This document shows, piece by piece, positions 1-64,000 of a stretch of DNA of 64,000 nucleotides. The notes beneath the pieces are model-generated. The model saw only the letters and a program-made list of their open reading frames with translations. It was not told the DNA's origin and did not search any database. Made by a program: the position numbers and the translations under genes. Within the stretch, counting starts at the first letter, position 1; each line of letters begins with the position of its first letter. The stretch comes from Rhodothermales bacterium (GTDB lineage Bacteria; Bacteroidota; Rhodothermia; Rhodothermales; JANQRZ01): NCBI GenBank assembly GCA_038232935.1, contig JBBSMX010000004.1:2512-66511 (forward strand), in the 5' to 3' direction.

Positions 1-1
1 C

Positions 2-1126
2 AACCTCCCCGACGACGGGCCGCTGCCCGAGCCGCGCAGCCTCGGCGACAGCTTCGGGGCCACGGGCACGTCGCTGCCCATCCTGCTCGCGCTCCCGTCC
101 GAGCGGCCGAGCGGGGGCAACGTCGCGCGCAACGGCACGGCCGCCCGCGCTACCCGCTACGCCTCCGCCTCCGTCACCCTCCCCGACGAGAACACCGGTG
201 CCGACGAACGCACGGTCGAGGTCGCCCAGCCGAAGTTCCGCATTGGGCTGGGGAGCGAGGCGTTACAGGAGTTCACTACGATTCAGATCGCCGACGTCGC
301 CCGCACCGAGTCGGGGCTGTTCGCGCTGCGCGAGGCGTTCATCCCGACGTGCCTGAGCATCGGCACCTCGCCCCGGCTGATGCAGATGGCGCGGCGGCTG
401 CTGGAGCTGCTCGTCGCCCGGAGTACGACGCTGGCCGAGCGCTGGCGCGGCGTCACGCAGCAGCGCGAGCTCTCGCCGGCCGATCTCACGGTGCTGGGAC
501 TCCACCTCGCCGCGAGCACGTACGTCCCCCTGCTGAGCCACCACCACGCCGGAGCCGGGAGCCACCCGGAGGCGCTCTACACGACGATGCTGGCACTCGG
601 CGGCCACCTCTCCGCCTTCACCCCCGGTGTCTCTACCGCGCCGCGCAATTATCCCGTCTACAACCACGCCGACCTCACGGCGTGCTTCGGCGCGCTCGAC
701 GCCATCCTGATGGAAGTGCTCGGCGGGGCCGGGCCGAAGGCGAACTACACCCGCGTCCCGCTCGAAGAGCAGCGGGAGAACCTCTACTTCGCGCGCCCCG
801 ACGGTGCCCTCCTGGAGAAGGCGCAGTTCTTCCTCATCGCTCGCACCGACGCGATCCCCGAGGCGCGGCTGTCGCAGGACCTCCCGCAGATGATCCGCGT
901 CGCCTCGCCGGACACCATCGACGCCGTGCTCCGCAGCTACACCCGTGCCCTGGGCGTGGACCACACGAATCGCCTGCCGTCCGGTGTCCCGATGGACGAC
1001 AAGGCCACGTACTTCCAGCTACAGAAGCGGGGGCCGTTCTGGGAAGCCATCCAGCAGAGCGGCGGCATCGCGCTCTTCATCCCCGCCGAGTTCAGCAGCC
1101 TGCAGATGGAGTTGATCGCCGCCTGA
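2..1126 (+). CDS. tssK: T6SS baseplate subunit TssK (ImpJ/VasE family), 5'-truncated by window edge
   Basis: Frame 2 has no stop from nt 2. The translated C-terminal part (..FIPTCLSIGTSPRLMQMARRLLELL.., ..YPVYNHADL.., ..FFLIARTD.., ..ATYFQLQKRGPFWEAI..GGIALFIPAEF..) looks like TssK. tssL begins 13 nt downstream. Confidence 0.85.
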   Translation, partial: NLPDDGPLPEPRSLGDSFGATGTSLPILLALPSERPSGGNVARNGTAARATRYASASVTLPDENTGADERTVEVAQPKFRIGLGSEALQEFTTIQIADVARTESGLFALREAFIPTCLSIGTSPRLMQMARRLLELLVARSTTLAERWRGVTQQRELSPADLTVLGLHLAASTYVPLLSHHHAGAGSHPEALYTTMLALGGHLSAFTPGVSTAPRNYPVYNHADLTACFGALDAILMEVLGGAGPKANYTRVPLEEQRENLYFARPDGALLEKAQFFLIARTDAIPEARLSQDLPQMIRVASPDTIDAVLRSYTRALGVDHTNRLPSGVPMDDKATYFQLQKRGPFWEAIQQSGGIALFIPAEFSSLQMELIAA

Positions 1127-1139
1127 CCCCGACGCAATC

Positions 1140-1865
1140 ATGAGCACGCGCACTGCGGATACGTCTTCCTTCTTTCGCACCGGCTTGGACGAGGCCGGCG
1201 GCCGGATGGAGGACGTCTACGCCCCGTGTTTCACGCTCGCCCTCCAGCTCCGCTCCGGCCAAGAGTTCGGCGATGCCGAGGTACTGCGCGGGCGGATCAA
1301 AGCGCTGCTGGAGAAGACGCGCCGTCAGGCGGAACGCACCGGCCTCGCCCCGGAGGACGTGCGCGAGGCCGAGTTCGCCCTCGTCGCCTTCCTCGACGAG
1401 ACGCTGCTCTCGTCGGACTGGAGCCAGAAGGACCGCTGGCTGGCCCGGCCGCTCCAGCTCGAGCTGTTCAACCGCTACGACGCGGGCGAAGAGTTCTTCC
1501 ACCGGCTCGATGGGCTCCGCGCGAACCCGAGCCTCCACGCCGAGGTGCTGGAGGTGTACTACCTCTGCATGGCCCTCGGCTTCAAGGGCAAGTACCAGCT
1601 CCACGGGCAGGAAGAGCTGCGCGGGCTGATCGAGGAGACGTACGCCGAGGTGGCGAAGCAGCCGGGCATGAAGACGACCGCGCTCGCCCCACACGGCAAG
1701 CCCCGCGACACCGTCGCCGCCGAGGTCGGCACCAAGGTGCCGGCGTGGGTGCTCGTGGTGGCGGCACTCGTGCTCGGGCTCCTCACCTACCTCGGCATGA
1801 GCGTCTACATCTCCAACACCGCCTCCGACGTAGCCCAGGACATCGAAGTCGTGATGCGTGAGTGA
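1140..1865 (+). CDS. tssL: T6SS membrane subunit TssL (DotU family)
   Basis: DotU-like cytoplasmic domain (FALVAFLDETLL, YYLCMALGFKGKY) followed by one C-terminal TM helix (VPAWVLVVAALVLGLLTYLGMSVYI). Lies between tssK and tssM. Confidence 0.9.
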   Translation: MSTRTADTSSFFRTGLDEAGGRMEDVYAPCFTLALQLRSGQEFGDAEVLRGRIKALLEKTRRQAERTGLAPEDVREAEFALVAFLDETLLSSDWSQKDRWLARPLQLELFNRYDAGEEFFHRLDGLRANPSLHAEVLEVYYLCMALGFKGKYQLHGQEELRGLIEETYAEVAKQPGMKTTALAPHGKPRDTVAAEVGTKVPAWVLVVAALVLGLLTYLGMSVYISNTASDVAQDIEVVMRE

Positions 1866-1887
1866 TGCGGGATGCGTGATACGTGAG
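1851..1887. repeat. Imperfect inverted copies of the heptamer array, overlapping the tssL stop codon
   Basis: gtgatgcgtgagtgatgcgggatgcgtgatacgtgag. gtgatgcgtg is the exact reverse complement of cacgcatcac, which recurs in the 1981-2015 array. Confidence 0.7.
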
Positions 1888-1980
1888 GGTGCCGTGGCGA
1901 GCGTCGCACCTTCGTTTTGCTTATTGCATATGCCAAAGCGCTACTCAACGTGACGAGCGGAAGGGGGCCCAACTAATTTC

Positions 1981-2015
1981 ACGCATCACGCATCACGCAT
2001 CACGCATCACGCATC
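1981..2015. repeat. Tandem heptamer repeat (ACGCATC)x5 in the tssL-tssM spacer
   Basis: Five perfect head-to-tail copies of acgcatc read directly from the sequence. They sit in an unusually long (235 nt) gap inside an otherwise tight operon. Confidence 0.95.
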
Positions 2016-2100
2016 ACCTCGCCCTCTCGAAGCACCGCGCTACCCCATCTTCCCCCTACCCGAACCTCTTCCCCCTGCCCGAACCGCAAACGCCGAATCC

Positions 2101-5100
2101 ATGAAGTGGCTGTTTAAGATCTTTACGAGCCGGGGCTTTCTGATCGGGCTGGGGTTCGTAATACTGGTGGCGCTCGTGCTGCTGGGCGGCCTCGTGATGG
2201 AGTGGTCGCTCGTGGTGACGGGGCTCGTGCTCGCCATCGTCCTGCTCGTGGTGGGCCTCGTGGTGATGATGGTGCAGATGCGGGCGACGAAGGCGGCGAG
2301 CGGAATCGAGCACCAGATCATGGCGCAGGCCCACGCGCAGCAGCTCAGCGTCCGGCCCGATCAGCAGGCCGAGATCGAGCGGCTCCAGCAGGACCTCGAG
2401 CGCGCCATCGAGACGCTCAAGCAGTCGAAGCTCGGCAAGAAGGGGTGGCGGCCGGGCGGTGGCAAGGCCGCGCTCTACGCTCTCCCGTGGTACCTCTTCA
2501 TCGGCCCGCCCGGCGCGGGCAAGACGACGGCCATCGCCAACTCCGGCCTCAACTTCCCCGTCGGCACCGACCGCGTGCGCGGCGTCGGCGGCACGCGCAA
2601 CTGCGACTGGTTCTTCACCGACCAGGCGATCCTGCTCGACACGGCAGGCCGCTACGTCACCGAGGCCGAGGACTCGGAGGAGTGGCTGGCTTTTCTCGAC
2701 ACGCTCAAGAAGCACCGCAAGGAGCGGCCCATCAACGGCGTCCTCGTCGGCATCGCCCTCGACGAGTTGGCCGGGGCCTCGGCCGCCGAGGTGGAGCGCC
2801 ACGCCGAGCAGGTCCGCGCCCGCGTGGACGAGCTCATCAAGCACCTCGGCATCCGCTTTCCCATCTACCTCCTCTTCACGAAGGCGGACCTGCTGCAGGG
2901 CTTCGTCGAGTTCTTCGGCGAGTTCGGGCGGAAGGAGCGCGAGGTGATGTGGGGGGCCACGCTCGACAGCGAGCAGCAGCGGGATCCCAACCTCCGCGCC
3001 GTCTTCGAGAAGGAGTTCGACACGCTGGCCGAGGCGCTCTCGGGCTTCCGCTCGCGGCGGCTGCGGCGGGCGATGAAGCGCGAGGACCGCAAGCTCGTCT
3101 ACAACTTCCCGCTCCAGTTCGCCACGGTGAAGGACAACCTCGCGCACTTCGTGGAGGGCCTCTTCCAGCCGAACCCGTACCAGGAGACCCCGATCTTCCG
3201 GGGGTTCTACTTCTCCAGCGGTACGCAGGAGGGCGTCCCCATCGACCTCGTCATTCGCGCCATCGAGGCCGAGTTCGGCCTCCCGCCCGAGGTGACCCCG
3301 CTCGATTCCGGGACGGAGGCGAAGAGCTACTTCATCAAAGACGTCTTCACCGACGTCATCGTGCCGGACCGCTTCCTAGCGCGGCGGACCTCGCGGGCGT
3401 CCACGCAGCAGCGGCTCGCCAAAGCCGGCACCTCCGTCGCGGCCGTAGTGGGCCTCCTCCTCTTTCTGGCCGCCACGTCGCAGGCGCTCGTCCGCAGCAA
3501 GCACGATCTCGGGAACGTGCAGGCCGCCGCCGCCGCCGCCGCGACCGTGCGGTGGGACGGGAGCGAGCCGCGCGACGAGGACCTCGCGCGCGTCGATAGT
3601 CTGCGGACCGAGATCGAGCGGCTCGAAGGCGGGCCGCCGCTGCTGCAACTCGGCCTCAACCGGCGCGGGGCCGTGCTGGAACCGGCCCGCCGGCTCTACC
3701 GCGCCCGCACCCGCGACTTCGTCGAGGCGTACCCCTTCGCCGTGCTCCGGCGGCAGCTCGGCAGCGTGCCCTCCATCGAGACGAATCCGACCGCCCGGCA
3801 GCGCACCTACGACGAGCTCAAGGCGTACCTGCTGCTGACGACGGACACCGGGCGGATCGCCGAAGAGCCGGAGGCGAACTTCCTCCGCCAGTACCTCATC
3901 GCGGTCACCCGCGAAGCCCTCTACGGCCCCGACTCCACGGCCGTCCTGCCGTCCGCCGCCGTCCTGATCGACGAGCAGATGGCGGCCTTCGTCGAGGGGC
4001 TGCGCGGGGGCGTGATCGCTCCGTTCGAGGCGGACGAGCGTACCGTCACGCGCGTCCGCGCGCTCATCTACGAGCAACCGACGATTGCAGGCGTCTACGC
4101 CCGGATCCGCAGCGAGGGCAACGCGACGCTCCCCGAGTTCCGCCTCGCCGATGCGATCCCCGGCCGCTTCCTCGGGATGTTTCAGACGGGCAGCGAGGAG
4201 GCAGAGGGGCTCGGCGGTCCGCGTGTGCCGGGCTTCTTCACCCAGCGCGGCTGGAGTGAGTACGTCGAAGACACCTTCAAAGAGGAGAGCGAGGACCCGT
4301 CCCGCGACGATTGGGTGATGGGCCGGACCGCCGGTGAGCTGCCGCCCGAGATGATGGACAGCGCGCTGATGCTCGAACGCCTTCAAGCGACGTACTTCGC
4401 CGAGTATGCCGCGGCGTGGCAGCAGTTCATGCGCAACGTGCGGTACAACGCCTTCGGCGACGCCCGCGCTGCCGTCCGCACCCTCGACGATCTCTCGAAC
4501 ACGACCGACTCGCCGCTGCTTTACCTGCTCGCCACCATCACCAACCAGACGACTTTTGCCAGCGCGCTGCCGGGTGGCGATCTCGCCAATGACGTAGTCT
4601 CTGCTGCCCGGCAGCGAGTGAACCGGGCGGCTCGGCGCGTCATCGGCGGTCGGACCGATGCGGGGCTGGGGGGAGAGGAGGGAAGTACGAATCCCGTGGA
4701 GCGGCAGTTCGCCGGGCTCCACGCGCTCCAGGCGCAGCAGGCCGCGAGCGGCGGCGCGTCGCCCGAACTGTACCAGGCGCTCGAAAGCCTCGGGCAGGTG
4801 TCCGGGGTGCTCGGCGGTGCCGCGGCCGACCCGGCGCAGGCCGCCGAGTTCGCTGCCACCGTAATCAGTCAGAACGGAGGCGAGTTCGACAACGCGCTCC
4901 GCTCGATCCGGGGTGGGCTCCGCCGCCTCGACGCGGACGTCCGGCGGACGCTGTTCGAGGAGCCCGTCGCCGTGGCGTGGGGGTCGATCCTCAACGAAGC
5001 GCAGCGCCACCTCAACGACCGGTGGCGCGAGGAGGTCGTCGCGCCGTTCCAGTCCACCCTCGCCGGGCGCTATCCCTTCGATTCGAACAGCCAGCAGGAG

Positions 5101-5721
5101 GCGCCGCTCGGCGACTTCGAGCGGTTCTTCCGCCCGCGCGACGGCACGCTCGCCGTGTTCTACGACGGGGCGCTCGCGCCGTACCTCACCCGCGACGGCC
5201 GCCCGCGCGCGTGGGAAGGGCGCTCCATCGGCTTATCGGCTCGGACTGAGGCCGCGCTCGAGCAGGCCCGGGAAATCGGTGAAGCCCTCTTCAGCGGCGG
5301 TGCGCTCCGGCTCGACTTCGAGATGCAGGCCGACGTGCCGGAGCGCGAAGGCAGCGCGCCGCCCGCGAGCCAGGTCTTCATCTCCATCCACGGGCAGGAC
5401 GACGCGTACCGGATGGGCTCGTACCGGCCGTGGACGCCGTTCTCGTGGCCGGGCCGTCCCGGCGCGCTCCTCTCCATCTCCACGCAGCAGGGCGATCTCC
5501 CGGCCAAACAGTTCACCGGCGACTGGGCGCTCTTCCGGCTCTTGCAGGAGGCGCAGGTGCGGCGCGAATCCTCGACCCAGTACGATCTGAGTTGGCCGTT
5601 CCGGCAGCCCGGCAGCTACACCCTCACCGCGCGCTATACGCTCCGCGCAAAGAGCGCGTCGGCACCGTTCGGCAACCCCGGCCGGTTCTTCACCTTCGAG
5701 CCCCCGCCGACGCTGAACTGA
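2101..5721 (+). CDS. tssM: T6SS membrane subunit TssM (IcmF family)
   Basis: 1206 aa. N-terminal TM helices, Walker A GPPGAGKTT, and IcmF-like length and C-terminal region. Synteny with tssL. Confidence 0.92.
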   Translation: MKWLFKIFTSRGFLIGLGFVILVALVLLGGLVMEWSLVVTGLVLAIVLLVVGLVVMMVQMRATKAASGIEHQIMAQAHAQQLSVRPDQQAEIERLQQDLERAIETLKQSKLGKKGWRPGGGKAALYALPWYLFIGPPGAGKTTAIANSGLNFPVGTDRVRGVGGTRNCDWFFTDQAILLDTAGRYVTEAEDSEEWLAFLDTLKKHRKERPINGVLVGIALDELAGASAAEVERHAEQVRARVDELIKHLGIRFPIYLLFTKADLLQGFVEFFGEFGRKEREVMWGATLDSEQQRDPNLRAVFEKEFDTLAEALSGFRSRRLRRAMKREDRKLVYNFPLQFATVKDNLAHFVEGLFQPNPYQETPIFRGFYFSSGTQEGVPIDLVIRAIEAEFGLPPEVTPLDSGTEAKSYFIKDVFTDVIVPDRFLARRTSRASTQQRLAKAGTSVAAVVGLLLFLAATSQALVRSKHDLGNVQAAAAAAATVRWDGSEPRDEDLARVDSLRTEIERLEGGPPLLQLGLNRRGAVLEPARRLYRARTRDFVEAYPFAVLRRQLGSVPSIETNPTARQRTYDELKAYLLLTTDTGRIAEEPEANFLRQYLIAVTREALYGPDSTAVLPSAAVLIDEQMAAFVEGLRGGVIAPFEADERTVTRVRALIYEQPTIAGVYARIRSEGNATLPEFRLADAIPGRFLGMFQTGSEEAEGLGGPRVPGFFTQRGWSEYVEDTFKEESEDPSRDDWVMGRTAGELPPEMMDSALMLERLQATYFAEYAAAWQQFMRNVRYNAFGDARAAVRTLDDLSNTTDSPLLYLLATITNQTTFASALPGGDLANDVVSAARQRVNRAARRVIGGRTDAGLGGEEGSTNPVERQFAGLHALQAQQAASGGASPELYQALESLGQVSGVLGGAAADPAQAAEFAATVISQNGGEFDNALRSIRGGLRRLDADVRRTLFEEPVAVAWGSILNEAQRHLNDRWREEVVAPFQSTLAGRYPFDSNSQQEAPLGDFERFFRPRDGTLAVFYDGALAPYLTRDGRPRAWEGRSIGLSARTEAALEQAREIGEALFSGGALRLDFEMQADVPEREGSAPPASQVFISIHGQDDAYRMGSYRPWTPFSWPGRPGALLSISTQQGDLPAKQFTGDWALFRLLQEAQVRRESSTQYDLSWPFRQPGSYTLTARYTLRAKSASAPFGNPGRFFTFEPPPTLN

Positions 5722-5805
5722 TTGTAGGGGTAGGGAAGGGCGGGGGTGTGAGGTACGACACCCGAACGCCCGCCTCCCAAACACCACCTCCCAACGCTCT
5801 GACCC

Positions 5806-6771
5806 ATGCAAGCGGATTCCCCCGGCGCGTCGTGCTTCGGCAAGCTGCCGGCCCACGGCGATTTCATTCGCTATAACGCGAGCGGACGGGCCATGCAGGC
5901 CTTCGATGCCTGGGTCCAGAAGGGGGTTATGGAGGCGCGCAATCAGCTCGGGCCGGATCTCGTCGCCGCCTTCGAAGAGGCCCGGCCGACCTGCTTCTTT
6001 ATCGACGTACCGAACGCGCCGCACATTCTCGCCGGGGCGTTCCGCCCGAGCCGGGACCGGTCGGGGCGACGCTACCCCTTTCTCGTCGCTGTCGAGGTGG
6101 AGAAGCGGCACGTGGAGGGGCGGCGGATTCCGGCGTGGCCGGACCGGTACGCGTCGTTCTATCAGGCCGCCGCTGCGCTCGTGGACGACGCCGTGAGCGA
6201 GCGGCTCGCCGAGGGCGACCTGGCCGGGCGGCTCCAGACCCTACGTGCGGGCTACGACGCCACGCCGTTCCCGGTGGACTACGAGTTCCGGATGCGCCAG
6301 ACTTCGGCGCAAGAACTCTGGACCCGGACGTGGGGCGATCCCGAGGACGGGCGTAAGTACGTCTTGCTCAAGAACCTCACGGAGACGATGGAGCGGATGA
6401 CGAACGGCCGCACGGTGAAGCTGCACGCCGCACTCCGGCTCCCGCTCCCCAACCCCGTGCGCGGACTCGACGTGAGCTTCTGGCTGGAGGCGTGCTGGCG
6501 ACTGCTCGGCACGACGCCTGACGCGCCTGCCTTTTTCTGGACGGCCCCCGAGGCGAGCGAGCCCATGCTGCTGGTGGCGTCCGCGCCGCCGCCAGCTGGC
6601 ATCTTCCCCCACCTTCTCGCCATGCCCTCGGACAACGGCGTCTTCACTCTCGACGATGCGGCGGGGCAGCCCACCGCGCTCGCCGCGCTCGCCCTCCCGG
6701 CCCGCTACGGCACCCTCCTCGAAGACGACGCCCTCTCGCTCCACGCCTTCATCCAACGCCTCAGCCCGTGA
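5806..6771 (+). CDS. tagF: T6SS-associated regulator TagF (ImpM/DUF2094 family)
   Basis: N-terminal CFGKLPAHGDFIRYN motif typical of TagF. 321 aa. Positioned directly after tssM. Confidence 0.8.
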   Translation: MQADSPGASCFGKLPAHGDFIRYNASGRAMQAFDAWVQKGVMEARNQLGPDLVAAFEEARPTCFFIDVPNAPHILAGAFRPSRDRSGRRYPFLVAVEVEKRHVEGRRIPAWPDRYASFYQAAAALVDDAVSERLAEGDLAGRLQTLRAGYDATPFPVDYEFRMRQTSAQELWTRTWGDPEDGRKYVLLKNLTETMERMTNGRTVKLHAALRLPLPNPVRGLDVSFWLEACWRLLGTTPDAPAFFWTAPEASEPMLLVASAPPPAGIFPHLLAMPSDNGVFTLDDAAGQPTALAALALPARYGTLLEDDALSLHAFIQRLSP

Positions 6772-8543
6772 GGCGCGATTACGTCGCGGTAGAAACGCAG
6801 CACCATTCCGTCTCCACCGCGAACACCGCGCTCCCAACCTCTCGACCTATGGCCGACGACCTCGAAGCCCCCGTCACCGAAGCCCCCGCTGCGGAAGATT
6901 CCGCCCCCGAAGCCCCGGACCCCTCCGACGCCGAGGCTCTCGACCCCGACCCTCCCGCCGAGGCCCCCGTTCTCTCTCCGTTCCTCCAGGCTGTCCGCGC
7001 GCCCATCTCGGCGTCGAACCCCGTCGGCGACGACGTGAAATACGAGGACAGCTTCCAGCAGCTCAAGACGGAGGTGGACAAGGTCCAGAGCGCGGGTGCC
7101 GACGCCGATTTCGACCGCATCGTCGAACTCGGGCGACGGGTGTTGACGACGCAGTCGAAAGACCTCACGGTGGCGGCCTATCTCGGCCTCGGCCTCGTCC
7201 GCACGCAAGGGATCGATGGCGTGGCCGAGAGCGCGGAAGCCGTCCGCATTCTCTGCGAGACGTTCTGGGAAGACCTCTATCCGCCCACGCGGCGGATGGT
7301 CGCCCGCAAGAACGCGCTCCAGCTCCTCATCGACCGCACGCTCGAGTGGGTCGAACCGCAGAAGCCGACGAAGAGCGATGGTGCCGCGCTGGACCGCGCA
7401 CTCGAAGGATACAAAGCAATTCAGGCGCTTGCTACGGAGAAGATGGGGGAGGACGCGCCCGTCCTCAGCAGGATCGTGAAGCTGCTGGAGGCGAAGGTCC
7501 GTGCCGTGCCCAAAGACGCCCCGCCGCCCCCGCCGTCCGCCGCCGGCCCCGCCGCTGATGGTGCCGCGCCCCGGCCGGCCGGCGCTACGGCAGGAGCTAC
7601 CGCCGACCCGGCCGAACTCCGCTCGCCGACGCAGGCGGGCGGGGTCGTGCTGAGCGCAGCGGCCTTTCTGCGTCAGCACAACAAGACGGACCCCACGCCG
7701 TTCCGCCTCGTCCGAGCGCTCCGCTGGGGGGCGCTCGCCGTAGCCCCGCCTTCGGAGAACGGGAAAACGCTCATCCCCCCGTTCATCAAGGAGCGGAAGA
7801 CGTACCTCAGCGGGCTGCTCGACCGCGCGCAGTTCGCTGAGCTTGCGGACGAGACCGAGAAATCTTTCCCCGAGCAGCCCTTCTGGCTGGATCTCCAACG
7901 CTACCTCGTCACGGCGATGGATGCGCTGGGGACGCCGTTCGCCGTGGCACGCGACGCCGTCGTGGAAGACATCGTCGGGCTCATCCGCCGGTTCCCGGAC
8001 CTGGGGTCGCTTACCTTCAGTGACGGAGCGCCCTTCGCCGACGCGGCCACGCAGGAATGGATCGAGGTCCGTATCCGACCCGCGCTCCAGGGCGGTGGGG
8101 GTAATGCGGTCCGCGCGGCAACGGACGGGGAGGCCGGCGAGATCGAGGTCCAGTACGCCGAGGCCCGGAAGCACCTCGCGAAAGGCGACCTCGCCGCTGC
8201 CGTCACGGCGCTCGGCGAAGGCCCCGACGCATCGGGCCGCGACCGCTTCCGCCGCAGGCTCTACCTCGCTGCCCTCTGCACGCGCGGCGGTCGCCCCGCC
8301 GTCGCCCGTCCCCTCCTCGAACAGCTCGATGCGGAGATCGATGCGCACCGCCTCGACACGTGGGCACCGGGCCTCGCGCTCGAAGTCTGGACGGCGCTGC
8401 ACGGGTGTTACGGAGCCATTCAGCGAAGCGCGCCCGCCGAACAAAAAATCGCCCTCGGACAGGCGGCTGACCGGGTTTTTGACAAGGTCTGTGCCGCCGA
8501 TCCGTCGCGTGCGCTCGCGATGCTGGAGTCGAGCCAGCGGTAA
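6768..8543 (+). CDS. tssA: T6SS protein TssA (ImpA N-terminal domain family)
   Basis: ImpA_N-like signature PISASNPVGDDVKYEDSFQQLKTEVDK. A GTG at 6768 overlaps the tagF stop (GTGA). The alternative ATG start at 6849 (MADDLEAP..) is equally plausible. Confidence 0.8.
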   Translation: MRRDYVAVETQHHSVSTANTALPTSRPMADDLEAPVTEAPAAEDSAPEAPDPSDAEALDPDPPAEAPVLSPFLQAVRAPISASNPVGDDVKYEDSFQQLKTEVDKVQSAGADADFDRIVELGRRVLTTQSKDLTVAAYLGLGLVRTQGIDGVAESAEAVRILCETFWEDLYPPTRRMVARKNALQLLIDRTLEWVEPQKPTKSDGAALDRALEGYKAIQALATEKMGEDAPVLSRIVKLLEAKVRAVPKDAPPPPPSAAGPAADGAAPRPAGATAGATADPAELRSPTQAGGVVLSAAAFLRQHNKTDPTPFRLVRALRWGALAVAPPSENGKTLIPPFIKERKTYLSGLLDRAQFAELADETEKSFPEQPFWLDLQRYLVTAMDALGTPFAVARDAVVEDIVGLIRRFPDLGSLTFSDGAPFADAATQEWIEVRIRPALQGGGGNAVRAATDGEAGEIEVQYAEARKHLAKGDLAAAVTALGEGPDASGRDRFRRRLYLAALCTRGGRPAVARPLLEQLDAEIDAHRLDTWAPGLALEVWTALHGCYGAIQRSAPAEQKIALGQAADRVFDKVCAADPSRALAMLESSQR

Positions 8544-8559
8544 TAAAGTCTAAACGCCC

Positions 8560-8600
8560 AAGGCCCTTGCACTTCGTCAAAATTTATATACCTTCTCCAT
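8560..8600 (+). promoter_or_regulatory. AT-rich patch upstream of tssB; candidate promoter region
   Basis: ttgcacttcgtcaaaatttatatacc stands out against the GC-rich background. No canonical -35/-10 spacing and no sigma-54 GG-N10-GC could be fitted. Confidence 0.25.
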
Positions 8601-8696
8601 CCCCCCGCAAGCACTTGAGGATGAGTTACTTCGTGCGTATCGTGCTCCCCAGGCCCCTTCCGCCCTTTTTAGTCCTTACTCAGAGGTAGAACCCCC

Positions 8697-9218
8697 ATGG
8701 CTCAGAGCTTTCAACGTGAGAAACCCCCCGCCCGCGTCAACCTCTTCTTGGAGGTGTCCAAAGGCGACTCCCAGCAGAAGATCGAGCTGCCGATGCGGCT
8801 GATGGTCCTAGGCGATTACAAGGGCCGCGCGGACAGCACCCCGCTCGCCGAGCGCGAACTCATCAACCTCAACAAGGACAACTTCGAATCCGTCCTCAAG
8901 TCGATGGATGCGAAGCTCGAGTACGCCGTCCCGGACACGTTCAAGGGCGGGGATGCGGAAATGAAGGTCGACATCGACATCAACTCGATGAAGTCGTTCG
9001 ATCCGGAGGAGGTGGCCAAGCAGGTGCCGCAGCTCAACCGGATGCTGGCGATGCGGAACCTCTTGCAGGACCTCCGGAACCGCGTCGTCTCCGCCAACGA
9101 TTTCCGGAAGCAACTCGAAGGCATCGTCAAGGACGAAGCGGCCCTCGAACGGCTCGCCGCCGAACTCGACCAGTTCGTACCGAAGCCGGCCGCCGACTCC
9201 GAAGCCGACGAGGCCTAA
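8697..9218 (+). CDS. tssB: T6SS sheath small subunit TssB (VipA)
   Basis: 173 aa. PPARVNLFLEV.., ELPMRLMVLGDY.., MKSFDPEEVAKQVPQLNRMLAMRNLL are typical TssB blocks. Confidence 0.93.
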   Translation: MAQSFQREKPPARVNLFLEVSKGDSQQKIELPMRLMVLGDYKGRADSTPLAERELINLNKDNFESVLKSMDAKLEYAVPDTFKGGDAEMKVDIDINSMKSFDPEEVAKQVPQLNRMLAMRNLLQDLRNRVVSANDFRKQLEGIVKDEAALERLAAELDQFVPKPAADSEADEA

Positions 9219-9265
9219 CCCGCTCTCCTTTATTCCGCTCACGACTAGACCTACGTAACCGCATC

Positions 9266-10801
9266 ATGGCTGAAGCTCAACAGGAAGGGGTCGCCCAAGC
9301 GGCCGCCACCGAGACCGAAGACAAGGGGAGCATCCTCGATTCCATCTTCCAGCAGGTCGCCGTCAGCGCGCCTACCGGGACCGTCGATGTCGGTGAGTTC
9401 GACGACGTAACGGCCAACGCAGACAAGCCGCGCGGGGCGGTCGTCGCCGCCGCCCTCCGCGTCTTCGTCGACGCCGTACACGACCTCGAAGGGCCAGTCC
9501 AGAAGGTGGACAAGGAGCTGATCGACTCGATGGTCGCCCAGCTCGACCACAAGCTCTCGCAGCAGCTCGACGTGATCATGCACCACGAGAAGTTCCAAGA
9601 GATGGAGTCCTCGTGGCGGAGTCTGAAGTTCCTCGTGGACCGGACGGACTTCCGCAAGAACGTCAAGATCGAGATGATCAACTGCTCGAAGGAGGACCTG
9701 CTGGAGTCCTTCGAGGACGCCCCCGAGCTGACGCAGTCGGCGCTCTACCGGCACATCTACACCAACGCCTACGACCAGCCCGGCGCAGATCCGTACAGCG
9801 CGATCGTCACGAACTACGAGTTCAAGAACACCCCGCAGGACATCTCGATTATGATGCAGGCGTCGAAGGTAGCGGCGGCGGCGCTATGCCCGTTCGTCGC
9901 GTCCGTCGGGTCGGACTTCTTCGGCAAGAAGTCCATGAGCGAGTTCAAGAAGATCCCGGACGTGACGGCCCACATGGAGACCGTCGACTACGTCAAGTGG
10001 AACGCGTTCCGCGAGAGCCCGGACGCCCGCTACCTCGCCCTCACGTTCCCGCGCTACATGCTCCGGCTCCCCTACGGCGAGGACACGGTCCCGGTCAAGA
10101 ACTTCAACTACAACGAGGAAGTCACCGGCGAGGACCACGACAAATACCTCTGGGGGAACGCCTCCTTCGCCTTTGCCTCGAACATGGTGCAGGCGTACGT
10201 CCGCGACGGGTGGAGCGTCCAGATCCGCGGCCCGCAGTCGGGTGGGAAAGTGGCGGACCTGCCGGTCCACCTCTACGACGTCGGTAAGGGCAAGCAGATG
10301 AAGATCCCGACGGAGGTGCCGATCTCGGAGACCCTCGAGTTCGAGTGCGCCAACCTCGGCCTCATCCCGCTCTCGATCTACGAGGGGAAGGACTTCGCCT
10401 GCTTCTTCTCGGCCAACTCGACGCAGTCCCCGACGCTCTACGACGACGCCGAGGCGACGGCCAACAGCCGCATCAATGCCCGGCTGCCGTACGTCATGCT
10501 CGGCTCTCGCATCGCGCACTACCTCAAGGTGCTTCAGCGCGAGAACATCGGCGCGACGAAGGACGCGGGCAAGATCGAGCAGGAGCTGAACAAGTGGCTC
10601 AGCGGCCTCGTCACGAAGATGCCGAATCCGAGCGAAGAGATGATCGCGAAATACCCCCTCCGCAGCGGGCAGGTGAAGGTCACGGACCAAGAGGACAACC
10701 CCGGCTTCTACCGCGTCGAGATGGCGATCATGCCGCACTTCCAGATCGAGGGGATGGACATCAACCTCTCGATGGTGAGCAAGATGCCGAAGGCGAAGTA
10801 A
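9266..10801 (+). CDS. tssC: T6SS sheath large subunit TssC (VipB)
   Basis: 511 aa. IMHHEKFQEMESSWRSLKFLVDR, LTFPRYMLRLPYGEDT, ..MAIMPHFQIEGMDINLSMV. Follows tssB. Confidence 0.93.
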   Translation: MAEAQQEGVAQAAATETEDKGSILDSIFQQVAVSAPTGTVDVGEFDDVTANADKPRGAVVAAALRVFVDAVHDLEGPVQKVDKELIDSMVAQLDHKLSQQLDVIMHHEKFQEMESSWRSLKFLVDRTDFRKNVKIEMINCSKEDLLESFEDAPELTQSALYRHIYTNAYDQPGADPYSAIVTNYEFKNTPQDISIMMQASKVAAAALCPFVASVGSDFFGKKSMSEFKKIPDVTAHMETVDYVKWNAFRESPDARYLALTFPRYMLRLPYGEDTVPVKNFNYNEEVTGEDHDKYLWGNASFAFASNMVQAYVRDGWSVQIRGPQSGGKVADLPVHLYDVGKGKQMKIPTEVPISETLEFECANLGLIPLSIYEGKDFACFFSANSTQSPTLYDDAEATANSRINARLPYVMLGSRIAHYLKVLQRENIGATKDAGKIEQELNKWLSGLVTKMPNPSEEMIAKYPLRSGQVKVTDQEDNPGFYRVEMAIMPHFQIEGMDINLSMVSKMPKAK

Positions 10802-10830
10802 ATTTTTATTTTTTATAGCAGTTGTGTCCC
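10799..10830 (+). promoter_or_regulatory. AT-rich element in the tssC-hcp spacer; candidate hcp promoter/UP region
   Basis: gtaaatttttattttttatagcag sits immediately after the tssC stop. A strong SD aaggagg lies at 10929-10935, ahead of the hcp ATG. Confidence 0.25.
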
Positions 10831-10941
10831 ATGGGGAGAGGCTCCTGCGTTTCCCCCTATGACACCCGAAGCTAGTCCCGCCGGCCCCGCCGGCTGGCTT
10901 CACCCGCGTCACTCACTTACTCACAGCAAGGAGGTTTTACC

Positions 10942-11412
10942 ATGGCCCTCGAAGGCGCACTGTATTACTCGAACGACATCGTAGGCAGCAACGAAAAGGG
11001 GGGGCGCGACGGCTCCTCCGCCGTGATCGAGTTCGATCACGAAGTCTACTCCCCGACGGACACCCAGCGCGGCATCGTCAGCGGCGCGCGTGTCCACGGC
11101 AACGTCGTCTTGACGAAGGAGATCGACACGGCCTCAGCCATCCTCTACCAGGCCTGCTGCAACGGCCAGACCCTCGACGAACTCAAGGTCGAGTGGTATC
11201 GGATCAATCCGATGGGACAGGAGGAGCTTTACTTCACGCACACGCTTTCGGGTGTGAAGGTGGCAGCCGTGGAGCAGATCCTCCCGAACACGAAGGATCC
11301 CAGCAAGGAGCACTTCCGCCACCTCGAGCGTCTGAAGCTGCTTTACGAGCGGATCAACTGGAAGCACGAGGAGGGCTACGAGTTCGAGGACGCATGGAAG
11401 GACGCGCAGTAG
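10942..11412 (+). CDS. hcp: T6SS tube protein Hcp (TssD)
   Basis: 156 aa. Size and position (after tssC, before tssE) fit Hcp, as do the blocks ..VIEFDHEVYSP.., ..TKEIDTASAILYQAC... Strong SD. Confidence 0.85.
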   Translation: MALEGALYYSNDIVGSNEKGGRDGSSAVIEFDHEVYSPTDTQRGIVSGARVHGNVVLTKEIDTASAILYQACCNGQTLDELKVEWYRINPMGQEELYFTHTLSGVKVAAVEQILPNTKDPSKEHFRHLERLKLLYERINWKHEEGYEFEDAWKDAQ

Positions 11413-11432
11413 CCGCCCACCGTTCGACCCCC

Positions 11433-11487
11433 GAAAGCCGCTTCCGGTCCACGGCCCATTCCCGGTCTGGAGGATCGGGCGGCTTTC
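11433..11487 (+). terminator. Stem-loop after hcp (possible attenuator/terminator)
   Basis: gaaagccgc (11433-11441) pairs with gcggctttc (11479-11487). The loop is large and is followed by a T-containing stretch. Not a textbook terminator. Confidence 0.3.
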
Positions 11488-11515
11488 AGCGTGTCAGCTT
11501 CGGTTCGTTCTCGTT

Positions 11516-11935
11516 ATGGAAGCAAGCATCTACGACATCCTGCGGGGCACCTTCGGCGACGGGCGTCGGGTTGCGAGCGTGAGCACGGACGCGTGGCGGG
11601 AGCGGAGCATCATATCCAACCTCGACCGGCTTATGAACACGCGGCGCGGGGCACTCTCCCACCTGTCGGAGTACGGGCTGCCGGATATCTCGGACGTCTA
11701 CCGCGACATGCCGGGGTCGATCACAGAGCTTCAGCAGGCTATCGAATCCGCCGTAGAGACGTACGAACCCCGCCTGCAGCATGTCCGTGTCGAGCACCAG
11801 TCCACGGACCGGTATTCGATGCAACTCGTGTTCTTGCTGACGGCGGAGACGTTGAACGGCGAGCGCATCCGCTTCAAGACGACGTTCTCGTCGGAGGATG
11901 AGGCGCACGTGGCCCCGGTCCGAAGCGCGGATTGA
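11516..11935 (+). CDS. tssE: T6SS baseplate subunit TssE (gp25/GPW lysozyme-like)
   Basis: 139 aa. SIISNLDRLMNTRRGALSHLSEYGLPDISDVY is the typical TssE/gp25 block. Confidence 0.88.
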   Translation: MEASIYDILRGTFGDGRRVASVSTDAWRERSIISNLDRLMNTRRGALSHLSEYGLPDISDVYRDMPGSITELQQAIESAVETYEPRLQHVRVEHQSTDRYSMQLVFLLTAETLNGERIRFKTTFSSEDEAHVAPVRSAD

Positions 11936-12025
11936 CGGGTCGTTTCGCACAAGAGGGTAGGGGATGCACCGAGCGGAGCCGGGTCGGGAGGGGAAAGAAA
12001 CCGAGCGAGATCACTTGCAGCAGGT

Positions 12026-13810
12026 ATGAGTCAGCGACGCTACTACGACGAGGAGATGCGCTACCTGCACGAAGCGGGGAAGGCGTTTGCGCGCGCGCAC
12101 CCCGAGCAGGCACGCTACCTTAACATCGACAGCGTGACCGACCGCGATCCGTACGTGGAGCGCCTCTTCGAAGGCTTTGCCCTGCTGACCGGTCGCATCC
12201 GCGAGCAGCTCGACGACGAACTGCCGCAGTACACCGAGGCGCTGTGCGAACTGCTGTTCCCCCACTTCCTCCGCCCCGTTCCCTCCCTCGCGATGGTAGG
12301 GTTTCGGGGACAGGCGGGACGGCTCCGCGAGACGACGCGGCTCCCACGCGGGACTGAGGTGCAGTCCGCCCCGGTTGGAGACGAAGGCGTCGTGTGCCGG
12401 TTCGTGACGACGCAGGACGTGTTCCTCCAGCCACTCAGCCTCGACGATGTGGCGCTCGCGTGGGCACCGGACGGCACCTCGAGCGTGGCCCTCTCGCTCG
12501 GGATGGGGGCCGGCGTCAGCCTTGCAGACCTCGATCTGCGCTCGCTCCGGCTCTACTTCCACGCCGAGCCGGCGACGGCCTCGGCCATGCACTACTTCTT
12601 TACCCGTCGGGTGCGTGAGATGACCGTCGAGAGCGGTCTGCCCGGCGGGCTCTCCATCGGGTTGGAGGGGTACGGACAGAACGAGGCGCTCACACTGCGT
12701 GGGCAGGAGTGGGTCCGGCCCGGCGGCCTCGACCCGAGCGAAGCCCTGCTCCCCCAGTCCGAGCGGTCGTTCTCCGGCCTCCGGCTTATGCAGGAGATGC
12801 TGTGCTTCCGGGCGAAGTTCTGGTGCGTCGATCTCCTCGGCCTCGATCGCTTCCGCCCCGAGACTGACCACGGCGCGCTCCGCGTCACCCTCCGCTTCGA
12901 CAGGGCATTCCCTCAACCGCAGCGGTTCGGGAAAGAGCAGGTCCGGCTGTTCACGAGTCCCGTCGTCAACCTGTTCGAGACGGACGGCGAGCCTGTGCGC
13001 GTGGACCACCGGAGCGCCGAGCACCGCGTGGTCCCAGACGCGAGCCATCGCAACGGCGTTGAGGTGTACGCGGTCCGGTCGGTGACGGGGATCGAGGACG
13101 TGACGGGGCGGCGGCACTCCTACCGCTCGCTCCTCTCGCCCGAGCGGGCGGCCGGCGGGCGGACCTACACCGCGGCATCGCGCCGCGGCCTCGCCTCCCG
13201 CTACGCGACGACGCTCGCCCTCCAGGGCATCACGCCGTCGGAAGGGCGGCTCCCCGTCGAGACGCTCTCGCTCGAACTCCGCTGCACGAACGGGGCGATC
13301 CCGCGCGAGCACCTCCGGGAGCACGCCCTCAAGCGCCTCGCCTCCCAGAGCGTGCGCGGCGTCGAGGTGGATAACTTTACGCAGCCGACGCTCATCCGCT
13401 ATCCTCCTACGGACCAGCATGCGGACTTCTACTGGATGCTGCTCTCGCACTGGTCGCTCAACTACCGCTCGGCAGCCACGCCCGAGGCGCTCGCCGGGGT
13501 GCTGAGCCTCTACGACTGGACCGATTCCGCGGTCAACAAGCAGCAGATCGAAGGCATCCGCGATGTGCGGTGGGCACCGAAGGAGCGCGTCCACCGGGGA
13601 GCCGTGCTGCGCGGTAGCGAGGTCACCGTCGAACTCGACGAGACACGGTTCGCCGATGTGGGCGATGCGGCCCTGCTCGGCCTCGGGCTCAGCCGGTTCT
13701 TCTCCGCCTACGCCACCCTCAACTCGTTCGTCCACCTCACCATCCTCCTCCTGCCCTCCGGGGAGCGGATGACGTGGGAGCCCGACAGCGGCGAGCAGCC
13801 GGTGCTATGA
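12026..13810 (+). CDS. tssF: T6SS baseplate subunit TssF (ImpG/VasA)
   Basis: 594 aa. N-terminus MSQRRYYDEEMRYLHEAGKAFARAHPEQARYLN.. is typical of TssF. Synteny tssE-tssF-tssG. Confidence 0.9.
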   Translation: MSQRRYYDEEMRYLHEAGKAFARAHPEQARYLNIDSVTDRDPYVERLFEGFALLTGRIREQLDDELPQYTEALCELLFPHFLRPVPSLAMVGFRGQAGRLRETTRLPRGTEVQSAPVGDEGVVCRFVTTQDVFLQPLSLDDVALAWAPDGTSSVALSLGMGAGVSLADLDLRSLRLYFHAEPATASAMHYFFTRRVREMTVESGLPGGLSIGLEGYGQNEALTLRGQEWVRPGGLDPSEALLPQSERSFSGLRLMQEMLCFRAKFWCVDLLGLDRFRPETDHGALRVTLRFDRAFPQPQRFGKEQVRLFTSPVVNLFETDGEPVRVDHRSAEHRVVPDASHRNGVEVYAVRSVTGIEDVTGRRHSYRSLLSPERAAGGRTYTAASRRGLASRYATTLALQGITPSEGRLPVETLSLELRCTNGAIPREHLREHALKRLASQSVRGVEVDNFTQPTLIRYPPTDQHADFYWMLLSHWSLNYRSAATPEALAGVLSLYDWTDSAVNKQQIEGIRDVRWAPKERVHRGAVLRGSEVTVELDETRFADVGDAALLGLGLSRFFSAYATLNSFVHLTILLLPSGERMTWEPDSGEQPVL

Positions 13811-14856
13811 CGGAGGCCGCCTCTCATATCGCCGAGCGCGAACAGCTCGATGAGGAGCCAACGACGCAGGGCGTGACGCCGCCGGAGCGCGGCATCTACG
13901 CCGACCTGTTCCGGACAGGCTATCGGTTCGATTTCTTCCAGGCCGTCCGCCTCCTCGAAGCCTTTTTCCCCGACGCGCCCCCGCCCGGCATGAGCGCCAA
14001 CCCTGCCGCCGAGCGCATCCGCTTCCGCCCGAACCCCGCCATGGTGTTCCCGTCGTCGGACGTGCGCTCTGTGACGTTGGACGAGGACGGGGCCGAGGTG
14101 ATGGTGACGTTCATGGGACTCTACGGGATCGCCTCGCCGCTCCCGATCTACCTCTACGAGGATCTCGCCACCGAGACGGACGACACCCTCCCGCTCCGCC
14201 ACTTCCTCGACATCTTCAACCACCGGCTCTACAGCTATTTCTACCGCGCGTGGAAGAAGTACCGCCCCGGTGGGATCGCGGAGGCAGACCGTGACGACAG
14301 CACGGCCCGCTTCCTCGCCGTAGCTGGGCTCGGGACGCCGGGTGCGCTCACCGACGCCCCCGTGTCCATCGGGCGCCTCGCCGGGTTCGCCGGGCTCCTC
14401 AACCGACGCGTCCGTAACGCAGAAGGATTGTACACGTTGCTGGCCGCGTTTACCGGCGGACTGAAGCTGGAGATCATCGAGAACGTGGTGCGGCGGGTAC
14501 GGGTGACGCAGCGGCCCCGCCTCGGGGGCGGAGGGCCCTCGGCCACGCTCGGCGGATCGGCCCTCCTCGGCGCGACCGTGCTCGACGCGGGCGGCAAGTT
14601 CCGCGTCGTCCTCGGCCCGATGGGACTGAATGATTTCGAATCCTACCTGCCCGGCGGCGAGAAAGCCGAAGCGCTCGGCTACCTCGTCCACCTTTACGCG
14701 CCCGACTTCCTCGACTTCGACGTGCTCCTTCGACTCGAAACCCAACACATGCCTGCCCTCCGCCTCGGCGACCGACAGGCCCGCCTCGGCGAAAATACCT
14801 GGGTGGGTCGCCCGCCCGACGCCGTCCTCACCGAACGCATCGTCACCTACGCCTAA
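13807..14856 (+). CDS. tssG: T6SS baseplate subunit TssG (ImpH/VasB)
   Basis: The ATG at 13807 overlaps the tssF stop (ATGA). YRFDFFQAVRLLE and MVTFMGLYGIASPLPIYLYE are TssG hallmarks. The ORF is open from 13774. Confidence 0.88.
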   Translation: MTEAASHIAEREQLDEEPTTQGVTPPERGIYADLFRTGYRFDFFQAVRLLEAFFPDAPPPGMSANPAAERIRFRPNPAMVFPSSDVRSVTLDEDGAEVMVTFMGLYGIASPLPIYLYEDLATETDDTLPLRHFLDIFNHRLYSYFYRAWKKYRPGGIAEADRDDSTARFLAVAGLGTPGALTDAPVSIGRLAGFAGLLNRRVRNAEGLYTLLAAFTGGLKLEIIENVVRRVRVTQRPRLGGGGPSATLGGSALLGATVLDAGGKFRVVLGPMGLNDFESYLPGGEKAEALGYLVHLYAPDFLDFDVLLRLETQHMPALRLGDRQARLGENTWVGRPPDAVLTERIVTYA

Positions 14857-14867
14857 CTCCCATCGCC

Positions 14868-17708
14868 ATGATCTCGAAAGACCTCAAGAAGCTCCTTCAG
14901 AAACTCAACGGCACCATGACGCGCGCCCTCGAAGCAGGGGCCGGGTTCAGCATCGCGCGCGGCCACTATGAGGTCACCACCGAGCACCTGCTCGCCAAGC
15001 TGCTCGAAGCCGGCGACGGCGACCTCCCCCGCATCCTCGACCGCTTCGGCGTGGACAACGGGAAGGTGTGGGAAGCGCTCATGGCGCGTTTGGAAAGCTT
15101 TAAGACCGGCAACACGGGCCGTCCCGCGTTCTCCCCGCTCATGCTCGACCTCGTCGAGAAAGCGTGGGTGGCGGGTTCCGTGCACCACGGCGACACGGAG
15201 GTCCGCTCGGGCTACCTCTTGGAGGCGATGCTGGAGAGCGAGGGGCTGCGGATGGACGAGGTGAAGGACGTGCTCCAGCCCGTCAAAGCCGAAGCGCTCC
15301 GCGACGACTTCTTCGAGATCGTCGCCGGCTCGTCCGAGAACCAGCCGTCGCACCGTGCCGGGGGGCCGAGTGCGAGCGGAGCCGGAAAGCGCGAGGGCGA
15401 GACCGCGCTCGACCTCTACACCGAGAACATCACGCAGAAAGCGCGTGACGGGAAGATCGACCCCGTGTTCGCCCGCGACGGCGAGATCCGGCAGATGGTG
15501 GATGTGCTCAGCCGCCGGCGCAAGAACAACCCGATCCTCGTCGGCGAGGCAGGCGTCGGCAAGTCCGCCGTGCTGGAAGGGTTCGCGCTCCGGCTGGCGC
15601 AGGGCGACGTGCCGGACAGCTTGAAGGAAGTCGAGATCGTCGCGCTCGACCTCGGGCTGTTGCAGGCCGGGGCCGGGGTGAAAGGCGAGTTCGAGAACCG
15701 GCTGAAGTCCGTGATCAAAGAGGTCAAAGAGGCCCCGAAGCCGACGATCCTCTTCATCGACGAGGCGCACACGCTCATTGGCGCGGGCGGGGCGGCGGGC
15801 ACGGCCGACGCCGCGAACCTGCTCAAGCCCGCCCTCGCGCGCGGCGAGCTCCGGACGGTCGCGGCGACGACGTGGAGCGAGTACAAGAAGTACATCGAGA
15901 AGGACCCCGCCCTCGAACGCCGTTTCCAGATGATCAAGGTCGATGAACCCTCCGTCGAGGACGCGTCGACGATGATGCGCGGGATCAAGTCGAAGTACGA
16001 GGATCACCACGACGTCCAGATCACGAACGCCGCCGCGCACGCCGCCGCCGCGCTTTCGGAGCGCTACATCACCGGCCGCCAACTCCCGGACAAAGCCGTG
16101 GACCTCATGGATACGGCCTCGGCTCGCGTCAAGATGAGCCAGTCCTCGAAGCCCGGTGCCGTCGACAACATCGAGCGCCGCCTGCTCGACCTCTCCATCA
16201 CCGCGAAGGCCATGCGGCGCGACCTCGATACCGGACTCACCCACGACCACGACGCCCTCAGCGCCATCGAGGCGGAGCACACTGAGTTCGAAGGGAAGCG
16301 CGACGCCCTGCTCGCCCGGTGGGAGCAGGAGCGCGACCTCGTGAAGCAGATCGACGGCCTCCGCCGCCAGATCTCCTCCAGCATCGGCGGCGATGGTTCG
16401 GCATCGCTCACCACAGGCTCCGCGCCGGCCGATCACCAGGCCCTCCGCGCCGACCTAGACCGGCTGAGCGCCGAGCTCGCCGCGATGCAGAAGGAGGAAG
16501 CGCTCGTCCACGCCGTCGTCAACGAGCACGTCATCGCCCGGATCATTGCGGATTGGACCGGCATCCCCGTCGGCAACATGGAGCAGGACGAGGCGCAGAT
16601 GCTGCTCCAACTCGAAGACCGCCTCCGCACAGCCATCAAAGGGCAGGACGAAGCGCTCGACCAGATCGCCGACTCGATCCGCACGGCGAAGGCGGGGATG
16701 GGCAATCCCGACGCGCCGATCGCCGTGTTCCTCCTCGTCGGGCCGAGCGGGACGGGCAAGACCGAGACGGCCAAGCAGCTCGCCGAGCTATTGTTCGGCG
16801 GCGAGCGCTTCCTTATCACCATCAACATGAGCGAGTACCAGGAGGCCCACACCGTCTCCTCGCTCAAAGGCTCGCCGCCCGGCTACGTCGGCTACGGCGA
16901 GGGCGGCGTGCTCACCGAGGCCGTCCGCCAGCGCCCGTACTCCGTCGTCCTCCTCGACGAAACGGAGAAGGCGCACCTCGACGTGATGGAGCTGTTCTAC
17001 CAGGTGCTCGACAGCGGTTTCATGCGCGATGGCGAGGGCCGCGAGATCAATTTCAAGAACACCATCATCCTGATGACCTCCAACATCGGGAGCGAGACCG
17101 TCGTCGAACTCGCGACCAGAGGCGATCGGCCCGATGCCGACACGCTGCGTACGGCCATCCACCCGCAGCTCGTCCACCACTTCCAGGCCGCCCTCCTGGC
17201 CCGGATGAAGGTGGTCCCGTACTTCCCGCTCGACAAGGTGGCCATCAGCCGGATCACCCGACTCAAGCTCAACAAGATCGGAAAGCGGCTCCGCAACACG
17301 CACGGGATGGCCTTCGAGTACGGCGACGACGTCGTGGACCGCATCGCCGAGCGCTGCACGCAGGTCGATTCCGGCGCGCGCAACATCGACTTCATCATCG
17401 ACCGGACGCTGCTCCCCGAGGCCTCGCGCGCTCTCCTCGCGCAGATGGCCGACGAGCACGTGCCCGAGCGGCTCGAACTCGGCATCAACGACCGCGGCGA
17501 CTTTACCTACACTTTCGACGGCGTCCGCTATGGCGCTGGCAACAGATTGGGCACCGATGAGCCGGAAGCCATCGATGAGCCGGAAGCCATAGCTACCGAC
17601 GAGGTTTCGATGGACGGTGAGACCGAAGCGGCTGTGATGCCTTCATCGGGAGATGGTGAGGTCGGGGAAGCCAGCGAGCCTGAGCGCCCCGAGACACCCG
17701 CTGAGTAG
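14868..17708 (+). CDS. tssH: T6SS AAA+ ATPase ClpV (TssH)
   Basis: 946 aa. Clp N-domain and two Walker A motifs (GEAGVGKSA, GPSGTGKTE). Carries an acidic low-complexity C-terminal tail. Confidence 0.93.
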   Translation: MISKDLKKLLQKLNGTMTRALEAGAGFSIARGHYEVTTEHLLAKLLEAGDGDLPRILDRFGVDNGKVWEALMARLESFKTGNTGRPAFSPLMLDLVEKAWVAGSVHHGDTEVRSGYLLEAMLESEGLRMDEVKDVLQPVKAEALRDDFFEIVAGSSENQPSHRAGGPSASGAGKREGETALDLYTENITQKARDGKIDPVFARDGEIRQMVDVLSRRRKNNPILVGEAGVGKSAVLEGFALRLAQGDVPDSLKEVEIVALDLGLLQAGAGVKGEFENRLKSVIKEVKEAPKPTILFIDEAHTLIGAGGAAGTADAANLLKPALARGELRTVAATTWSEYKKYIEKDPALERRFQMIKVDEPSVEDASTMMRGIKSKYEDHHDVQITNAAAHAAAALSERYITGRQLPDKAVDLMDTASARVKMSQSSKPGAVDNIERRLLDLSITAKAMRRDLDTGLTHDHDALSAIEAEHTEFEGKRDALLARWEQERDLVKQIDGLRRQISSSIGGDGSASLTTGSAPADHQALRADLDRLSAELAAMQKEEALVHAVVNEHVIARIIADWTGIPVGNMEQDEAQMLLQLEDRLRTAIKGQDEALDQIADSIRTAKAGMGNPDAPIAVFLLVGPSGTGKTETAKQLAELLFGGERFLITINMSEYQEAHTVSSLKGSPPGYVGYGEGGVLTEAVRQRPYSVVLLDETEKAHLDVMELFYQVLDSGFMRDGEGREINFKNTIILMTSNIGSETVVELATRGDRPDADTLRTAIHPQLVHHFQAALLARMKVVPYFPLDKVAISRITRLKLNKIGKRLRNTHGMAFEYGDDVVDRIAERCTQVDSGARNIDFIIDRTLLPEASRALLAQMADEHVPERLELGINDRGDFTYTFDGVRYGAGNRLGTDEPEAIDEPEAIATDEVSMDGETEAAVMPSSGDGEVGEASEPERPETPAE
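17556..17591 (+). repeat. Tandem 18-bp duplication inside the clpV acidic tail
   Basis: gatgagccggaagccatc followed by gatgagccggaagccata, encoding DEPEAI DEPEAI. Confidence 0.9.
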
Positions 17709-17758
17709 GGCCTACATATTCCTGATCATTCTACTCGCATTACACAGGTCAGCTTACG

Positions 17759-20700
17759 ATGCCGGAAAACAGGTTCTCATTTGAGGTCCAGGCGAACGAC
17801 GGTGACTCCACGGCCAAGCCTGCCAGACCCCCCACCGTAACGAGTTTTACTGTTCTGGCGTTCGAGGGGGAAGAGAAGGTCTCGCAGCCGTTCGAGTACC
17901 GGCTCGTCCTCGCCTATGAAAAAACGACCATCGATTTTGAGAAGGTGGTAAACCAGAATGCCACCCTCACGATGGAGTTGGTTGAGGTCTCAGCGGCCCC
18001 GACGACGGCCAGCAATGCAGCTAGCTCTACGGCAAGCACTACGACCAAGAGCAAGAAGGTCGTAAAGGGGATCGTGTCGAGCTTTCGGGTAACGCAGCAA
18101 CTCGACGACGGTCAACTGGAGTGCGAGGCAGTCCTCGTCCCCAAGCTGTGGCGGCTCGGGATGTTCTACCGGAGTCGGGTGTTTCAAGGCCTCACGGTGG
18201 TGGAGATCGTCGATAAGGTTTTGGGTCAGGACCTCGCCCCCCTCACCCAGGACCAGCTGGATGCAGCGGACTTGCTCGGCGGTGTTCCCGACACGAACAA
18301 TGTCCCCGCGCTCATCAAAGGGACGGACTACGACTTCAAGTTCACGGACCCGGTGGCGTTCGTGTATCCGAAGAGGGAGTTCGTCATGCAGTACCAAGAG
18401 ACCGACCTTGATTTCTTCCAGCGCTTGATCGAGGACATCGGGATCTATTACTATTTCGACGGTGGGAAGCTCATCTTTAACGATTCCAAGAGCCTACACC
18501 CTGACATAACGGGGAATAAAAGTGTAAAGTATCAGAAGGCGATGGCACCGGCTAAAGACCGCATATACCGCTTCGTGAGCAACGAGCGCGTGGTGCCTAA
18601 GACCGTTTCAGTCAGGGATTACGACTACGAGGCGTTCTCCCAGCACGCGAGCAAAAACATAGACACGAACACCACGAGTGCGGGAAATGACTACGCTCGT
18701 GTGGGGACCTACACCGAGCACGGACGATACGCTGTGGCGGACCGGGGGTGGGTGGGCCTGAAGACCGGTAAGGACGGTGATGGGATTCCTGCTGATCCTG
18801 TTACGAATGCCGAGGATAATCGCGTCAGCCGCTTGAAGCGCATCGCCCTCGTCCGGGCCGAAGAGCTCGAGGCGCAGCGAGAGCGGGGAGACGGGCTGTC
18901 GAACGTGTCGCGGCTCCAGGCGGGCCACGTCTTCACACTGGCCGGTCACTTCCTCACCCCGGTTAACGGGGACTACTTCATCACCTCGGTGCGTCACCGC
19001 TACGCCAAGGTCGCAACGAAGGTAAGGGAGACAATCAAGGTAAAAGACAAAGAACACACCGTAGAGCACACAGAGGAGAATCTGGTCTACGAGAACGAGT
19101 TCACCTGCCTGCCGGCTGGGATACAGTACCGCCCACCTCGCGTCACCCCAATTCCCCGCGTTCCCGGCATTATGACGGCGACGGTGAAGAATGACGACAA
19201 GATGGCCTACCTCGACGAGGAGGGTCGCTACCGCGTTCAGTTCCCCTTCGACCCTGCTCCCGAAGCTGGACCGTACAAGGGGAGTGAGGCCAAAAACCCC
19301 TCACGCCCGATCCGCCTCGCCCAGCCTTACGCTGGGAAGGATTTCGGGATGCACTTCCCCAACCGTGACAATGTGGAGATGGTGTTCGCCTGTCTCGACG
19401 GTGATCCCAACCGCCCTCTCGGCCTTTCCGTCGTCCCTACCCCCTGGATGCACTCGCCGGTCCCCAATACTGAACTCAAGCTAATCTCTCAGAACCCCGT
19501 AGCCGGCTCAGCTGCCTCTGCCGCTACTCAGGGGGGATCGGCCTGGGACGAGACCACCTTCGACGAGCTCAAAAACGTGATCCGCACGGCGGTCGGACAC
19601 CAGATTGTGATGGACGACGGCGATCCGGGGTCGAGTGTAGGCATCACGATTCAAACCGGGAAGTCGGAGAACGCCGCCGGGCGGGATCTGCACTGGAGCA
19701 GCAAGATCGAGATGGGCGGCTATCGCCACATGAGTCCCGTCGAACAAGCCTTCGGGATCGCCAGTCATACCATCGGGTGGCTCAAGACCGGCTTGAGCCG
19801 GGACTACCCTGGTCTCGCTTCGGGTGCCCTCGGGGCAGTAGCGTCGGCGGTCAACACCAACAACTACCTCGATGACACCTACGGGACTACGACACCGGTA
19901 GGAATTAACATAGCTACAAATAAAAATGTTGATATAACAGGAAAAGATGGAGTCAATATAACGTCACCCAACTTGTTTGGAATGTTTAGCTCTAGTCTGA
20001 TGGGTGAAGATAGTATAACGAAAAGAAGTCAATATTATGCAGAGGCTATATCGAAATTTGTTGTTAATACCGTTTGGCAGGATCTCGTAAGTAATACAGC
20101 CGAGCTGGCAGATGGACTAGCCGATAATATCAAGGATTACTCTAAAAAAGGGTATCCACACCCGCTGGGACAAGCGTTGTTGAACTGGCGGTCCAACATC
20201 ATAGATCAGCGCATTAGCGCTTTGTTTTTCACACTACTCCAGCGCACGGGAGTCAACATCTCCTCTATGGGCGAACTGAAGTTGACGTCGCTCCAAAGCA
20301 CGGCCGTCGCAGCAGGGCAGGGGGGGCTCACCCTGAATTCGTACGGAGGCATCGAGCAAAAGGCCGACCTCGATGTCAAGATTGAAGCTGCGCAAGGCAT
20401 CCGCATCGCTGCTGGAGGGGAGCGCTATAAGACGGACGGAATCCTAGGGGTCGTGGGGAAAAGAGCAAAGCCCTTTCTGCCCGTGCTAAAAGCCATTCAA
20501 TTTGTCTCGTCTTTGGGAGAGCGCCTAGGGCGAAAGAAGGAATACAACGAGGCGGAGTATCCTATAGAATTGGAAAACGAACAGGGTTCTATTTTCATTC
20601 ATACCGGTGGGCCTGACGAAGATGGGAAGGGCAATATTCTGATCCAGACCGAAGGGACGGGTGATATCAAAGCGTTTGCTAACAAAGAAAAGATTCATGG

Positions 20701-21190
20701 ATTTTCTACGAAGGAAGTCGTCTTCGAAGTTGGCGACCGTGAGGGCCTTAAGGACGAGGCTGTGCTGAAGCAATACGACGACGCGAAGAAGGGAAGCAAG
20801 CTGGGTACCCGCATCAAGCAGACGGACAAGGTCGTTGATGTCTTTGGGAAAGACGAAGTCATGCTCAGCACGATGAAAGATGGGAGCGAATCCTACCTCA
20901 AGATCAAAAAGGGAGATGAGATCGAGATCAAGTGCGGGCAGGCCAGCATCGTGCTGAAGAAAAACGGTGACATCACGTTCAAAGGCACGAATATCAAACT
21001 TGACGCGATGCAGAACATCGACGCGAAGGGCATGGACGTGAAGGTGAGCGCACAGAAGGAAGTGAGCATCAAGGGCGAACTGGGAGTCAAGACCGAGGGC
21101 GGCATTACAAATGATGTGAAAGGGGTCATGGTAACGCTCGATGGGACGATGACGGTTGTCAAGGGAAGCCTTGTCAAGGTGGGTTCCTAA
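17759..21190 (+). CDS. vgrG: T6SS spike protein VgrG (TssI) with about 550-aa C-terminal extension
   Basis: N-terminal VgrG core (FTVLAFEGEEKVSQPFEYRLVL, RPIRLAQPYAGKDFGMHFPNRDNVEMVFACLDGDPNRPLGL). The long Lys/Ile/Asn-rich beta-helix-like tail ends ..EIEIKCGQASIVLKKNGDITFKG..VKVGS. GC content is markedly below the flanks. Confidence 0.9.
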   Translation: MPENRFSFEVQANDGDSTAKPARPPTVTSFTVLAFEGEEKVSQPFEYRLVLAYEKTTIDFEKVVNQNATLTMELVEVSAAPTTASNAASSTASTTTKSKKVVKGIVSSFRVTQQLDDGQLECEAVLVPKLWRLGMFYRSRVFQGLTVVEIVDKVLGQDLAPLTQDQLDAADLLGGVPDTNNVPALIKGTDYDFKFTDPVAFVYPKREFVMQYQETDLDFFQRLIEDIGIYYYFDGGKLIFNDSKSLHPDITGNKSVKYQKAMAPAKDRIYRFVSNERVVPKTVSVRDYDYEAFSQHASKNIDTNTTSAGNDYARVGTYTEHGRYAVADRGWVGLKTGKDGDGIPADPVTNAEDNRVSRLKRIALVRAEELEAQRERGDGLSNVSRLQAGHVFTLAGHFLTPVNGDYFITSVRHRYAKVATKVRETIKVKDKEHTVEHTEENLVYENEFTCLPAGIQYRPPRVTPIPRVPGIMTATVKNDDKMAYLDEEGRYRVQFPFDPAPEAGPYKGSEAKNPSRPIRLAQPYAGKDFGMHFPNRDNVEMVFACLDGDPNRPLGLSVVPTPWMHSPVPNTELKLISQNPVAGSAASAATQGGSAWDETTFDELKNVIRTAVGHQIVMDDGDPGSSVGITIQTGKSENAAGRDLHWSSKIEMGGYRHMSPVEQAFGIASHTIGWLKTGLSRDYPGLASGALGAVASAVNTNNYLDDTYGTTTPVGINIATNKNVDITGKDGVNITSPNLFGMFSSSLMGEDSITKRSQYYAEAISKFVVNTVWQDLVSNTAELADGLADNIKDYSKKGYPHPLGQALLNWRSNIIDQRISALFFTLLQRTGVNISSMGELKLTSLQSTAVAAGQGGLTLNSYGGIEQKADLDVKIEAAQGIRIAAGGERYKTDGILGVVGKRAKPFLPVLKAIQFVSSLGERLGRKKEYNEAEYPIELENEQGSIFIHTGGPDEDGKGNILIQTEGTGDIKAFANKEKIHGFSTKEVVFEVGDREGLKDEAVLKQYDDAKKGSKLGTRIKQTDKVVDVFGKDEVMLSTMKDGSESYLKIKKGDEIEIKCGQASIVLKKNGDITFKGTNIKLDAMQNIDAKGMDVKVSAQKEVSIKGELGVKTEGGITNDVKGVMVTLDGTMTVVKGSLVKVGS

Positions 21191-21222
21191 GCTAATAACC
21201 ACTCGATACGGAGAAATACGGT

Positions 21223-21552
21223 ATGCCGAAACCTGCTGCCCAGCTCGCTGACAACGCCGCCCACGGCCCGCCACTCCTCGGTGCAGGCCAGCCGACGGTG
21301 CTCATCGCCAACCGTCCCGCGTGGTGCGTCGGCGACAACCACACGTGCCCGATCCCGAACGCGCCGCCGCCGGTCGGGCCGGGGACGCCGCACGGGCCGG
21401 GCATCACCGCGCCGCCGGGGGCCATCACCGTCCTCATCAACAACAAGCCCGCCGCAGCCCTCGGCGATATGGTGATGGAGCCGGGGGCCGTCATGCCGCC
21501 GATGATCCCGAACCCGATCGTGATGGGCGCGCCGACCGTGCTCGTAGGCTGA
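21223..21552 (+). CDS. PAAR-domain spike-tip protein
   Basis: 109 aa, Gly/Pro-rich. GQPTVLIANRPAWCVGDNHTCP and ITVLINNKPAAALGDMV..GAPTVLVG are PAAR-like blocks. Sits between the two vgrG genes. Confidence 0.85.
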   Translation: MPKPAAQLADNAAHGPPLLGAGQPTVLIANRPAWCVGDNHTCPIPNAPPPVGPGTPHGPGITAPPGAITVLINNKPAAALGDMVMEPGAVMPPMIPNPIVMGAPTVLVG

Positions 21553-21691
21553 GATAATCCGTTCGCTCGGCCTACGGTTATGGCCTGCTTGAACAGGCCT
21601 CTGCCGTCTTCCTCGTAACATAGACACAGATCGCGCACACCGCCGGATTTCGACGTGCCGCGGGTTGCGTTTCAACCGATTCCGAACTGTC

Positions 21692-24229
21692 ATGGCTACG
21701 AGTGCTGCGAACGAATCTCGCTTCTTTTTTAGCAACCCTGATATCCCACAGGAAGAACTCGAGGTCGTCGACTTCGTCGGCCGCGAGGCGATCTCTCAAC
21801 TCTCTCGCTTCGAACTGAACCTGGTGTCGAAGAACCCATCGGTGCCGTTCTCCGACGTCGTTGATCGTCCCGCGATGCTCACGATGCAGGCGGGTACGGA
21901 CCGATCGTACGTCCATGGCGTCGTAGCGGACTTTCAGCAGGGGAGCCCGGTCGGCGACTATTTCAGCTACCGAGCTGTGCTCGTCCCGCGACTGTGGCGA
22001 CTGTCCCTCACCTACCAGAGCCGGGTCTTCCAGCACCTCAGCGTGCCCGAGATCGTGCGGCAGGTGTTGCAGGAGAGCGGCTATGCCTCGGACGACTTCC
22101 GTTTCGGGCTCACGGCCAGCTATCAGCCACGGGAGTACTGCACGCAGTATCAGGAGACCGACCTCGCCTTCCTCTCCCGCCTGCTCGAATACGAAGGCAT
22201 CCAGTTCTTCTTCGAACAGGAGGAGGAGCGGGAGGTCCTCGTGCTGACCGACAACCGGGGCGAGAACCCGCCGATCGGTAGCGAGAACGCGAAGGTGATC
22301 TACCGGCCCTCCAGCGGGATGGTGCCGGCCCACGAGGAAACGGTGCGCGAGTTCGTCTTTCGGGAGCAGGCCGTCACGGGGCGCGTCGTGCTAAAGGATT
22401 ACAACTACCGGACGCCGGATGCGGACATCCGGGCCGAATTCCAGATCAGCGATGAACTGTCGGGCGTCCACTACGAATACGGCTCAAACATCAAGGATGC
22501 CGGAGAGGCCGAGCGGCTTGCGCGCGTCCGCAACGAGGAGATCGAGTGCCGGCGGCGGTTGGCTACGGGCGAGGGGACCAGCATGTATCTCCGGGCCGGT
22601 CACCACTTCACCCTCGACAAGCACTACCGCCTCGACCTCAACCAGTCCTATCTCGTGACCGAGGTCACGCACTACGGATCGCAACGCGGCCTCGTGTCGA
22701 TGCAGGTCGGTGAGGATGCCGCGATGCCCTACCGCAACGTCTTCACATGCGTCCCTGTCTCCGTACAGTTCCGCCCGCTGCGCGTCACGCCCGAGCCGAA
22801 GCTGCCCGGCATCATGACGGCCAAGGTTGAGTCCGGTGGCGGAGACTACGCCTACCTCGACGACGAGGGGCGCTACCGCATCAAGATGCCCTTCGACCTC
22901 GCCGAGACCGAGCAGGCCGGAGCGTCGAAGCCTATCCGGCTCGCGCAGCCCTACGCCGGGGCCGACTACGGGATGCACTTCCCCGTCCACGCCGACGCCG
23001 AGATGGTCTTCGCCTGCGTGGACGGCAACGTGGACCGTCCCCTCGGCCTCTCGACCGTGCCCAATCCCGCGCAGGGATCGCCGGTGAAGGGCGAAAACCA
23101 CACCCGGAACGTGATCCGCACAGCCTCCAAAAACGAGATCTACATGGAGGATGAAGTGGGGAACGAGCGGATCAAGATCGAATCCCCCTACAAGAACAGC
23201 ATCTTACAACTCGGCTCGCCCAACGTCGCGGCCGACGGCGTGTGCCTCACGACCGACGGGGCAACTGCCGTCCACGGAAAGGAAGGCGTATTCATCTCGG
23301 CGTGGGGCAGCATCGACCCCTCGCAGAGCTTGGCAGCGTGGAAGGCCGGCCTCTCGGTTCTGGACGGGAGCATGGGGGTGGTCGCTGCGGCTCTGGGGCT
23401 CCGACCCTTGTCGCTGCTGTCGGCGACGAACTTCGCTGGTTCGTTTGCAAGCCTTGTGACGGGCGTTCTGGGGCAGGGTGCTTACATCACGGCCCCGCAC
23501 GGCGTCGGTCTCTATTCGAGCACGAGCGTTTCCGCCGTGGCAGGCGCGGGAGGGATCGGCCTGTACAGCGCTGCCGGCGCGGACATCTGCTCGGCAGCAG
23601 GAATTTATCTGGGGACCGTGGCAGGCGGCGTTCATATCGGGGCCGCGCAAGGCGGCGTGAAGGTCGCGGCCGGCATAGGCAACATCGAAATCGAAACCAA
23701 GACAGACGACATCGTCCTGACCACGAAGCTGGGCAACATCAAGCTGGACGCGTTCGACAAAATGAGTCTTGCTGCTGGAACGGGTAGGGTCCGGATCGAG
23801 AGTGAGTCTGACAAGCTGGAGTGCGAGGCCCGGAAGGATATCGAGATCAAGTCGAGAGAGGGTAACGTGCGAGTGGAAGCTGATCAGGCTGTAAACATCA
23901 AAAGCTCCCAGGAGCGAGTGGTGATCGAAGCGGAAAAGGAAATCGTTCTCAAATGTGGCGACACCACGCTTAAGATCAGCCCGGACGGGATCGACCTCGA
24001 TACGAAGAACTACGTCGAAGTGAAGTCGGGCGGAAGTGTGAACGCCTATGCGGGCGGAAGCCGGGGGCCGGCTCTGCTCATGGGCGCGAGCGGTTCCTTC
24101 AGCATCGCAAACAACATGGCTGCTTATTCCTTGGACACGAGCGGTAAAGCCGCGATCAGTGCAGTTCAAGTCGATATCAATGCGAAAGCCATGGCCCAAT
24201 TAAAGGCCGCGCTCACTAAGGTCGGCTAA
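21692..24229 (+). CDS. vgrG: Second T6SS spike protein VgrG (TssI)
   Basis: LEVVDFVGREAISQLSRFELNLVS and KPIRLAQPYAGADYGMHFPVHADAEMVFACVDGNVDRPLGL. The C-terminal beta-helix ends ..EIVLKCGDTTLKISPDGIDL..LTKVG. The ORF is open from a TTG at 21665; the ATG at 21692 is preferred. Confidence 0.9.
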   Translation: MATSAANESRFFFSNPDIPQEELEVVDFVGREAISQLSRFELNLVSKNPSVPFSDVVDRPAMLTMQAGTDRSYVHGVVADFQQGSPVGDYFSYRAVLVPRLWRLSLTYQSRVFQHLSVPEIVRQVLQESGYASDDFRFGLTASYQPREYCTQYQETDLAFLSRLLEYEGIQFFFEQEEEREVLVLTDNRGENPPIGSENAKVIYRPSSGMVPAHEETVREFVFREQAVTGRVVLKDYNYRTPDADIRAEFQISDELSGVHYEYGSNIKDAGEAERLARVRNEEIECRRRLATGEGTSMYLRAGHHFTLDKHYRLDLNQSYLVTEVTHYGSQRGLVSMQVGEDAAMPYRNVFTCVPVSVQFRPLRVTPEPKLPGIMTAKVESGGGDYAYLDDEGRYRIKMPFDLAETEQAGASKPIRLAQPYAGADYGMHFPVHADAEMVFACVDGNVDRPLGLSTVPNPAQGSPVKGENHTRNVIRTASKNEIYMEDEVGNERIKIESPYKNSILQLGSPNVAADGVCLTTDGATAVHGKEGVFISAWGSIDPSQSLAAWKAGLSVLDGSMGVVAAALGLRPLSLLSATNFAGSFASLVTGVLGQGAYITAPHGVGLYSSTSVSAVAGAGGIGLYSAAGADICSAAGIYLGTVAGGVHIGAAQGGVKVAAGIGNIEIETKTDDIVLTTKLGNIKLDAFDKMSLAAGTGRVRIESESDKLECEARKDIEIKSREGNVRVEADQAVNIKSSQERVVIEAEKEIVLKCGDTTLKISPDGIDLDTKNYVEVKSGGSVNAYAGGSRGPALLMGASGSFSIANNMAAYSLDTSGKAAISAVQVDINAKAMAQLKAALTKVG

Positions 24230-24234
24230 CAGCA

Positions 24235-26895
24235 ATGCCGCTTCGCGCCGATATCGCTACGGGGGAGACCACGCTCGACCGGACTGACCTCCGGTTGGAG
24301 GGGGCGCTCCCGCTCGTGCTGGCTCGGCAGTACCGCAGCGGGGCGCCGGCCGGCATCTTCGGCGTCGGCTGGAGGCACGGGCTGGACCGGACGCTCCGCG
24401 TCGAGGCCGACCGGGTGGTCTACCGCGACGGCTCGGGGCGGGAGACCATCTTTGCGCCCGTCGGGGTGGGGATGGAGGCACGACACCCCGAGGGGCTGAC
24501 GCTCCAGCGTCACGCCGACGTGTGGGTGGTGTTTGCCTCGCCGCTCGCGCAGGAGGTCTTCCGCAAGGGGACAGGCAGCGGGCCGCTGCCGCTCGAACGG
24601 ATCGTAGACCCGAACGGCAATCGGATGAAACTGGGGTACACGAGCGGGCGGCTCGCCGAGATCACCGGCTCGGGCGGGCAGCGCATCCGGTTCGTGTACG
24701 CCGGCGGGGTCGTAGGGCAGATCGTGATCACCGGCGCGGACGGACGGGCGAGCGCGGTGCGGACGTTCCGCTACGGGGCGGGCAACACGCTCGTGGCCGA
24801 GACCGACGCGGCGGGGCGAACGACGGAGTACGCATACCAGGACGGCCTGCTCGTCCGTGCCGGTTCGGCGGGCGCGGCGTGGCTCGCGCAGTACGACGGC
24901 GATCGCCGCTGCATCGCCCTCTGGCACTCCGACGCCACCGCTGCGACCCACCTCGCCTACGACGCGCTTCGGCAGACGACGCGCGCCGTAGGCCTCGACG
25001 GGCGGCAGGCGCTCTATCGCTACGCCCCCGGCGCGGCGGGCACCGTCGTGCTCGAACGGATCGACGCCGAGGGCGAGAGCCTCAACTACTACTACGACGA
25101 GGCGCAGCGGCTCATCGGCTACTCCGCGCCCGGCGGCACCGTCGTCACGTTCCAGCGGCTGGATCCGGCAAAGGGGGAGCGCTTTCAGGTCGATTACGAA
25201 AGCCGTTTTTCGAACGCCGTGCTCGGACCGGGCGGTCTCATCGAAACGATAAACGGTTCCTCCGGGGGCGCTTTCGCGTTCGGCTACGACGAGCGCTTCA
25301 GCCTCGTGCGTCTCACGACGCCGCTCGGAGCGACGTGGACGTTCGAGCGAGACGGGAAGGGACGCGCCTCGGCCCTCATGAGCCCCGCTGGTCGGCGCAT
25401 TGGTCTCCGTCGTGAGGGTGTGACGCTTTTCGTGGAGGATGCCGAGGGCCTCCGCCTCCGCCTCACGTTCGACCTCCTCGGGCGGATCGCCGCGCGCACG
25501 GACCGGCTCGGCCGCGAGCAGCGTTTCCGCTACGACGCCGAAGGGCGGCTCATCAGTGTGGCGGTCGGCGACGGATATAGCGTGACGTGGGACTACGACG
25601 GGGCTGGTCGGCTCGTGCGCCTCGTGGATTCCGAGCGTGCCGAGATCCGCCGATCGCACGACGCGGCAGGCCGCGTGCTTACCGCCGAGTCGGATCGTGG
25701 CGCGGTACGCTTCACGTACGATCTCGCCGGGCGAATCCACGGTGTCGAAGGAGCCGGAGGCAAGGTCGGATTCGCCTACGACGAGCAGGACCGTCTCCTC
25801 CGCGCTGAAGGCCCCGGCGGCACGACCGTCTTCACCTATGAGGGGAGCGAGACGACCGTGACGACCGGCGACCGGCGCGAGGTCTACAGCGCGCACGGCG
25901 AGCCGCTCGAAGAGCACGCGCCCGACGGTAGCGCCCGGCGCTTCCAGTACGGTGCGGCCGGCGAGCTGCTTACAGTCGAGCACGACGTGGGAGACGAGAC
26001 GACGACCCTGCTCTTCGACTACGACGACGACGGTCGCCTCGTCAGCGCCGAACGCAGCGGCGCGGCCGTCGCGCTCGGCTACGATCTCGACGGCTTGCTG
26101 ACGACGGTGGAGAACGACGACCGCACGCTCCGCCTCGACTACGACGCCCGACTCCGCCCCGCCACGCTCCACCTCGGTGAGGCGGCCTATCGCTTTGCCT
26201 TCGACGACGGCGACCGGTTGACCGCGTTGAGCGGAGAGGAAACGGGCTGCACGTTCCAGTACGACACGCTCGACCGATGCACGGCGTTTCGCACGGGCCA
26301 CGAGGCGGAGCAGCGGACGACAGTCGGCACCGTCGAGCGTGTGCCGCTGGCGGACGGGCTGTTCGTGCTCGTCGCGCCGCGCGGTGCCGCGCTCGTCGCG
26401 GAGACCGACACCCTCGCGCTCCCACTGTGGGGGCAGGAGGAAATGCGGCTGCCGGAGCTTTCCCTCGAGGCACGGATCGTCCGAGCGCTCGTCCGCGGAC
26501 CGGAGGCGGCGCTTGCGTCTCCGCCCGAAGGGCCGGGGCCGCCGGTCGAGCGGTGGCAGGGGCTTGTACAGGCGGAAGGGTTCGAGACCGGACTCCCCAG
26601 TGCGACGGCACTCGGCTTGCCCTGGCCTGCGCTCGATTTCTTCGCCCTCGCCCGTAACCGCTACGATCCGCACTTCACCCGGCGGCGCGCGGGTGCCTTC
26701 CCGCACCACCAGCCCGATGGCGCTCGCGCCCCCGACGCCGCGCCCACCGGCTCCCATCGGACGGGCGTGCTCCAACCACCCGTGTGGGCCGAGCGCGCGC
26801 ACGGTACCCACCTCACGGCCATCCTACTCGCCTCGCCCGGCGGGGTCCCCGACACCCTCGCGCTCCGGCTCTACCGGACGCTCACACGCCCCTGA
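24235..26895 (+). CDS. Rhs/YD-repeat protein (DUF6531-like N-terminus), short, no recognisable C-terminal toxin boundary
   Basis: 886 aa. N-terminus ..ATGETTLDRTDLRLEGALPLVLARQYRS..GVGWRHGLD... Many YD repeats (RFRYDAEGRLISV, WDYDGAGRLVRLVD, FTYDLAGRIHGV, FAYDEQDRLLRAEG, FDYDDDGRLVSAE). Starts 5 nt after vgrG2. Confidence 0.85.
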   Translation: MPLRADIATGETTLDRTDLRLEGALPLVLARQYRSGAPAGIFGVGWRHGLDRTLRVEADRVVYRDGSGRETIFAPVGVGMEARHPEGLTLQRHADVWVVFASPLAQEVFRKGTGSGPLPLERIVDPNGNRMKLGYTSGRLAEITGSGGQRIRFVYAGGVVGQIVITGADGRASAVRTFRYGAGNTLVAETDAAGRTTEYAYQDGLLVRAGSAGAAWLAQYDGDRRCIALWHSDATAATHLAYDALRQTTRAVGLDGRQALYRYAPGAAGTVVLERIDAEGESLNYYYDEAQRLIGYSAPGGTVVTFQRLDPAKGERFQVDYESRFSNAVLGPGGLIETINGSSGGAFAFGYDERFSLVRLTTPLGATWTFERDGKGRASALMSPAGRRIGLRREGVTLFVEDAEGLRLRLTFDLLGRIAARTDRLGREQRFRYDAEGRLISVAVGDGYSVTWDYDGAGRLVRLVDSERAEIRRSHDAAGRVLTAESDRGAVRFTYDLAGRIHGVEGAGGKVGFAYDEQDRLLRAEGPGGTTVFTYEGSETTVTTGDRREVYSAHGEPLEEHAPDGSARRFQYGAAGELLTVEHDVGDETTTLLFDYDDDGRLVSAERSGAAVALGYDLDGLLTTVENDDRTLRLDYDARLRPATLHLGEAAYRFAFDDGDRLTALSGEETGCTFQYDTLDRCTAFRTGHEAEQRTTVGTVERVPLADGLFVLVAPRGAALVAETDTLALPLWGQEEMRLPELSLEARIVRALVRGPEAALASPPEGPGPPVERWQGLVQAEGFETGLPSATALGLPWPALDFFALARNRYDPHFTRRRAGAFPHHQPDGARAPDAAPTGSHRTGVLQPPVWAERAHGTHLTAILLASPGGVPDTLALRLYRTLTRP

Positions 26896-26899
26896 CCCC

Positions 26900-27949
26900 G
26901 TGGAGTCGCCGCCACTCACCTTCGATCTCGACCGGCTCCGGCCCGGCGCGGACCTGCGCGAGGCGGACCTGCGCGCGGTCTCTCTCGCGTCGGCCGATCT
27001 CACCGGGGCGAATCTCGCGGGAATAGATCTCCGGGAGACCGAGATCGCCGGGGCGATCCTCGAAGGCATAGACTTCAAGGGGGCCGATCTCCAGGGCGCT
27101 CGGTTCACTGAATCGCTGATGAGCGGAGCGAATTTTACCGAGGCCAATCTGACGGGAGTGACGTTCGACGGGTGCCTGCTCGAAGGCGCGCTGTTTCGCA
27201 ACGCTCGGCTCGACGGAGCCACGTTGGCGTCCTGCGTGGCCGACCGCGCCGACTTTCGCGGGGCCTCCCTGCCGCGCTGCACGATCGAAGGGTCGGTTCT
27301 CGAAGAGGCGAGCCTGGCCGGGTGCGAGATGGCGGGAGCGGTCCTCAGCGGGAGTGTCTTTAATGCCGCCGATCTCACCGGGGCGAAGCTCGTCGGCGCG
27401 AACCTCGAACAGACCCTGTTGAGTGAGGCCAACCTCGCCGGGGCCGACTTCACCGACGCCGTGCTCTCCGGGGCCATCCTCGACAAAGCGAGCGCGCCCG
27501 GTGCCATCTTTCGCCGCGCGTTTCTCGTCGCCACCTTCGCCCCGCGTGCCGACCTTTCGGGGTGCGACTTCTCGGGGGCCAAGCTCTCCGTCGGCACGTT
27601 CACCCGGTCGACACTAGCGCGGGCGACCTTCCTCCACACCACGGCCGAGAGCGCGGTCTTCGAGTACGCAGACCTCCGCGGGGCGAAGCTGAGCCAGTCC
27701 TCATTCAACTTCTCCAACTTCGTCGGGGCCGAGTTCGCGGGGGCGCAGGCTGCCACGTGCAGTTTCTTCGGAGCGGATTTCTACTGGACCGTGCTCGATG
27801 CTTTCCAGCGGACGCAGTGCGATTTCGAATCGGCCCGGATGCCCGAGTCGGTCCAGCCTGCGTTCGGGCCGGGCGTCGCGCCGCCGCCGATCCGCCCCCT
27901 GCCGCTCTATCGCCAGCCCGCCTCCGCGCAACCCCGTCCGAGCCGATGA
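26900..27949 (+). CDS. Pentapeptide-repeat protein
   Basis: About 300 aa of A(D/N)LxG-type pentapeptides (ADLREADLRAVSLASADLTGANLAGIDLRETEIAGAILEGIDFKGADLQGARF...). A GTG start 4 nt after the Rhs stop is chosen. The longer ORF from 26339 overlaps Rhs and is rejected. Confidence 0.8.
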   Translation: MESPPLTFDLDRLRPGADLREADLRAVSLASADLTGANLAGIDLRETEIAGAILEGIDFKGADLQGARFTESLMSGANFTEANLTGVTFDGCLLEGALFRNARLDGATLASCVADRADFRGASLPRCTIEGSVLEEASLAGCEMAGAVLSGSVFNAADLTGAKLVGANLEQTLLSEANLAGADFTDAVLSGAILDKASAPGAIFRRAFLVATFAPRADLSGCDFSGAKLSVGTFTRSTLARATFLHTTAESAVFEYADLRGAKLSQSSFNFSNFVGAEFAGAQAATCSFFGADFYWTVLDAFQRTQCDFESARMPESVQPAFGPGVAPPPIRPLPLYRQPASAQPRPSR

Positions 27950-29013
27950 ACGTCACGAATGACACGCCGTTCGTCGACGGCCTCGCGATCGGAATGGGGC
28001 CGGACCGGAAGCCGTGCCTCGCCGTGCTGCTCAAAGCCACGTTCCGGATCCCCGACGGGGCCGATGGTGCGCCCGCGCCCGCTGCCGACGAGCAACTCCC
28101 CATCGCGGCCAGCGACGAGTTCTTCAAAGGCGACATCACCGGCAGCGTCCGACTCGAAAGCGACGTCGTCCCGTTCAAGCCCCGCGCCGACATCGTGCTC
28201 GTCGGGCGGGCGTATGCGCCAGGCGGCAAGCCGGTGCCGGCGCTCGACGTGGCGCTCCGCGTCGGGCGGGCGCAGCAGGCCATCCGCGTCTTCGGCGACC
28301 GGCGGTGGGTGTTCCCGACCCGGCTGGTGATGGTACCGACGATGTCCGATCCCGAGCCGTTCGCCGAGATGCCGCTCGTCTACGAGCGCGCCTTCGGTGG
28401 GTTCGATCACAAAGGGCGGGCGTGGTGCACGCAGAACCACATCGGCCGCGGGTTCATCGGGAAGAAGACACGCGAGTCCGTGGACGGCAAGGTGCTGCCC
28501 AACCTCGAAGACCCCCGCCGCCCGATCCGCTCGTGGGATGACCAGCCCGCGCCCGTCGGCTTCGGCTTCTACGGCCGAAGCTGGCAGCCCCGCGCGGCCT
28601 TCACCGGCCGGGCCACGCACGACCTCGACCCCGAGTTCGGCTTGCCCGCCGACTTCGACTTCGGGTTCAACAACGGGGCGCACCCCGCGCTGCAAGTCCC
28701 CAGCTACCTCGCGGGCAACGAGGAAGTCGAGCTGCGGCATCTCACGCCCGACGGCTACCGGCGCTTCCAGCTTCCCGGCCTCCGACCCGATATCGCCCTT
28801 CACGTCTACGAAGGAGCAAGCGGCGAGGCAGGATCTGACGCCCCCCCCGAACAGGCCGAGCGCCCGGTGCACCGCCACCCGCTCACGACTCACCTCGATA
28901 CCCTCGTGTTTCTTCCCGACGAAGGTGTATTCTATCAGGTGTGGCGTGGGACGTATACCCTTCCTGAGCTAAGCCTAGGCACGATTGCGGGCATCGACCT
29001 CCGCATCGCATAA
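27946..29013 (+). CDS. DUF2169-family T6SS adaptor/accessory protein
   Basis: MNVTNDTPFVDGLAIGMGPDRKPCLAVLLKATFRIPDG.. matches the typical DUF2169 N-terminus. ATGA overlap with the preceding gene. Confidence 0.8.
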   Translation: MNVTNDTPFVDGLAIGMGPDRKPCLAVLLKATFRIPDGADGAPAPAADEQLPIAASDEFFKGDITGSVRLESDVVPFKPRADIVLVGRAYAPGGKPVPALDVALRVGRAQQAIRVFGDRRWVFPTRLVMVPTMSDPEPFAEMPLVYERAFGGFDHKGRAWCTQNHIGRGFIGKKTRESVDGKVLPNLEDPRRPIRSWDDQPAPVGFGFYGRSWQPRAAFTGRATHDLDPEFGLPADFDFGFNNGAHPALQVPSYLAGNEEVELRHLTPDGYRRFQLPGLRPDIALHVYEGASGEAGSDAPPEQAERPVHRHPLTTHLDTLVFLPDEGVFYQVWRGTYTLPELSLGTIAGIDLRIA

Positions 29014-29030
29014 CCCTCACCTCGACTGCC

Positions 29031-30857
29031 ATGAGCGATCCGCACAAAAACGTAGGCATCCGCATCACCTCAGACCCGGACACGACAGCCATTCCGCAGC
29101 CCGGCACGGGGGCCGTGAAACGCGAGGCGCGGATGCCGCTCCGCTTGCTGCTCGTCGCTGATCTCACGCCGCAACGGCGGCCGAACTGGCGGGGCGATTC
29201 GCTCCTGCGGCGGGTGGACGCGCACGGTTTCGCCGGGCTGATGGAGGAGTGGCAGCCCGCGCTCCGGCTCGACGTGCCGAACCGGCTCAGTCCGCAACCT
29301 CCGTCGCTAGAGATCGGACTTCGGTTTCGGTCCTTAAAGGACTTCGCGCCGTCCGCGATTGCTCGGCAGGTGCCGGCGCTCGCGCGACTGCTCGCGATCC
29401 GCACCGAGGTCTACGGCGTCCGCACAAAGGGGACCGACCGCGAGACCTTCCGCGACCGGCTCGGGGAGGCCGGGGTGGATGCGGCGTCGGCGGACGGGCT
29501 CTACGCCCAGCTCACCATCGAGCCGCCCAAGCCGAAGCCTGCGCCGGCCCCGCAGAGGGACGACGCGCTCGACCGGCTGATGGGGATGGTGGATTCCGGC
29601 GACGGCAGCGCCGACGAAACGAGCGGCAGCGGGGACGCGCTCGCCGAGGCGGTCTCCGACGGCGCGCGCCGCATCGCGACGTCGGCGGCCGATAAGATTC
29701 TGGAGGACTTCGACCGGAAGCTCGGCGGGCAGGTTCGGGCGATCATCGAGCACCCGGACGTGCGGCGGCTCGAAGCGGCGTGGCGCGGGCTGAAGCTGCT
29801 CGTGGACCGGCTCCCGTTCCGCGAGGGCGTCCACCTCGACGTGCTGGCCGCGCCCCGCGAGAGCCTGAGCGAGGCGCTCTATTTCCAGGTCCTCGTGCCG
29901 GAGCACGGTGCCGGAGAAGGCGACGGCCGCGACCCGCTCTCCGCCGTAATCCTCGGCTTCGCCTTCGATAACAGCCAGGCCGATATCGAACTGCTCGACG
30001 ACATCGCCGGGACGGGTGCGAGCCTGCAAGCCCCGTTCATCGCGTCCGCCGGGCCGGAGTTCTTCGGGTTCGATGCGCCGGAGAAGATCGGGCCGCTGCC
30101 GCTCGTGCCGCAGCTCGTCGCGGGGCCGGAGTACATCCACTGGAACAAGCTCCGCGAGAAGGACGAGGCAAGGTTCGCCGCGCTCGCGTTCCCGCCGTTC
30201 CTGCTCCGCGCACCCTACGGCCCGGACAACCCGTCGAAGGATTTTCCGCTCGAAGAAGCGGGGTTCCTGTGGGGCGGCGGTGCCCTCGCCGTCGCCGTCG
30301 CGATGGCCGACTCGTTCGCGGAGACGGGCTGGCCGACACACCTCGCCGGTCGGCGGATGGACGACCTGCCGATCCACGAGACCGAGCGCGGCCGAACGCC
30401 GCTCGCCGTGCTGATCCCCGAAGCCAAAGCCGCCGAACTCGCCGACGCCGGGTTCGTCGTGCTCACCGGGGAGGCGAACCGCGACCGGATACAGGTCGCC
30501 CGCGCCCCGAACATCGCGCGCGCACAAACCTTCGACGACCCGGAGAAGACGGCGCATGCGGCAGCGCACGCGACGCTCGGGTGCGGCCTCTTCGCGGCGC
30601 GGGCCGCCCACCGTATGCTGACGCTGCCTACCGAAATCGACCCCGCCGCCTCGTTGGAGGCCAAGCAGGCCGCGGTGATCGCTTCGCTGCGTGCGTTCCT
30701 CGGGGGGGACGTAGCGGCGGACGCCGTGACAGCGGAGCTGGTCCCCGAGGCCGAGATCGACGGGCACGACTTGCTGGCCGTTCGTTTGCAGCCACCGCGC
30801 CACGTGCTGGACAGCCCCGTTCACCTCGCCATCGGCCTTCCGGTCCCGCGAGCATGA
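29031..30857 (+). CDS. Single-chain TssB-TssC (VipA-VipB) fusion-like sheath paralogue
   Basis: The N-terminal ~150 aa parallel TssB at 8697 (PLRLLLVADL; LKDFAPSAIARQVPALARLLAIR). The C-terminal ~400 aa parallel TssC at 9266 (IIEHPDVRRLEAAWRGLKLLVDR; DPLSAVILGFAFDNS; ALAFPPFLLRAPYGPDNPSKDFPLEE). A low-complexity linker joins the halves. Confidence 0.7.
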   Translation: MSDPHKNVGIRITSDPDTTAIPQPGTGAVKREARMPLRLLLVADLTPQRRPNWRGDSLLRRVDAHGFAGLMEEWQPALRLDVPNRLSPQPPSLEIGLRFRSLKDFAPSAIARQVPALARLLAIRTEVYGVRTKGTDRETFRDRLGEAGVDAASADGLYAQLTIEPPKPKPAPAPQRDDALDRLMGMVDSGDGSADETSGSGDALAEAVSDGARRIATSAADKILEDFDRKLGGQVRAIIEHPDVRRLEAAWRGLKLLVDRLPFREGVHLDVLAAPRESLSEALYFQVLVPEHGAGEGDGRDPLSAVILGFAFDNSQADIELLDDIAGTGASLQAPFIASAGPEFFGFDAPEKIGPLPLVPQLVAGPEYIHWNKLREKDEARFAALAFPPFLLRAPYGPDNPSKDFPLEEAGFLWGGGALAVAVAMADSFAETGWPTHLAGRRMDDLPIHETERGRTPLAVLIPEAKAAELADAGFVVLTGEANRDRIQVARAPNIARAQTFDDPEKTAHAAAHATLGCGLFAARAAHRMLTLPTEIDPAASLEAKQAAVIASLRAFLGGDVAADAVTAELVPEAEIDGHDLLAVRLQPPRHVLDSPVHLAIGLPVPRA

Positions 30858-30903
30858 TGAGCGCGGATGACCCGCAATAGAGAAGAAAATCGTTCCTAGT
30901 TAC

Positions 30904-32712
30904 GTGGAGGCGCATTCCGTCTCGTGCCGCCCCATCATTCGTCCCTCCAGGGCCACTTTTTTGACCCCCCAACATCCTCCCTCTTCTCAGCCGACGGAGG
31001 CGCGGCCCACCATTCGGGTTCGCGTCGAAGGGAGTAGCGTACCCGGATTGGAACGGACATTTACGGAGCCGTTCACGATTGGCCGCGGGCTACAGGCAAC
31101 GCTGCACGTGGACTCCGGCCGCGTCAGCCGCATTCACGCTGAAGTCGTCTTCGAGGAGGGCTGGGTGCTCCGCGACGCGGGCAGCACAAACGGGGTGTAT
31201 TGTGACGGCGAGCGCATCGAATCGGTGCCGCTCGTGGGGGAGGTGGTGGTCCGGCTCGGGCGCGATGGCCCCGCCGTGCATTTCCAGGTAGCGGAAGCGG
31301 AGGGCAACTACACCCCGAGCGCCGATACGATTCCCAGCGATGCCCTGACGGGGAGCGAGCTCTCGCCGCCGGTGGATTTGCCGGGGAAAACGTCAGCGGC
31401 GAATTCCCGTGGCGATGACACCTCCGCGCGCGAGAAGCCATTCCCCTCGGAGGGCGGGACGATGGGGATACGGGGTGAGCCCCCATCACCGTCGGGCGCC
31501 GAAGGCAAGGGGAAGACGTCTGAGCGGTCGGTGAGCCAGGTCATCCGGCGCTACTTCGGCGACGATGCGGGGGAGCCTGCGGGCGAGCGGACGATGATGA
31601 TCCGCCGGGCGTATCAGGAGGTCCACACGAAACAGAAGCGGAAGTACAGCGGCATCATCGGAGGCGTAGCAGCGCTGCTAATCGCGGCGCTCGGCTTCGC
31701 CATCTGGCAACAGATGCGGGTGGAGAAGCTGACCAATACGGCCGAAGCGCTCTTTTACGAGATGAGAGAGCAGGATCTCGCAACGGCTGAGCTCCGCATG
31801 CTGGCTGAAGAGGGTGGCAATGCCGCGCTCGCCGCACAACTGGACGAACTGGAAGCCCGTCGTCGCCGTCAGGCCGAACTGTACCAGGGGTACGTTGAAG
31901 AACTGGGCATCTATCGCTCGCTCAACCCGCAGGAGAAGGAGATATACCGGGTGGCCCGCATCTTCAACGAGAGCGAGTTCACGATGCCGGCGGGTTTCGT
32001 CCGGGAGGTGAAGGGGGTGATCAGCGAATGGCAGCGCTCCGGCCGGCTCAAAAACGCCCTCCAACTGGCCGAGCGAAACGGCTACACCCCCGCCATCGTC
32101 CGGACGATGCAGAAGTATGGGCTCCCGCCCGAGTTCTTCTACCTCGCCCTGCAGGAGAGCAACTTCGACACGTGCATCAGTGGACCGGAGACACGCTGGG
32201 GGATCGCCAAAGGGATGTGGCAATTCATCCCGCCGACGGCCCAAGCCTACGGCCTCTCCACCGGCCCCCGCGTCGACCTCCGCGTGTGCGACCCGATGGA
32301 CGAGCGCCACGACTTCGCCCTCGCCACCGACGCCGCTGCCCGCTACCTCCTCTACATCTACACCCATCTGGCGCAGGCTTCCGGCCTGCTGGTCATGGCC
32401 TCGTACAACTGGGGCGAGCACCGCGTGTCCTCCAAGCTCGACGAGCTTCCCGAGACCCCCCTCGATCTCGTCCGGCAGGATTTCGAAGACGTGCCGCAGA
32501 ACCCGCAACAGCGTAGCTACTGGCGGTTCCTCAACGAGTACCGAGATCGGATGCCCGACGAGACGAAGAACTACGTCCTGCATATCTTCTCCGCCGCCGT
32601 CATCGGGCAAAACCCTCGGCTGTTCGGGTTCGACTTCGACAATCCGCTGGAGCCGTACCTCCAGGAACCGGCGTCTGACCCCTCCGCCGTGGCCCTTTCC
32701 ACCTCCCCTTGA
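30904..32712 (+). CDS. FHA domain - TM helix - soluble lytic transglycosylase (SLT) fusion protein (TagH/Fha-like)
   Basis: FHA block FTIGRGLQATLHVDSGRVSRIHAEVVFEEGWVLRDAGSTNGVYCDGERI. TM helix YSGIIGGVAALLIAALGFAIWQQ. SLT block FYLALQESNFD..GIAKGMWQFIPPTAQAYGL. Start uncertain: GTG 30904, or TTG 30961. Confidence 0.8.
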   Translation: MEAHSVSCRPIIRPSRATFLTPQHPPSSQPTEARPTIRVRVEGSSVPGLERTFTEPFTIGRGLQATLHVDSGRVSRIHAEVVFEEGWVLRDAGSTNGVYCDGERIESVPLVGEVVVRLGRDGPAVHFQVAEAEGNYTPSADTIPSDALTGSELSPPVDLPGKTSAANSRGDDTSAREKPFPSEGGTMGIRGEPPSPSGAEGKGKTSERSVSQVIRRYFGDDAGEPAGERTMMIRRAYQEVHTKQKRKYSGIIGGVAALLIAALGFAIWQQMRVEKLTNTAEALFYEMREQDLATAELRMLAEEGGNAALAAQLDELEARRRRQAELYQGYVEELGIYRSLNPQEKEIYRVARIFNESEFTMPAGFVREVKGVISEWQRSGRLKNALQLAERNGYTPAIVRTMQKYGLPPEFFYLALQESNFDTCISGPETRWGIAKGMWQFIPPTAQAYGLSTGPRVDLRVCDPMDERHDFALATDAAARYLLYIYTHLAQASGLLVMASYNWGEHRVSSKLDELPETPLDLVRQDFEDVPQNPQQRSYWRFLNEYRDRMPDETKNYVLHIFSAAVIGQNPRLFGFDFDNPLEPYLQEPASDPSAVALSTSP

Positions 32713-32723
32713 TCTGCTCGCTC

Positions 32724-33485
32724 ATGCTGTGGAAGCGCTCTGCCCGCCCGCTCACGATTCGCTTCGGCGCCAAGTCCGATGTCGGCCAAGTCCGCTCGGA
32801 GAATCAGGACGACTACGGGCGCTTCCCGGAGGTCCAGTCCACCCGCAATGGGGACCAGCTATTCGTCGTAGCCGACGGGATGGGCGGGCACGAGGACGGC
32901 GGCCGGGCTAGCCGGGTCGCCGTCGAAGCCGTGGGGGGCACGTACTTCACGCATCCGGAGGTACCCGTGGAGGACCGGCTGCGCCGGGCGGTCAGCGAGG
33001 CGAACGCGCGGGTCTATCAGTTCGCGCAGGCCGGTACCATCCCGAAGAAGATGGGCACCACCTGCACCGCCCTCGCCCTGGTGGGGGAAGACGCCTACCT
33101 CGCGCACGTCGGTGACAGCAGGGCCTATCGGATCAATCGGGACGGGATCTCGCAGCTCTCGCGGGATCACACGCTCGTGGAGGCGCTGATGCGCGAGGGG
33201 GTGCTGACCGAGGACGAGGCCGCGCGCCATCCGCAGCGGCACGCGCTCGTCCGAGCGATCGGGATCGAACCGGAGGTGCAGGTGGACGTGCGGCGGCTCA
33301 AGACCCCGCAGTCCGGCGATGCGTTTCTGCTGTGCTCCGACGGCCTCGCCCGCGTGACCAACGTGGAGATCCGCGACATCGTTCGTTCTGAAACACCGCA
33401 GCAGGCGGCCGAAACCCTCGTCCAACTGGCGAACGACCGCGGCGGGCACGATAATGTGACGGTTCTAGTAGTAAAGGTTGAATAG
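32724..33485 (+). CDS. PP2C-family Ser/Thr phosphatase (PppA-like)
   Basis: FGAKSDVGQVRSENQDDYG, FVVADGMGGHEDG, LCSDGL, ANDRGGHDNVTVLVVKV. The ORF is open from a TTG at 32709 that overlaps the upstream stop. Confidence 0.9.
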   Translation: MLWKRSARPLTIRFGAKSDVGQVRSENQDDYGRFPEVQSTRNGDQLFVVADGMGGHEDGGRASRVAVEAVGGTYFTHPEVPVEDRLRRAVSEANARVYQFAQAGTIPKKMGTTCTALALVGEDAYLAHVGDSRAYRINRDGISQLSRDHTLVEALMREGVLTEDEAARHPQRHALVRAIGIEPEVQVDVRRLKTPQSGDAFLLCSDGLARVTNVEIRDIVRSETPQQAAETLVQLANDRGGHDNVTVLVVKVE

Positions 33486-33550
33486 GCCGAGCAAGAGATT
33501 AGCTTTGCGTATCCTAGCGTCTTGGCCCTCCGCTCTTCGAAGTACCCTTT

Positions 33551-35539
33551 ATGCCTGACACCTACATCGGCCAAGAGATCGACGGCTTCCGCATCCTGGA
33601 GGAACTCGGGCGCGGCGGCATGGGCGTGGTGTACAAGGCGGAGGACGTGGCCCTCGCGAGGCCGGTCGCGCTCAAGATGATCGCCCGCGAACTCTCCCGC
33701 GACGAGTCGTTCGTGCGGCGCTTCCGGTCCGAGGCACGCGCCCTCGCCCGCATCAACAGCTCGTATATCACGAGCATCTACGCGCTACGCCGCACCGAGG
33801 ACGGCATCTTCATCGTGATGGAGTTCATCGGGGGCGGCACGCTCGGCGACCTGATGGAACGAGGGCCGGTGAAGTGGGCGGCGATCCGGCCGGCGGTCCT
33901 CGAAATGATCTCGGCACTCGAGCACGCCCACGGCGTCGGCGTCATCCATCGCGACATCAAGCCGGGCAACATCCTTCTCACCGAGGCCGGCCACGTCAAG
34001 GTGACTGACTTCGGCCTCGCCAAGCTCCACACGGCCGACCAGGGGGTGACCGTCACACAAGGGATCGCCGGCACGCTCTACTACATGTCGCCGGAGCAGG
34101 TCAAGGGCGAGCGCAACCTCGACGGCCGCAGCGACCTCTACGCCCTCGGCATCACGATCTACGAAGCGCTCAGCGGCCGGCTGCCCTTTGAGCGAGGGGG
34201 CAGCGAGTTCTCTACGATGCGGAAGATCGTTGAGGACGAGTACCCGCCGCTCGGGCAGTTCGTGCCTGATCTCCCGCCCGGCGTTGAGGCGGCCGTCATG
34301 AAGGCGCTCGCCAAGAATCCGGACGACCGCTACGCGAACGCCGCCGCGATGTGTGCCGCCTTCGATGCGATCCCCGGCGCCGCGGCCCACGCTCCGGTCG
34401 TGGCGAACGGCGCTCCGCGGCGCGAGGCCGAGACGGTGATCGCGGGCGAGGCGTACCAGCAAGCTCCAGTGAAACCGGTGCGGGAGAAGCGTGCGCTGCC
34501 GAAGCAAGGGCTGGTGATCGGCGGCGGCGTGCTCGCGGCGGTGGTGCTCGCCGTCCTCGCGTTCCTCCTCTGGCCCGGTGCTACGACGTTGAGCGTAGCC
34601 ACCAATCCGCCTGGAGCCGTCGTCACCCTCGACGGCCAACAGCTCGGTCGGACGCCGCTCGAGTCCGTCGCGGTAAAGGGCGACGGCGGAAGGCTGCGCG
34701 TCGAACGGACGGGCTACGCCCTCGTCGACACGCTGATCTCCTTCGCCGAGGGCGGGCCGCTGAACCTCCGGTTTCCGCTCGTCGCACTCGCTTCGCCATC
34801 GGGCGAGGGCTCGGTCGCGCTGCTGAACGTTACGTCTAATCCCTCGGGCGCTACCGTTCTCATCAACGGCGAGCGTGTGGGGCAGACGCCGTACACCCAC
34901 CGCGATAGCACCGCCCGCCCGCTCGCCGTACGCATCGAGCGCCGGGGCTATCAGCCGTGGAGCCAGACGGGCGTCGCACTCGATCCTGGCACGCCGACAG
35001 AGATCCGGGCCGACCTCGAACGAGCGGATGCGCCGACGACCCCGGCCGACACACGGCCCGTCGACACGCGGCCGACTGACACGGGGCCGCCGGACACCGG
35101 ACCGGCCCAGCAGGGCACTCTCACCGTCAGCGCGAATCCCGGCGGGACCGTGACCGTTGCGGGCCAGAGCCGGACGGATAGTGGGACGTTCAGCGTGCCC
35201 GCCGGCTCTACACGCATTCGTTGCCAGAACCCACTATACGGCACCTTCGAAGGGACAGTCAACGTGCGCGGCGGGCAGACGGCGACGGCGACATGCTATT
35301 TCACAGCCACCGTCAACGTCAACGTCACCACCGACGAGGGACCCACGTGGGGGTCCGTCTGGGTCGACGGACGCAACGCGGGGGAGACGCCGGCCAGCCT
35401 GACGCTCGGCCCCGGCACCCACACCGTCGAGGTCCGACGAGCAGGCTATCAGACACTCGATCCGTCTCGAACCATCACCATCGCGGCCGGACTGCAGCCG
35501 AAGACCGAGCGCCTGGTATTTCAGATGAGGAAGGAGTGA
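33551..35539 (+). CDS. Ser/Thr protein kinase (PpkA-like) with TM helix and PEGA-type extracytoplasmic repeats
   Basis: Hanks kinase motifs GRGGMGVVYKA, HRDIKPGNILL, DFGLAK. TM helix GLVIGGGVLAAVVLAVLAFLLW. Three PEGA-like modules (VATNPPGAVVTLDGQQLGRTP, VTSNPSGATVLINGERVGQTP, VWVDGRNAGETP). Confidence 0.9.
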   Translation: MPDTYIGQEIDGFRILEELGRGGMGVVYKAEDVALARPVALKMIARELSRDESFVRRFRSEARALARINSSYITSIYALRRTEDGIFIVMEFIGGGTLGDLMERGPVKWAAIRPAVLEMISALEHAHGVGVIHRDIKPGNILLTEAGHVKVTDFGLAKLHTADQGVTVTQGIAGTLYYMSPEQVKGERNLDGRSDLYALGITIYEALSGRLPFERGGSEFSTMRKIVEDEYPPLGQFVPDLPPGVEAAVMKALAKNPDDRYANAAAMCAAFDAIPGAAAHAPVVANGAPRREAETVIAGEAYQQAPVKPVREKRALPKQGLVIGGGVLAAVVLAVLAFLLWPGATTLSVATNPPGAVVTLDGQQLGRTPLESVAVKGDGGRLRVERTGYALVDTLISFAEGGPLNLRFPLVALASPSGEGSVALLNVTSNPSGATVLINGERVGQTPYTHRDSTARPLAVRIERRGYQPWSQTGVALDPGTPTEIRADLERADAPTTPADTRPVDTRPTDTGPPDTGPAQQGTLTVSANPGGTVTVAGQSRTDSGTFSVPAGSTRIRCQNPLYGTFEGTVNVRGGQTATATCYFTATVNVNVTTDEGPTWGSVWVDGRNAGETPASLTLGPGTHTVEVRRAGYQTLDPSRTITIAAGLQPKTERLVFQMRKE

Positions 35540-35621
35540 CGCGAGTCCTCCTTCGTACTTACATTGGGGGGCTTCCCTCCCTATATCTACTAAGAACAGA
35601 AAGCTAAAGAGGTGACCAGTG

Positions 35622-36665
35622 ATGCCCCCGATTCTATCCCGTTTGTTGTGTGCGGCGCTCTGCGTCGTTGCCGTTTCGTTCGCCCCCGTGCAGGCGCAGG
35701 ACGTGGCGCTACAGAAGGCTATCGAGGCCTATAGCGTCGCGGAGTACGACCAGGCCATCACCGGCTTCGCCGCCCTCGTCGAAGACGCCTCGACGGACAA
35801 GGCCGTGAAGAAGGAGGCGCTCCAGTATCTCGGCCGCGCCTACGTCGCCAAGCGGGCCTACGACGACGTGCGCTCCACCATCGACCGGCTCCTCGACCTC
35901 GAGCCGCCGCTCGTCGAGCTCGACCCGGAGGACGAGCCGCCTGCGCTCATGAAGCTCTACTACGAAGTCCGCCGCGACTACGCGGGCTACGAGGTCCAAC
36001 GGCCCGAGCCCGGTATGAAGACGCTGGCCGTGATGGACTTCACGAACACATCCGTGGACGAGAAGGAGCGCTTCGACTCGATGCAGCAGGGGTTCGCCTC
36101 GATGATGATCAACTACCTCGAAGGCGCGACTGGGCTGAAGGTGGTCGAGCGCGAGCGCATCCAGTGGCTCCTCGACGAGCTGGAGCTTCAGCGCGACGGG
36201 GGCCTCGTAGACCAAGCCTCGGCCGTGCGTACGGGCAAGCTCCTCGGCGCGAACGCCGTCCTCTTCGGTGCCTTCACCGTGCATGGGAACCAGATGTGGA
36301 TCTCGGCCCGCCTCGTGAAAGTGGAGACCGGCGAGATCCTGCTGGCCGAGCAGATCTTCGGGAAGAAAGACGAATTCTTCGAGCTCATCGAGAAGCTCTC
36401 CGATCAGGTCGCCGATGCGATCGGTGTGGAGCTAGCCAAAAACAACAACGACAACAACGGTGGGAGTGCGAGTGCCGGGGGAGATGGCGAATCCCACTCG
36501 CTCGACGCCGTGCTGTCGTATTCGCAGGGGCTCGGGCTCATCGAGCAGGAGAAGTATCAGGAGGCCTACGACAAGTTCATCGAGGCGCTCGAGTACGACC
36601 CGAACTACACCCGCGCTCGGCGCAAGGCCGACAGCTTGAGGCCGCAGCTGGCGGCGGCTGGCTAA
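35622..36665 (+). CDS. Secreted TPR + CsgG-like domain protein
   Basis: Signal peptide MPPILSRLLCAALCVVAVSFAPVQAQ. TPR-like N- and C-terminal regions. Central block LAVMDFTNTSVDE..LKVVERERIQWLLDELELQRDG..GKLLGANAVLFGAFT resembles CsgG-family lipoprotein domains. Confidence 0.6.
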   Translation: MPPILSRLLCAALCVVAVSFAPVQAQDVALQKAIEAYSVAEYDQAITGFAALVEDASTDKAVKKEALQYLGRAYVAKRAYDDVRSTIDRLLDLEPPLVELDPEDEPPALMKLYYEVRRDYAGYEVQRPEPGMKTLAVMDFTNTSVDEKERFDSMQQGFASMMINYLEGATGLKVVERERIQWLLDELELQRDGGLVDQASAVRTGKLLGANAVLFGAFTVHGNQMWISARLVKVETGEILLAEQIFGKKDEFFELIEKLSDQVADAIGVELAKNNNDNNGGSASAGGDGESHSLDAVLSYSQGLGLIEQEKYQEAYDKFIEALEYDPNYTRARRKADSLRPQLAAAG

Positions 36666-36732
36666 CCTGCGCAAACCGCTGTCGTACTCTCTGGCTTGGG
36701 ACCATGTCCCCCTCTCCGTCACCCCTCCCTTT

Positions 36733-38034
36733 ATGTTTCGCGGACTCGCTCTTCTCTCCCTGCTGACGCTCGGGCTGCTGGCCGCCTGTGCGCCAACGAA
36801 CGAGATCGGCACCGTAGCTCCGGAGAAGCTGGGCCGCGCCATCGACCGCGCCCGTGCCGACCTCGTCCGAAGGCCGAACGAGGCGAGCGCGCTCCGCGAC
36901 CTCGGTGCCCTCCTCTCGCAGGACGAGCGGTTCGACGAGGCGGCCCCGTACCTCCGGCAGGCCTACGTCGAAGATCCATCCGGTGCGAAGACGCTCTACT
37001 ACCTCGGCCTGCTCAACGAGAAGGAAGGCAGCCCCGACGAGGCCTTAAAGTTCTACGGACGGTTCGCGGATGTCTCGGTGCGCTCCCCCTTCCGGCCTCT
37101 GTTGAAGGGGCGCTACGAGTCGCTCGTTCGGGAGCGGATCCAGCAGGAAATGGGGGCGCTCGCGGCGCGGGAGGACACGCTCGCGACGGCGGAGGACATG
37201 CCTCCGACGGTCGCTGTGTTTCCATTCGCGTACCGCGGGAGCGACCCCCGCTTCGCTCCGCTCGGACGAGGGCTGGGGGAGATGGTGCAGGCCGACCTCG
37301 CCGGTATCGGCGGGCTTCAGGTGGTGGAACGGCTCCGTCTCCAGTCGCTGCTCGACGAGCTCTCGCTGTCGCAATCCGAGGCGTTCGATCCGTCCACCAC
37401 GCCGCGCGTGGGGCGTCTGCTCCGCGCAGGCCGCGCTGTAGGCGGCTCTTTCGACGTGGACAACCGCGACCTCCGCATCGACGCCGCGCTGTGGAACTGG
37501 GAGGACCAGCCGTCGCCGAACTTACAGACCCGCTCGGATAACCTCGATAAGCTCTTCCAACTGAAGCGAGAGGTCGTGTTAGGGCTTGTAGAGCAGTTGG
37601 GCGTCCCCCTCACCGCCGAGGAGCGAGCCATGCTCGACGAGGTGCCGACGCGCAATCTGCAGGCGTTCATCATCTACTCGCGAGGGCTAGAGCAGGAGGA
37701 CGCCGGCAACTTCCCTGATGCCGCCGGCCTTTACCGCGAAGCGGCGAAGCTGGACCCGACGTTCGAGCGCGCCGCCGCCGGGGCCGAGCGGGCAGCGGAG
37801 GTCGACCATGCCGGGGGATCGCTCGAGCACGGCCTCGCCGCCGCTCTTGCGCTCGAAGACCTCGGGGGGATTAACCTCGTCGCCAACCGGCTCAGCAAGC
37901 TCAACGATAGCATTGGGGCGACTTTTCTTCCAGGGGCGGGGGGCGACCGTGACAGCCCTGCGGGGGAAGCCGCAGCCGCGGACGGCATCTTCGACTCCCT
38001 TCCTGATCCCCCCGACCCGCCGGGTGGCAACTGA
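36733..38034 (+). CDS. Lipoprotein with TPR + CsgG-like domain (paralogue of the preceding gene)
   Basis: Lipobox LLAAC. TPR-like region. VAVFPFAYRGSDPRF..LQVVERLRLQSLLDELSLSQS..GRLLRAGRAVGGSF parallels the preceding protein. Confidence 0.6.
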   Translation: MFRGLALLSLLTLGLLAACAPTNEIGTVAPEKLGRAIDRARADLVRRPNEASALRDLGALLSQDERFDEAAPYLRQAYVEDPSGAKTLYYLGLLNEKEGSPDEALKFYGRFADVSVRSPFRPLLKGRYESLVRERIQQEMGALAAREDTLATAEDMPPTVAVFPFAYRGSDPRFAPLGRGLGEMVQADLAGIGGLQVVERLRLQSLLDELSLSQSEAFDPSTTPRVGRLLRAGRAVGGSFDVDNRDLRIDAALWNWEDQPSPNLQTRSDNLDKLFQLKREVVLGLVEQLGVPLTAEERAMLDEVPTRNLQAFIIYSRGLEQEDAGNFPDAAGLYREAAKLDPTFERAAAGAERAAEVDHAGGSLEHGLAAALALEDLGGINLVANRLSKLNDSIGATFLPGAGGDRDSPAGEAAAADGIFDSLPDPPDPPGGN

Positions 38035-38063
38035 TCCCAACGTTTTAATATGCGTGCATTGAT

Positions 38064-39746
38064 ATGAACAGGCTTTGGACTGGACGGCTCACAGCGTTTC
38101 TCCTCGTGCTCTCACTGGGCTTCGGGCCGGGCGTGCGCGCACAGGACTTCGAGGTGGAGACGGGCGGGGTGCCGGTGCCCGGTCAGTCGCTGAGCGCTAC
38201 GGTGACCGTGTTCGCGAACAACCCCAGCAACGGCACGCTCTTTTACCGCCCCACCGGGACGAGGGAGTACGCTTCCTTGACCCCCCAGCAGAACAGCAAC
38301 GTGTTCACCGTGGAGATCCCGGCCGGAGCAGTGACGGAACGTGGGCTCGATGTCTACGGCACGTACTTCGACGATGGAGAGCTGCGGACCTACCCCATCG
38401 AGAACCCGGAGGAGTTCCCGTACCGCCTCCCTGTGTATCTCGGCTCGTATCCCGTTCCCGTCGAGTTAGCGCCGCGCCAGTACCGGATGGTTTCGGTCGC
38501 GGCCGACCTCGGCGCGGGGACGGCGGCGGGCGAGCTCACGGACGACTTCGGCATGCCGAACATCGCGCGGTGGCGAGCGGCCCGGTGGAACCCCGCACGC
38601 AGCCAGTACGAGGAACTGCCGGACATCGCAAGCTCGCTTACGGAGGGCACGGCTTTCTGGCTGATCACAGCAGCCGGGGGCGGGTTCGACATCGACGCGG
38701 CGACCTCCACCAACCCCGACTCGCTACCGACCATCACGCTCGCGCCGGGGTTCAATCAAGTCGCTAACCCGTACGCGTTCCCCATCGCGTGGGACGACAT
38801 TTTGAATGCGTCGGAGCTCGGTGGGTCGGACATCGGGGTGCCGTTGGCATTCGACGGGGTGTCCCCGTACGTCGAGGAGACCGTACTGCAGCCGTGGACG
38901 GGCTACTTCGTGCAGAACAACACGGGGCAGGCGTTGACGCTGACGGTGCCGGACTCCGAAGCGCTGGGCGATGGAGGCCGTCCCGATCTGCCCGAGGCGA
39001 CCTACACCGTCCGTGTGAGTGCTGAGGCTGATGCCTACCGCGATACGCTGAACGTGATCGGGTTCGCGACAGGGTCCGAGATAGGGCGTGACGGGATGGA
39101 CCTCGCGGAGCCGCCGCCCATCGGCGCCTACGTCCGTGTGAGCGTGATCGAGAACGGCGAGCGCCTGATGCGGAGCCTGAGACCGGAACGCGCCGACGGC
39201 GAGCTGTGGGACGTGGAGGTGACGGCGTCGGCCGATCTGCTCGAAGGCGGGCCGCGCCGTGCCGCCGTGTCGCTGAGCGAGGAGGGCGTGCGCCCGAGCG
39301 GCTTTCAGCTTTACGTGATCGACCGAGACCGCGCGACGGCGGTACCCGTGACGGACGGGGTGTTCGAGCTCGTGCTGAGCCGGGAAGCCCCGGTGCGACG
39401 GCTCCGGCTGATCGCGGGGACGGAAGACTTCGCCCGCACCGGCAGCGAGGGCGCGCCGCTCGAGTTCACCGGGTTCGCGCTCGACGCGAGCTACCCCAAT
39501 CCGTTCGAGGACCAGGCTACGATCGGCTACCGGCTCGAAGGGCTGGGCTGGGCCACGCTGGAGGTCTTCGACCTGCTCGGCCGCCGCGTACGCGTGCTCG
39601 CCGACGGCGAGCACAGCGCCGGGCCGCACACCGCCGAGTGGGATGGCCGCGACGGGACCGGGCGGGCTGTCGCCAACGGCATCTACCTAGTCCGGCTCCG
39701 CGCCGGTGATGCCTCGGCGACGCGCCGGGCCACCGTGCTTCGCTAA
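38064..39746 (+). CDS. Secreted protein of unknown function with T9SS type-A C-terminal sorting domain
   Basis: Signal peptide ..LVLSLGFGPGVRAQ. C-terminus YPNPFEDQATIGYRLEGLGWATLEVFDLLGRRVRVLADGEHSAGPHTAEWDGRDGTGRAVANGIYLVRLRAGDASATRRATVLR. Confidence 0.75.
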   Translation: MNRLWTGRLTAFLLVLSLGFGPGVRAQDFEVETGGVPVPGQSLSATVTVFANNPSNGTLFYRPTGTREYASLTPQQNSNVFTVEIPAGAVTERGLDVYGTYFDDGELRTYPIENPEEFPYRLPVYLGSYPVPVELAPRQYRMVSVAADLGAGTAAGELTDDFGMPNIARWRAARWNPARSQYEELPDIASSLTEGTAFWLITAAGGGFDIDAATSTNPDSLPTITLAPGFNQVANPYAFPIAWDDILNASELGGSDIGVPLAFDGVSPYVEETVLQPWTGYFVQNNTGQALTLTVPDSEALGDGGRPDLPEATYTVRVSAEADAYRDTLNVIGFATGSEIGRDGMDLAEPPPIGAYVRVSVIENGERLMRSLRPERADGELWDVEVTASADLLEGGPRRAAVSLSEEGVRPSGFQLYVIDRDRATAVPVTDGVFELVLSREAPVRRLRLIAGTEDFARTGSEGAPLEFTGFALDASYPNPFEDQATIGYRLEGLGWATLEVFDLLGRRVRVLADGEHSAGPHTAEWDGRDGTGRAVANGIYLVRLRAGDASATRRATVLR

Positions 39747-39754
39747 CCCCCCCG

Positions 39755-40843
39755 ATGCTCGTGAAACGCTTCCTCTTTTCGATCCTTCTCGCTACGCTGG
39801 CCGCGCCGATTGCGCTCGGGCAACCGTCGGCGCTCTACGCTAATGCAGAGCGGCAGCCCTTCCGGGTCACGATGGAGGGGCTCTTCCAGCGCTTCTCCGA
39901 CGACGGGGAAGACATCAGCGAGGTGAGCCTGCCCCTGGGCCTGTTCCTCCCCATCGGCGATAACGTCGCGCTCAGCATGCAGACGAACTACGCGGCGGTG
40001 AGTGGGAGTGATATCGAAACCGTCTCTAGGTTGGGCGATGCGCAGTTCGTGGCGAGCTACTTCCAACCTGCCGGGGTGGGCAGCCTCGTGTTCAGCCTCG
40101 GCGTGAACGCGACTACGGGCAACAGCGCGCTCTCCTTCCAGGAATTCCGGACGTCCACGCTGGCGGGTCAGACCGCGTACGACCTCCGCGTGCCCACGTT
40201 CGGGCAAGGCATCCGCGTGGCTCCAGCCGTTACCTACGCCTTCCCCGTTGGGGAACGCCTCGCGCTCGGCCTCGGGGTCTCGTACCAGTACCGTGGTCCC
40301 TACGAACCCCTCGACGACCTCCCAGACCAGTACGACCCCGGCGAAGAAGTCTTGCTCACGGCTGGGGCCGACCTGGGCGTCACGCCGACCTCCTCGTTCT
40401 CCCTCGACCTGTCGCTCGGTCTCAACGGAACCGACACGTGGGGCCCGATGACGTACGAGCCCGGAAACACCGTGACGGCGACGGCCCAATACCTCCTCCT
40501 CCTCGGCTTCCACCAAGTCCGTGCGGTAGCGCGCTACCGGGACCGAGGCGAGGGCAATCTGCCAAACGAAGCCGCTACGGCAGAGACGGCGGTGCCGACC
40601 CAGATCCAGTTCTTCACCGATGTCCGCTACCAGGTCACCCCGACCTTCGAGGTGGGCGCGCTCGCGCGCGTTCGTAATTACGGAGAGAGCGCCCTCCTCG
40701 GAGAGTCGCAGACGCTTTTCGATATCGGGGTAAACCCGGCTGTGGCGGTGACCGAGCAGGTGAGCCTGACCGGGCGCTTCGTCTACACGCTCGGTGGGTT
40801 TACAGGGATTACGGCCGGGGGAGGATTGAGCCTTTCATTCTAG
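39755..40843 (+). CDS. Outer-membrane beta-barrel protein (unknown family)
   Basis: Signal peptide MLVKRFLFSILLATLAAPIALGQ. Alternating amphipathic strands, many aromatic/Gly turns, and a C-terminal ..GGGLSLSF ending in Phe. Starts 8 nt after the previous gene. Confidence 0.6.
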   Translation: MLVKRFLFSILLATLAAPIALGQPSALYANAERQPFRVTMEGLFQRFSDDGEDISEVSLPLGLFLPIGDNVALSMQTNYAAVSGSDIETVSRLGDAQFVASYFQPAGVGSLVFSLGVNATTGNSALSFQEFRTSTLAGQTAYDLRVPTFGQGIRVAPAVTYAFPVGERLALGLGVSYQYRGPYEPLDDLPDQYDPGEEVLLTAGADLGVTPTSSFSLDLSLGLNGTDTWGPMTYEPGNTVTATAQYLLLLGFHQVRAVARYRDRGEGNLPNEAATAETAVPTQIQFFTDVRYQVTPTFEVGALARVRNYGESALLGESQTLFDIGVNPAVAVTEQVSLTGRFVYTLGGFTGITAGGGLSLSF

Positions 40844-40870
40844 CCGATGAGGCCTGGAGTGAGGTCGGAC

Positions 40871-40909
40871 GCGGCGGGGCAGCGCTACCCGCTGCCCCGC
40901 CGCGTTTTT
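40871..40909 (+). terminator. Rho-independent terminator closing the long + strand array
   Basis: Perfect 13-bp stem gcggcggggcagc / gctgccccgccgc, 7-nt loop gctaccc, followed by gttttt. Confidence 0.75.
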
Positions 40910-40972
40910 GGTCAGGAGCCTGCTGTTTATCGCTCGTTCAACCCCTATCTTGAGGCCCTTTCCCGAGGCTCC

Positions 40973-41488
40973 ATGATTCCCTTCCAGCGCATTCTCGTCC
41001 CGTTTGACTTCTCGCGGCTCGCTGAGCAGGGGGTAGAGTATGCCGAGGAGTTGGCCGAGCTACACGGGGCGAAGCTGGACATCCTTCACATCGTTGAGGA
41101 ACCAGCCTTCCCCTCGTTCTTCAAGCTCGGAGCGATGCGGATCTACGGCATGGTGCCGAATCTGGAGAAGGTGGCGTGGACGGCGCTGGAAAAACGATTC
41201 GGCAGCCCCGGTGCGCAGCCGCATTTGAGCTTCCACGTCGTCAAAGGCAGCGCGGACGTCGAGATCATCCGGTTCGCGGGGGAGCACGAGAACGACCTCG
41301 TCGTGATGACCTCACACGGGTTGACCGGGCTGCAGCACGTCCTCATAGGGAGCGTAGCCGAGAAGGTAATGAAGATGGCTCCGTGCCCCGTGCTCGTCGT
41401 GAAAGCCTTTACCAAGCGACCGAATCCGATTGAGGACGCGAAGAGCGCTGAGATGGCAGAAGATAACGGCGCGTCGGCGGGTGCTTGA
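40973..41488 (+). CDS. Universal stress protein (UspA family)
   Basis: MIPFQRILVPFDFS.., ..DLVVMTSHGLTGLQHVLIGSVAEKVMKMAPCPVLVVK. The upstream part of the ORF (from 40847) runs through the terminator and is rejected. Confidence 0.85.
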   Translation: MIPFQRILVPFDFSRLAEQGVEYAEELAELHGAKLDILHIVEEPAFPSFFKLGAMRIYGMVPNLEKVAWTALEKRFGSPGAQPHLSFHVVKGSADVEIIRFAGEHENDLVVMTSHGLTGLQHVLIGSVAEKVMKMAPCPVLVVKAFTKRPNPIEDAKSAEMAEDNGASAGA

Positions 41489-41576
41489 GGGAGCCGTTTG
41501 CTGGCAGGTGAGTTAGAGGAAACCTCCCGTAGCGCGAGGCGCTACGGTTCATCCCTACCGCCTCACCCGCCCCAAG

Positions 41577-43226
41577 ATGCCCAACCCCGTCATCCTCGTC
41601 GTGGACGACGACCCCGATGTCCTCCGCGCTATCGCCCGCGATCTTCGGCGCCGGTACGGTCAGGACTACCGGGTGCTCCGTGCTTCGTCGGGCCCTGAAG
41701 CAATCGCTGCCCTTGACGAGTTGAAGGAGCGGGGGGAATCCGTCGCCCTGCTGCTCTCCGACCAGCGAATGCCTCGGATGGATGGGGTTGCGTTCCTGAG
41801 CGAGGCCATGGTGCAGTATCCACGCAGCAAACGCGCCCTGCTCACGGCCTATGCCGACACCGACGCTGCGATCTCGGCCATCAACCGCTCGCAGGTCGAT
41901 TACTACCTCCTCAAGCCATGGGACCCGCCCGAAGAGCGTTTGTATCCGGTTCTCGACGATCTCCTCAGCGACTGGCGAGCGGGGTATCGGCCGGGGTACG
42001 GCGGCGTTCGTATCGTCGGGAGTCGGTGGTCGCCGGAGTCACACCGGGTCAAGGATTTCCTCGCGCGCAACGCCGTCCCGTATCAGTTCGTGGACATCGA
42101 GAGCGAGGAAGGCATTGACGCGCTCGGATCGACCGATGGGGAGCAGGTGCTCCCGCTCGTGATCCTGTCTGATGGGGAACGGATGGCGAATCCAGCCTTG
42201 GGTGAACTGGCCGACAAACTCGGTCTCCGCACGCGGGCTGAAGACGAGTTCTACGATCTCGCGATTGTCGGCGGTGGGCCGGCTGGACTGGCGGCGGCCG
42301 TATACGGTGCCTCGGAAGGACTCCGGACGGTGCTGATCGAGCGCGAGGCACCGGGAGGGCAGGCCGGTACGTCCAGCCGCATCGAGAACTACCTCGGGTT
42401 CCCCGCCGGGCTCTCCGGTGCCGACCTCGCCCGGCGGGCTGTGACGCAGGCCGAGCGCTTCGGCGTCGAGATCCTCGCGCCGCAGGAGGTGGAGCGCCTC
42501 ACCGTCGACGGTCCGTACAAGCGGCTCCGCCTTTCCAACGGCAGCGAGGTGTCGTGCCACGTGCTCATGCTGGCGATGGGCGTCGCGTGGCGCAAGCTCC
42601 CGGCGCCCGGCGCCGAGCGGCTTGCCGGGCGAGGGATCTACTACGGCGCCGCGATGACCGAAGCCATCGGCTGCAAAGACGAAGTGGTCTATATCGTTGG
42701 CGCGGGTAACTCAGCCGGACAGGCGGCGATGTACTTCGCCGAGTACGCGGCGCGGGTCGTCATGCTCATCCGCGGCGGTGACCTCGGCTCGAAGATGAGC
42801 CATTACCTCGTCGAGCGGATCGAGGCGCACGAGCGGATCGATGTGGAGCTAAACACGGAGATCGTCGGGTGCGAGGGTGACGACCACCTCGAACGCCTCG
42901 TGCTGGAGTGCAGTGTGACCGGGGACCGGGAGGCGGTCGAGACGCGGTACCTCTTCGTGTTCATCGGAGCTGCGCCGAATACGGAGTGGCTCGATGGCGT
43001 CGTGGTCCGCGATACGCAAGGGTTCGTCCCTACCGGCCCTGACCTCGCCGAGCACGAGCTCGATGGCTGGCCGCTGGAGCGCGCGCCGTATTTGCTGGAG
43101 ACGAACGTGCCCGGCATCTTCGTCGCGGGCGACGTGCGCCACGAGTCCGTTAAACGGGTGGCGAGCGCGGTCGGCGAAGGGTCGGTCGCCGTCCACTTCA
43201 TGCACCGCCACCTCGCCACGCTCTGA
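41577..43226 (+). CDS. Fused response-regulator receiver / thioredoxin-disulfide-reductase-like flavoprotein
   Basis: REC domain (ILVVDDDPDVL..LLLSDQRMPRMDG). FAD/NAD(P) oxidoreductase (YDLAIVGGGPAGLAAAVYGASEGL, VYIVGAGNSAGQAA, GIFVAGDVR). Confidence 0.88.
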   Translation: MPNPVILVVDDDPDVLRAIARDLRRRYGQDYRVLRASSGPEAIAALDELKERGESVALLLSDQRMPRMDGVAFLSEAMVQYPRSKRALLTAYADTDAAISAINRSQVDYYLLKPWDPPEERLYPVLDDLLSDWRAGYRPGYGGVRIVGSRWSPESHRVKDFLARNAVPYQFVDIESEEGIDALGSTDGEQVLPLVILSDGERMANPALGELADKLGLRTRAEDEFYDLAIVGGGPAGLAAAVYGASEGLRTVLIEREAPGGQAGTSSRIENYLGFPAGLSGADLARRAVTQAERFGVEILAPQEVERLTVDGPYKRLRLSNGSEVSCHVLMLAMGVAWRKLPAPGAERLAGRGIYYGAAMTEAIGCKDEVVYIVGAGNSAGQAAMYFAEYAARVVMLIRGGDLGSKMSHYLVERIEAHERIDVELNTEIVGCEGDDHLERLVLECSVTGDREAVETRYLFVFIGAAPNTEWLDGVVVRDTQGFVPTGPDLAEHELDGWPLERAPYLLETNVPGIFVAGDVRHESVKRVASAVGEGSVAVHFMHRHLATL

Positions 43227-43229
43227 CGT

Positions 43230-45596
43230 ATGGACCTCGTTCTCGCCGCCAGCGCCCCGCCGTTCCTCGTCGAAACCGCCGTGCTTATCGTCGCGGGCGC
43301 GGTTGTGGCGTACGTCGGCTACCGGCTCGGGCTCGTCCCGATCGTCGGGTTCCTGCTGACCGGTGTGCTGATTGGGCCGCACGCGCTCGGGCTGATCGAG
43401 GACCCGGAGATGGTCGACGCGCTCGCCGAGGTCGGCGTGATCCTGCTGCTCTTTACGATCGGGATCGAGTTCTCGCTCGAAAAGCTCGCGCGGATCCAAC
43501 GGCTCATCTTCGGCGGTGGCGGGTTGCAGGTCGTCCTCACGACGGCGGCGACGGCAGGCGTGCTTATGCTCGCGGGCGTGCCGTGGCAGGCGGGCGTCTT
43601 TACCGGCTTCCTCGTCGCCCTCTCTTCGACGGCGATCGTGCTCAAGCTGCTCGGCAGCCGGGGCGAGTCGAACGCGCCGCACGGCCAGGTCGGCCTCGGG
43701 CTTCTCATCTTTCAGGACCTCGCGATCATCGTGATGGTCTTGCTCGTGCCGATGCTGGCCGGGGCGGGCGGTACGGCGCTCGACATCGGGTGGGCGCTCC
43801 TCAAGGCCGGACTCGTGATCGCGGCCGTCCTCCTCGGGGCGCGTCGGGTGATGCCGGCCGTGCTGGAGCGCGTAGCGCGGACGTGCTCGCAGGAGCTATT
43901 CCTGCTGTCCGTCATCGCGCTCTGCTTCGGCACGGCGTGGCTGACGAGCCTCGCGGGCGTCTCCGTCGCGCTCGGCGCGTTCCTCGCCGGACTGATCGTG
44001 AGCGAGAGCCGGTTCAGCGAGCACGCCTTCGGCGAGATCATGCCGCTCCAGATCCTCTTCTCCGCGACGTTCTTCGTCTCGGTCGGGATGCTGCTCGACC
44101 TCGGGTTCCTCGTCACGAACCTCCCGCTCGTGCTCGGCGTGGTCGTAGCCGTGCTCGTGCTGAAAGCCGTCGTGGCGGGCGTGAGCGTGCGATTGCTGGG
44201 GTACGGGCTGCCCGTCGCGGCAGCGTCGGGGCTGCTGCTGGCGCAGGTCGGCGAGTTCTCGTTCGTGCTCGAACGGGCAGGGCGCGAGCTGGGGTTGTAC
44301 CCGGCCGGGCTCGAAGGGACCGGCAGCCAGGCGTTCATCGCGGCGACCGTTCTGCTGATGGTGCTGACGCCCGCGCTCGCGAGCCTCGGCGCGCGGCTCG
44401 GGCGAACGATGGAAGCGAAGCGCGAGGACGCCGAAGTGGAGGCAATGGAGGAGCAGGCTGAAGGACTGGCCCCGGAATATGCCGGGATCGAGAACCACGT
44501 GATCGTCGCGGGCTACGGGCGCTCGGCCCGGCGGCTCGTGCGCGTGCTGCGCGGCAGCGGAATCCCCCACGTCGTCGTCACGCTCAGCCCGCCGCGCGCC
44601 GACGAGGCCGAAGCCGACGGGCTCGTCGTCGTGCGCGGCCACCCGACGCGGGCGCACACGCTGAGGGAGGCCCGCATCGGCAAAGCCAAACTCCTCGTCC
44701 TCGCCGACGACGACCACGACCTCGCCCAGCGCACGATCTCCGTCGCCCGCACCCTGAACCCGACGATGCGGATCGTCGCCCGCACGCGCTATCTCTCCGA
44801 GGCGCAGGAACTAGAGGAAGCGGGGGCTGACCGCGCGATCGCGCAGGAGTTCGAGATCGTCGTCCAGCTCTTCGCCGACCTCCTGCGTGACTACGGCGTG
44901 AGCCGCGAGGAGATCGAGCGCCACATCGAGGCGATGCGCGGGAACGGCTACGTTGCGCTCCGCGAAGAGGCCGAGGCGGGCACACCGATCATCTGTCATC
45001 CGGACCGCGCCACGCTGGCCCGGCGTCACGTCCACGTCCGCACCGATGCGGCGGCGGCAGGCCAGTCGCTCGCCGCACTCGACCTACCACGCTACGATAT
45101 CACCGTAGAGCAGATTCTCCGCGCCGCACAACCGGTTGAGACCGACGGTGCGTTCGTGCTGGAGCCCGGCGACGAGCTCGTGATGACGGGCTCGGCCGAA
45201 GGGTTTTTGGAGAGCGCGCCGCTGTTTCGGCCCGCCGGACTCGGTCTTGACGAGCACGGAGCAAACATCCCCGAGGCCATCGCCCAGTCCGGCGGCGACG
45301 GCTCCGCTTCGCCGGTGGACGACGACCGCGCCCCGGTGCGGCCGCGCCTTTACGGCGCGGACTGGTGCGCGCTCACGAGCGGCTTCCGTACCTACCTCGA
45401 TCGGAAGGGAATCCCCTTCGATTACTACAACGTCGAGAAAGACGAGGCAGCAGCCGACGCCGTCCGCGTCATGAACAACGGCAAGCTGAAGTTTCCGATG
45501 GTCGTCGTCGGAGACCGGGAAATGAAGAATCCGACCTTGGATGAGCTGGACGCGGCGCTGGACGACGCCGGACTTCAGGTCGCCGACATCGCGTGA
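43230..45596 (+). CDS. CPA2 (Kef-type) cation:proton antiporter fused to RCK/TrkA-N and a C-terminal glutaredoxin-like domain
   Basis: About 12 TM helices with the LLFTIGIEFS motif. RCK domain (HVIVAGYGRSARRL). C-terminus YGADWCALTSGFRTYLDRKGIPFDYYNVEKDE..KFPMVVV is a glutaredoxin/mycoredoxin-like fold with a single Cys. Confidence 0.85.
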   Translation: MDLVLAASAPPFLVETAVLIVAGAVVAYVGYRLGLVPIVGFLLTGVLIGPHALGLIEDPEMVDALAEVGVILLLFTIGIEFSLEKLARIQRLIFGGGGLQVVLTTAATAGVLMLAGVPWQAGVFTGFLVALSSTAIVLKLLGSRGESNAPHGQVGLGLLIFQDLAIIVMVLLVPMLAGAGGTALDIGWALLKAGLVIAAVLLGARRVMPAVLERVARTCSQELFLLSVIALCFGTAWLTSLAGVSVALGAFLAGLIVSESRFSEHAFGEIMPLQILFSATFFVSVGMLLDLGFLVTNLPLVLGVVVAVLVLKAVVAGVSVRLLGYGLPVAAASGLLLAQVGEFSFVLERAGRELGLYPAGLEGTGSQAFIAATVLLMVLTPALASLGARLGRTMEAKREDAEVEAMEEQAEGLAPEYAGIENHVIVAGYGRSARRLVRVLRGSGIPHVVVTLSPPRADEAEADGLVVVRGHPTRAHTLREARIGKAKLLVLADDDHDLAQRTISVARTLNPTMRIVARTRYLSEAQELEEAGADRAIAQEFEIVVQLFADLLRDYGVSREEIERHIEAMRGNGYVALREEAEAGTPIICHPDRATLARRHVHVRTDAAAAGQSLAALDLPRYDITVEQILRAAQPVETDGAFVLEPGDELVMTGSAEGFLESAPLFRPAGLGLDEHGANIPEAIAQSGGDGSASPVDDDRAPVRPRLYGADWCALTSGFRTYLDRKGIPFDYYNVEKDEAAADAVRVMNNGKLKFPMVVVGDREMKNPTLDELDAALDDAGLQVADIA

Positions 45597-45602
45597 CGAA
45601 CC

Positions 45603-45917
45603 ATGCCGACTTCTGCGCCCTTCATCGACACCCGTACGCCCATCACGTTCGAGCCTGATCCGAGCGCGGCGTGCTCCCACACCGATCAGATTCGGCCGGT
45701 CCGACCGAGCGCCCCAGGGTGCGAGGAATGTCTTGCCGTGGGCGATGCGTGGGTCCACCTTCGGGTTTGCGTCATCTGCGGCCACGTCGGCTGCTGCGAT
45801 TCGTCGAAGAACAAGCACGCCACCAAGCACTTCCACGCTACCGGCCACCCGATCATCCGCTCCATCGAGCCGGGCGAAACGTGGGGTTGGTGCTACGTGG
45901 ACGAACTCATGCTCTGA
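45603..45917 (+). CDS. UBP-type zinc-finger protein
   Basis: CEECLAVGDAWVHLRVCVICGHVGCCDSSKNKHATKHFHATGHP is the zf-UBP Cys/His pattern. Confidence 0.85.
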   Translation: MPTSAPFIDTRTPITFEPDPSAACSHTDQIRPVRPSAPGCEECLAVGDAWVHLRVCVICGHVGCCDSSKNKHATKHFHATGHPIIRSIEPGETWGWCYVDELML

Positions 45918-45922
45918 GCCCT

Positions 45923-47326
45923 ATGGATACCACCGCCGTCCCCGTCGCCGATCTCCGCCAGGTGCCCGACCTCCAGGGGCTCCCCGACGAAACCTTCGAG
46001 TGGTTCGCTGAGCACGGCGAATACGCGGAGTTTGTGGTGGGGGAGAAGATGTTCGAGAGCGGGCAGGTGGCGGAGAAGATGACGATCCTGCTCGGCGGAG
46101 CCATGCAGCTCCTCTTCGAGGTCGGCGGCCAGCATCTGCTCGTGGACACGCTCCGGGGTGGCCGCATCACGGGACTGCTCCCGTATTCGCGGATGACCCA
46201 CCACACGGGGATGGGGCTCGTCGTCGAGCCTGTGCGGGCTGTTATCGTGCACAGGCGAGACTTCTCCTCGATGCTGGCGACGAGCGAGGAATTGGGGCAG
46301 CGCCTCGTCGCGCTGATGAGCGACCGGGTACGCGAGGGAACGCGGATGGCGCAGCAACGGGAAAAGTTGATGGCGCTTGGAAAACTCTCGGCGGGCCTCG
46401 CGCACGAACTGAACAACCCCGCCGCCGCCATCCGCCGCTCCGTCGCCGACCTGCAAGAGCGGATCGCGCAGCTCCCAGGGCTCGTCGCACGGATGACCGA
46501 GCACAGGGTCAGCGCCGAGCAAGTGCGCCTCGCGAGCGAGGTAAAAAAGGAGGTCGCGGACGAGTCGCTCGAAGCGCTGTCGCCCCTCGTCCGCAGCGAG
46601 CGCGAAGACGAGCTCGCCGACCGGCTCGAAGGCCTCGGCGTCGAAGACGGCTGGCGGCTAGCCGAGACGCTCGTGGAATCGGGATTCACGCCGGAATGCC
46701 TCGATGACATCGCTGCTGAAGTCCCGGAGGACGCCGTGCCCGACGTGCTTCGCTGGATCGAAGGCGGATTGGCCGCGGACCGGCTCCTCGCCGAGATCGG
46801 CTCGGCAGCGGGGCGCATCTCCGACCTCGTCGCCTCGGTGAAGACGTACTCGCACATGGACCAGGCGCCGGACAAACAGCTCACTGCCATCGCCCCCGGC
46901 ATCGACTCGACCGTGACGATGCTCGGGCACAAGTTCAAAAAGAAAGACATCCACTTCGTCCGCTCGATTCCCGAAGACCTGCCGGTGGTCCCGGCATACC
47001 CCGGCGAACTCAATCAGGTCTGGACCAACCTGCTCGACAACGCGCTCGACGCCGTCGTCGAAGGCGGGGCCATCGGCATCAGCGCCGAGGTGGCGGGTCC
47101 CTTCCTGTGCGTTTACGTGAGCGATGACGGAGCCGGTATCCCCGCCGAGATCCAGTCCCGCATCTTCGAGCCGTTCTTCACGACGAAAGGGGTCGGCGAA
47201 GGGAGCGGGCTCGGGCTCGACGTGGTACGCCGGATCGTCGTCAACCAGCACGGCGGCACGCTCGCTCTCGACTCGCAGCCGGGACGCACGGTGTTCAAGG
47301 TCTGCCTGCCGTTGCACGATGAGTGA
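45923..47326 (+). CDS. Sensor histidine kinase with N-terminal cyclic-nucleotide-binding-like domain
   Basis: cNMP-binding-like N-terminus. H-box LSAGLAHELNNPAAAI. N/G boxes NLLDNALDA, DDGAGIP, GSGLGL. The longer ORF from 45671 overlaps the zf-UBP gene and is rejected. Confidence 0.85.
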   Translation: MDTTAVPVADLRQVPDLQGLPDETFEWFAEHGEYAEFVVGEKMFESGQVAEKMTILLGGAMQLLFEVGGQHLLVDTLRGGRITGLLPYSRMTHHTGMGLVVEPVRAVIVHRRDFSSMLATSEELGQRLVALMSDRVREGTRMAQQREKLMALGKLSAGLAHELNNPAAAIRRSVADLQERIAQLPGLVARMTEHRVSAEQVRLASEVKKEVADESLEALSPLVRSEREDELADRLEGLGVEDGWRLAETLVESGFTPECLDDIAAEVPEDAVPDVLRWIEGGLAADRLLAEIGSAAGRISDLVASVKTYSHMDQAPDKQLTAIAPGIDSTVTMLGHKFKKKDIHFVRSIPEDLPVVPAYPGELNQVWTNLLDNALDAVVEGGAIGISAEVAGPFLCVYVSDDGAGIPAEIQSRIFEPFFTTKGVGEGSGLGLDVVRRIVVNQHGGTLALDSQPGRTVFKVCLPLHDE

Positions 47327-47510
47327 TCGCGTCCTCATCGGATCGCCCGATGTGAAATTCGACGAATCAGCGTAGGTCCGGCAACAAGACGAAATGGCGT
47401 TGGTACATAATGATGCACATGCAAACGGTGCGCCGTCCGCTGGTCTCTCTTCCCACCTCACGCCGCCGGACGGGACCTATCTCCTCTCTTTTCTCCATTC
47501 GTACGGCACC

Positions 47511-48014
47511 ATGGAACTCAACACGCTCCACGACCTCTACCTCCAGCAACTCAAGGACCTCTACAGCGCCGAAACCCAACTCGTCGATGCCCTGCCGGAC
47601 ATGGCGAAGGCGGCCCACCACCCGGACCTGAAGCAGGCCTTCAGCGAGCACCTCCAGCAGACCAAGCAGCAGAAGAGCCGGCTCGACAAGGTCGGCCAGT
47701 CCCTCGGCGAAGACCTCTCCGGTGAGACCTGCCAGGCCATGAAGGGCCTCATTAAGGAAGGCAAGGAGATGATCAAGCTGAAGGCCGCCGAGCCCGTGAA
47801 GGACGCCGGTCTCATCGCCGCCGCCCAGCGCGTCGAGCATTACGAGATCGCCGGCTACGGCACCGTGTGCACCTTCGCCGAGATGCTCGGCCGCCACGAC
47901 GACCTCCATCTCCTCAAGGAGACTCTCTCCGAAGAAAAGAACACGGATGAGAAGCTGAGCAAGATCGCGAAGCGGACGGTGGATCCCGCAGCGATGCAGG
48001 GAGCCCCGGCGTAA
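47511..48014 (+). CDS. DUF892 (YciE/YciF ferritin-like) stress protein
   Basis: MELNTLHDLYLQQLKDLYSAETQLVDALPDMAKAA..AAQRVEHYEIAGYGT is a typical DUF892 pattern. Confidence 0.85.
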   Translation: MELNTLHDLYLQQLKDLYSAETQLVDALPDMAKAAHHPDLKQAFSEHLQQTKQQKSRLDKVGQSLGEDLSGETCQAMKGLIKEGKEMIKLKAAEPVKDAGLIAAAQRVEHYEIAGYGTVCTFAEMLGRHDDLHLLKETLSEEKNTDEKLSKIAKRTVDPAAMQGAPA

Positions 48015-48027
48015 CGCCAGCTTCGGT

Positions 48028-48062
48028 GGCGGGGGCTTGCATGGCGAGCCCCCGCCTTCTTC
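48028..48062 (+). terminator. Probable intrinsic terminator after the DUF892 gene
   Basis: 10-bp stem ggcgggggct / agcccccgcc, 9-nt loop, then ttcttcccc. Confidence 0.5.
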
Positions 48063-48147
48063 CCCTCTAAGGCGCTTTGGAGATGTACGAGACTTTCAGG
48101 AAGGAGGACGACAGCATCGAGGTCGTCCTCGAGCAGAGGACGGTCTG

Positions 48148-49179
48148 ATGAAGAAGACGCTGCTGACGCTCGGCGGCATCGCCGGAGCAATCGGGCTGAG
48201 CCGGGTCGTGCGGACGCAGCACCGGATCCCGTTGCGGGGCCGGACCGTGCTGATCTCCGGTGGGTCGCGCGGGCTCGGGCTCGTCCTCGCCCGACGGTTC
48301 GCCCAGGAGGAAGCCCGCCTCGTCCTGTTGGCCCGGACCGCCGACGATCTCGACCGAGCCCGCGATGACCTGGAGTTACGCGGGGCCGATGTGCTCACCA
48401 TCCCGTGCGATGTCCGGGATCGGGAGGCCGTGGAGGCCGCTGTCGCCCAAGCGGTCAAGCTGTTCGGCCGGCTGGACGTGCTCGTCCACAACGCCGGGGT
48501 GATCGAGGTCGGCCCGGCCGAGCACATGGACGAGCGGGATTACCGCGAGGCGCTCGACGTGCATTTCTGGGGCGCGTACTATCTCACCGAAGCCGCGCGG
48601 CCCCACCTCCGGCGCGATAGGGAAGGGCGGATCGCGTACGTCGCCTCCATCGGCGGGCGCGTAGCCGTGCCCCACCTCGCGCCCTACGCTGTGAGCAAGT
48701 TCGCGCTCGTCGGCTTCGCCGATGCGATGCGGGCGGAGCTGGCCGCCGAGGGCATCCGCGTCACGACGATCACGCCGGGGCTCATGCGGACGGGCTCCCA
48801 CGTCAACGCTACCGTCAAAGGCCGGCACGAGGAGGAGTTCGCGTGGTTCGCCATCTCCGACGCCAACCTCCTCCTCTCCGCTGACGCCGACCGCGCCGCC
48901 CGGCAGATCGTCGAGGCCGTCCGCTACGGCGACCCGGCGCTCACGATCACACTCCCGGCCAAGCTCCTTGCCGCGCTCGACGGCGCGTTCCCCGGCCTCG
49001 TCGGCACGGCGATGAAGGGGGCGAGCCGCCTGCTTCCCGGCCTCGCCGGCCCGTCGGGCGACCGGCGCCAGACGGGGTGGGAGAGCTTCTCCGCCGCCGC
49101 GCCCTCCGTCCTCACCCGCCCTGCCGACGAGGCGATCTCCGCGAACAACGAGTTGCGCGGCCACGAGAACATCGTGTGA
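48148..49179 (+). CDS. SDR-family oxidoreductase with N-terminal membrane anchor
   Basis: MKKTLLTLGGIAGAIGL.. anchor. TVLISGGSRGLG Rossmann motif. YAVSKFALVGF catalytic YxxxK. Confidence 0.85.
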   Translation: MKKTLLTLGGIAGAIGLSRVVRTQHRIPLRGRTVLISGGSRGLGLVLARRFAQEEARLVLLARTADDLDRARDDLELRGADVLTIPCDVRDREAVEAAVAQAVKLFGRLDVLVHNAGVIEVGPAEHMDERDYREALDVHFWGAYYLTEAARPHLRRDREGRIAYVASIGGRVAVPHLAPYAVSKFALVGFADAMRAELAAEGIRVTTITPGLMRTGSHVNATVKGRHEEEFAWFAISDANLLLSADADRAARQIVEAVRYGDPALTITLPAKLLAALDGAFPGLVGTAMKGASRLLPGLAGPSGDRRQTGWESFSAAAPSVLTRPADEAISANNELRGHENIV

Positions 49180-49328
49180 TGCGAAGCCGAGCGATCACGA
49201 CGGGGCGGGCGACCACGAGACGAGGGTCGTCTCTACGGGTGTAGAAAATTGGGTGTAGGGGCAAGCCCTCGTGGCTGCCCGACCCCGCCTCTGCCGCCGC
49301 GGATTGCCCGGCCCCCCACGCCCTCGTC

Positions 49329-49401
49329 TCAGAACCGGTAGCGGAGCTGGAGGGCGAGGTCGCGCACGCGGCTGCCCTCGACCTCGTTGAGCCCGCTGCT
49401 G
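49329..49401 (-). pseudogene. Remnant A: truncated copy of the 3' end (stop codon included) of the HhH/OM gene at 61708
   Basis: 73 nt beginning tcagaa.. align with 61708-61780 with only 3 mismatches by eye. It would encode ..SGLNEVEGSRVRDLALQLRYRF*. No upstream ORF. Confidence 0.8.
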
Positions 49402-49511
49402 CGGCGCAGCGACGAGACTAACCCATCAATAATTTGCATGTCGCTCTAAAATTTCATACAGTGCAGGAACGGCTACCGCCTACGAACAGTCTGTGCCACC
49501 CAAACCGAACG

Positions 49512-52188
49512 GTGCCATGCGTACTCTCTCTCTCTCTCTGCGCACTGAGTTTAGCCCTGATAGCGAGCGCTGACTATTCACGAGCGCAAGACCCCTCCGG
49601 TGACTGGTGTGCTTTCGAGCCCCCAGCCACCGAGCCCGCTGTCAATTACCTCCTCGCGCCGACCGGGCCGATCCGCGTCCCCGTCGTCTTCCACGTCTTC
49701 TACAACGATGCAGGGGTGGGGAACCACGATCTCGCCGACCTCCAGACGCAGATCGACACGATGAACATGGCGCTCGACGGCAGCGACATCACTCTCTTCC
49801 TACGGGGCGTGAACCGCGTCGAGGACAACGCACTCTTCGAGAACATCGACTCGACCGGTGCCAACGGGAGCGGAGCCAAGCAGACGCACTACGTCGATTC
49901 GGGCCGCGTGCTCAACGTGTACCTCGGCCATATTCCGGGTAGCACCGGCGGCTATGCTCAGATGCCGGTCCCTGGTTCCGGCGGTATTGGCGACGCCGTC
50001 ACCGTCGAGACCTTCACGATTCCAGGTAACCCCTGGCGGATGGGGAGCCAGCCGGACGAAGGGGGCACCTTCGTCCACGAGGTCGGCCACTGGCTCGGTC
50101 TCTACCATACGTTCCAAGGCTCTCTCCTCGTGTCCGGTCGCGACGTACCCCGCCTGCCTCAGCAACGGCGACCAAGTCTGTGACACGCCCCCTGACTCGT
50201 TAGATTTGAATCAACCCCCCAACATCTGTTACGCGCAGAACTCCTGCCCCGACATGCTCGGACCTGGCGGGACCGACGCTGACGACGACATCTACAACTA
50301 CATGGACTACAGCCTCAACTTCTGCTGGCGGCACTTCACGCCGGGGCAGTTCGAGCGGATGCGGGCGCTCGTGGGGCAGTACCGGGCGGGGCTCGTGAAC
50401 GGTGACGGGGCGACGGTCCGCTACGACCGGAGCATCACCGTCGCGTCGAACCAGAATTGGGCGTGGTACGGGGCCAACGTTCGATTCCCCGCCTCCGAGG
50501 GGTACACCGTCTACGGAGGGCTCACCTCCTCCAACGCTACGTTTGGTCCTACTGATGCCGCACAAGGTTGGGACGGGTTCCGCTTCGAGAGCGGGGCTTC
50601 CGGGTCCCTCTCCGGGCCATCCGCTGGGTCCACCGTTGAGGGGGTGAAGCAATACGGCGGTGCGGCTCTCTACGTTCTGAACGCCGACCTCACCCTCGAC
50701 GGTGCCACCATCACGGGGAGCACGCTCGGGAGCGGAGCGGCCGGTGTCTACGCTACCGGCTCCAGCGCCTACGTCCATGTCAAGAACGGTAGCTTCATCA
50801 AGAGCAATGAGGGGCGTGGGATCTATGCCGGCAATGGGGCTGATGTCTATGTCGAGGAGAGCTTCATCGAACAGAATAACGGGGATGGGGTCTACGCAGG
50901 CAACGCCGACGTCTTCCTCTACGACAGCGAGGTCAAGAGCAACGGCGGGTACGGCACGCGCGCCCACTATTTCGGCAACGTCGTATTCGGCATCCCCTTC
51001 AGCGGCTACCCCACGCCGAACCAGAACAACCTCCTGACGCAGAACTCCACCGGCACGCTCGCCGCTACGAGCTACGCCGACCTCAGCGCCGGGTCTACTC
51101 CCGGCGATTTCTCCCAGAACGACTTCTACCGGCAATCCTCCCAGCTCCACGCCTACGCCCGAACCTCCTCCGACGTCCGCGCCCAGTGTGACTTCTGGGG
51201 GAGTACGAGCGGTCCGAACCTCTCCTACGTGAACCTCGATGGGAGCAGTACCTTCACGTACGTGCCCTACCTGATCCAATCAGGGGGGAACTGCGGGACA
51301 GTCAACGCCCGCTCCAGTGAAACCCCCGGTGTAGCCAGCGTAAATGGAATAGAAGGCGATGAGACTCCGTCTGGTTTCACACCGCTGGTGTGGCAAGCAC
51401 TTCAGGCAGCCGATGCCGGAGACTTCGCCACCGCCGCCGGCCTACTCCGGCGGGCTATCCGGGGAGCCGAAAGCCAGGCAGACCGGGAGCGAGCCTATGC
51501 TGTGGTCACCCGGCTCATGAGGCGGGTGGAGCCTGAACTGCTCGTCGCCTTCCTCGAAGGGCGGAGAAGCCGGGTGACGGAGCGGCCGTGGGTACTCTTG
51601 GCGCTGGCCGAGGCACACCTCGCGGCCGGGGATGCGGAGGCTGCATCGGCTGCTGCCTCGGCGCTTACCGAGGAGAACCCCGAGGGAGCGCACGGCCTCT
51701 TTGGGTACGCCATCCTGCACAGGCTGGCACTCACGTCAGGGGACGTGTCGGCGGCTGAGGCGGTGCTCACATCGGCAGAAGTCGGGTGGCCGGACGCGGA
51801 GGTGACGGCGCTCATGCAATCCGAGCACGCGGCGTGGCTGGGCGAGGAACCGGCTGGCGGCGCGCGCTCGGCACCGACTCCTCTCGCGGCGGTAGCGGCG
51901 GTGGCTCCCGAGGCATACGCCCTCGAAGCGCCGTATCCGAATCCGACCGATGGGAGCGTGACGGTACCATTCAGGCTGGCAGACGAAGCTGAGGTGACGG
52001 TCGAGGTGCTCGACGTGCTCGGTCGCCGCGTAGCGGTGCTCCTACGTGAGCGGCTTCCGGCCGGGCAGCACGAGGCCGTACTCGACGCTGCACACTTCGC
52101 GCCGGGGCTCTACCTGCTCCGCGCTGAGGTACAGACGGACGCAGGCGACGTGCGTTTACTTCAGCAGCAACTCACCGTCGTCCATTGA
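49512..52188 (+). pseudogene. M43 (cytophagalysin/pappalysin-type) zinc metallopeptidase with beta-helix repeats, TPR-like region and T9SS CTD; frameshifted
   Basis: The frame-3 ORF carries the signal peptide and HEVGHWLGLYHTFQG, then runs to a stop at 50183. The family continuation ..CPVATYPACLSNGDQVCDTPPDS..NYMDYS..FTPGQFERM is in frame 1. The shift lies within 50121-50130 (tctctcctcg). C-terminal T9SS CTD YPNPTDGSVTVPF..LYLLRAEV... Confidence 0.75.
49524..49539 (+). repeat. (CT)8 dinucleotide tract in the signal-peptide coding region of the M43 gene
   Basis: ctctctctctctctct read directly from the sequence. An ATG at 49517 is out of frame with the ORF by the equivalent of one CT unit. Confidence 0.95.
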
Positions 52189-52259
52189 ATACGCTAGAGG
52201 CGGAGGAGGCTTGTGCGAGCGGGCCCTCTCCGCTTCTGCGTTTAGTCCGGAGGTCGGCA

Positions 52260-53564
52260 ATGAAACGCGCTGTGTTGTTTGCAACGATGATTGGCTTCTG
52301 CGCCACGGCTTCTCAAGTTCCGGCTCAGCCTCTGGGTAGGCTCAATTGGGAACCCGTTGGCACGCTTGCTTATGCTGAAGGGCTATTTACGGCCGGCGAT
52401 ACAGCCGTCTATGCTGCTTCTGGTACCAATGGATTCTTCGTCATCCGGCAGGAGGAGCAGGATTGGACGCCGATTGTAGCGCCTCATGCCCAAGATGTAT
52501 GGGTCTCATCTGAAGGGTACCTTTTCGCCTTCAATACGGTCGATACAGATCGCTCGACGGATGGAGGGCAGACGTGGCGCGAAGTTCTCAGCGGTAGTGA
52601 GACCGTCCCCTTCCTCACGCCTTCGAGAACCCTCTTGGCGGGCGAGGGCAATTGCTGCGGCCTCGCCCGCTCCACCGACGCCGGGGCGCGCTGGACGACG
52701 ATCGAGATGGATGAGTTCGTCGGGTTCGGCCTCATCCCCTATGGCTTCGCCGCCCTTCCACCTTCGGAGACGCTCCCCCGGGACCGCATCGTCGGGGCAG
52801 GGCGCGGCGGTATCGTTTACAGCGACGACGACGGGCTCACGTGGGAGCCGACGGCGCTCGTTCAGAACTTCAACATCGTCGCGCGCTCCATCGTCCGCGC
52901 TCCCAACGGGTTCTTCTACGCCGCCGTCAACGGCCTCTTCGCCAGCGCGTTCGGCGGCGTCTTCGAGAGCGCGGACGGGGCAACGTGGGAGCTGGCCGGG
53001 ACGATCCCCGGCGAGTGGAGCTACGGCTATCAACTTCTCTCTACCCCGGACGGTGCGCTCTACGCCATCGCCGTCGGGCAGCCCGAGGGGGGTGAGGTGT
53101 ACCGGTCGCTCGACGCGGGGCGGACGTGGAAAGAGACGGGGCCGGTGTGGACGGAGCGGAATGTGCGGCTCAACGAGCTGGTGGTGGGGCCGGGCGGGCA
53201 CCTCTGGGCCGGGACCACCGGGGTCGGAGCGGGGGCCACGGGCGGCGTGTTTCGGACGGTGGGGCCGGTGTTCACGGTGGCGGCGGAGGCCCCTGCTGCG
53301 GCGTCCTCGGGCCTCCGGCTCTATGCCTACCCCAACCCGTCGAGCGGAGGCGCGAACGTGGCGCTGACCCTCCCGGCCCCGTCGGTCGTCCGCCTCGCCG
53401 TCTACGACGCGCTCGGGCGCGAGGTGGCCGTCCTCCACGACGGCCTGCTTGGTGCAGGCGACCACCGGTTCTCCGTAGGCTCCGGCCTCGCACCAGGCAT
53501 CTACGTCCTCCGTGCCACGGCGGGTGGGGCCTCGGTCTCGGCTCACGTCACCCTCATCCGCTGA
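52260..53564 (+). CDS. Asp-box (BNR) beta-propeller protein with T9SS CTD
   Basis: Signal peptide MKRAVLFATMIGFCATASQVPAQ. Asp-boxes STDGGQTW, STDAGARW, SDDDGLTW, SADGATW, SLDAGRTW. CTD YPNPSSGGANVALTL..IYVLRATA..TLIR. Confidence 0.85.
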   Translation: MKRAVLFATMIGFCATASQVPAQPLGRLNWEPVGTLAYAEGLFTAGDTAVYAASGTNGFFVIRQEEQDWTPIVAPHAQDVWVSSEGYLFAFNTVDTDRSTDGGQTWREVLSGSETVPFLTPSRTLLAGEGNCCGLARSTDAGARWTTIEMDEFVGFGLIPYGFAALPPSETLPRDRIVGAGRGGIVYSDDDGLTWEPTALVQNFNIVARSIVRAPNGFFYAAVNGLFASAFGGVFESADGATWELAGTIPGEWSYGYQLLSTPDGALYAIAVGQPEGGEVYRSLDAGRTWKETGPVWTERNVRLNELVVGPGGHLWAGTTGVGAGATGGVFRTVGPVFTVAAEAPAAASSGLRLYAYPNPSSGGANVALTLPAPSVVRLAVYDALGREVAVLHDGLLGAGDHRFSVGSGLAPGIYVLRATAGGASVSAHVTLIR

Positions 53565-53625
53565 GTTGGGCACCGTGCGTGTGAGGCTCGCTCAACGAGC
53601 TCTCCACTTACCTGATCGAAACGCC

Positions 53626-54537
53626 ATGAAACGACTTGCTACGATCTGCCCACTCCTGCTGCCCTTTGTCCTCGCGGCCCCGACCTACGCGCAGGAGGAG
53701 ATGCCCGACACGACGAGCGCCGAGCGCTACTTCCCCCTCGAGGGGGGGAACGTGTGGGAGTACGAGGGCGAGAACACCCTGTTTGGAACGCGAGAAGACC
53801 AGCGGCGGGCGGTGACGGGGGATACCCTCGTCGGCGACGTCCGCTACTTCCGCTACGAACAGCAGCTCGTGGATTCCACCGGGGCACCGGCCGGGCCGCT
53901 CCGCGTGGCCTACGTCCGCTTCGACACCCTCTCCACCGAGGTCCGGACCCTGGGCGGGAGTGGAGGCACCTACGGCGTTCCGTATGACTTCCCGCTCGGG
54001 GCACCCTTCGGCAGTAGCCCGGAGTACGACGGCTGTACCACGGATGTGCGCGGGGGGTACGGAATGACGGTCGAGATCCGTGACGACGCCGTCGTCACGT
54101 CCGTGAAGGTCGTGGACTTGGGAAATTGCGAGTATCGTAGCACCTTCGCGGCCGGCATCGGTTTCGTGGACTACAATGCGCTCGGCGGTTACCTCGACCT
54201 CGTCTACGCCCGCGTCGGCGGCATCGAATACGGCGAGCCCATCGCCGTAGCCGCTGAAGCTGCACCGGACACCATCGAGCCTCCTGCCTTCGAAGTCTAT
54301 CCGAACCCCGCGCGCCGGTCGGTGACGGTTCTGTACGAAACAGCCGTGCCCGGAAACGTCCGGCTGACGGCGACAGACGCGCTCGGACGGGCCGTAGCCG
54401 TGCTGGAGGACGGGTTCAAACCGGCGGGGCACCACGAAGCGCGCCTCGACGTAGCGGGCCTGGTGCCGGGGGTGTACGTGCTCCGGCTGACTACGGCTAC
54501 AGGCAAGAGAACGCAAAAACTGACGGTGCTGCGGTAG
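53626..54537 (+). CDS. Secreted protein of unknown function with T9SS CTD
   Basis: Signal peptide MKRLATICPLLLPFVLAAPTYAQ. CTD VYPNPARRSVTVLYE..VYVLRLTTATGKRTQKLTVLR. Confidence 0.8.
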   Translation: MKRLATICPLLLPFVLAAPTYAQEEMPDTTSAERYFPLEGGNVWEYEGENTLFGTREDQRRAVTGDTLVGDVRYFRYEQQLVDSTGAPAGPLRVAYVRFDTLSTEVRTLGGSGGTYGVPYDFPLGAPFGSSPEYDGCTTDVRGGYGMTVEIRDDAVVTSVKVVDLGNCEYRSTFAAGIGFVDYNALGGYLDLVYARVGGIEYGEPIAVAAEAAPDTIEPPAFEVYPNPARRSVTVLYETAVPGNVRLTATDALGRAVAVLEDGFKPAGHHEARLDVAGLVPGVYVLRLTTATGKRTQKLTVLR

Positions 54538-54560
54538 GGGCGAGCGCGCTGCGCCCCTAC
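54534..54560. terminator. Palindromic hairpin at the convergence point of + and - strand genes
   Basis: Perfect 9-bp stem gtaggggcg / cgcccctac with a 9-nt loop. It overlaps the TAG stop of the gene ending at 54537. Confidence 0.45.
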
Positions 54561-54584
54561 GTCGTTTACGGCGGCGTGTCCCCC

Positions 54585-54745
54585 TCAGAATCGATAGCGG
54601 AGCTGGAGGGCGAGGTCGCGCACGCGGCTGCCCTCGATCTCGTTCAGCCCGCTGCTGACGGTGCGGCGGTCCTCGAAGCGCGTCTCGGCCAGCTTCAGCC
54701 GGAGGTCGAGGCCCTCGAACCGGCCGCCCGGCTTGAAGGTCAGCA
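54585..54745 (-). pseudogene. Remnant B: truncated copy of the 3' end (stop codon included) of the HhH/OM gene at 61708
   Basis: About 160 nt beginning tcagaa.. align with 61708-61868 at roughly 9 of 10 positions by eye. It would encode ..FEGLDLRLKLAETRFEDRRTVSSGLNEIEGSRVRDLALQLRYRF*. It has no start and abuts the stop of the gene ending at 54755. Confidence 0.8.
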
Positions 54746-54754
54746 CCCCGGCTG

Positions 54755-56362
54755 TCATCGTACCATCGTGACCCGCTCGGTTAAGTGCCTCTCCCCGACT
54801 TCCGCACGGACGAGGTAAAGCCCACTTGGGAGGCCCGCCCCGTCGAGCGCGAACTCGTGCTTACCCGGCGCGAGCCACCCCTCATGCAACACTCCCACCT
54901 CACGCCCGAGCACATCGTAAACCGCAACCCCCACGTCCGATGCCGCGTCGAGCGTGAGCACGACGGTCGCCGCCCCCGCCGACGGGTTGGGGTACGCCGA
55001 GAGCGACACGGCTTCTGGCTCTGTCGCCTGCTCCTCCGCACTCGTCCCCTGTGTCACCGTCAGCGTGAGCGGGACCTCGACGGCCGCGCCCGTTCCGGCG
55101 TCGAACGCCTGCAACGCCGAGGTGTACATGCCCACCGCCCGAGCGCCCGCCCGGAACGTCAGCACGACTTCCATGCTGTCGCCCGGCGCGAGCGTCCCAT
55201 CCCACGCTCCCTCCGGCCCGGCGTCCGAGCCCACCACGAGCCACGACGGCGGGAGCGGGTGCGGGCGGACGCCGACGATGCCGGTGTGCTCGAAGTTCGT
55301 GAACGTCATGTACATCACGCCGTTGGGGTCGATCCTGCTGCGGAGCGGGTTCGCCCGTGGGCCGAAGCCGGCGTTCTCGAAGAGCACAGCCGGCACCGGC
55401 GTCTCTAGCTCCTCGCCCTCGCTGGTGCCCCAGCGGTCCACCACGGCGATGCGGTTGAAGCCGGGCGCGCCCTGGGGGAAGGCGGCGTACTCGATGCGGA
55501 CGCCTTCGGCTCCGCCCTCCGTGCCGCCGTGGGCGTCGGGGGTGCCGATGAGCGCGGGCGGGGGATACGGCTCGGGGCGGAGGGGGTAGCCTTCGGCGAG
55601 GGTGCCCGTGCGGTCCACCGCCCATATTGCCCGCGTCTCCCCGTTGACCCCGACGAAGTAAAAGAGGTCGGTGGCCGCGTCGTAGCTCGGGCCACCGGCG
55701 ACGAAGTCGTCCACAGGCCCCTCCGGGGGGGCGAGTTCGATGCGGCGGCCGGTGGCGACCCCGTCGAGGTCGCCTTCGAGGAGAAGCACGCGGAACGTCA
55801 CACGCTGCCCGTTGATCGAGCGGTTCTCCCCGTTCATCCACCACAGCGTCCCGCTCTCGGTGTCGTAGCCCACGCCCCACGTACCGGGGAAGGGGTCGAG
55901 TTCGGGGACGGTGGGGTGCTCGAACGAGCGGAGGAGCGCGAGGTTGGGCGTGAACTCGAACGTCCGGTGCAGCCCGCTCACCTCGGCGGAGAAGAGACGG
56001 CCCTCCGGCGTCATCGCAATGGCGGCGGGTCCCCACCCGCCCCCGAGGTCGTCCTCGTCGAAGCGGTAGAGCACCTCGCCGTAGGCCCCGCACGGCGCGC
56101 CCCCACCGGCCGCACCCCCCGCAAGCCGGGCTTCTCCTTCGGTTCGCTGCAACGGGCGGTCGAAGGAGACGCAGAAGGTGAGCGCTTCGCTCCCCGCGTT
56201 CGTCAGCGCCACCGTCCGCGTGATCGTTTCGTACCGCGCGACGTCTACACTCACGCTCGACGGCTCGATCACGAGTTGTGCCCGCGCGGGGGCGGCGCTC
56301 ATCAACACCACGCCGAGCGCCACCCCCGCTGCGACGCAGCGTAGAGTCAGCGTCTCCATCAT
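54755..56362 (-). CDS. Secreted protein of unknown function with T9SS CTD (tandem paralogue 1)
   Basis: Signal peptide ..VVLMSAAPARAQ. 535 aa, colinear similarity to the next gene. CTD YPNPSAGAATVVLTL..LYLVRAEVGERHLTERVTMVR. Confidence 0.8.
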   Translation of the reverse strand: MMETLTLRCVAAGVALGVVLMSAAPARAQLVIEPSSVSVDVARYETITRTVALTNAGSEALTFCVSFDRPLQRTEGEARLAGGAAGGGAPCGAYGEVLYRFDEDDLGGGWGPAAIAMTPEGRLFSAEVSGLHRTFEFTPNLALLRSFEHPTVPELDPFPGTWGVGYDTESGTLWWMNGENRSINGQRVTFRVLLLEGDLDGVATGRRIELAPPEGPVDDFVAGGPSYDAATDLFYFVGVNGETRAIWAVDRTGTLAEGYPLRPEPYPPPALIGTPDAHGGTEGGAEGVRIEYAAFPQGAPGFNRIAVVDRWGTSEGEELETPVPAVLFENAGFGPRANPLRSRIDPNGVMYMTFTNFEHTGIVGVRPHPLPPSWLVVGSDAGPEGAWDGTLAPGDSMEVVLTFRAGARAVGMYTSALQAFDAGTGAAVEVPLTLTVTQGTSAEEQATEPEAVSLSAYPNPSAGAATVVLTLDAASDVGVAVYDVLGREVGVLHEGWLAPGKHEFALDGAGLPSGLYLVRAEVGERHLTERVTMVR

Positions 56363-56364
56363 CG

Positions 56365-57975
56365 CTACCTCAAGAGGGTGATCCGCCGTGTGAGCACTTC
56401 GCCCGGCGTCTCTGCCCGGAGGAGATAGACACCGGAGGGGAGGCTACGACCACCGAAGCGGAAGCGGTGCGTGCCTGCCTCGCGTGGCCCCTCAGCAAGA
56501 ACAGCCACGCGGCGGCCGAGCACGTCGTAGACCGTGAGACGAACTTCGGCATCGGTCGGCAGCGTGAGGACTACGGTCGCGGCTCCCGCCGACGGGTTCG
56601 GGTACGCCGCCAGCGACACGGCTTCCGGCACGCCGGCCCCGTCCTCCGCGTCCGTCCCCCGCGTCACCGTCAGCGTGAGCGGGACTTCCACCGCCTCGCC
56701 CGTCGCTGCATCGAACGCCTGCAACGCCGAGGTGTACGTCCCCACCTCGCGTGCGCCTGCCCGGAACGTGAGCACGACCTGCCGACTCTCGTCCGGCGCA
56801 AGCGTCCCGTCCCACGCCGCCTCCGGCCCGGCGTCCGAGTCTACGACGAGCCACGACGGCGGCAACGGGTGCGGACGGATGCCGACGATGCCGGTGTGGT
56901 CAAAGTTCGTGAACGTCATGTACATCACACCGTTGGGGTCCGTCCGGCTCCGCAGCGGGTTTCCATTCGGACCGGCCCCGCCTGCTTCGAGGAGCACCGA
57001 CGGCACCGGCGTCTCGAGCGCCTCGCCCTCGCTGTTGCCCCAGCGGTCTACGACGGCGATCCGGTCGTTCCCCGGCGCGCCCAGCGGGAACGCCCCGTAC
57101 TCGACCCGCACGCCTTCGGGTCCGCCCTCGGCCCCACCGTGAGCGTCGATGATGTTGAAGACGCCCTCGGAGTAGGGCTCCGGGCGGACGGGGTAGCCCT
57201 CGGGCACGGTGCCCGCGCGGTCCACGGCCCAGAGCCTCCAGTTGTCGGGGTTCTGACGGTCGCCGAGTATCCCGAGGAAGTAGAAGCGGTCGGTGGCTAC
57301 GTCGTAGGCGAGGCCGCCGGGGTCGAAAGAGTCGATGGGGTCGTCGGGCGGGGCGACCTGGATGCGGCGGCCGGTGGGGACGCCGTCGAGGTCGCCTTCG
57401 AGGAGGAGCACGCGGCGGGTGCCGCCCTGACTTCCGCCCTGTCGCTCGAAGTTCATCCACCACAGCGTCCCGCTCTCGGTGTCGTAGCCCACGCCCCGTG
57501 TAGCGGGAAACGGCACGAGTTCGGCGACGGTGGGATGCTCAAAGGAGCGGATGAGCGTGAGGTCGTGCGTGAACTCGAACGTCCGGTGGAGAAAGCTCAC
57601 CTCGGAGGTGAAGAGCCGACCCTCCGGCGTCATCACGACGCCAACGGGTCCCCACCCCGCGCCAAAGTCCTCCTCGTCGAAGTAGTGGAGCACTTCGCCG
57701 TATTCACCGCAGGGTGTACCACCGCTGGCTGCGCCCTCCACGAGCCGAGTCTCTCCTTCGGCCCGCTGCAACGGCCGCTCGAAGGAGACACAGAAGGTGA
57801 GCGGCTCCGCCCCCGCATTCGTCAGCGTCACCGTCTGCGTGACCGTCTCCTCCTGCGGCACCATCACCTCGATGCTCTGGGGTTCGATCACGAGTTGCGC
57901 CCACGCGGGGACGGCACTCAGCAAGACCACGCCGAACACCGCCCCCGCCGCGACGCGATACGAGGTCGTCGTCAT
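56365..57975 (-). CDS. Secreted protein of unknown function with T9SS CTD (tandem paralogue 2)
   Basis: 536 aa. Signal peptide ..VVLLSAVPAWAQ. Shares blocks with paralogue 1 (LTFCVSF(D/E)RPLQR, HRTFEFT, GVGYDTESGTLWWMN, DRWG(T/N)SEGE). Its CTD is near-identical to that of the S8 peptidase. Confidence 0.8.
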   Translation of the reverse strand: MTTTSYRVAAGAVFGVVLLSAVPAWAQLVIEPQSIEVMVPQEETVTQTVTLTNAGAEPLTFCVSFERPLQRAEGETRLVEGAASGGTPCGEYGEVLHYFDEEDFGAGWGPVGVVMTPEGRLFTSEVSFLHRTFEFTHDLTLIRSFEHPTVAELVPFPATRGVGYDTESGTLWWMNFERQGGSQGGTRRVLLLEGDLDGVPTGRRIQVAPPDDPIDSFDPGGLAYDVATDRFYFLGILGDRQNPDNWRLWAVDRAGTVPEGYPVRPEPYSEGVFNIIDAHGGAEGGPEGVRVEYGAFPLGAPGNDRIAVVDRWGNSEGEALETPVPSVLLEAGGAGPNGNPLRSRTDPNGVMYMTFTNFDHTGIVGIRPHPLPPSWLVVDSDAGPEAAWDGTLAPDESRQVVLTFRAGAREVGTYTSALQAFDAATGEAVEVPLTLTVTRGTDAEDGAGVPEAVSLAAYPNPSAGAATVVLTLPTDAEVRLTVYDVLGRRVAVLAEGPREAGTHRFRFGGRSLPSGVYLLRAETPGEVLTRRITLLR

Positions 57976-57977
57976 CG

Positions 57978-60900
57978 CTACCTCAGCAGGGTAATCCGGC
58001 GCGTGAGCACCTCGCCCGGCGTCTCCGCTCGGAGGAGGTACACGCCGGAGGGGAGGCTACGGCCACCGAAGCCGAAGCGATGCGTCCCGGCCTCGCGCGG
58101 TCCCTCGGCGAGCGTCGCCACCCGGCGGCCGAGCACGTCGTAGACCGTGAGGTGCACCTCACCGTCGCGCGGCAGCGTGAGAGCCACCGTTGCGGCTCCC
58201 GCCGACGGATTCGGATATGCCGCCAGCGACACCCCCGCCGCATCAGGCAGGACAGCATCGGTTCCCCGAGCGAGTGCTTCCAGCCCAGCCCCCCGCGCGC
58301 GCTCACCGCTTCCGGCACGCTCGGCGTAGACCGAAGCGAGGTCGAGCAGCACCTCGTCCAGCCCGCTCTCCGGCTCCCCGTTCGCCGCCTCCTCAGCCGC
58401 TACGGCTGCCACGAGCGCCGCGGCCTCGGCGTAGCGCCCCGCCCCCGCTTCGAGGTGGGCTTCCACGAGCGAGAGCACCCGGCCGACCCCGCCGCCCTCC
58501 ACCGGCAGCGCGAGGAGCTCCCGCGCGCCCTCGTGCTCGCCCCGCGTCAGAAGCTCGACGGCCTCGACTTCGAGCGCGGCCTCGGCCGTCGCCCGCAGCA
58601 GAGCCGGGAGGTTCGGATTGTTCAGCCGGGCGCGGAGGCTGCGGAGCTGCCCCCACGAGGCGGCGCGCTCGCCCGTCTCGTCGTCCCGGTCGCGGCGGTG
58701 GAGCGCCGCGAGGGTACGGACGAGACCGGGGGCGACCTCCGCCGCCGGGTCCGCCACGAGCGCCGCACGGGTCGCCCGGATCAACGCACGGAGTGCTGCA
58801 CGCTCGCCGCGCTGCTGCTCCGTGCCGGAGGCATCACGTCCTGAGAGTGCGAGCGTGCCGGTGCTCGTCCGGCTCGCCGTGAGGCATTCGGGCGGCGAAA
58901 CCGTGTAGTCGCAGTCCGAGGCCACCCCCACCTTGATGACGCCGCCGGTGAGGGCACCGGCGGGCGGTCCGCCCACATGGTCCCAGTACGTGTTCCCCGC
59001 GTAGATCGTCGCCCCGGAGTTGTTGGCGATGAAGACGCCGCTGTCGTCGTAGATCGAGTTGCGCCCGTCGTCGTCAGCGGTCCCCAGAGACCCGATGAAG
59101 GCCGTCCCGCCGGAGGCGATGGCGACCTCGCTCCCCGTGTTGCCCGCCACGCGGTTCACGCCGTAGGGCTGAGGGTTATTCGATTTCATCTGGAGATCGC
59201 CGCCCGCGAGGACCCAGATCCCGGCCTTGTTGGTGCCGAAGCCGCCCGCCACCCCATTCCCTTCGAGGATGTTGTGGTCGAACGGGTCCACGGTCGCGTC
59301 GGAGAGGCGGAGGCCGGAGAGCCCGTTCCCGCTCATCACCGTCTCCTGAATAACCGCGTCGGCCGAGATCGCGTAGACGCCGTTGCCGGTGTTGCCGTTC
59401 ACGAACGAGTCGAGAAGGGTGAACGTGCTGCGGCACGCGCCGAAGCAGAAGACGCCCCCGCCAATCGTCTCGGGAATCCCGCTCCGAATGCCGGTCCCGT
59501 TCTGCTCCACCGTCGAGCCAGCGATGACCGTGCCGTCGTTGGAGAGCACGTCGATACCAACGGTATTGTCGCGGATCGTCGAGTTCGCAATCGTGGCCGT
59601 GCCGGGGTCGTAGACCGTGACCCCCACCGTCGCGTGCTCGATAGTGGCGTCATCGAGGTCGAGCGTGCCATCTGCGGCAATACCTCCCCACCCCTGCCCC
59701 GCGTCGCGCTCGGTGAACGTGGTACCGTCCGCGTTGAGCGTGCCCTCCACGATGAGGCGGGTGCCCGGTGCGAACGCGAGCGTGACATCTCCCAGGTCCC
59801 ACGTCTCCCCGGCCGGAATCGTCACATCCTGGGCGAGCGTGCCGCCGTAGAGCTCCAGCGTCTGCACGAGCGCCTGATACGCGTTCACTCGACCGTTCCC
59901 CGCCCACCGTGGGTGGTAGCTGGGGTCGTAGTCCGCCGTCTGCTTGATGAGATCCGTGACCTGGGTCACGGAGAGATCCGGGTTGATCGCTAGGATGAGT
60001 GTGGCGATACCTGCGACCTGTGGGGCCGCGGCGGAGGTCTTGCTAAAGTTAGAGGTGTAACCGTCATCGACAGTTATCGTGGTAACAAAGAGCAGGCCCC
60101 CACTGCTTGGAGCGACTACGTCAGCCCTTCGCTCCCCGCTCGGAAAGACTTGGGGAGAATATGGGCCGCGGTTGTTCTCGCTCGTTACGCCCCCGACGGC
60201 AATCACGCCAGGCAGCAAAGCAGGGAACGCTATGAAGTCGGGTCCAGCCGTCTCCCCGTTGTTGCCTGCTGCAGCTACCATCACGATTCCTTTTCCGCCG
60301 CGCCCGTCTTCGAGCGCCCGTTCAAAGGCCGCTGCAACGTCGTCGTTATAGACACCAGGGAATCTGGTGCCCCAACTGTGGTTCATGACATCTGCCCCTC
60401 GCACACGCGCAGTGTCAATAGCGGCGGCAATTTCCCTGAAAGGAGCGAAAACGTCGCTCTGGATAGCAATCGGGAGGATTCGTGTCTTCTCGGATACGCC
60501 CCGCACCCCAATAGTGTTGAAGTCGGCTGCGGCGAGACCGGCAACATTTTGACCGTGGACGGCCCCTTTCCTCGGGGAGCCGTCACCGCCGCCTAAGGCC
60601 GGGGCCGTCCAGCCGTTTGCGAGCCGCTGTCCAGGTTCGAAGTCCATATGGTCTTCCACCCCGGAGTCGACGATCGCGGCCGTTACGGAGGCGCTTCCCG
60701 TCGTGATGCCCCAGGCGAGGTCGGCGTCGATGTCTACATCAGGGGTAATCCCGGACTGACCCGTGTTCTCGAGGTGCCACTGGTTGGGATAGAGGGGGTC
60801 GTCGATACTCCCTCCGCTGAAACTGGCGCTCGGCATGACGGGGCTGAGGCTCGGCGCGGCCAGGGAGAACGAGGGTTCGCTCTGGAGCGAGAGGTCAGCG

Positions 60901-61475
60901 TAGGCGTCGGGCACAGCCCATTCGGTCAGGCTATCGGTGTAGTAGGCGTTCGCCACCTCCAGCGTGCTGTACGCCGCACCGGCCGGCACGCCGAGGGTGT
61001 AGACCGAGGAGCCGTCAGCGAACGTGCCGGAGTCGACGGTCTGGACGCCGTACTGGGCGTTGAGCCCGGACACCTGAGCCGCCGTCACGCCGGGGCCGAA
61101 CCCGGCGCGGACGTAGTCGGTGATCGTGAACCGCATGGTGCCGGTGCCCACGTAATAATCCGGGTGGTAGCGGGCTACCGATGTACTAGCGTCTAGTAGA
61201 GATTCGGCCTCGCCCTCCGTCAGCCCGCTCGCCGCGTCCACGACGTAGAAGTCTCGCGGGAGCACTTCGAGAACGGAGAAGTCCGATCCCAGCGCCTGCG
61301 CGAGGGCGGTCTCATCCACACCGGATGCCGCCTCCACGACGTACTGCCCATCTATAGGCGTGAGGGCAATCTGCCCTCCGCCCGACCAGTAATACTGCGC
61401 GAGGGGAGTCGGGGCGGCGGCGCAGAGGAGGAACGCGGTCAGAATGTATAGTAACGGTCGGGGGGGGCGCTTCAT
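57978..61475 (-). CDS. S8 subtilisin-like serine peptidase with beta-helix region, TPR-like region and T9SS CTD
   Basis: Signal peptide MKRPPRPLLYILTAFLLCAAAPTPLAQ. Catalytic triad blocks AIVDSGV (Asp), HGQNVAGLAAA (His), KTSAAAPQVAGIA (Ser). CTD YPNPSAGAATVALTL..VYLLRAETPGEVLTRRITLLR. The ORF is open to 61568. Confidence 0.88.
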   Translation of the reverse strand: MKRPPRPLLYILTAFLLCAAAPTPLAQYYWSGGGQIALTPIDGQYVVEAASGVDETALAQALGSDFSVLEVLPRDFYVVDAASGLTEGEAESLLDASTSVARYHPDYYVGTGTMRFTITDYVRAGFGPGVTAAQVSGLNAQYGVQTVDSGTFADGSSVYTLGVPAGAAYSTLEVANAYYTDSLTEWAVPDAYADLSLQSEPSFSLAAPSLSPVMPSASFSGGSIDDPLYPNQWHLENTGQSGITPDVDIDADLAWGITTGSASVTAAIVDSGVEDHMDFEPGQRLANGWTAPALGGGDGSPRKGAVHGQNVAGLAAADFNTIGVRGVSEKTRILPIAIQSDVFAPFREIAAAIDTARVRGADVMNHSWGTRFPGVYNDDVAAAFERALEDGRGGKGIVMVAAAGNNGETAGPDFIAFPALLPGVIAVGGVTSENNRGPYSPQVFPSGERRADVVAPSSGGLLFVTTITVDDGYTSNFSKTSAAAPQVAGIATLILAINPDLSVTQVTDLIKQTADYDPSYHPRWAGNGRVNAYQALVQTLELYGGTLAQDVTIPAGETWDLGDVTLAFAPGTRLIVEGTLNADGTTFTERDAGQGWGGIAADGTLDLDDATIEHATVGVTVYDPGTATIANSTIRDNTVGIDVLSNDGTVIAGSTVEQNGTGIRSGIPETIGGGVFCFGACRSTFTLLDSFVNGNTGNGVYAISADAVIQETVMSGNGLSGLRLSDATVDPFDHNILEGNGVAGGFGTNKAGIWVLAGGDLQMKSNNPQPYGVNRVAGNTGSEVAIASGGTAFIGSLGTADDDGRNSIYDDSGVFIANNSGATIYAGNTYWDHVGGPPAGALTGGVIKVGVASDCDYTVSPPECLTASRTSTGTLALSGRDASGTEQQRGERAALRALIRATRAALVADPAAEVAPGLVRTLAALHRRDRDDETGERAASWGQLRSLRARLNNPNLPALLRATAEAALEVEAVELLTRGEHEGARELLALPVEGGGVGRVLSLVEAHLEAGAGRYAEAAALVAAVAAEEAANGEPESGLDEVLLDLASVYAERAGSGERARGAGLEALARGTDAVLPDAAGVSLAAYPNPSAGAATVALTLPRDGEVHLTVYDVLGRRVATLAEGPREAGTHRFGFGGRSLPSGVYLLRAETPGEVLTRRITLLR

Positions 61476-61577
61476 GAGGGTACCTCGTTGGGCTGATGGA
61501 CGAAGCGGCGTAGGGCTATGGCGCGGGCTTCGGTGCAAGTGCCACTTCGGGTGTCGTGGGTCATTCAATCGTTCTTC

Positions 61578-61606
61578 ACACTACGCAGAAAACCTGACGA
61601 AGTCAA
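61578..61606 (-). promoter_or_regulatory. Candidate sigma-70-like promoter for the S8 peptidase operon
   Basis: The minus strand reads TTGACT-N17-TAGTGT, about 100 nt upstream of the ATG at 61475. The promoter consensus of this lineage is unknown. Confidence 0.3.
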
Positions 61607-61707
61607 ATACAGGACAACAGGAGCCGTAGTTGTGACCGGAACAGTCCACCCTCGGCGGCCTACTCCGTGCGCCCGGCAGATTGCTGAGGCTGCCAGATAT
61701 ACGCTCC

Positions 61708-63879
61708 TCAGAAGCGGTAGCGGAGCTGGAGGGCGAGGTCGCGCACGCGGCTGCCCTCGACCTCGCCGAGCCCGCTGCTGATCGTGCGGCGGTCCTCGAA
61801 CCGCGTCTCGGCCAGCTTCACCCGGAGGTCGAGTCCCTCGAACCGGCCGCGTGGCTTGAACGTCACCATCGCGTAGGCCCGCGTGCCGCGCCCGTAGAGC
61901 AGTGTGTTGGCGAAGACGCCGAGCAGGTCGTTCTCGAACTGGTAGAGCCGGGCGTCGTAACTCTCGGTGTCGAAGAACGTGAGGCGCGTGTCGAGCCGGA
62001 GTGTTTGGGTGAACTGCCAGCGGACGTCCTGGAAGAGGAGCACGCCGGTCTCGACCGGCCCGTCGTCCTCCCGGTAGCGGGAGCCCTCGACGCGGGTGCG
62101 GAAGCGGAGGTCGCGACTGGCTTCGTACTCGCCCTGCACGCGGAGGCTCTGCCGTGTCTCCGGCACGAGGCCCGAGAGCACGGCTCCCGTCGGCTGCGCG
62201 AAGTCGGCGCTGGTCTCGCGCGTTTCGGTGCGGCCCTGCACGTAGAGCGTGATCCACCGGCGCGGCTTGTGCTCGACGTAGAGGAGCGCTTCGTGGCCCG
62301 TCGAGGGGCGGGGGATCGTGAAGCGCACCCACGGGAAGCGGTACTGGTCGAAGTAGCCCGAGACGACCCACGCCTTGGCAGGACGGAGGCCGAGGCCGAG
62401 GTAAAGCCCCGTCTCGTTCTGACTTACGCCGTTCCGCTCGCCGAAGGCGTAGCCGTGGAGCGAGACGAAGTCGCGCGGGTAATGGCGGGCGACCACGACG
62501 GCTTCGAGCCGGCCCAAACTCGCCTCGGCTCCGGCGAGGCCCGCGAACACACCGTTCGTCTGCGCGACCTCGCCGAAGAGCTGGAAGTCGCTGAGGAACA
62601 CGCTCGCGTACGCGCTCGCCGTCGTCACGTCGTCGCCGCTGAAATCGAACCGCTCGTAGGGGCGAGGACCGGGCGCGAGCGGGTTGTCGAACCGGGCGTT
62701 GTAGCCGACCACGCCGACCGTCGCGCGGTCGAGCCGGTACTCGATGCCGCCGCCGAAGAGGGTTTCGCCGAGGGCATCTTTCTTCGCGATCTCGCCGGGG
62801 GTGCGGTGGAGGCCGTCGGCGGCGAGGCCGGCCACGGTCGCATCCGTGATCGGGGCCTCGACGTCGGTCGTGTCCACGTCATTGAACGAGGCGTCGAGCG
62901 TGCGGCGGCTGCCGAAGGCCGTGGCGTAGAGGGCAGGCGTGACGGCGACCGTCGCGGCGGCCCCGCGGAAGAACTGGTTCTCGTCGGTCGAACCGTAGGG
63001 CCGGATCCCGCGCCCGCGCTTGACGAGCGGCCGGACCGACTCCCTCCCTTTGCCGAAGCCAGCGGCGCGCCAGAGCGCGAGCCCCTGCCCGAACTCGGCC
63101 ACGTAGTCTCCCACGACGAGCGACTCGATCCGGCCGATGCGGAGGGCGGCGAGGTGGAAAGAGGCGAAGTCGTAGCCGTAGCTGCCGATGCCGGGGTCGA
63201 ACGTGAAGGGCTCGCCGGGGTCTTTTTCGAGGGTGACGTTCGCGCTGAGGTTGCGGCGGAAGCTGGCTCGGACGCGGGTGTAGATCCGCTCGGGCGAGCC
63301 GGCGTAGCGCGTCGGCGCGTCGGGGTCATCGGCGAGGCTGTCGGGCAGGGCGTCGTACCCCCGGCCGAGGTCGAGGCGGCGCGTGACGCGCTGGAGCACT
63401 TCGACGCGGGCGTTCGCGCGGACCTCAGCGAAGCTCGGGACCTCGGGGTAGCGCGACGCCTCGGGCGCGGTGCGCGGGAGCGGCAGGCCGATGGAGAGGT
63501 ACGGCCGGGCTTCGAGGTAGGTGTTCGGGTCGATGCCCTCGACGGCGCGCAGCTCCGGGATCGAGCGGAAGAGCCCGTTCTCCTCGCGGAAGCGGACGAT
63601 GTCGCGGGCGATGAGGGGCGAAAACGAGGGGACCTGCGCCAGATCTTCGGCCGAGGCGCGGTTGACGTCGAGCGGGTTCTCGCGGAGGTCTTCGAGCAGC
63701 TCCAGCAGTTCGGTCGGGTCGCCGGAGATCTCGTCGTCGGAGAGGTTTTCCAGTACGGCCTCCTCCGTCTGATCCGTGTCGGTGGTATCGGCCGGGACCT
63801 CCTGCGCGAGCACGGCCGGCGCGAGGAGGAAGAGGAGTAGAGGGAGAGCGGGGGAAAGGAAGGGGGGGAGGGGACGCAT
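61708..63879 (-). CDS. Helix-hairpin-helix (ComEA-like) domain protein with large OM beta-barrel-like body
   Basis: Signal peptide MRPLPPFLSPALPLLLFLLAPAVLAQ. HhH region LDVNRASAEDLAQVPSFSPLIARDIVRFREENGLFRSIPELRAVEGI. Beta-rich body ending ..LQLRYRF. The ORF is open to 63975. Confidence 0.8.
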   Translation of the reverse strand: MRPLPPFLSPALPLLLFLLAPAVLAQEVPADTTDTDQTEEAVLENLSDDEISGDPTELLELLEDLRENPLDVNRASAEDLAQVPSFSPLIARDIVRFREENGLFRSIPELRAVEGIDPNTYLEARPYLSIGLPLPRTAPEASRYPEVPSFAEVRANARVEVLQRVTRRLDLGRGYDALPDSLADDPDAPTRYAGSPERIYTRVRASFRRNLSANVTLEKDPGEPFTFDPGIGSYGYDFASFHLAALRIGRIESLVVGDYVAEFGQGLALWRAAGFGKGRESVRPLVKRGRGIRPYGSTDENQFFRGAAATVAVTPALYATAFGSRRTLDASFNDVDTTDVEAPITDATVAGLAADGLHRTPGEIAKKDALGETLFGGGIEYRLDRATVGVVGYNARFDNPLAPGPRPYERFDFSGDDVTTASAYASVFLSDFQLFGEVAQTNGVFAGLAGAEASLGRLEAVVVARHYPRDFVSLHGYAFGERNGVSQNETGLYLGLGLRPAKAWVVSGYFDQYRFPWVRFTIPRPSTGHEALLYVEHKPRRWITLYVQGRTETRETSADFAQPTGAVLSGLVPETRQSLRVQGEYEASRDLRFRTRVEGSRYREDDGPVETGVLLFQDVRWQFTQTLRLDTRLTFFDTESYDARLYQFENDLLGVFANTLLYGRGTRAYAMVTFKPRGRFEGLDLRVKLAETRFEDRRTISSGLGEVEGSRVRDLALQLRYRF

Positions 63880-63978
63880 CGGCGAGCGGAGCAGGGAGGA
63901 GGGCGTTTCCCGTTCCCTCGTTCGCCCGCTCTCCCAATCTCCCATTCTCCCTGTCACCCTTTCTTTCATTCTCAAACC

Positions 63979-64000
63979 TCAGAACTGCACGCCGAAGCCG
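63979..64000 (-). CDS. 3' end of a further minus-strand gene (probable OM protein), truncated by window edge
   Basis: The reverse complement reads ..GFGVQF-stop, a typical OMP C-terminus. Only 22 nt are visible. Confidence 0.25.

What the first reader, a model, noticed from the sequence alone, without database searches (positions are those of the whole stretch)
35622..40909. Four envelope proteins co-oriented behind the T6SS kinase, ending at the only strong terminator: a candidate surface-sensing module that includes a T9SS cargo protein
Seen in sequence:
- After the PpkA-like kinase come two paralogous TPR + CsgG-like proteins (one with a lipobox), a T9SS-CTD protein of unknown function, and an OM beta-barrel.
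- The gaps between them are 79, 67, 29 and 8 nt.
- No convincing terminator occurs until the perfect 13-bp-stem/T-run terminator at 40871-40909.
- The kinase ectodomain is built of PEGA repeats.
Established knowledge: in the best-studied threonine-phosphorylation pathway, the kinase has a VWA-type periplasmic region and is triggered through the envelope proteins TagQ/TagR/TagS/TagT.
Inference: these four proteins may be a non-homologous replacement for TagQRST. If so, they would couple a T9SS-displayed surface protein to T6SS firing.
Basis: inference. Interest (0 to 1): 0.55.

Follow-up and report, generated by a model that had tools for sequence, protein, structure and literature searches.

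The report
Envelope sensor cassette behind T6SS kinase
Four envelope proteins encoded after a secretion-system kinase belong to a widely conserved, undescribed gene cassette that most likely relays a cell-surface signal to that kinase, and in this bacterium probably controls when its type VI "crossbow" is built.

Summary
Four co-oriented envelope genes follow the PEGA-ectodomain Ser/Thr kinase at the 3' end of a T6SS-i cluster in a Rhodothermales MAG. They are P1 (periplasmic TPR/CsgG-LpoB-like), P2 (lipoprotein paralogue), P3 (T9SS type-A CTD protein) and P4 (predicted OM beta-barrel). The window's strongest hairpin plus T-run follows them.

Across about 100 related loci the order FHA protein, PP2C, kinase, P1, P2, then P3 and P4 is strongly conserved:
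- kinase directly upstream of P1 in 48/49 loci
- P2 directly downstream in 50/53
- P3 and P4 downstream in 26/30

A P1 tree splits by context. Two clades carry an FHA-TM-lytic-transglycosylase protein plus T6SS genes. In L029 the cassette lies between T6SS genes. A third clade pairs the cassette with double-FHA and FHA-oxidoreductase proteins and no T6SS genes in the fetched flanks.

P2-P3-P4 also occurs without any kinase, and P3 homologues carry swappable N-terminal binding heads. One Rhodothermales chromosome keeps the cassette with no T6SS genes nearby.

So the "surface-sensing input to the kinase" reading is well supported by synteny. The module is not homologous to TagQRST. It is a portable sensor cassette, not a T6SS-specific one. 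No step has experimental support.

The parts
30904..32712 (+). FHA-TM-SLT protein (602 aa): cytoplasmic FHA domain, one transmembrane helix, periplasmic lytic-transglycosylase domain. Proposed phosphothreonine reader and output of the kinase in the T6SS-linked version of the cassette.
   Evidence: Pfam FHA at residues 58-119 and SLT at 401-513. Single hydrophobic segment at 249-267. Conserved upstream of PP2C/kinase in all P1 clade A and B loci that have enough flank.
32709..33485 (+). PP2C phosphatase (258 aa), PppA-like reset enzyme.
   Evidence: Pfam PP2C_2, 69.5 bits. Found upstream of P1 in 30/34 loci with enough flank.
33551..35539 (+). Hanks-type Ser/Thr kinase (662 aa) with one TM helix and a periplasmic ectodomain of PEGA repeats.
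   Evidence: Pkinase 163 bits and PEGA 131 bits in 3 stretches. TM at 321-339. Directly upstream of P1 in 48/49 loci.
35619..36665 (+). P1: secreted (type-I signal peptide) periplasmic protein with TPR, a CsgG/LpoB/FlgO-like alpha/beta core, then TPR. Proposed adaptor between the OM complex and the kinase ectodomain.
   Evidence: Pfam CsgG 46.8, LpoB 26.2, FlgO and TPR. Alignment A2 of 11 orthologues. Always beside the kinase. No Pro-rich tail in 0/95 homologues.
36733..38034 (+). P2: OM lipoprotein paralogue of P1 (lipobox LLAAC) with TPR, alpha/beta core, TPR, and a conserved C-terminal Pro-rich tail (…LPDPPDPPGGN).
   Evidence: Sequence. TPR hits and CsgG 18.8 bits. Paralogy to P1 at E 9e-15. 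Pro-rich tail in 56/58 homologues. Co-duplicated with P4 in L023/L024.
38064..39746 (+). P3: signal peptide, about 450 aa of beta-sandwich domains, and a T9SS type-A C-terminal sorting domain. Proposed surface-displayed receptor base.
   Evidence: TIGR04183 31.2 bits (cut-off 23). FlgD_ig 36.8 bits. AF2 model pLDDT 88, all-beta multidomain. Low-TM Foldseek matches to multi-domain beta-sandwich proteins (complement C3/CD109/alpha-2-macroglobulin, fibronectin type III arrays, Ig-like receptors) and to PorZ/PorU. Larger homologues add variable N-terminal heads.
39755..40843 (+). P4: outer-membrane beta-barrel of an undescribed family, last gene of the block.
   Evidence: AF2 model pLDDT 80, about 16-17 strands plus helix 128-142. 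Foldseek top hit is the PelB barrel 9h80_M (TMq 0.52), then OmpG, porins and AlgE. 42/46 homologues end in F/L/Y/I. 1021 50%-identity clusters at E<=1e-3.
40870..40909 (+). Intrinsic-terminator-like hairpin: 15-bp perfect G+C-rich stem, 5-nt loop, T5.
   Evidence: Sequence. Fold energy -36.1 kcal/mol, the strongest hairpin-plus-T-run on the + strand of the window. Not conserved in orthologous loci.

Best explanation
**What it is.** The four genes are the envelope half of a conserved signalling cassette. Its order is FHA-domain protein, PP2C phosphatase, PEGA-ectodomain Hanks kinase, P1, P2, then P3 and P4.

**Proposed mechanism.**
1. P3 is exported by the T9SS and displayed on the cell surface. 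It is a stalk of beta-sandwich domains. In relatives the same stalk carries LRR, beta-propeller, FG-GAP or Ig heads.
2. P4 is an OM barrel. P2 is an OM lipoprotein with TPRs, a CsgG/LpoB-like alpha/beta core and a Pro-rich tail. With P3 they form an outer-membrane complex. This trio also exists on its own in other genomes.
3. P1 is a soluble periplasmic paralogue of P2 that is almost always encoded directly after the kinase. It bridges the OM complex and the periplasmic PEGA domains of the kinase. This parallels TagQ (OM lipoprotein) and TagR (periplasmic activator of PpkA).
4. A change at the surface, such as contact, ligand binding or envelope damage, alters the P2-P1-PEGA interaction and switches the kinase.
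5. FHA-domain proteins read the phosphothreonine marks. In this locus that is the FHA-TM-lytic-transglycosylase protein, probably together with a TagH-like Fha. These license T6SS assembly. PP2C and TagF oppose it.

**Shown.** Domain content, protein topology, predicted folds, and the very strong conserved gene order and context.

**Inferred.** Every protein contact, surface display of P3, the direction of signal flow, and the T6SS output.
For: - **Window-type locus is conserved.** The order VipAB-like, FHA-SLT, PP2C, kinase, P1-P4 recurs in five other Rhodothermales/Bacteroidota contigs at 53-82% identity.
- **Adjacency over about 100 loci.** Kinase directly upstream of P1 in 48/49. P2 directly downstream in 50/53. 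P3 and P4 downstream in 26/30. PP2C upstream in 30/34. An FHA protein upstream in 25/26.
- **P1 tree tracks context.** Clades A and B always have FHA-SLT, and T6SS genes wherever the flank reaches. L026 has DUF2169 and VipAB-like. L029 has VipAB-like on one side and TagH-like, TssJ-like, TssK, TssL and TssM on the other. L058 has a VgrG C-terminus and PAAR.
- **The block ends after P4.** Downstream genes differ between relatives, Usp in some and a 71-aa protein plus comM in others, while everything up to P4 is shared.
- **Topology fits a trans-envelope relay.** The kinase has a TM helix with periplasmic PEGA repeats. P1 has a type-I signal peptide, P2 a lipobox, P4 a barrel fold, P3 a CTD.
- **P1 and P2 are paralogues**. 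Their CsgG-like alpha/beta core belongs to a group of OM lipoproteins (LptE-, PelC-, CsgG- and PqiC-like) that form rings or dock on barrels (PMC13631591).
- **P2 and P4 co-duplicate one-to-one** in L023 and L024.
- **P3 homologues keep the base and CTD but swap N-terminal binding heads**, as expected for a surface receptor or adhesin.
- **Precedents for lineage-specific envelope inputs to PpkA:** TagQRST, RtkS and TssW (PMC13584744; PMC12607579).
Against: - There are no expression, interaction or phenotype data.
- The P2-P3-P4 trio occurs without kinase or P1 (L006, L012, L013, L016, L021, L024). Its primary job may therefore be something other than signalling.
- P1 clade C uses the same cassette with no T6SS genes in the flanks. 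T6SS control is thus at most one of several outputs.
- L002/L010 keeps FHA-SLT, the kinase and P1-P4 intact, but has no PP2C, VipAB-like or T6SS genes within 10 kb. No TssC of >=65% identity shows up on that 3.5-Mb contig, while sister genomes' TssC rank 3-5 at 88-91% identity.
- The 79-172-nt kinase-P1 gap could hold a separate promoter.
- The terminator is not conserved.
- CTD proteins are common in this genome, with six more in the window.
- The FHA-SLT protein is not a TagH equivalog (16.7 bits vs cut-off 120).
Confidence: 0.5

Rival explanations
1. The trio P2-P3-P4 is an autonomous unit for displaying or anchoring a surface adhesin. A T9SS cargo is held on a dedicated barrel with a lipoprotein partner, in the way SprB-type cargo is paired with PorP/SprF-like barrels. 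The kinase and P1 are regulators or clients of that unit, not receivers of a signal from it. Linkage to T6SS would reflect co-regulation of adhesion and attack, not a sensing pathway.
For: - The trio is found without kinase or P1 in several lineages, and as second copies in genomes that also have the kinase-linked copy (L012 with L011, L013 with L007).
- P3 homologues carry adhesin-like heads: LRR, FG-GAP, propellers, Ig.
- The P3-P4 gap is only 8-14 nt in orthologues.
- Six other CTD proteins lie in the window.
Against: - P4 does not match PorP/SprF. The window protein has no hit, and only 2/45 family members hit weakly at E about 1e-3.
- P3 has a type-A CTD. From my own knowledge, PorP/SprF partners are typical of type-B CTDs.
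- A kinase with a large periplasmic ectodomain, placed beside a periplasmic paralogue of the lipoprotein in 48/49 loci, is more easily read as a signal receiver.
Confidence: 0.2
2. P2 (with P1) and P4 form an outer-membrane export channel of the PelC/PelB or AlgK/AlgE type: TPR scaffold, alpha/beta-core lipoprotein and a 16-18-strand barrel. It would export a polymer or other substrate, with the kinase regulating export.
For: - The top Foldseek hit of P4 is the PelB barrel of PelBC (9h80_M, TMq 0.52), and AlgE is also listed.
- P4 has a helix between barrel strands, as PelB has its Plug-I helix (PMC12141448).
- P1 and P2 combine TPRs with the alpha/beta core shared by PelC, CsgG and LptE.
- P2 and P4 co-duplicate.
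Against: - TM scores near 0.5 are what any similar-sized barrel gives. OmpG and the general porins score about the same.
- No glycosyltransferase, synthase or polymer-modifying gene is conserved next to the cassette in any context examined.
- The conserved neighbours are a kinase, a phosphatase and FHA proteins.
Confidence: 0.1
3. P1 and P2 are LpoB-like regulators of cell-wall enzymes. They would control the periplasmic SLT domain of the FHA-TM-SLT protein, or a PBP, so that peptidoglycan is opened locally for T6SS insertion. P3 and P4 would be passengers.
For: - P1 matches Pfam LpoB (26.2 bits, cut-off 22.3).
- A profile of P1 orthologues gives weak hits to LpoB structures (E 0.03-0.3).
- FHA-TM-SLT is the conserved neighbour in P1 clades A and B.
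- T6SS assembly is known to need local peptidoglycan remodelling (MltE, TagX; PMC13584744).
Against: - Clade C cassettes keep P1-P4 without any SLT protein.
- P1 is far below the LpoB equivalog cut-off (21 vs 110 bits).
- P3 and P4 are as conserved in position as P1 and P2 (26/30), so they are not passengers.
Confidence: 0.1
4. The four genes are chance neighbours of the T6SS cluster with no functional link to the kinase or to T6SS.
For: - CTD proteins are frequent in this genome.
- One related chromosome has the genes with no T6SS genes nearby.
Against: - The gene order is conserved in dozens of loci at 40-57% P1 identity and 33-72% GC.
- The cassette is embedded between T6SS genes in L029.
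- The shared block ends exactly after P4.
Confidence: 0.04

Closest known systems
TagQRST-PpkA-Fha1-PppA threonine phosphorylation pathway of the Pseudomonas aeruginosa H1-T6SS
   Same: - A membrane Hanks kinase with a periplasmic domain, a PP2C phosphatase, an FHA reader and TagF are all encoded in the T6SS cluster.
- An OM lipoprotein plus a periplasmic protein sit upstream of the kinase in the pathway (TagQ/TagR compared with P2/P1) (PMC13584744; PMC12607579).
   Different: - No sequence relationship. There is no FGE-sulfatase-like TagR and no TagS/T ABC module.
- The kinase ectodomain is built of PEGA repeats.
- This cassette adds an OM barrel and a T9SS-exported protein.
- The FHA partner carries a lytic transglycosylase domain.
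- The cassette also occurs with non-T6SS outputs.
TssW-PpkA-Fha axis (Acidovorax citrulli), RtkS (Serratia), and TslA/TagM1 with OmpA (Acinetobacter, Burkholderia)
   Same: These are lineage-specific periplasmic or OM-anchored proteins encoded in T6SS clusters. They act on the kinase or the membrane complex to decide where and when the T6SS assembles (PMC12607579; PMC13584744).
   Different: - They are single proteins, not a four-protein set.
- None is reported with TPR/CsgG-like domains, a dedicated barrel or a T9SS cargo. The 2026 review does not contain the terms PEGA, TPR, CsgG or T9SS.
PelC-PelB and AlgK-AlgE outer-membrane exopolysaccharide export complexes
   Same: - The same building blocks: a TPR scaffold, an alpha/beta-core OM lipoprotein and a 16-18-strand barrel with an internal helix.
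- PelB is the best structural match of P4.
   Different: - The domains are distributed differently: TPR is fused to the alpha/beta core, and the barrel is a separate protein.
- No polysaccharide synthesis genes are nearby.
- The conserved partners are a kinase, a phosphatase and FHA proteins.
RcsF-OMP-IgaA envelope stress sensing in Enterobacteria (from my own knowledge, not tested here)
   Same: An OM lipoprotein is paired with a beta-barrel and reports surface or OM perturbation across the periplasm to an inner-membrane signalling protein.
   Different: - The proteins are unrelated.
- The output there is a phosphorelay, not a Hanks kinase.
- No T9SS-displayed partner is involved.
T9SS cargo with a dedicated barrel partner (SprB-SprF, PorP/SprF family; from my own knowledge)
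   Same: A CTD protein gene is followed within a few bases by an OM barrel gene.
   Different: - P4 is not a PorP/SprF member.
- P3 has a type-A CTD.

Membership tests
TagQRST (P. aeruginosa TPP input module) | TagR: periplasmic FGE-sulfatase/COG1262-type protein | tested here: not met
   No such domain appears in P1-P4 with Pfam at E<=0.01 or NCBIfam at E<=0.1.
TagQRST (P. aeruginosa TPP input module) | TagS/TagT: ABC-transporter-like permease plus ATPase | tested here: not met
   No ABC or FtsX-type domain occurs in any of the four proteins or in the genes between DUF2169 and Usp.
TagQRST (P. aeruginosa TPP input module) | TagQ: OM lipoprotein encoded with the kinase | tested here: inconclusive
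   P2 has a lipobox, so the role is matched. No TagQ sequence or model was available for comparison, so this is analogy only.
T6SS threonine phosphorylation pathway (PpkA/PppA/Fha/TagF) | Membrane Hanks kinase with a periplasmic domain, plus PP2C, encoded in a T6SS cluster | tested here: met
   Pkinase, TM at 321-339 and PEGA ectodomain; PP2C; TagF_N at 5806-6771; the T6SS-i core genes TssK, TssL, TssM, TssA, TssB, TssC, Hcp, TssE, TssF, TssG, ClpV and VgrG lie in the same strand run; TssJ was not seen inside the window.
T6SS threonine phosphorylation pathway (PpkA/PppA/Fha/TagF) | TagH/Fha-type FHA protein (TIGR03354) | tested here: not met
   FHA-SLT scores 16.7 bits against a cut-off of 120. 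TagH-like FHA proteins are seen in relatives: the 409-aa L031 protein has a weak T6SS_FHA_C hit, and its homologues occur in L065 and L029. Inside this window none was found, but the cluster start lies upstream of the window.
T9SS type-A CTD cargo | C-terminal sorting domain at the extreme C-terminus that passes the model cut-off | tested here: met
   TIGR04183 scores 31.2 bits (cut-off 23) at residues 477-555 of 560. Pfam PF18962 is below its cut-off (22.1 vs 27). The protein ends …RRATVLR, like its homologues.
T9SS type-A CTD cargo | Host encodes a T9SS | not testable with these tools
   No T9SS core gene lies in the window. Indirect support comes from six further CTD proteins in the window and the Rhodothermales origin.
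CsgG curli secretion channel (PF03783) | Full-length match including the membrane-spanning hairpin region, and a lipoprotein | tested here: not met
   P1 matches only profile positions 10-100 of 210 and has no lipobox. P2 scores 18.8 bits against a cut-off of 20.8. Only the alpha/beta core is shared.
LpoB penicillin-binding-protein activator | Equivalog-level match (TIGR02722) | tested here: not met
   21 bits against a cut-off of 110.55. The Pfam domain-level match is 26.2 bits against 22.3.
TssQ family T6SS-iii lipoprotein (NF038027) | Score above the family cut-off | tested here: not met
   The P1 N-terminal TPR region scores 23.3 bits against a cut-off of 65.
PorP/SprF T9SS membrane protein (PF11751) | Pfam match | tested here: not met
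   The window P4 has no hit. Only 2 of 45 diverse family members hit, with best E 0.00098.
PelB/BcsC/PgaA/AlgE-type polysaccharide porin | 16-18-strand barrel linked to a TPR scaffold and encoded with a polymer synthase | tested here: inconclusive
   The barrel fold is similar (TMq 0.52 to 9h80_M), but no better than to OmpG or the porins. No synthase genes occur in any context examined.

The most novel reading that the evidence does not exclude
The cassette is a previously unrecognised, modular trans-envelope receptor system of FCB-group bacteria.
- A T9SS-displayed protein with a constant base and exchangeable ligand-binding heads reports specific surface contacts.
- The signal passes through a dedicated barrel, a lipoprotein and its periplasmic paralogue to a PEGA-ectodomain Hanks kinase.
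- FHA-domain proteins set the output.

In this Rhodothermales lineage it would aim or trigger a T6SS-i, through an FHA-tethered lytic transglycosylase that opens the cell wall at the contact site. That would functionally couple the T9SS and T6SS. In other lineages the same cassette would switch redox enzymes.
Probability: 0.3. Interest if true: 0.8.

Novelty: new variant of a known kind. Interest (0 to 1): 0.6.

Why it matters
How T6SS kinases sense the outside world is understood only for a few Proteobacteria (TagQRST, RtkS, TssW).

This cassette would be a different, non-homologous solution that is widespread in uncultured Bacteroidota, Rhodothermales and Ignavibacteria. It depends on a second secretion system (T9SS) to place its presumed receptor on the surface.

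It also defines three protein families that currently have no annotation:
- the P4 barrel family, with about 1000 clusters at 50% identity
- the P3 base
- the P1/P2 TPR-alpha/beta-core proteins

The same input cassette is wired to different FHA-domain outputs in different lineages. That gives a natural system for studying how Hanks-kinase pathways are rewired.

Tried and rejected
**Dead ends**
- Exact look-up of the window P3 found nothing, so contexts were reached through homologues.
- Sequence searches of the PDB were uninformative. P1 matched only TPRs and weakly LpoB. P4 matched nothing. P3 matched only the CTD/FlgD-like part.
- Rfam and tRNA scans of the window found nothing.
- The built-in terminator scan missed the 40870-40909 hairpin, so I used my own scan.
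- Literature searches for PEGA plus T6SS kinase, for Rhodothermales plus T6SS, and for an FHA-lytic-transglycosylase fusion in T6SS found no description.

**Considered and rejected**
- P4 as a PorP/SprF member.
- P1 as TssQ or as an LpoB equivalog.
- An exopolysaccharide export system, because no synthase gene occurs in any context.
- The 71-74-aa membrane protein after P4 in L002-L005 as a fifth member. It travels with comM, also in L006, and is absent from the window.
- The terminator as a conserved operon boundary.

**Left open**
- Whether the L010 genome has a T6SS elsewhere. No TssC of >=65% identity shows up on that contig, but other contigs of the MAG and divergent systems could not be checked.

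Full report
**What is in the window**

The window is about 66% G+C. The first three quarters carry one long run of + strand genes. In order they are:
- a T6SS-i type cluster: TssK (cut at the window start), TssL, TssM, TagF, TssA, TssB, TssC, Hcp, TssE, TssF, TssG, ClpV, two VgrG, an Rhs protein and DUF2169
- a 608-aa TssB-TssC-like fusion (29031-30857)
- an FHA-TM-SLT protein (30904-32712)
- a PP2C phosphatase (32709-33485)
- a Ser/Thr kinase with a PEGA ectodomain (33551-35539)
- the four genes of the finding

The nearest database copy of P3 is 100% identical, from a 67-kb NCBI contig. Related copies are labelled Rhodothermales or Bacteroidota MAGs.

**Checking the observation**

Coordinates and gaps are as stated: 79, 67, 29 and 8 nt.

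- **P1 (35619-36665).** It has a type-I signal peptide. Pfam hits are CsgG (46.8 bits, but only profile positions 10-100 of 210), LpoB, FlgO and TPR.
- **P2 (36733-38034).** It has the lipobox LLAAC and several TPR hits. Its CsgG hit is sub-threshold. It is clearly paralogous to P1: 28% identity over 196 aa, E 9e-15.
- **P3 (38064-39746).** Its C-terminal sorting domain passes the NCBIfam T9SS type-A cut-off (31.2 vs 23 bits).
- **P4 (39755-40843).** It matches no family. AlphaFold models it (pLDDT 80) as a barrel of about 16-17 strands with one helix, and Foldseek returns only OM barrels.
- **Kinase.** It has one TM helix (321-339) and three PEGA matches.
- **Terminator.** The hairpin at 40870-40904 is a perfect 15-bp stem followed by T5. 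At -36 kcal/mol it is the strongest such site on the + strand in my scan.

There are two caveats. The built-in scan did not report the hairpin. It is also not conserved in orthologous loci.

**Close relatives**

Five contigs carrying P3 orthologues (53-69% identity) show the same order: VipAB-like, FHA-SLT, PP2C, kinase, P1, P2, P3, P4. All eight genes are clearly orthologous.

Downstream of P4 the neighbours differ. In the window, L001 and L007 the next gene is Usp. In L002-L005 it is a 71-aa membrane protein followed by comM. So the shared block ends exactly at P4.

One 3.5-Mb Rhodothermales chromosome (L002 = L010) has a short FHA protein, FHA-SLT, the kinase and P1-P4, all intact. It lacks PP2C, the VipAB-like gene and any T6SS gene within 10 kb.

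Among the 120 best TssC homologues, those of the sister genomes rank 3-5 at 88-91% identity. None comes from the 3.5-Mb contig. That chromosome therefore very likely lacks the orthologous T6SS. Other contigs of the MAG could not be checked.

**Distant relatives**

I scanned GTDB genomes with a P4 profile (18 loci) and JGI metagenomes with a P1 profile (80 loci). I mapped both sets with tblastn. They show a cassette conserved far beyond this lineage, at 40-57% P1 identity and 33-72% GC.

Adjacency counts:

| Relationship | Loci |
|---|---|
| Kinase directly upstream of P1 | 48/49 |
| P2 directly downstream of P1 | 50/53 |
| P3 and P4 downstream | 26/30 |
| PP2C upstream | 30/34 |
| An FHA protein upstream | 25/26 |

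A neighbour-joining tree of 88 P1 sequences sorts by genomic context.

- **Clade A.** This clade includes the window. Every locus with enough upstream flank (>=5 kb) has FHA-SLT, and T6SS genes appear in most loci where the flank reaches far enough. L026 adds DUF2169. L029 has VipAB-like and FHA-SLT on one side of the cassette and a TagH-like FHA protein, a TssJ-like lipoprotein, TssK, TssL and TssM on the other.
- **Clade B.** These are low-GC loci. They have FHA-SLT plus a VgrG C-terminus, PAAR, an OmpA-like protein and DcrB-like genes.
- **Clade C.** The same PP2C-kinase-P1-P2-P3-P4 set follows a double-FHA protein. In the five loci with the longest upstream flank (L023, L083, L087, L088, L089) an FHA-Pyr_redox-Fer2 protein, a conserved 285-aa membrane protein and, in most, a multihaem cytochrome and a cNMP/4Fe-4S protein also lie upstream. 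No T6SS gene lies in the flanks.

**The trio without a kinase**

P2-P3-P4 occurs without kinase or P1 in L006, L012, L013, L016, L021 and L024. In some cases it is a second copy in a genome that also has the kinase-linked copy: L013 with L007, and L012 with L011.

In L023 and L024, P2 and P4 are duplicated together as pairs.

**The proteins**

- **P3.** The model (pLDDT 88) is a chain of beta-sandwich domains plus the CTD. It has only low-TM resemblance to multi-domain beta-sandwich proteins: complement C3/CD109/alpha-2-macroglobulin, fibronectin type III arrays, Ig-like receptors, and PorZ/PorU. Larger homologues of 930-1640 aa keep this base and CTD. They add very different N-terminal heads: PQQ/BamB-like propeller, LRR plus Ig, FG-GAP, ASH/HYDIN-type Ig, or DUF11. 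This is the pattern of a surface receptor or adhesin with a constant docking part.
- **P4.** It belongs to a sizeable unannotated barrel family: 1021 clusters at 50% identity at E<=1e-3, and 218 at <=1e-30. The family has only weak, scattered matches to generic OMP models and is not PorP/SprF. The best structural match is the PelB barrel (TMq 0.52), but OmpG and the porins score similarly.
- **P2.** Homologues end in a conserved Pro-rich tail in 56 of 58 cases.
- **P1.** Homologues never carry that tail (0 of 95).
- **P4 C-terminus.** Homologues end in F/L/Y/I in 42 of 46 cases.

The alpha/beta core that P1 and P2 share with CsgG is the one that LptE-, PelC-, CsgG- and PqiC-like OM lipoproteins use to form rings or dock on barrels (PMC13631591).

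**Interpretation**

The data fit a trans-envelope relay.
1. An OM complex of P3, P4 and P2.
2. A periplasmic paralogue, P1, that is always encoded with the kinase.
3. The PEGA ectodomain of the kinase.
4. FHA-domain readers, with PP2C as the reset.

This suggests that phosphorylation may bring cell-wall opening to the site of T6SS assembly. That is inference.

The logic parallels TagQ/TagR-PpkA, TssW-PpkA and RtkS (PMC13584744; PMC12607579), but there is no homology. No FGE-sulfatase or ABC domains are present, and the weak TssQ hit (23 bits vs cut-off 65) is TPR-level only. The 2026 review of T6SS accessory factors does not contain the terms PEGA, TPR, CsgG or T9SS.

**Limits**

- The cassette is not T6SS-specific, as clade C, the kinase-less trios and L010 show.
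- All protein contacts, the surface display of P3 and the direction of signalling are inferred.
- The kinase-P1 gap of 79-172 nt could hold a promoter.
- No cultured carrier was identified.

The main rivals are an adhesin-display unit, a Pel/Alg-like exporter, and LpoB-like control of the SLT domain. Each explains part of the anatomy. Each fits less well with the near-invariant kinase-P1 adjacency, the absence of synthase genes, and the SLT-free clade C.

**Verdict**

This is a real, conserved and undescribed envelope module tied to a Hanks kinase. In this lineage it is very probably an input to T6SS control. More generally it is a portable sensor cassette.
- Novelty: a new variant of a known kind, namely an envelope input to a threonine-phosphorylation pathway.
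- Interest: 0.6.

Noticed in passing
window 29031-30857 (+): This is a 608-aa fusion of a TssB-like domain (VipA, residues 26-160) and a TssC-like N-terminal domain (VipB, residues 222-487). It comes in addition to the canonical TssB (8697-9218) and TssC (9266-10801). It lies directly upstream of the FHA-TM-SLT gene in the window-type loci and in L026, L029, L030, L047 and L082, at 34-77% identity. Its function is unknown; it may be a sheath-related regulator.
   Followed up: partly
window 30904-32712 (+): This is a bitopic protein: a cytoplasmic FHA domain, one TM helix (249-267) and a periplasmic SLT lytic-transglycosylase domain. It is conserved next to PP2C and the kinase in all T6SS-linked cassettes. 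I found no paper describing an FHA-lytic-transglycosylase fusion in T6SS. It could link phosphosignalling to local cell-wall opening.
   Followed up: partly
window 1-29013 (+): A T6SS-i type cluster (TssK, TssL, TssM, TagF, TssA, TssB, TssC, Hcp, TssE, TssF, TssG, ClpV, two VgrG, Rhs, DUF2169) sits in a Rhodothermales MAG. A 2026 review describes T6SS-i as confined to Pseudomonadota and T6SS-iii as the Bacteroidota type. TssC homologues at 69-70% identity exist in cultured Rubrivirga strains.
   Followed up: no
window 49858-61568 (both strands): Six further proteins carry T9SS C-terminal sorting domains. They include a beta-helix/TPR protein, a BNR protein, two paralogous proteins of about 535 aa, and an S8 subtilase of 1196 aa. 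CTD cargo is therefore dense in this region.
   Followed up: no
L002 / L010 (CBDCCX010000006.1, 3.5-Mb Rhodothermales chromosome): This chromosome keeps a short (234-aa) FHA protein with similarity to the TagH-like FHA proteins of L031/L065, plus FHA-SLT, the kinase and P1-P4, all intact. It lacks PP2C, the VipAB-like gene and T6SS genes nearby. No close TssC from this contig appears among the top 120 hits. It looks like a natural case of the sensor cassette surviving without its T6SS.
   Followed up: partly
L083, L087, L088, L089, L023 (P1 clade C): The same PP2C-kinase-P1-P2-P3-P4 cassette follows a conserved set of genes: a cNMP-binding/4Fe-4S protein, a 285-aa membrane protein, a multihaem cytochrome c, a double-FHA protein and an FHA-Pyr_redox-Fer2 protein. 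This suggests phospho-control of a redox module by the same envelope sensor.
   Followed up: partly
L031 and L065 (P1 clade A): These loci have a TagH-like FHA protein, an FHA-SLT-like protein, PP2C, the kinase and two tandem P1 copies. No P2, P3 or P4 follows; SbcCD-like genes (judged from their sequences, not scanned) come next. This is a version of the cassette without the outer-membrane components.
   Followed up: no
window 41577-43226 (+): A response-regulator receiver domain is fused to a pyridine-nucleotide-disulphide oxidoreductase. It lies two genes after P4, behind Usp. It is shared only with L001. Any relation to the FHA-Pyr_redox proteins of clade C is unknown and is probably coincidental.
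   Followed up: no
window 40870-40909: The built-in terminator scan did not list this perfect 15-bp hairpin plus T5, although the site appears to meet the tool's stated criteria.
   Followed up: yes

Follow-up and report, generated by a model that had tools for sequence, protein, structure and literature searches.

Copies of the 3′ end of an outer-membrane barrel gene flank blocks of secreted-protein genes in a Rhodothermales bacterium

INTRODUCTION

Genomic islands with repeated partial 3′ ends of tRNA genes, such as those of Prochlorococcus, record repeated insertion at one hotspot, and often no integrase is left in them. In integron arrays, and in Xer-dependent pdif modules and IMEX, small recombinase-less cassettes, often encoding toxin-antitoxin pairs, lie between repeated recombination sites. 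The 3′ ends of protein-coding genes are likewise sites of tandem accretion of ICEs, IMEs, and CIMEs, for example of ICESt1/ICESt3-related elements at fda in Streptococcus thermophilus (PMC5704250). Single crossover with re-circularized DNA bearing a gene end leaves part of the gene in duplicate, and homology-facilitated illegitimate recombination yields an insertion together with a deletion (PMC3240628).

Here, we describe a footprint of a known kind at a new target, the 3′ end of an outer-membrane (OM) barrel gene. It was found in a 64-kb stretch of Rhodothermales DNA, hereafter the window, and was compared with 12 related Rhodothermales loci. As in ICE/IME/CIME accretion, the locus is an array of inserts split by direct repeats of the target 3′ end, and the target gene is intact. 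CIMEs lack integration genes and the newest insert adjoins the gene, and the same would hold here. The inserts are flanked by direct repeats with the open reading frame (ORF) restored, as is also the case in the related locus L012, and another relative, L002, has an empty site. In contrast to ICE/IME/CIME accretion, no integrase-bearing partner is present at the site in the 12 relatives, the inserts are only 0.75–7 kb with neither backbone nor common arm sequences, and the repeats are long (74–163 nt) and diverged like alleles. The locus also resembles Campbell integration of re-circularized DNA carrying the lacZ end in E. coli, which likewise leaves directly repeated gene ends on either side of the insert and requires no dedicated recombinase (PMC3240628). 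A direct duplication is present on both sides here, and a plausible donor arrangement exists in the relatives L003 and L001. Whereas the lacZ-end case was a laboratory one with a plasmid (PMC3240628), the events here would have occurred in nature, one after another, and repeatedly in two species. With the tRNA-end islands, the locus shares the presence of several direct copies of a gene’s 3′ end, but its target is a protein-coding OM gene, and its repeats consist of coding sequence including the stop codon.

RESULTS AND DISCUSSION

The target gene and the copies of its 3′ end

The target gene (61708..63969, minus strand) is intact and encodes a 753-aa protein, P0001, with a ComEA-like helix-hairpin-helix at the N-terminus (Pfam HHH_3, 5.7e-16) followed by a large OM β-barrel that ends in ...LQLRYRF*. 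The AlphaFold model (mean pLDDT 73.5) has helices at residues 85–157 and then ~25 β-strands, and a Foldseek search with this model returned the MtrB, BtuB, and AlgE barrels at E ~1e-9. Homologues of the protein (n = 479) are all ~715–750 aa in length and all from Rhodothermales. This is a conserved, single-copy OM barrel gene. The gene dprA lies upstream, and DprA and a ComEA-like domain are both encoded at the locus. The right flank of the array (45671..49179), which shows BLASTN synteny to L001, L002, and L005, carries plus-strand genes identified by Pfam: a conserved histidine kinase gene (45671–47326) that adjoins the target gene in relatives, a DUF892 gene (47394–48014) conserved beside the target gene in relatives, and an SDR gene (48037–49179) that was absent from every relative examined.

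Three copies of the gene end are arranged along the locus in the order gene (copy 3)–X2–copy 2–X1–copy 1, where X2 and X1 are the inserts. Copy 3 (61706..61873, minus strand), delimited by repeat search, BLASTN, and the AlphaFold model, is the 3′ end now in use and encodes residues 700–753, comprising part of the strand at 694–704, the strands at 713–724 and 741–752, and the C-terminal Phe. Copy 2 (54583..54750, minus strand; 163–168 nt) appears to be a displaced 3′ end: BLASTN against the intact gene end aligned 163 nt at 90.8% identity (E 2.5e-61), and the repeat search paired 54583–54750 with 61706–61873 over 168 nt at 90%. Copy 1 (49328..49401, minus strand; 74 nt), by the same token a displaced end, holds the last 23 codons, corresponding to the final β-strand. 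It matches the gene end at 95.9% identity over 74 nt with three mismatches (E 2.7e-29) and differs from copy 3 at 3 of 69 sites. A 43-nt core, TAGCGGAGCTGGAGGGCGAGGTCGCGCACGCGGCTGCCCTCGA, shows no difference among copies 1, 2, and 3. These results bear out an earlier sequence-only reading of the window, made by a model, which had reported that the last ~160 nt of the gene recur with the stop codon, in the same orientation and matching at about 9 of 10 positions, that the last 73 nt recur at 49329–49401 with three mismatches, and that the three copies share an identical 43-nt core; the BLASTN comparison of the gene end with the window was its suggestion.

All three copies are direct, lie on the minus strand, and terminate in TGA, with stops at 49329, 54585, and 61708. 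Similarity among them ceases 1–2 nt beyond the stop codon, and each insert begins right after a stop. A 39-nt degenerate pattern of the gene end had exactly three matches in the window and none in 100 shuffles, and the 64 kb contained no long direct repeats other than the gene-end family and two sets of gene paralogues. The contig may be a metagenome assembly, and the junction structure was read from the assembly alone.

Gene content of the inserts

Insert X2 (~7.0 kb; 54751..61705, minus strand) has its genes oriented as the target gene. Pfam searches identified an S8 peptidase with a β-helix and a T9SS C-terminal sorting domain (CTD) at 57978–61568 and two paralogous CTD proteins of 535/536 aa at 56365–57975 and 54755–56362, all on the minus strand; the paralogue pair forms a tandem unit of 1.61 kb at 78–83% identity. 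Insert X1 (~5.2 kb; 49402..54582, plus strand) is convergent with the target gene. Its plus-strand genes encode a putative M43 peptidase (about 49517/49560–52188) and, by Pfam, a BNR/Asp-box CTD protein (52185–53564) and a CTD protein of 341 aa (53512–54537). The M43 assignment, taken from the sequence-only reading, stands in part: the peptidase ORFs contain the zinc-binding motif HEVGHWLGLYH, at 50076, but gave no Pfam match to the M43 domain, and the gene is split by a frameshift near 50114–50125. That all six genes between the copies encode T9SS cargo, as the same reading proposed, agrees with a Por_Secre_tail match in 6/6 (22–37 bits, two of them under the Pfam cut-off of 27). GC content is patchy, as had also been noted, with minima of 0.57 at 52200–52599 and 0.60 at 60000–60599, and GC3 is 0.74–0.79 in X1 versus 0.91 in the target gene. 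The inserts are gene-dense, and the stop of the second X2 paralogue lies 4 nt from copy 2. A promoter and terminator scan gave nothing over background.

The same position in related Rhodothermales

All 12 related loci retain the gene pair directly upstream of the target gene, with wider upstream synteny in most, and the downstream content differs between subgroups. We take the L002 site to be empty because a histidine kinase gene directly abuts the OM gene there, with the two stop codons overlapping. In L005 and L014, a single small gene separates the target gene from DUF892. Toxin-antitoxin pairs are found downstream in L001 and L012, cargo genes in L003, L004, L013, L015, and L016, and Omp85 in L011. 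An empty site and different cassettes at the same position, both of which the sequence-only reading had suggested looking for, are thus present among the relatives. Neither a second nor an intact paralogous copy of the OM gene was found in the 12 loci, which have one gene each, and the scenario named in that reading as counting against insertion, in which relatives carry the copies as parts of intact paralogues, was not seen. The region downstream of the target gene is best read as a slot for swapping accessory genes.

In L012, a 749-bp antitoxin/PIN cassette lies between the two copies of a 47-nt gene-end repeat (98% identity, E 3e-20), which makes this locus an independent third case of gene-end duplication around a cassette. 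The final 47 nt of the ~2.2-kb gene are common to all three duplications (47, 74, and 163 nt, L012 included). No second gene-end copy was found in 10 of the 12 relatives, where downstream content is altered, the exceptions being L012 and an artefactual case in L016; most turnover of the slot therefore leaves no such scar. The L016 repeat (55 nt, 100% identity) flanks a run of N and was left out as a scaffolding artefact. This artefact, together with the fact that the related records are metagenome assemblies, raises the question of an assembly chimera, in which strain variants with different cassettes were concatenated at their shared gene end. We consider this highly improbable for the window, where the copies are diverged (90–96%), unequal in length, and away from gaps, and where the proximal boundaries adjoin unique sequence with no common k-mer for a false join. 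A like structure is moreover present in an independent assembly, that of L012.

Parts of the insert content recur next to the target gene elsewhere. In L003, the target gene is followed by 298-aa, 531-aa, and M43 genes, an arrangement collinear with copy 2 plus X1, and copy 2 and the 341-aa gene line up in order with the gene end and the 298-aa gene of L003. The L003 298-aa, 531-aa, and M43 proteins match the window’s 341-aa gene, paralogues, and M43, respectively, at 50–54%. This X1-like block has no distal gene-end copy. X2 is missing from the corresponding position in 12/12 relatives, only L001 having a broken paralogue-like gene there; the L001 gene adjoining the target gene matches the X2 paralogues at 49%. 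The sequence-only reading had left the choice between a decayed island and a cassette-exchange hotspot, and the second of these fits better, with the X1 families adjoining the gene in L003 without a second copy. Scans with gene-end patterns returned three matches in the genome collection and two in metagenomes, all of them single-copy.

Search for mobility genes and recombination sites

Pfam searches of every gene-sized ORF in the 64-kb window detected no integrase, transposase, or reverse transcriptase, in line with the sequence-only reading, to which no integrase, transposase, or other mobility gene had been visible. Integrases and transposases were also absent from the inserts and from the gene tables of the 12 related loci (within 10 kb), and no pseudogene remnants of an element backbone were found in the inserts. 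A distant recombinase is possible because the search covered only 64 kb of the genome. Local alignment of the 150-nt termini at both ends of the three inserts revealed no common arms (all z <2). Single-strand folding of the repeats indicated no hairpin or dyad (z −0.4 to +0.4), and visual inspection of the 47-nt core likewise turned up no dyad. The gene end had no match on viral contigs with two degenerate patterns and none on phage or plasmid records by tblastn.

Two further classes of system were tried and rejected. An integron cassette array or CALIN with attC-like sites was set aside since the repeats show no significant attC-like folding and intI is absent; unlike integron and pdif arrays, the repeats here are copies of a gene end, and no dif-like 11-6-11 site was recognized. 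The ~160-nt, 90% repeat of the 3′ end, with its identical distal tract, resembles a VR/TR pair and prompted us to consider a diversity-generating retroelement, which was rejected as no more than 4 of the 17 differences involve an A in either copy and a reverse transcriptase gene is lacking.

In a rival reading, site-specific integration, the last ~47 nt would serve as attB, and X1, X2, and the L012 cassette would be integrase-less elements (CIME-like tandem accretion) or cassettes moved by a recombinase encoded elsewhere. The same final 47 nt are involved in three insertions, found in two species and unrelated in cargo, and this speaks for it, as do a repeat reaching down to 47 nt, the combination of toxin-antitoxin pairs and secreted hydrolases typical of island cargo, a GC3 of X1 below that of its surroundings, and a footprint matching ICE/IME/CIME accretion at a gene 3′ end (PMC5704250). 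However, there is no integrase or remnant in the inserts, the window, or within 10 kb in the 12 relatives, the insert ends lack common arms, the repeat lacks a hairpin or dyad (z ~0), the gene end is on no viral, phage, or plasmid record searched, and the tight packing of the inserts leaves no room for the remains of a lost backbone. We regard site-specific integration as possible but somewhat doubtful, and we rank a recombinase in trans or decayed islands, with a similarly modest likelihood, after host homologous recombination. Were a trans-acting recombinase responsible, the 47-nt core would be its site. The idea in the sequence-only reading of serial insertion at a gene 3′ end with a replacement end gains support from the empty site, the differing cassettes, and L012; its analogy to integrase-bearing islands does not, as integrase, remnants, shared insert ends, and carrier records are all lacking.

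Divergence of the copies

Copies 2 and 3 differ with a dS of 0.23 and a dN/dS of 0.28, a divergence equal to that of another species’ orthologue, and the dN/dS of copy 2 (0.14–0.28) is as low as among orthologues. At variable sites, copy 2 has residues as in the orthologues, and it contains no frameshift or stop. Orthologue-like dS combined with this low dN/dS suggests a fragment of another functional allele, and copy 2 looks like a piece of such an allele and not like a decayed in-place duplicate. Over the proximal 105 nt, the numbers of differing sites are 12 for copy 2/copy 3, 11 for copy 3/L001, 10 for copy 2/L001, and 9 for copy 2/L005; over the distal 51 nt, the window copies differ mutually at 3 sites and from any orthologue at 6–11. 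Divergence of copy 2 from copy 3 is 11.4% proximally and 5.9% distally (Fisher P 0.39 for the contrast), the 43-nt identical run alone is not significant (P 0.11–0.32), and the mosaic pattern along the copies is only suggestive.

In-place tandem duplication of the gene or gene end, followed by deletion or decay, would make the copies pseudogene remnants. Tandem duplication does occur at the locus, as the X2 paralogues illustrate. Nevertheless, we find this origin scarcely credible: no relative has a second gene copy, copy 2 combines orthologue-level divergence with constraint and an undamaged frame, and three deletions would be needed, each sparing the last 47–163 nt.

Proposed mechanism and significance

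We lean, with less than even confidence, toward serial single-crossover insertion of DNA carrying its own copy of the gene end, through host homologous recombination between related loci. X1 would have entered first and X2 second. Each entry would have been a single-crossover (Campbell-type) event between the 3′ end of the chromosomal gene and incoming DNA with the same 3′ end, and each would have displaced the previous 3′ end to the far side of the insert. The target gene would stay intact after each event because the last β-strand and the C-terminal Phe are rebuilt. Host homologous recombination would most likely have made the crossover, with DNA from the same locus of related Rhodothermales; since T9SS-cargo families lie directly after the gene in relatives, donor DNA naturally carries the gene end. 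In this scenario, the order in which the blocks arrived, the source of their DNA, the enzyme, and a circular or single-crossover topology are inferred. Against homologous recombination, 47 nt is short for a RecA-dependent process.

Once in place, a block between the gene body and a displaced end could be copied by double crossover into any relative with the gene, and recombination between the direct repeats could remove it precisely. By extension, the displaced 3′ end may act as a portable homology arm, with host recombination alone, for example after DNA uptake, moving or deleting cassettes and the site forming a recombinase-free platform for T9SS cargo and toxin-antitoxin genes; we consider this stronger version fairly unlikely. 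Very unlikely, in our view, is one-ended homologous recombination with an illegitimate joint during DNA uptake, the joint falling in the resident 3′ end by chance each time. The incoming DNA clearly bore a diverged gene-end allele, and the presence of DprA and the ComEA-like domain at the locus would suit such a route, but the process typically gives insertion with deletion, not duplication (PMC3240628), and it is improbable that three joints would all fall in the final 163 nt when the gene spans 2.2 kb, at a rough estimate of (163/2200)^3, or ~4e-4.

If serial insertion by host recombination is correct, the secretome would be re-tooled without dedicated mobile-element machinery and without the conserved OM gene ever being damaged. 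Blocks encoding T9SS-secreted proteases and toxin-antitoxin pairs would be added beside the OM gene and would be removable via the repeats. The locus would represent a concrete hotspot for accessory-gene turnover in Rhodothermales, open to an easy PCR test, and one more protein-gene target among 3′-end insertion sites.

Small open reading frames in the copies

An in-frame ATG lies just upstream of each gene-end fragment. In copy 2, the ORF is 57 aa long (54585–54758), and its ATG shares the sequence ATGA with the stop codon of the paralogue upstream. The ORF of copy 1 has 36 aa, and the ATG of the L012 fragment is 1 nt past the PIN gene stop. These starts, and the low dN/dS of copy 2, could be taken to mean that the copies are kept for function, either as small ORFs for a barrel C-terminal signal peptide or as regulatory or terminator modules. 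Of the explanations considered here, we find this the least probable. The peptides have no signal peptide, and therefore none would reach the periplasm; they match no Pfam family; and among 5.8 billion proteins, the 57-aa ORF had no homologous small protein but itself. Recent origin from a functional allele would explain the low dN/dS equally well. The 57-aa ORF is annotated as protein P0241 on the same NCBI contig of 67,080 bp. Short proteins with the barrel C-terminus only were also observed, namely P0247, P0251, and P0254 on contigs of 650–1054 bp and P0249 on a 52-kb contig.

The 3′ end of a barrel gene is present in three direct copies

The 3′ end of the outer-membrane barrel gene at 61708–63969 on the minus strand (the target gene) occurs twice more in the window, in direct orientation and each time with its stop codon. 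Counting the end in use as copy 3, copy 2 (54583–54750, minus strand) matches it over 163–168 nt at 90–91% identity (E = 2.5e-61), and copy 1 (49328–49401, minus strand) over 74 nt with three mismatches (E = 2.7e-29). The sequence-only reading had described three such copies, stop codon included, sharing an identical 43-nt core, and both observations were reproduced, with zero differences in the core. Similarity among the copies ends 1–2 nt beyond each stop codon. A degenerate gene-end pattern matched three times in the window, compared with no matches in 100 shuffles, and no further repeat families of this kind were found in the 64 kb.

The target gene encodes a 753-aa protein (P0001), with a ComEA-like helix-hairpin-helix domain at its N-terminus (Pfam HHH_3, 5.7e-16, with ComEA matches in the PDB) and a large beta-barrel ending in LQLRYRF as the remainder. 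The AlphaFold model has ~25 strands at a mean pLDDT of 73.5, with Foldseek matches to the barrels MtrB, BtuB, and AlgE. In this model, the 74-nt repeat codes for the final strand and its preceding loop, and the 163-nt repeat for part of strand 694–704 together with strands 713–724 and 741–752. The gene has 479 homologues (the closest 87% identical), is widespread in Rhodothermales, and is present as a single copy. Its product joins a ComEA-like DNA-binding domain to a ~25-strand barrel and possibly acts in outer-membrane DNA uptake.

We then compared copy 2 with orthologous gene ends. Copies 2 and 3 show 12 differences over their proximal 105 nt, close to the 11 between copy 3 and its orthologue in the related locus L001; copy 2 has fewer differences from the orthologues in L001 (10) and L005 (9). 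Over the distal 51 nt, the two window copies differ at 3 positions from each other and at 6–11 from orthologues. A crossover within the identical core would be compatible with this mosaic, which is not significant alone (P = 0.11–0.32; proximal/distal Fisher P = 0.39). Copy 2 carries no frameshift or stop and has orthologue-type residues at variable positions, and its dN/dS (0.28 against copy 3, with dS 0.23, and 0.14–0.21 against orthologues) is as low as that of functional genes. Orthologue-like divergence, an open frame, and low dN/dS together point to copy 2 being a fragment of another, functional allele rather than a decayed local duplicate, so that one of the two ends would have come from another lineage. 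Duplication and decay of the gene is thus a very improbable origin, and a test of membership among decayed paralogues came out negative.

Copy 2 also yields a 57-aa ORF (54585–54758, minus strand) with an ATG that shares bases with the stop codon of the upstream paralogue (ATGA); the same NCBI contig carries this ORF as predicted protein P0241. The gene-end fragment in locus L012 likewise has an ATG, 1 nt past the stop of a PIN gene. We give hardly any credence to the copies being functional mini-ORFs.

The slot after the target gene is variably filled in relatives

Across 12 related loci, DUF4835 and a 275-aa gene always lie upstream of the target gene, and in most the order is DprA, metalloenzyme, S46 peptidase, HEAT-PPIase, DUF4835, 275-aa protein, and target gene; dprA thus opens the conserved block in most relatives (L001–L016). 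Downstream content varies by subgroup. In L002 a kinase gene follows at once, its stop overlapping that of the target gene by 4 nt, whereas in the window the kinase lies 14.4 kb away. Other loci carry a 74-aa ORF, then DUF892 and kinase (L005); a metallophosphatase, then DUF892 (L014); a broken paralogue-like gene, then HepT/MNT and kinase (L001); 298-aa, 531-aa, and M43 genes with T9SS C-terminal sorting domains (CTDs) (L003); a 124-aa gene and reprolysin (L004, L013, L015, and L016); or Omp85 (L011). The slot is therefore a hotspot for which empty sites exist, the outcome sought when comparison with relatives was proposed.

In the window, the slot holds two inserts. X2 (54751–61705), between copies 3 and 2, has the orientation of the target gene and encodes an S8 peptidase along with two paralogues of 535/536 aa; X1 (49402–54582), between copies 2 and 1, is convergent with it and encodes an M43 peptidase along with a BNR/Asp-box and a 341-aa protein. 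The CTD is matched by all six products, two of them below the Pfam cut-off, bearing out the earlier assignment of these genes as T9SS cargo. The inserts are gene-dense, with the second paralogue's stop 4 nt from copy 2, and GC3 is 0.74–0.79 in X1, below the values of 0.91 for the target gene and 0.86–0.88 for the paralogues. Copy 2 with the adjoining 341-aa gene has a collinear counterpart in L003, formed there by the gene end and the 298-aa gene, and L003 proteins match the 341-aa protein (54%), the paralogues (~50%), and the M43 N-terminus (52%). The inserts are thus made up of gene families usual beside the target gene.

The cargo genes show possible signs of rearrangement. A tandem unit of ~1.61 kb (54951–58232, 78–83% identity) extends from the CTD-coding part of one gene to its neighbor, so that the CTDs at the ends of the S8 peptidase and the two paralogues are closely related; this suggests unequal crossing-over between CTD sequences. 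In its C-terminal half (beta-helix and CTD; 58026–59831), the S8 peptidase is 47% identical to the same half of the L003 M43 protein (14882–17575), compared with 35% for the window's own M43, which points to domain shuffling between cargo genes. The M43 gene, with the zinc-binding motif HEVGHWLGLYH at 50076, is split by a frameshift directly after HTFQG, near 50114–50125. A (CT)8 run (49524–49539) directly follows an ATG (49517) that is out of the ORF frame, and the other break in frame falls at a CTCTCTCC run (50105–50125) just past that motif. The gene could be a pseudogene, contain sequencing errors, or be subject to slipped-strand on/off switching.

Gene-end duplication recurs in a second species

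In L012 (GCA_038746285.1; region 12146–12943), whose target gene is 79% identical to that of the window, a 749-bp cassette lies between two copies of a 47-nt gene-end repeat (98% identity, E = 3e-20). The cassette encodes an antitoxin/toxin pair, a 76-aa protein and a PIN-domain (PIN_3) toxin, and a convergent CTD gene comes next; the downstream copy terminates in GGCGGCTCGTAG, not GGCGGCTAG. This is a third, independent insertion event at the same gene end. All three real duplications (47, 74, and 163 nt) contain the gene's last 47 nt. The remaining loci of the 12 have no second gene-end copy, apart from a 55-nt, 100% identical repeat in L016 (7737–7947) that flanks a run of N and was rejected as a scaffolding overlap, a caution for automated surveys of such repeats. 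That the window's arrangement is itself an assembly chimera seems very unlikely.

Four short predicted proteins (P0247, P0251, P0254, and P0249; 59–120 aa) match the barrel family only over their C-terminal 40–95 residues, and the residues ahead of the match are unrelated. They are candidate displaced gene ends from other clades. P0249 lies on a 52-kb contig, and the other three, whose sequence composition suggests low-GC lineages, on contigs of 650–1054 bp.

Proposed recombination at the gene end

A direct gene-end duplication flanking an insert is the mark expected when one crossover joins the chromosome to circular DNA bearing that gene end. Under serial insertion, the newest insert would adjoin the gene and older ends would lie further out, an order known from accretion of integrative elements (PMC5704250). 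Our preferred, though tentative, reading is that host homologous recombination made these crossovers. Recombinase genes are absent from the inserts, the window, and the 12 loci, which counts in its favor, and because the cargo families are the target gene's usual neighbors in relatives, DNA arriving with them would be expected to bring the gene end along. The gene density of the inserts, the lack of shared sequence between insert ends, and the lack of a structured core in the gene-end repeat also support it. Site-specific recombination in trans, or decayed islands, is possible if doubtful: three events with unrelated cargo fell at the same 47 nt, and the L012 repeat is short, but the lack of a recombinase gene weighs against it. 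Homology-facilitated illegitimate recombination is improbable, as joining one homologous end with one illegitimate end typically yields insertion with deletion (PMC3240628), not duplication.

The footprint is of a known kind, tandem accretion at a gene 3′ end, comparable to repeated tRNA ends in genomic islands. It fails as an integrase-bearing island, since the inserts, the window, and the 12 loci yielded no recombinase. The earlier reading was right that the window has no visible mobility genes (no integrase, transposase, or reverse transcriptase). A diversity-generating retroelement was rejected, as the copy differences are not at adenines and the window has no reverse transcriptase, and integron cassettes were rejected on the unstructured repeat. 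New here are the kind of gene targeted (an outer-membrane barrel gene of Rhodothermales with a ComEA-like domain), the cargo (T9SS substrates as well as a toxin-antitoxin pair), the repeated occurrence across two species, and the total lack of recombinase genes at these loci. From the geometry, recombination between any two copies would remove X2, X1, or both, leaving the target gene intact. A more speculative and rather unlikely idea is that the slot works as a cassette platform without its own recombinase, with the displaced end as its portable homology arm.

Other features of the window

Outside the slot, the window contains housekeeping and regulatory genes and, at 1–33500, a complete type VI secretion cluster with membrane-complex genes (TssK, TssL/DotU, TssM/IcmF, TagF, TssA, TssB/C, Hcp, TssE, TssF, TssG, and ClpV, with two VgrG, PAAR, RHS, DUF2169, an FHA-SLT protein, PP2C, and a Ser/Thr kinase). 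TssL and TssM are usually missing from Bacteroidota-type systems, so a proteobacterial-style cluster in a Rhodothermales genome is possibly noteworthy. The first VgrG-like gene (17726–21190, 1154 aa, Phage_GPD) has a GC content of 0.554 (GC3 0.69), much lower than the ~0.66–0.71 of its neighbors, suggesting a recently acquired spike or effector module.
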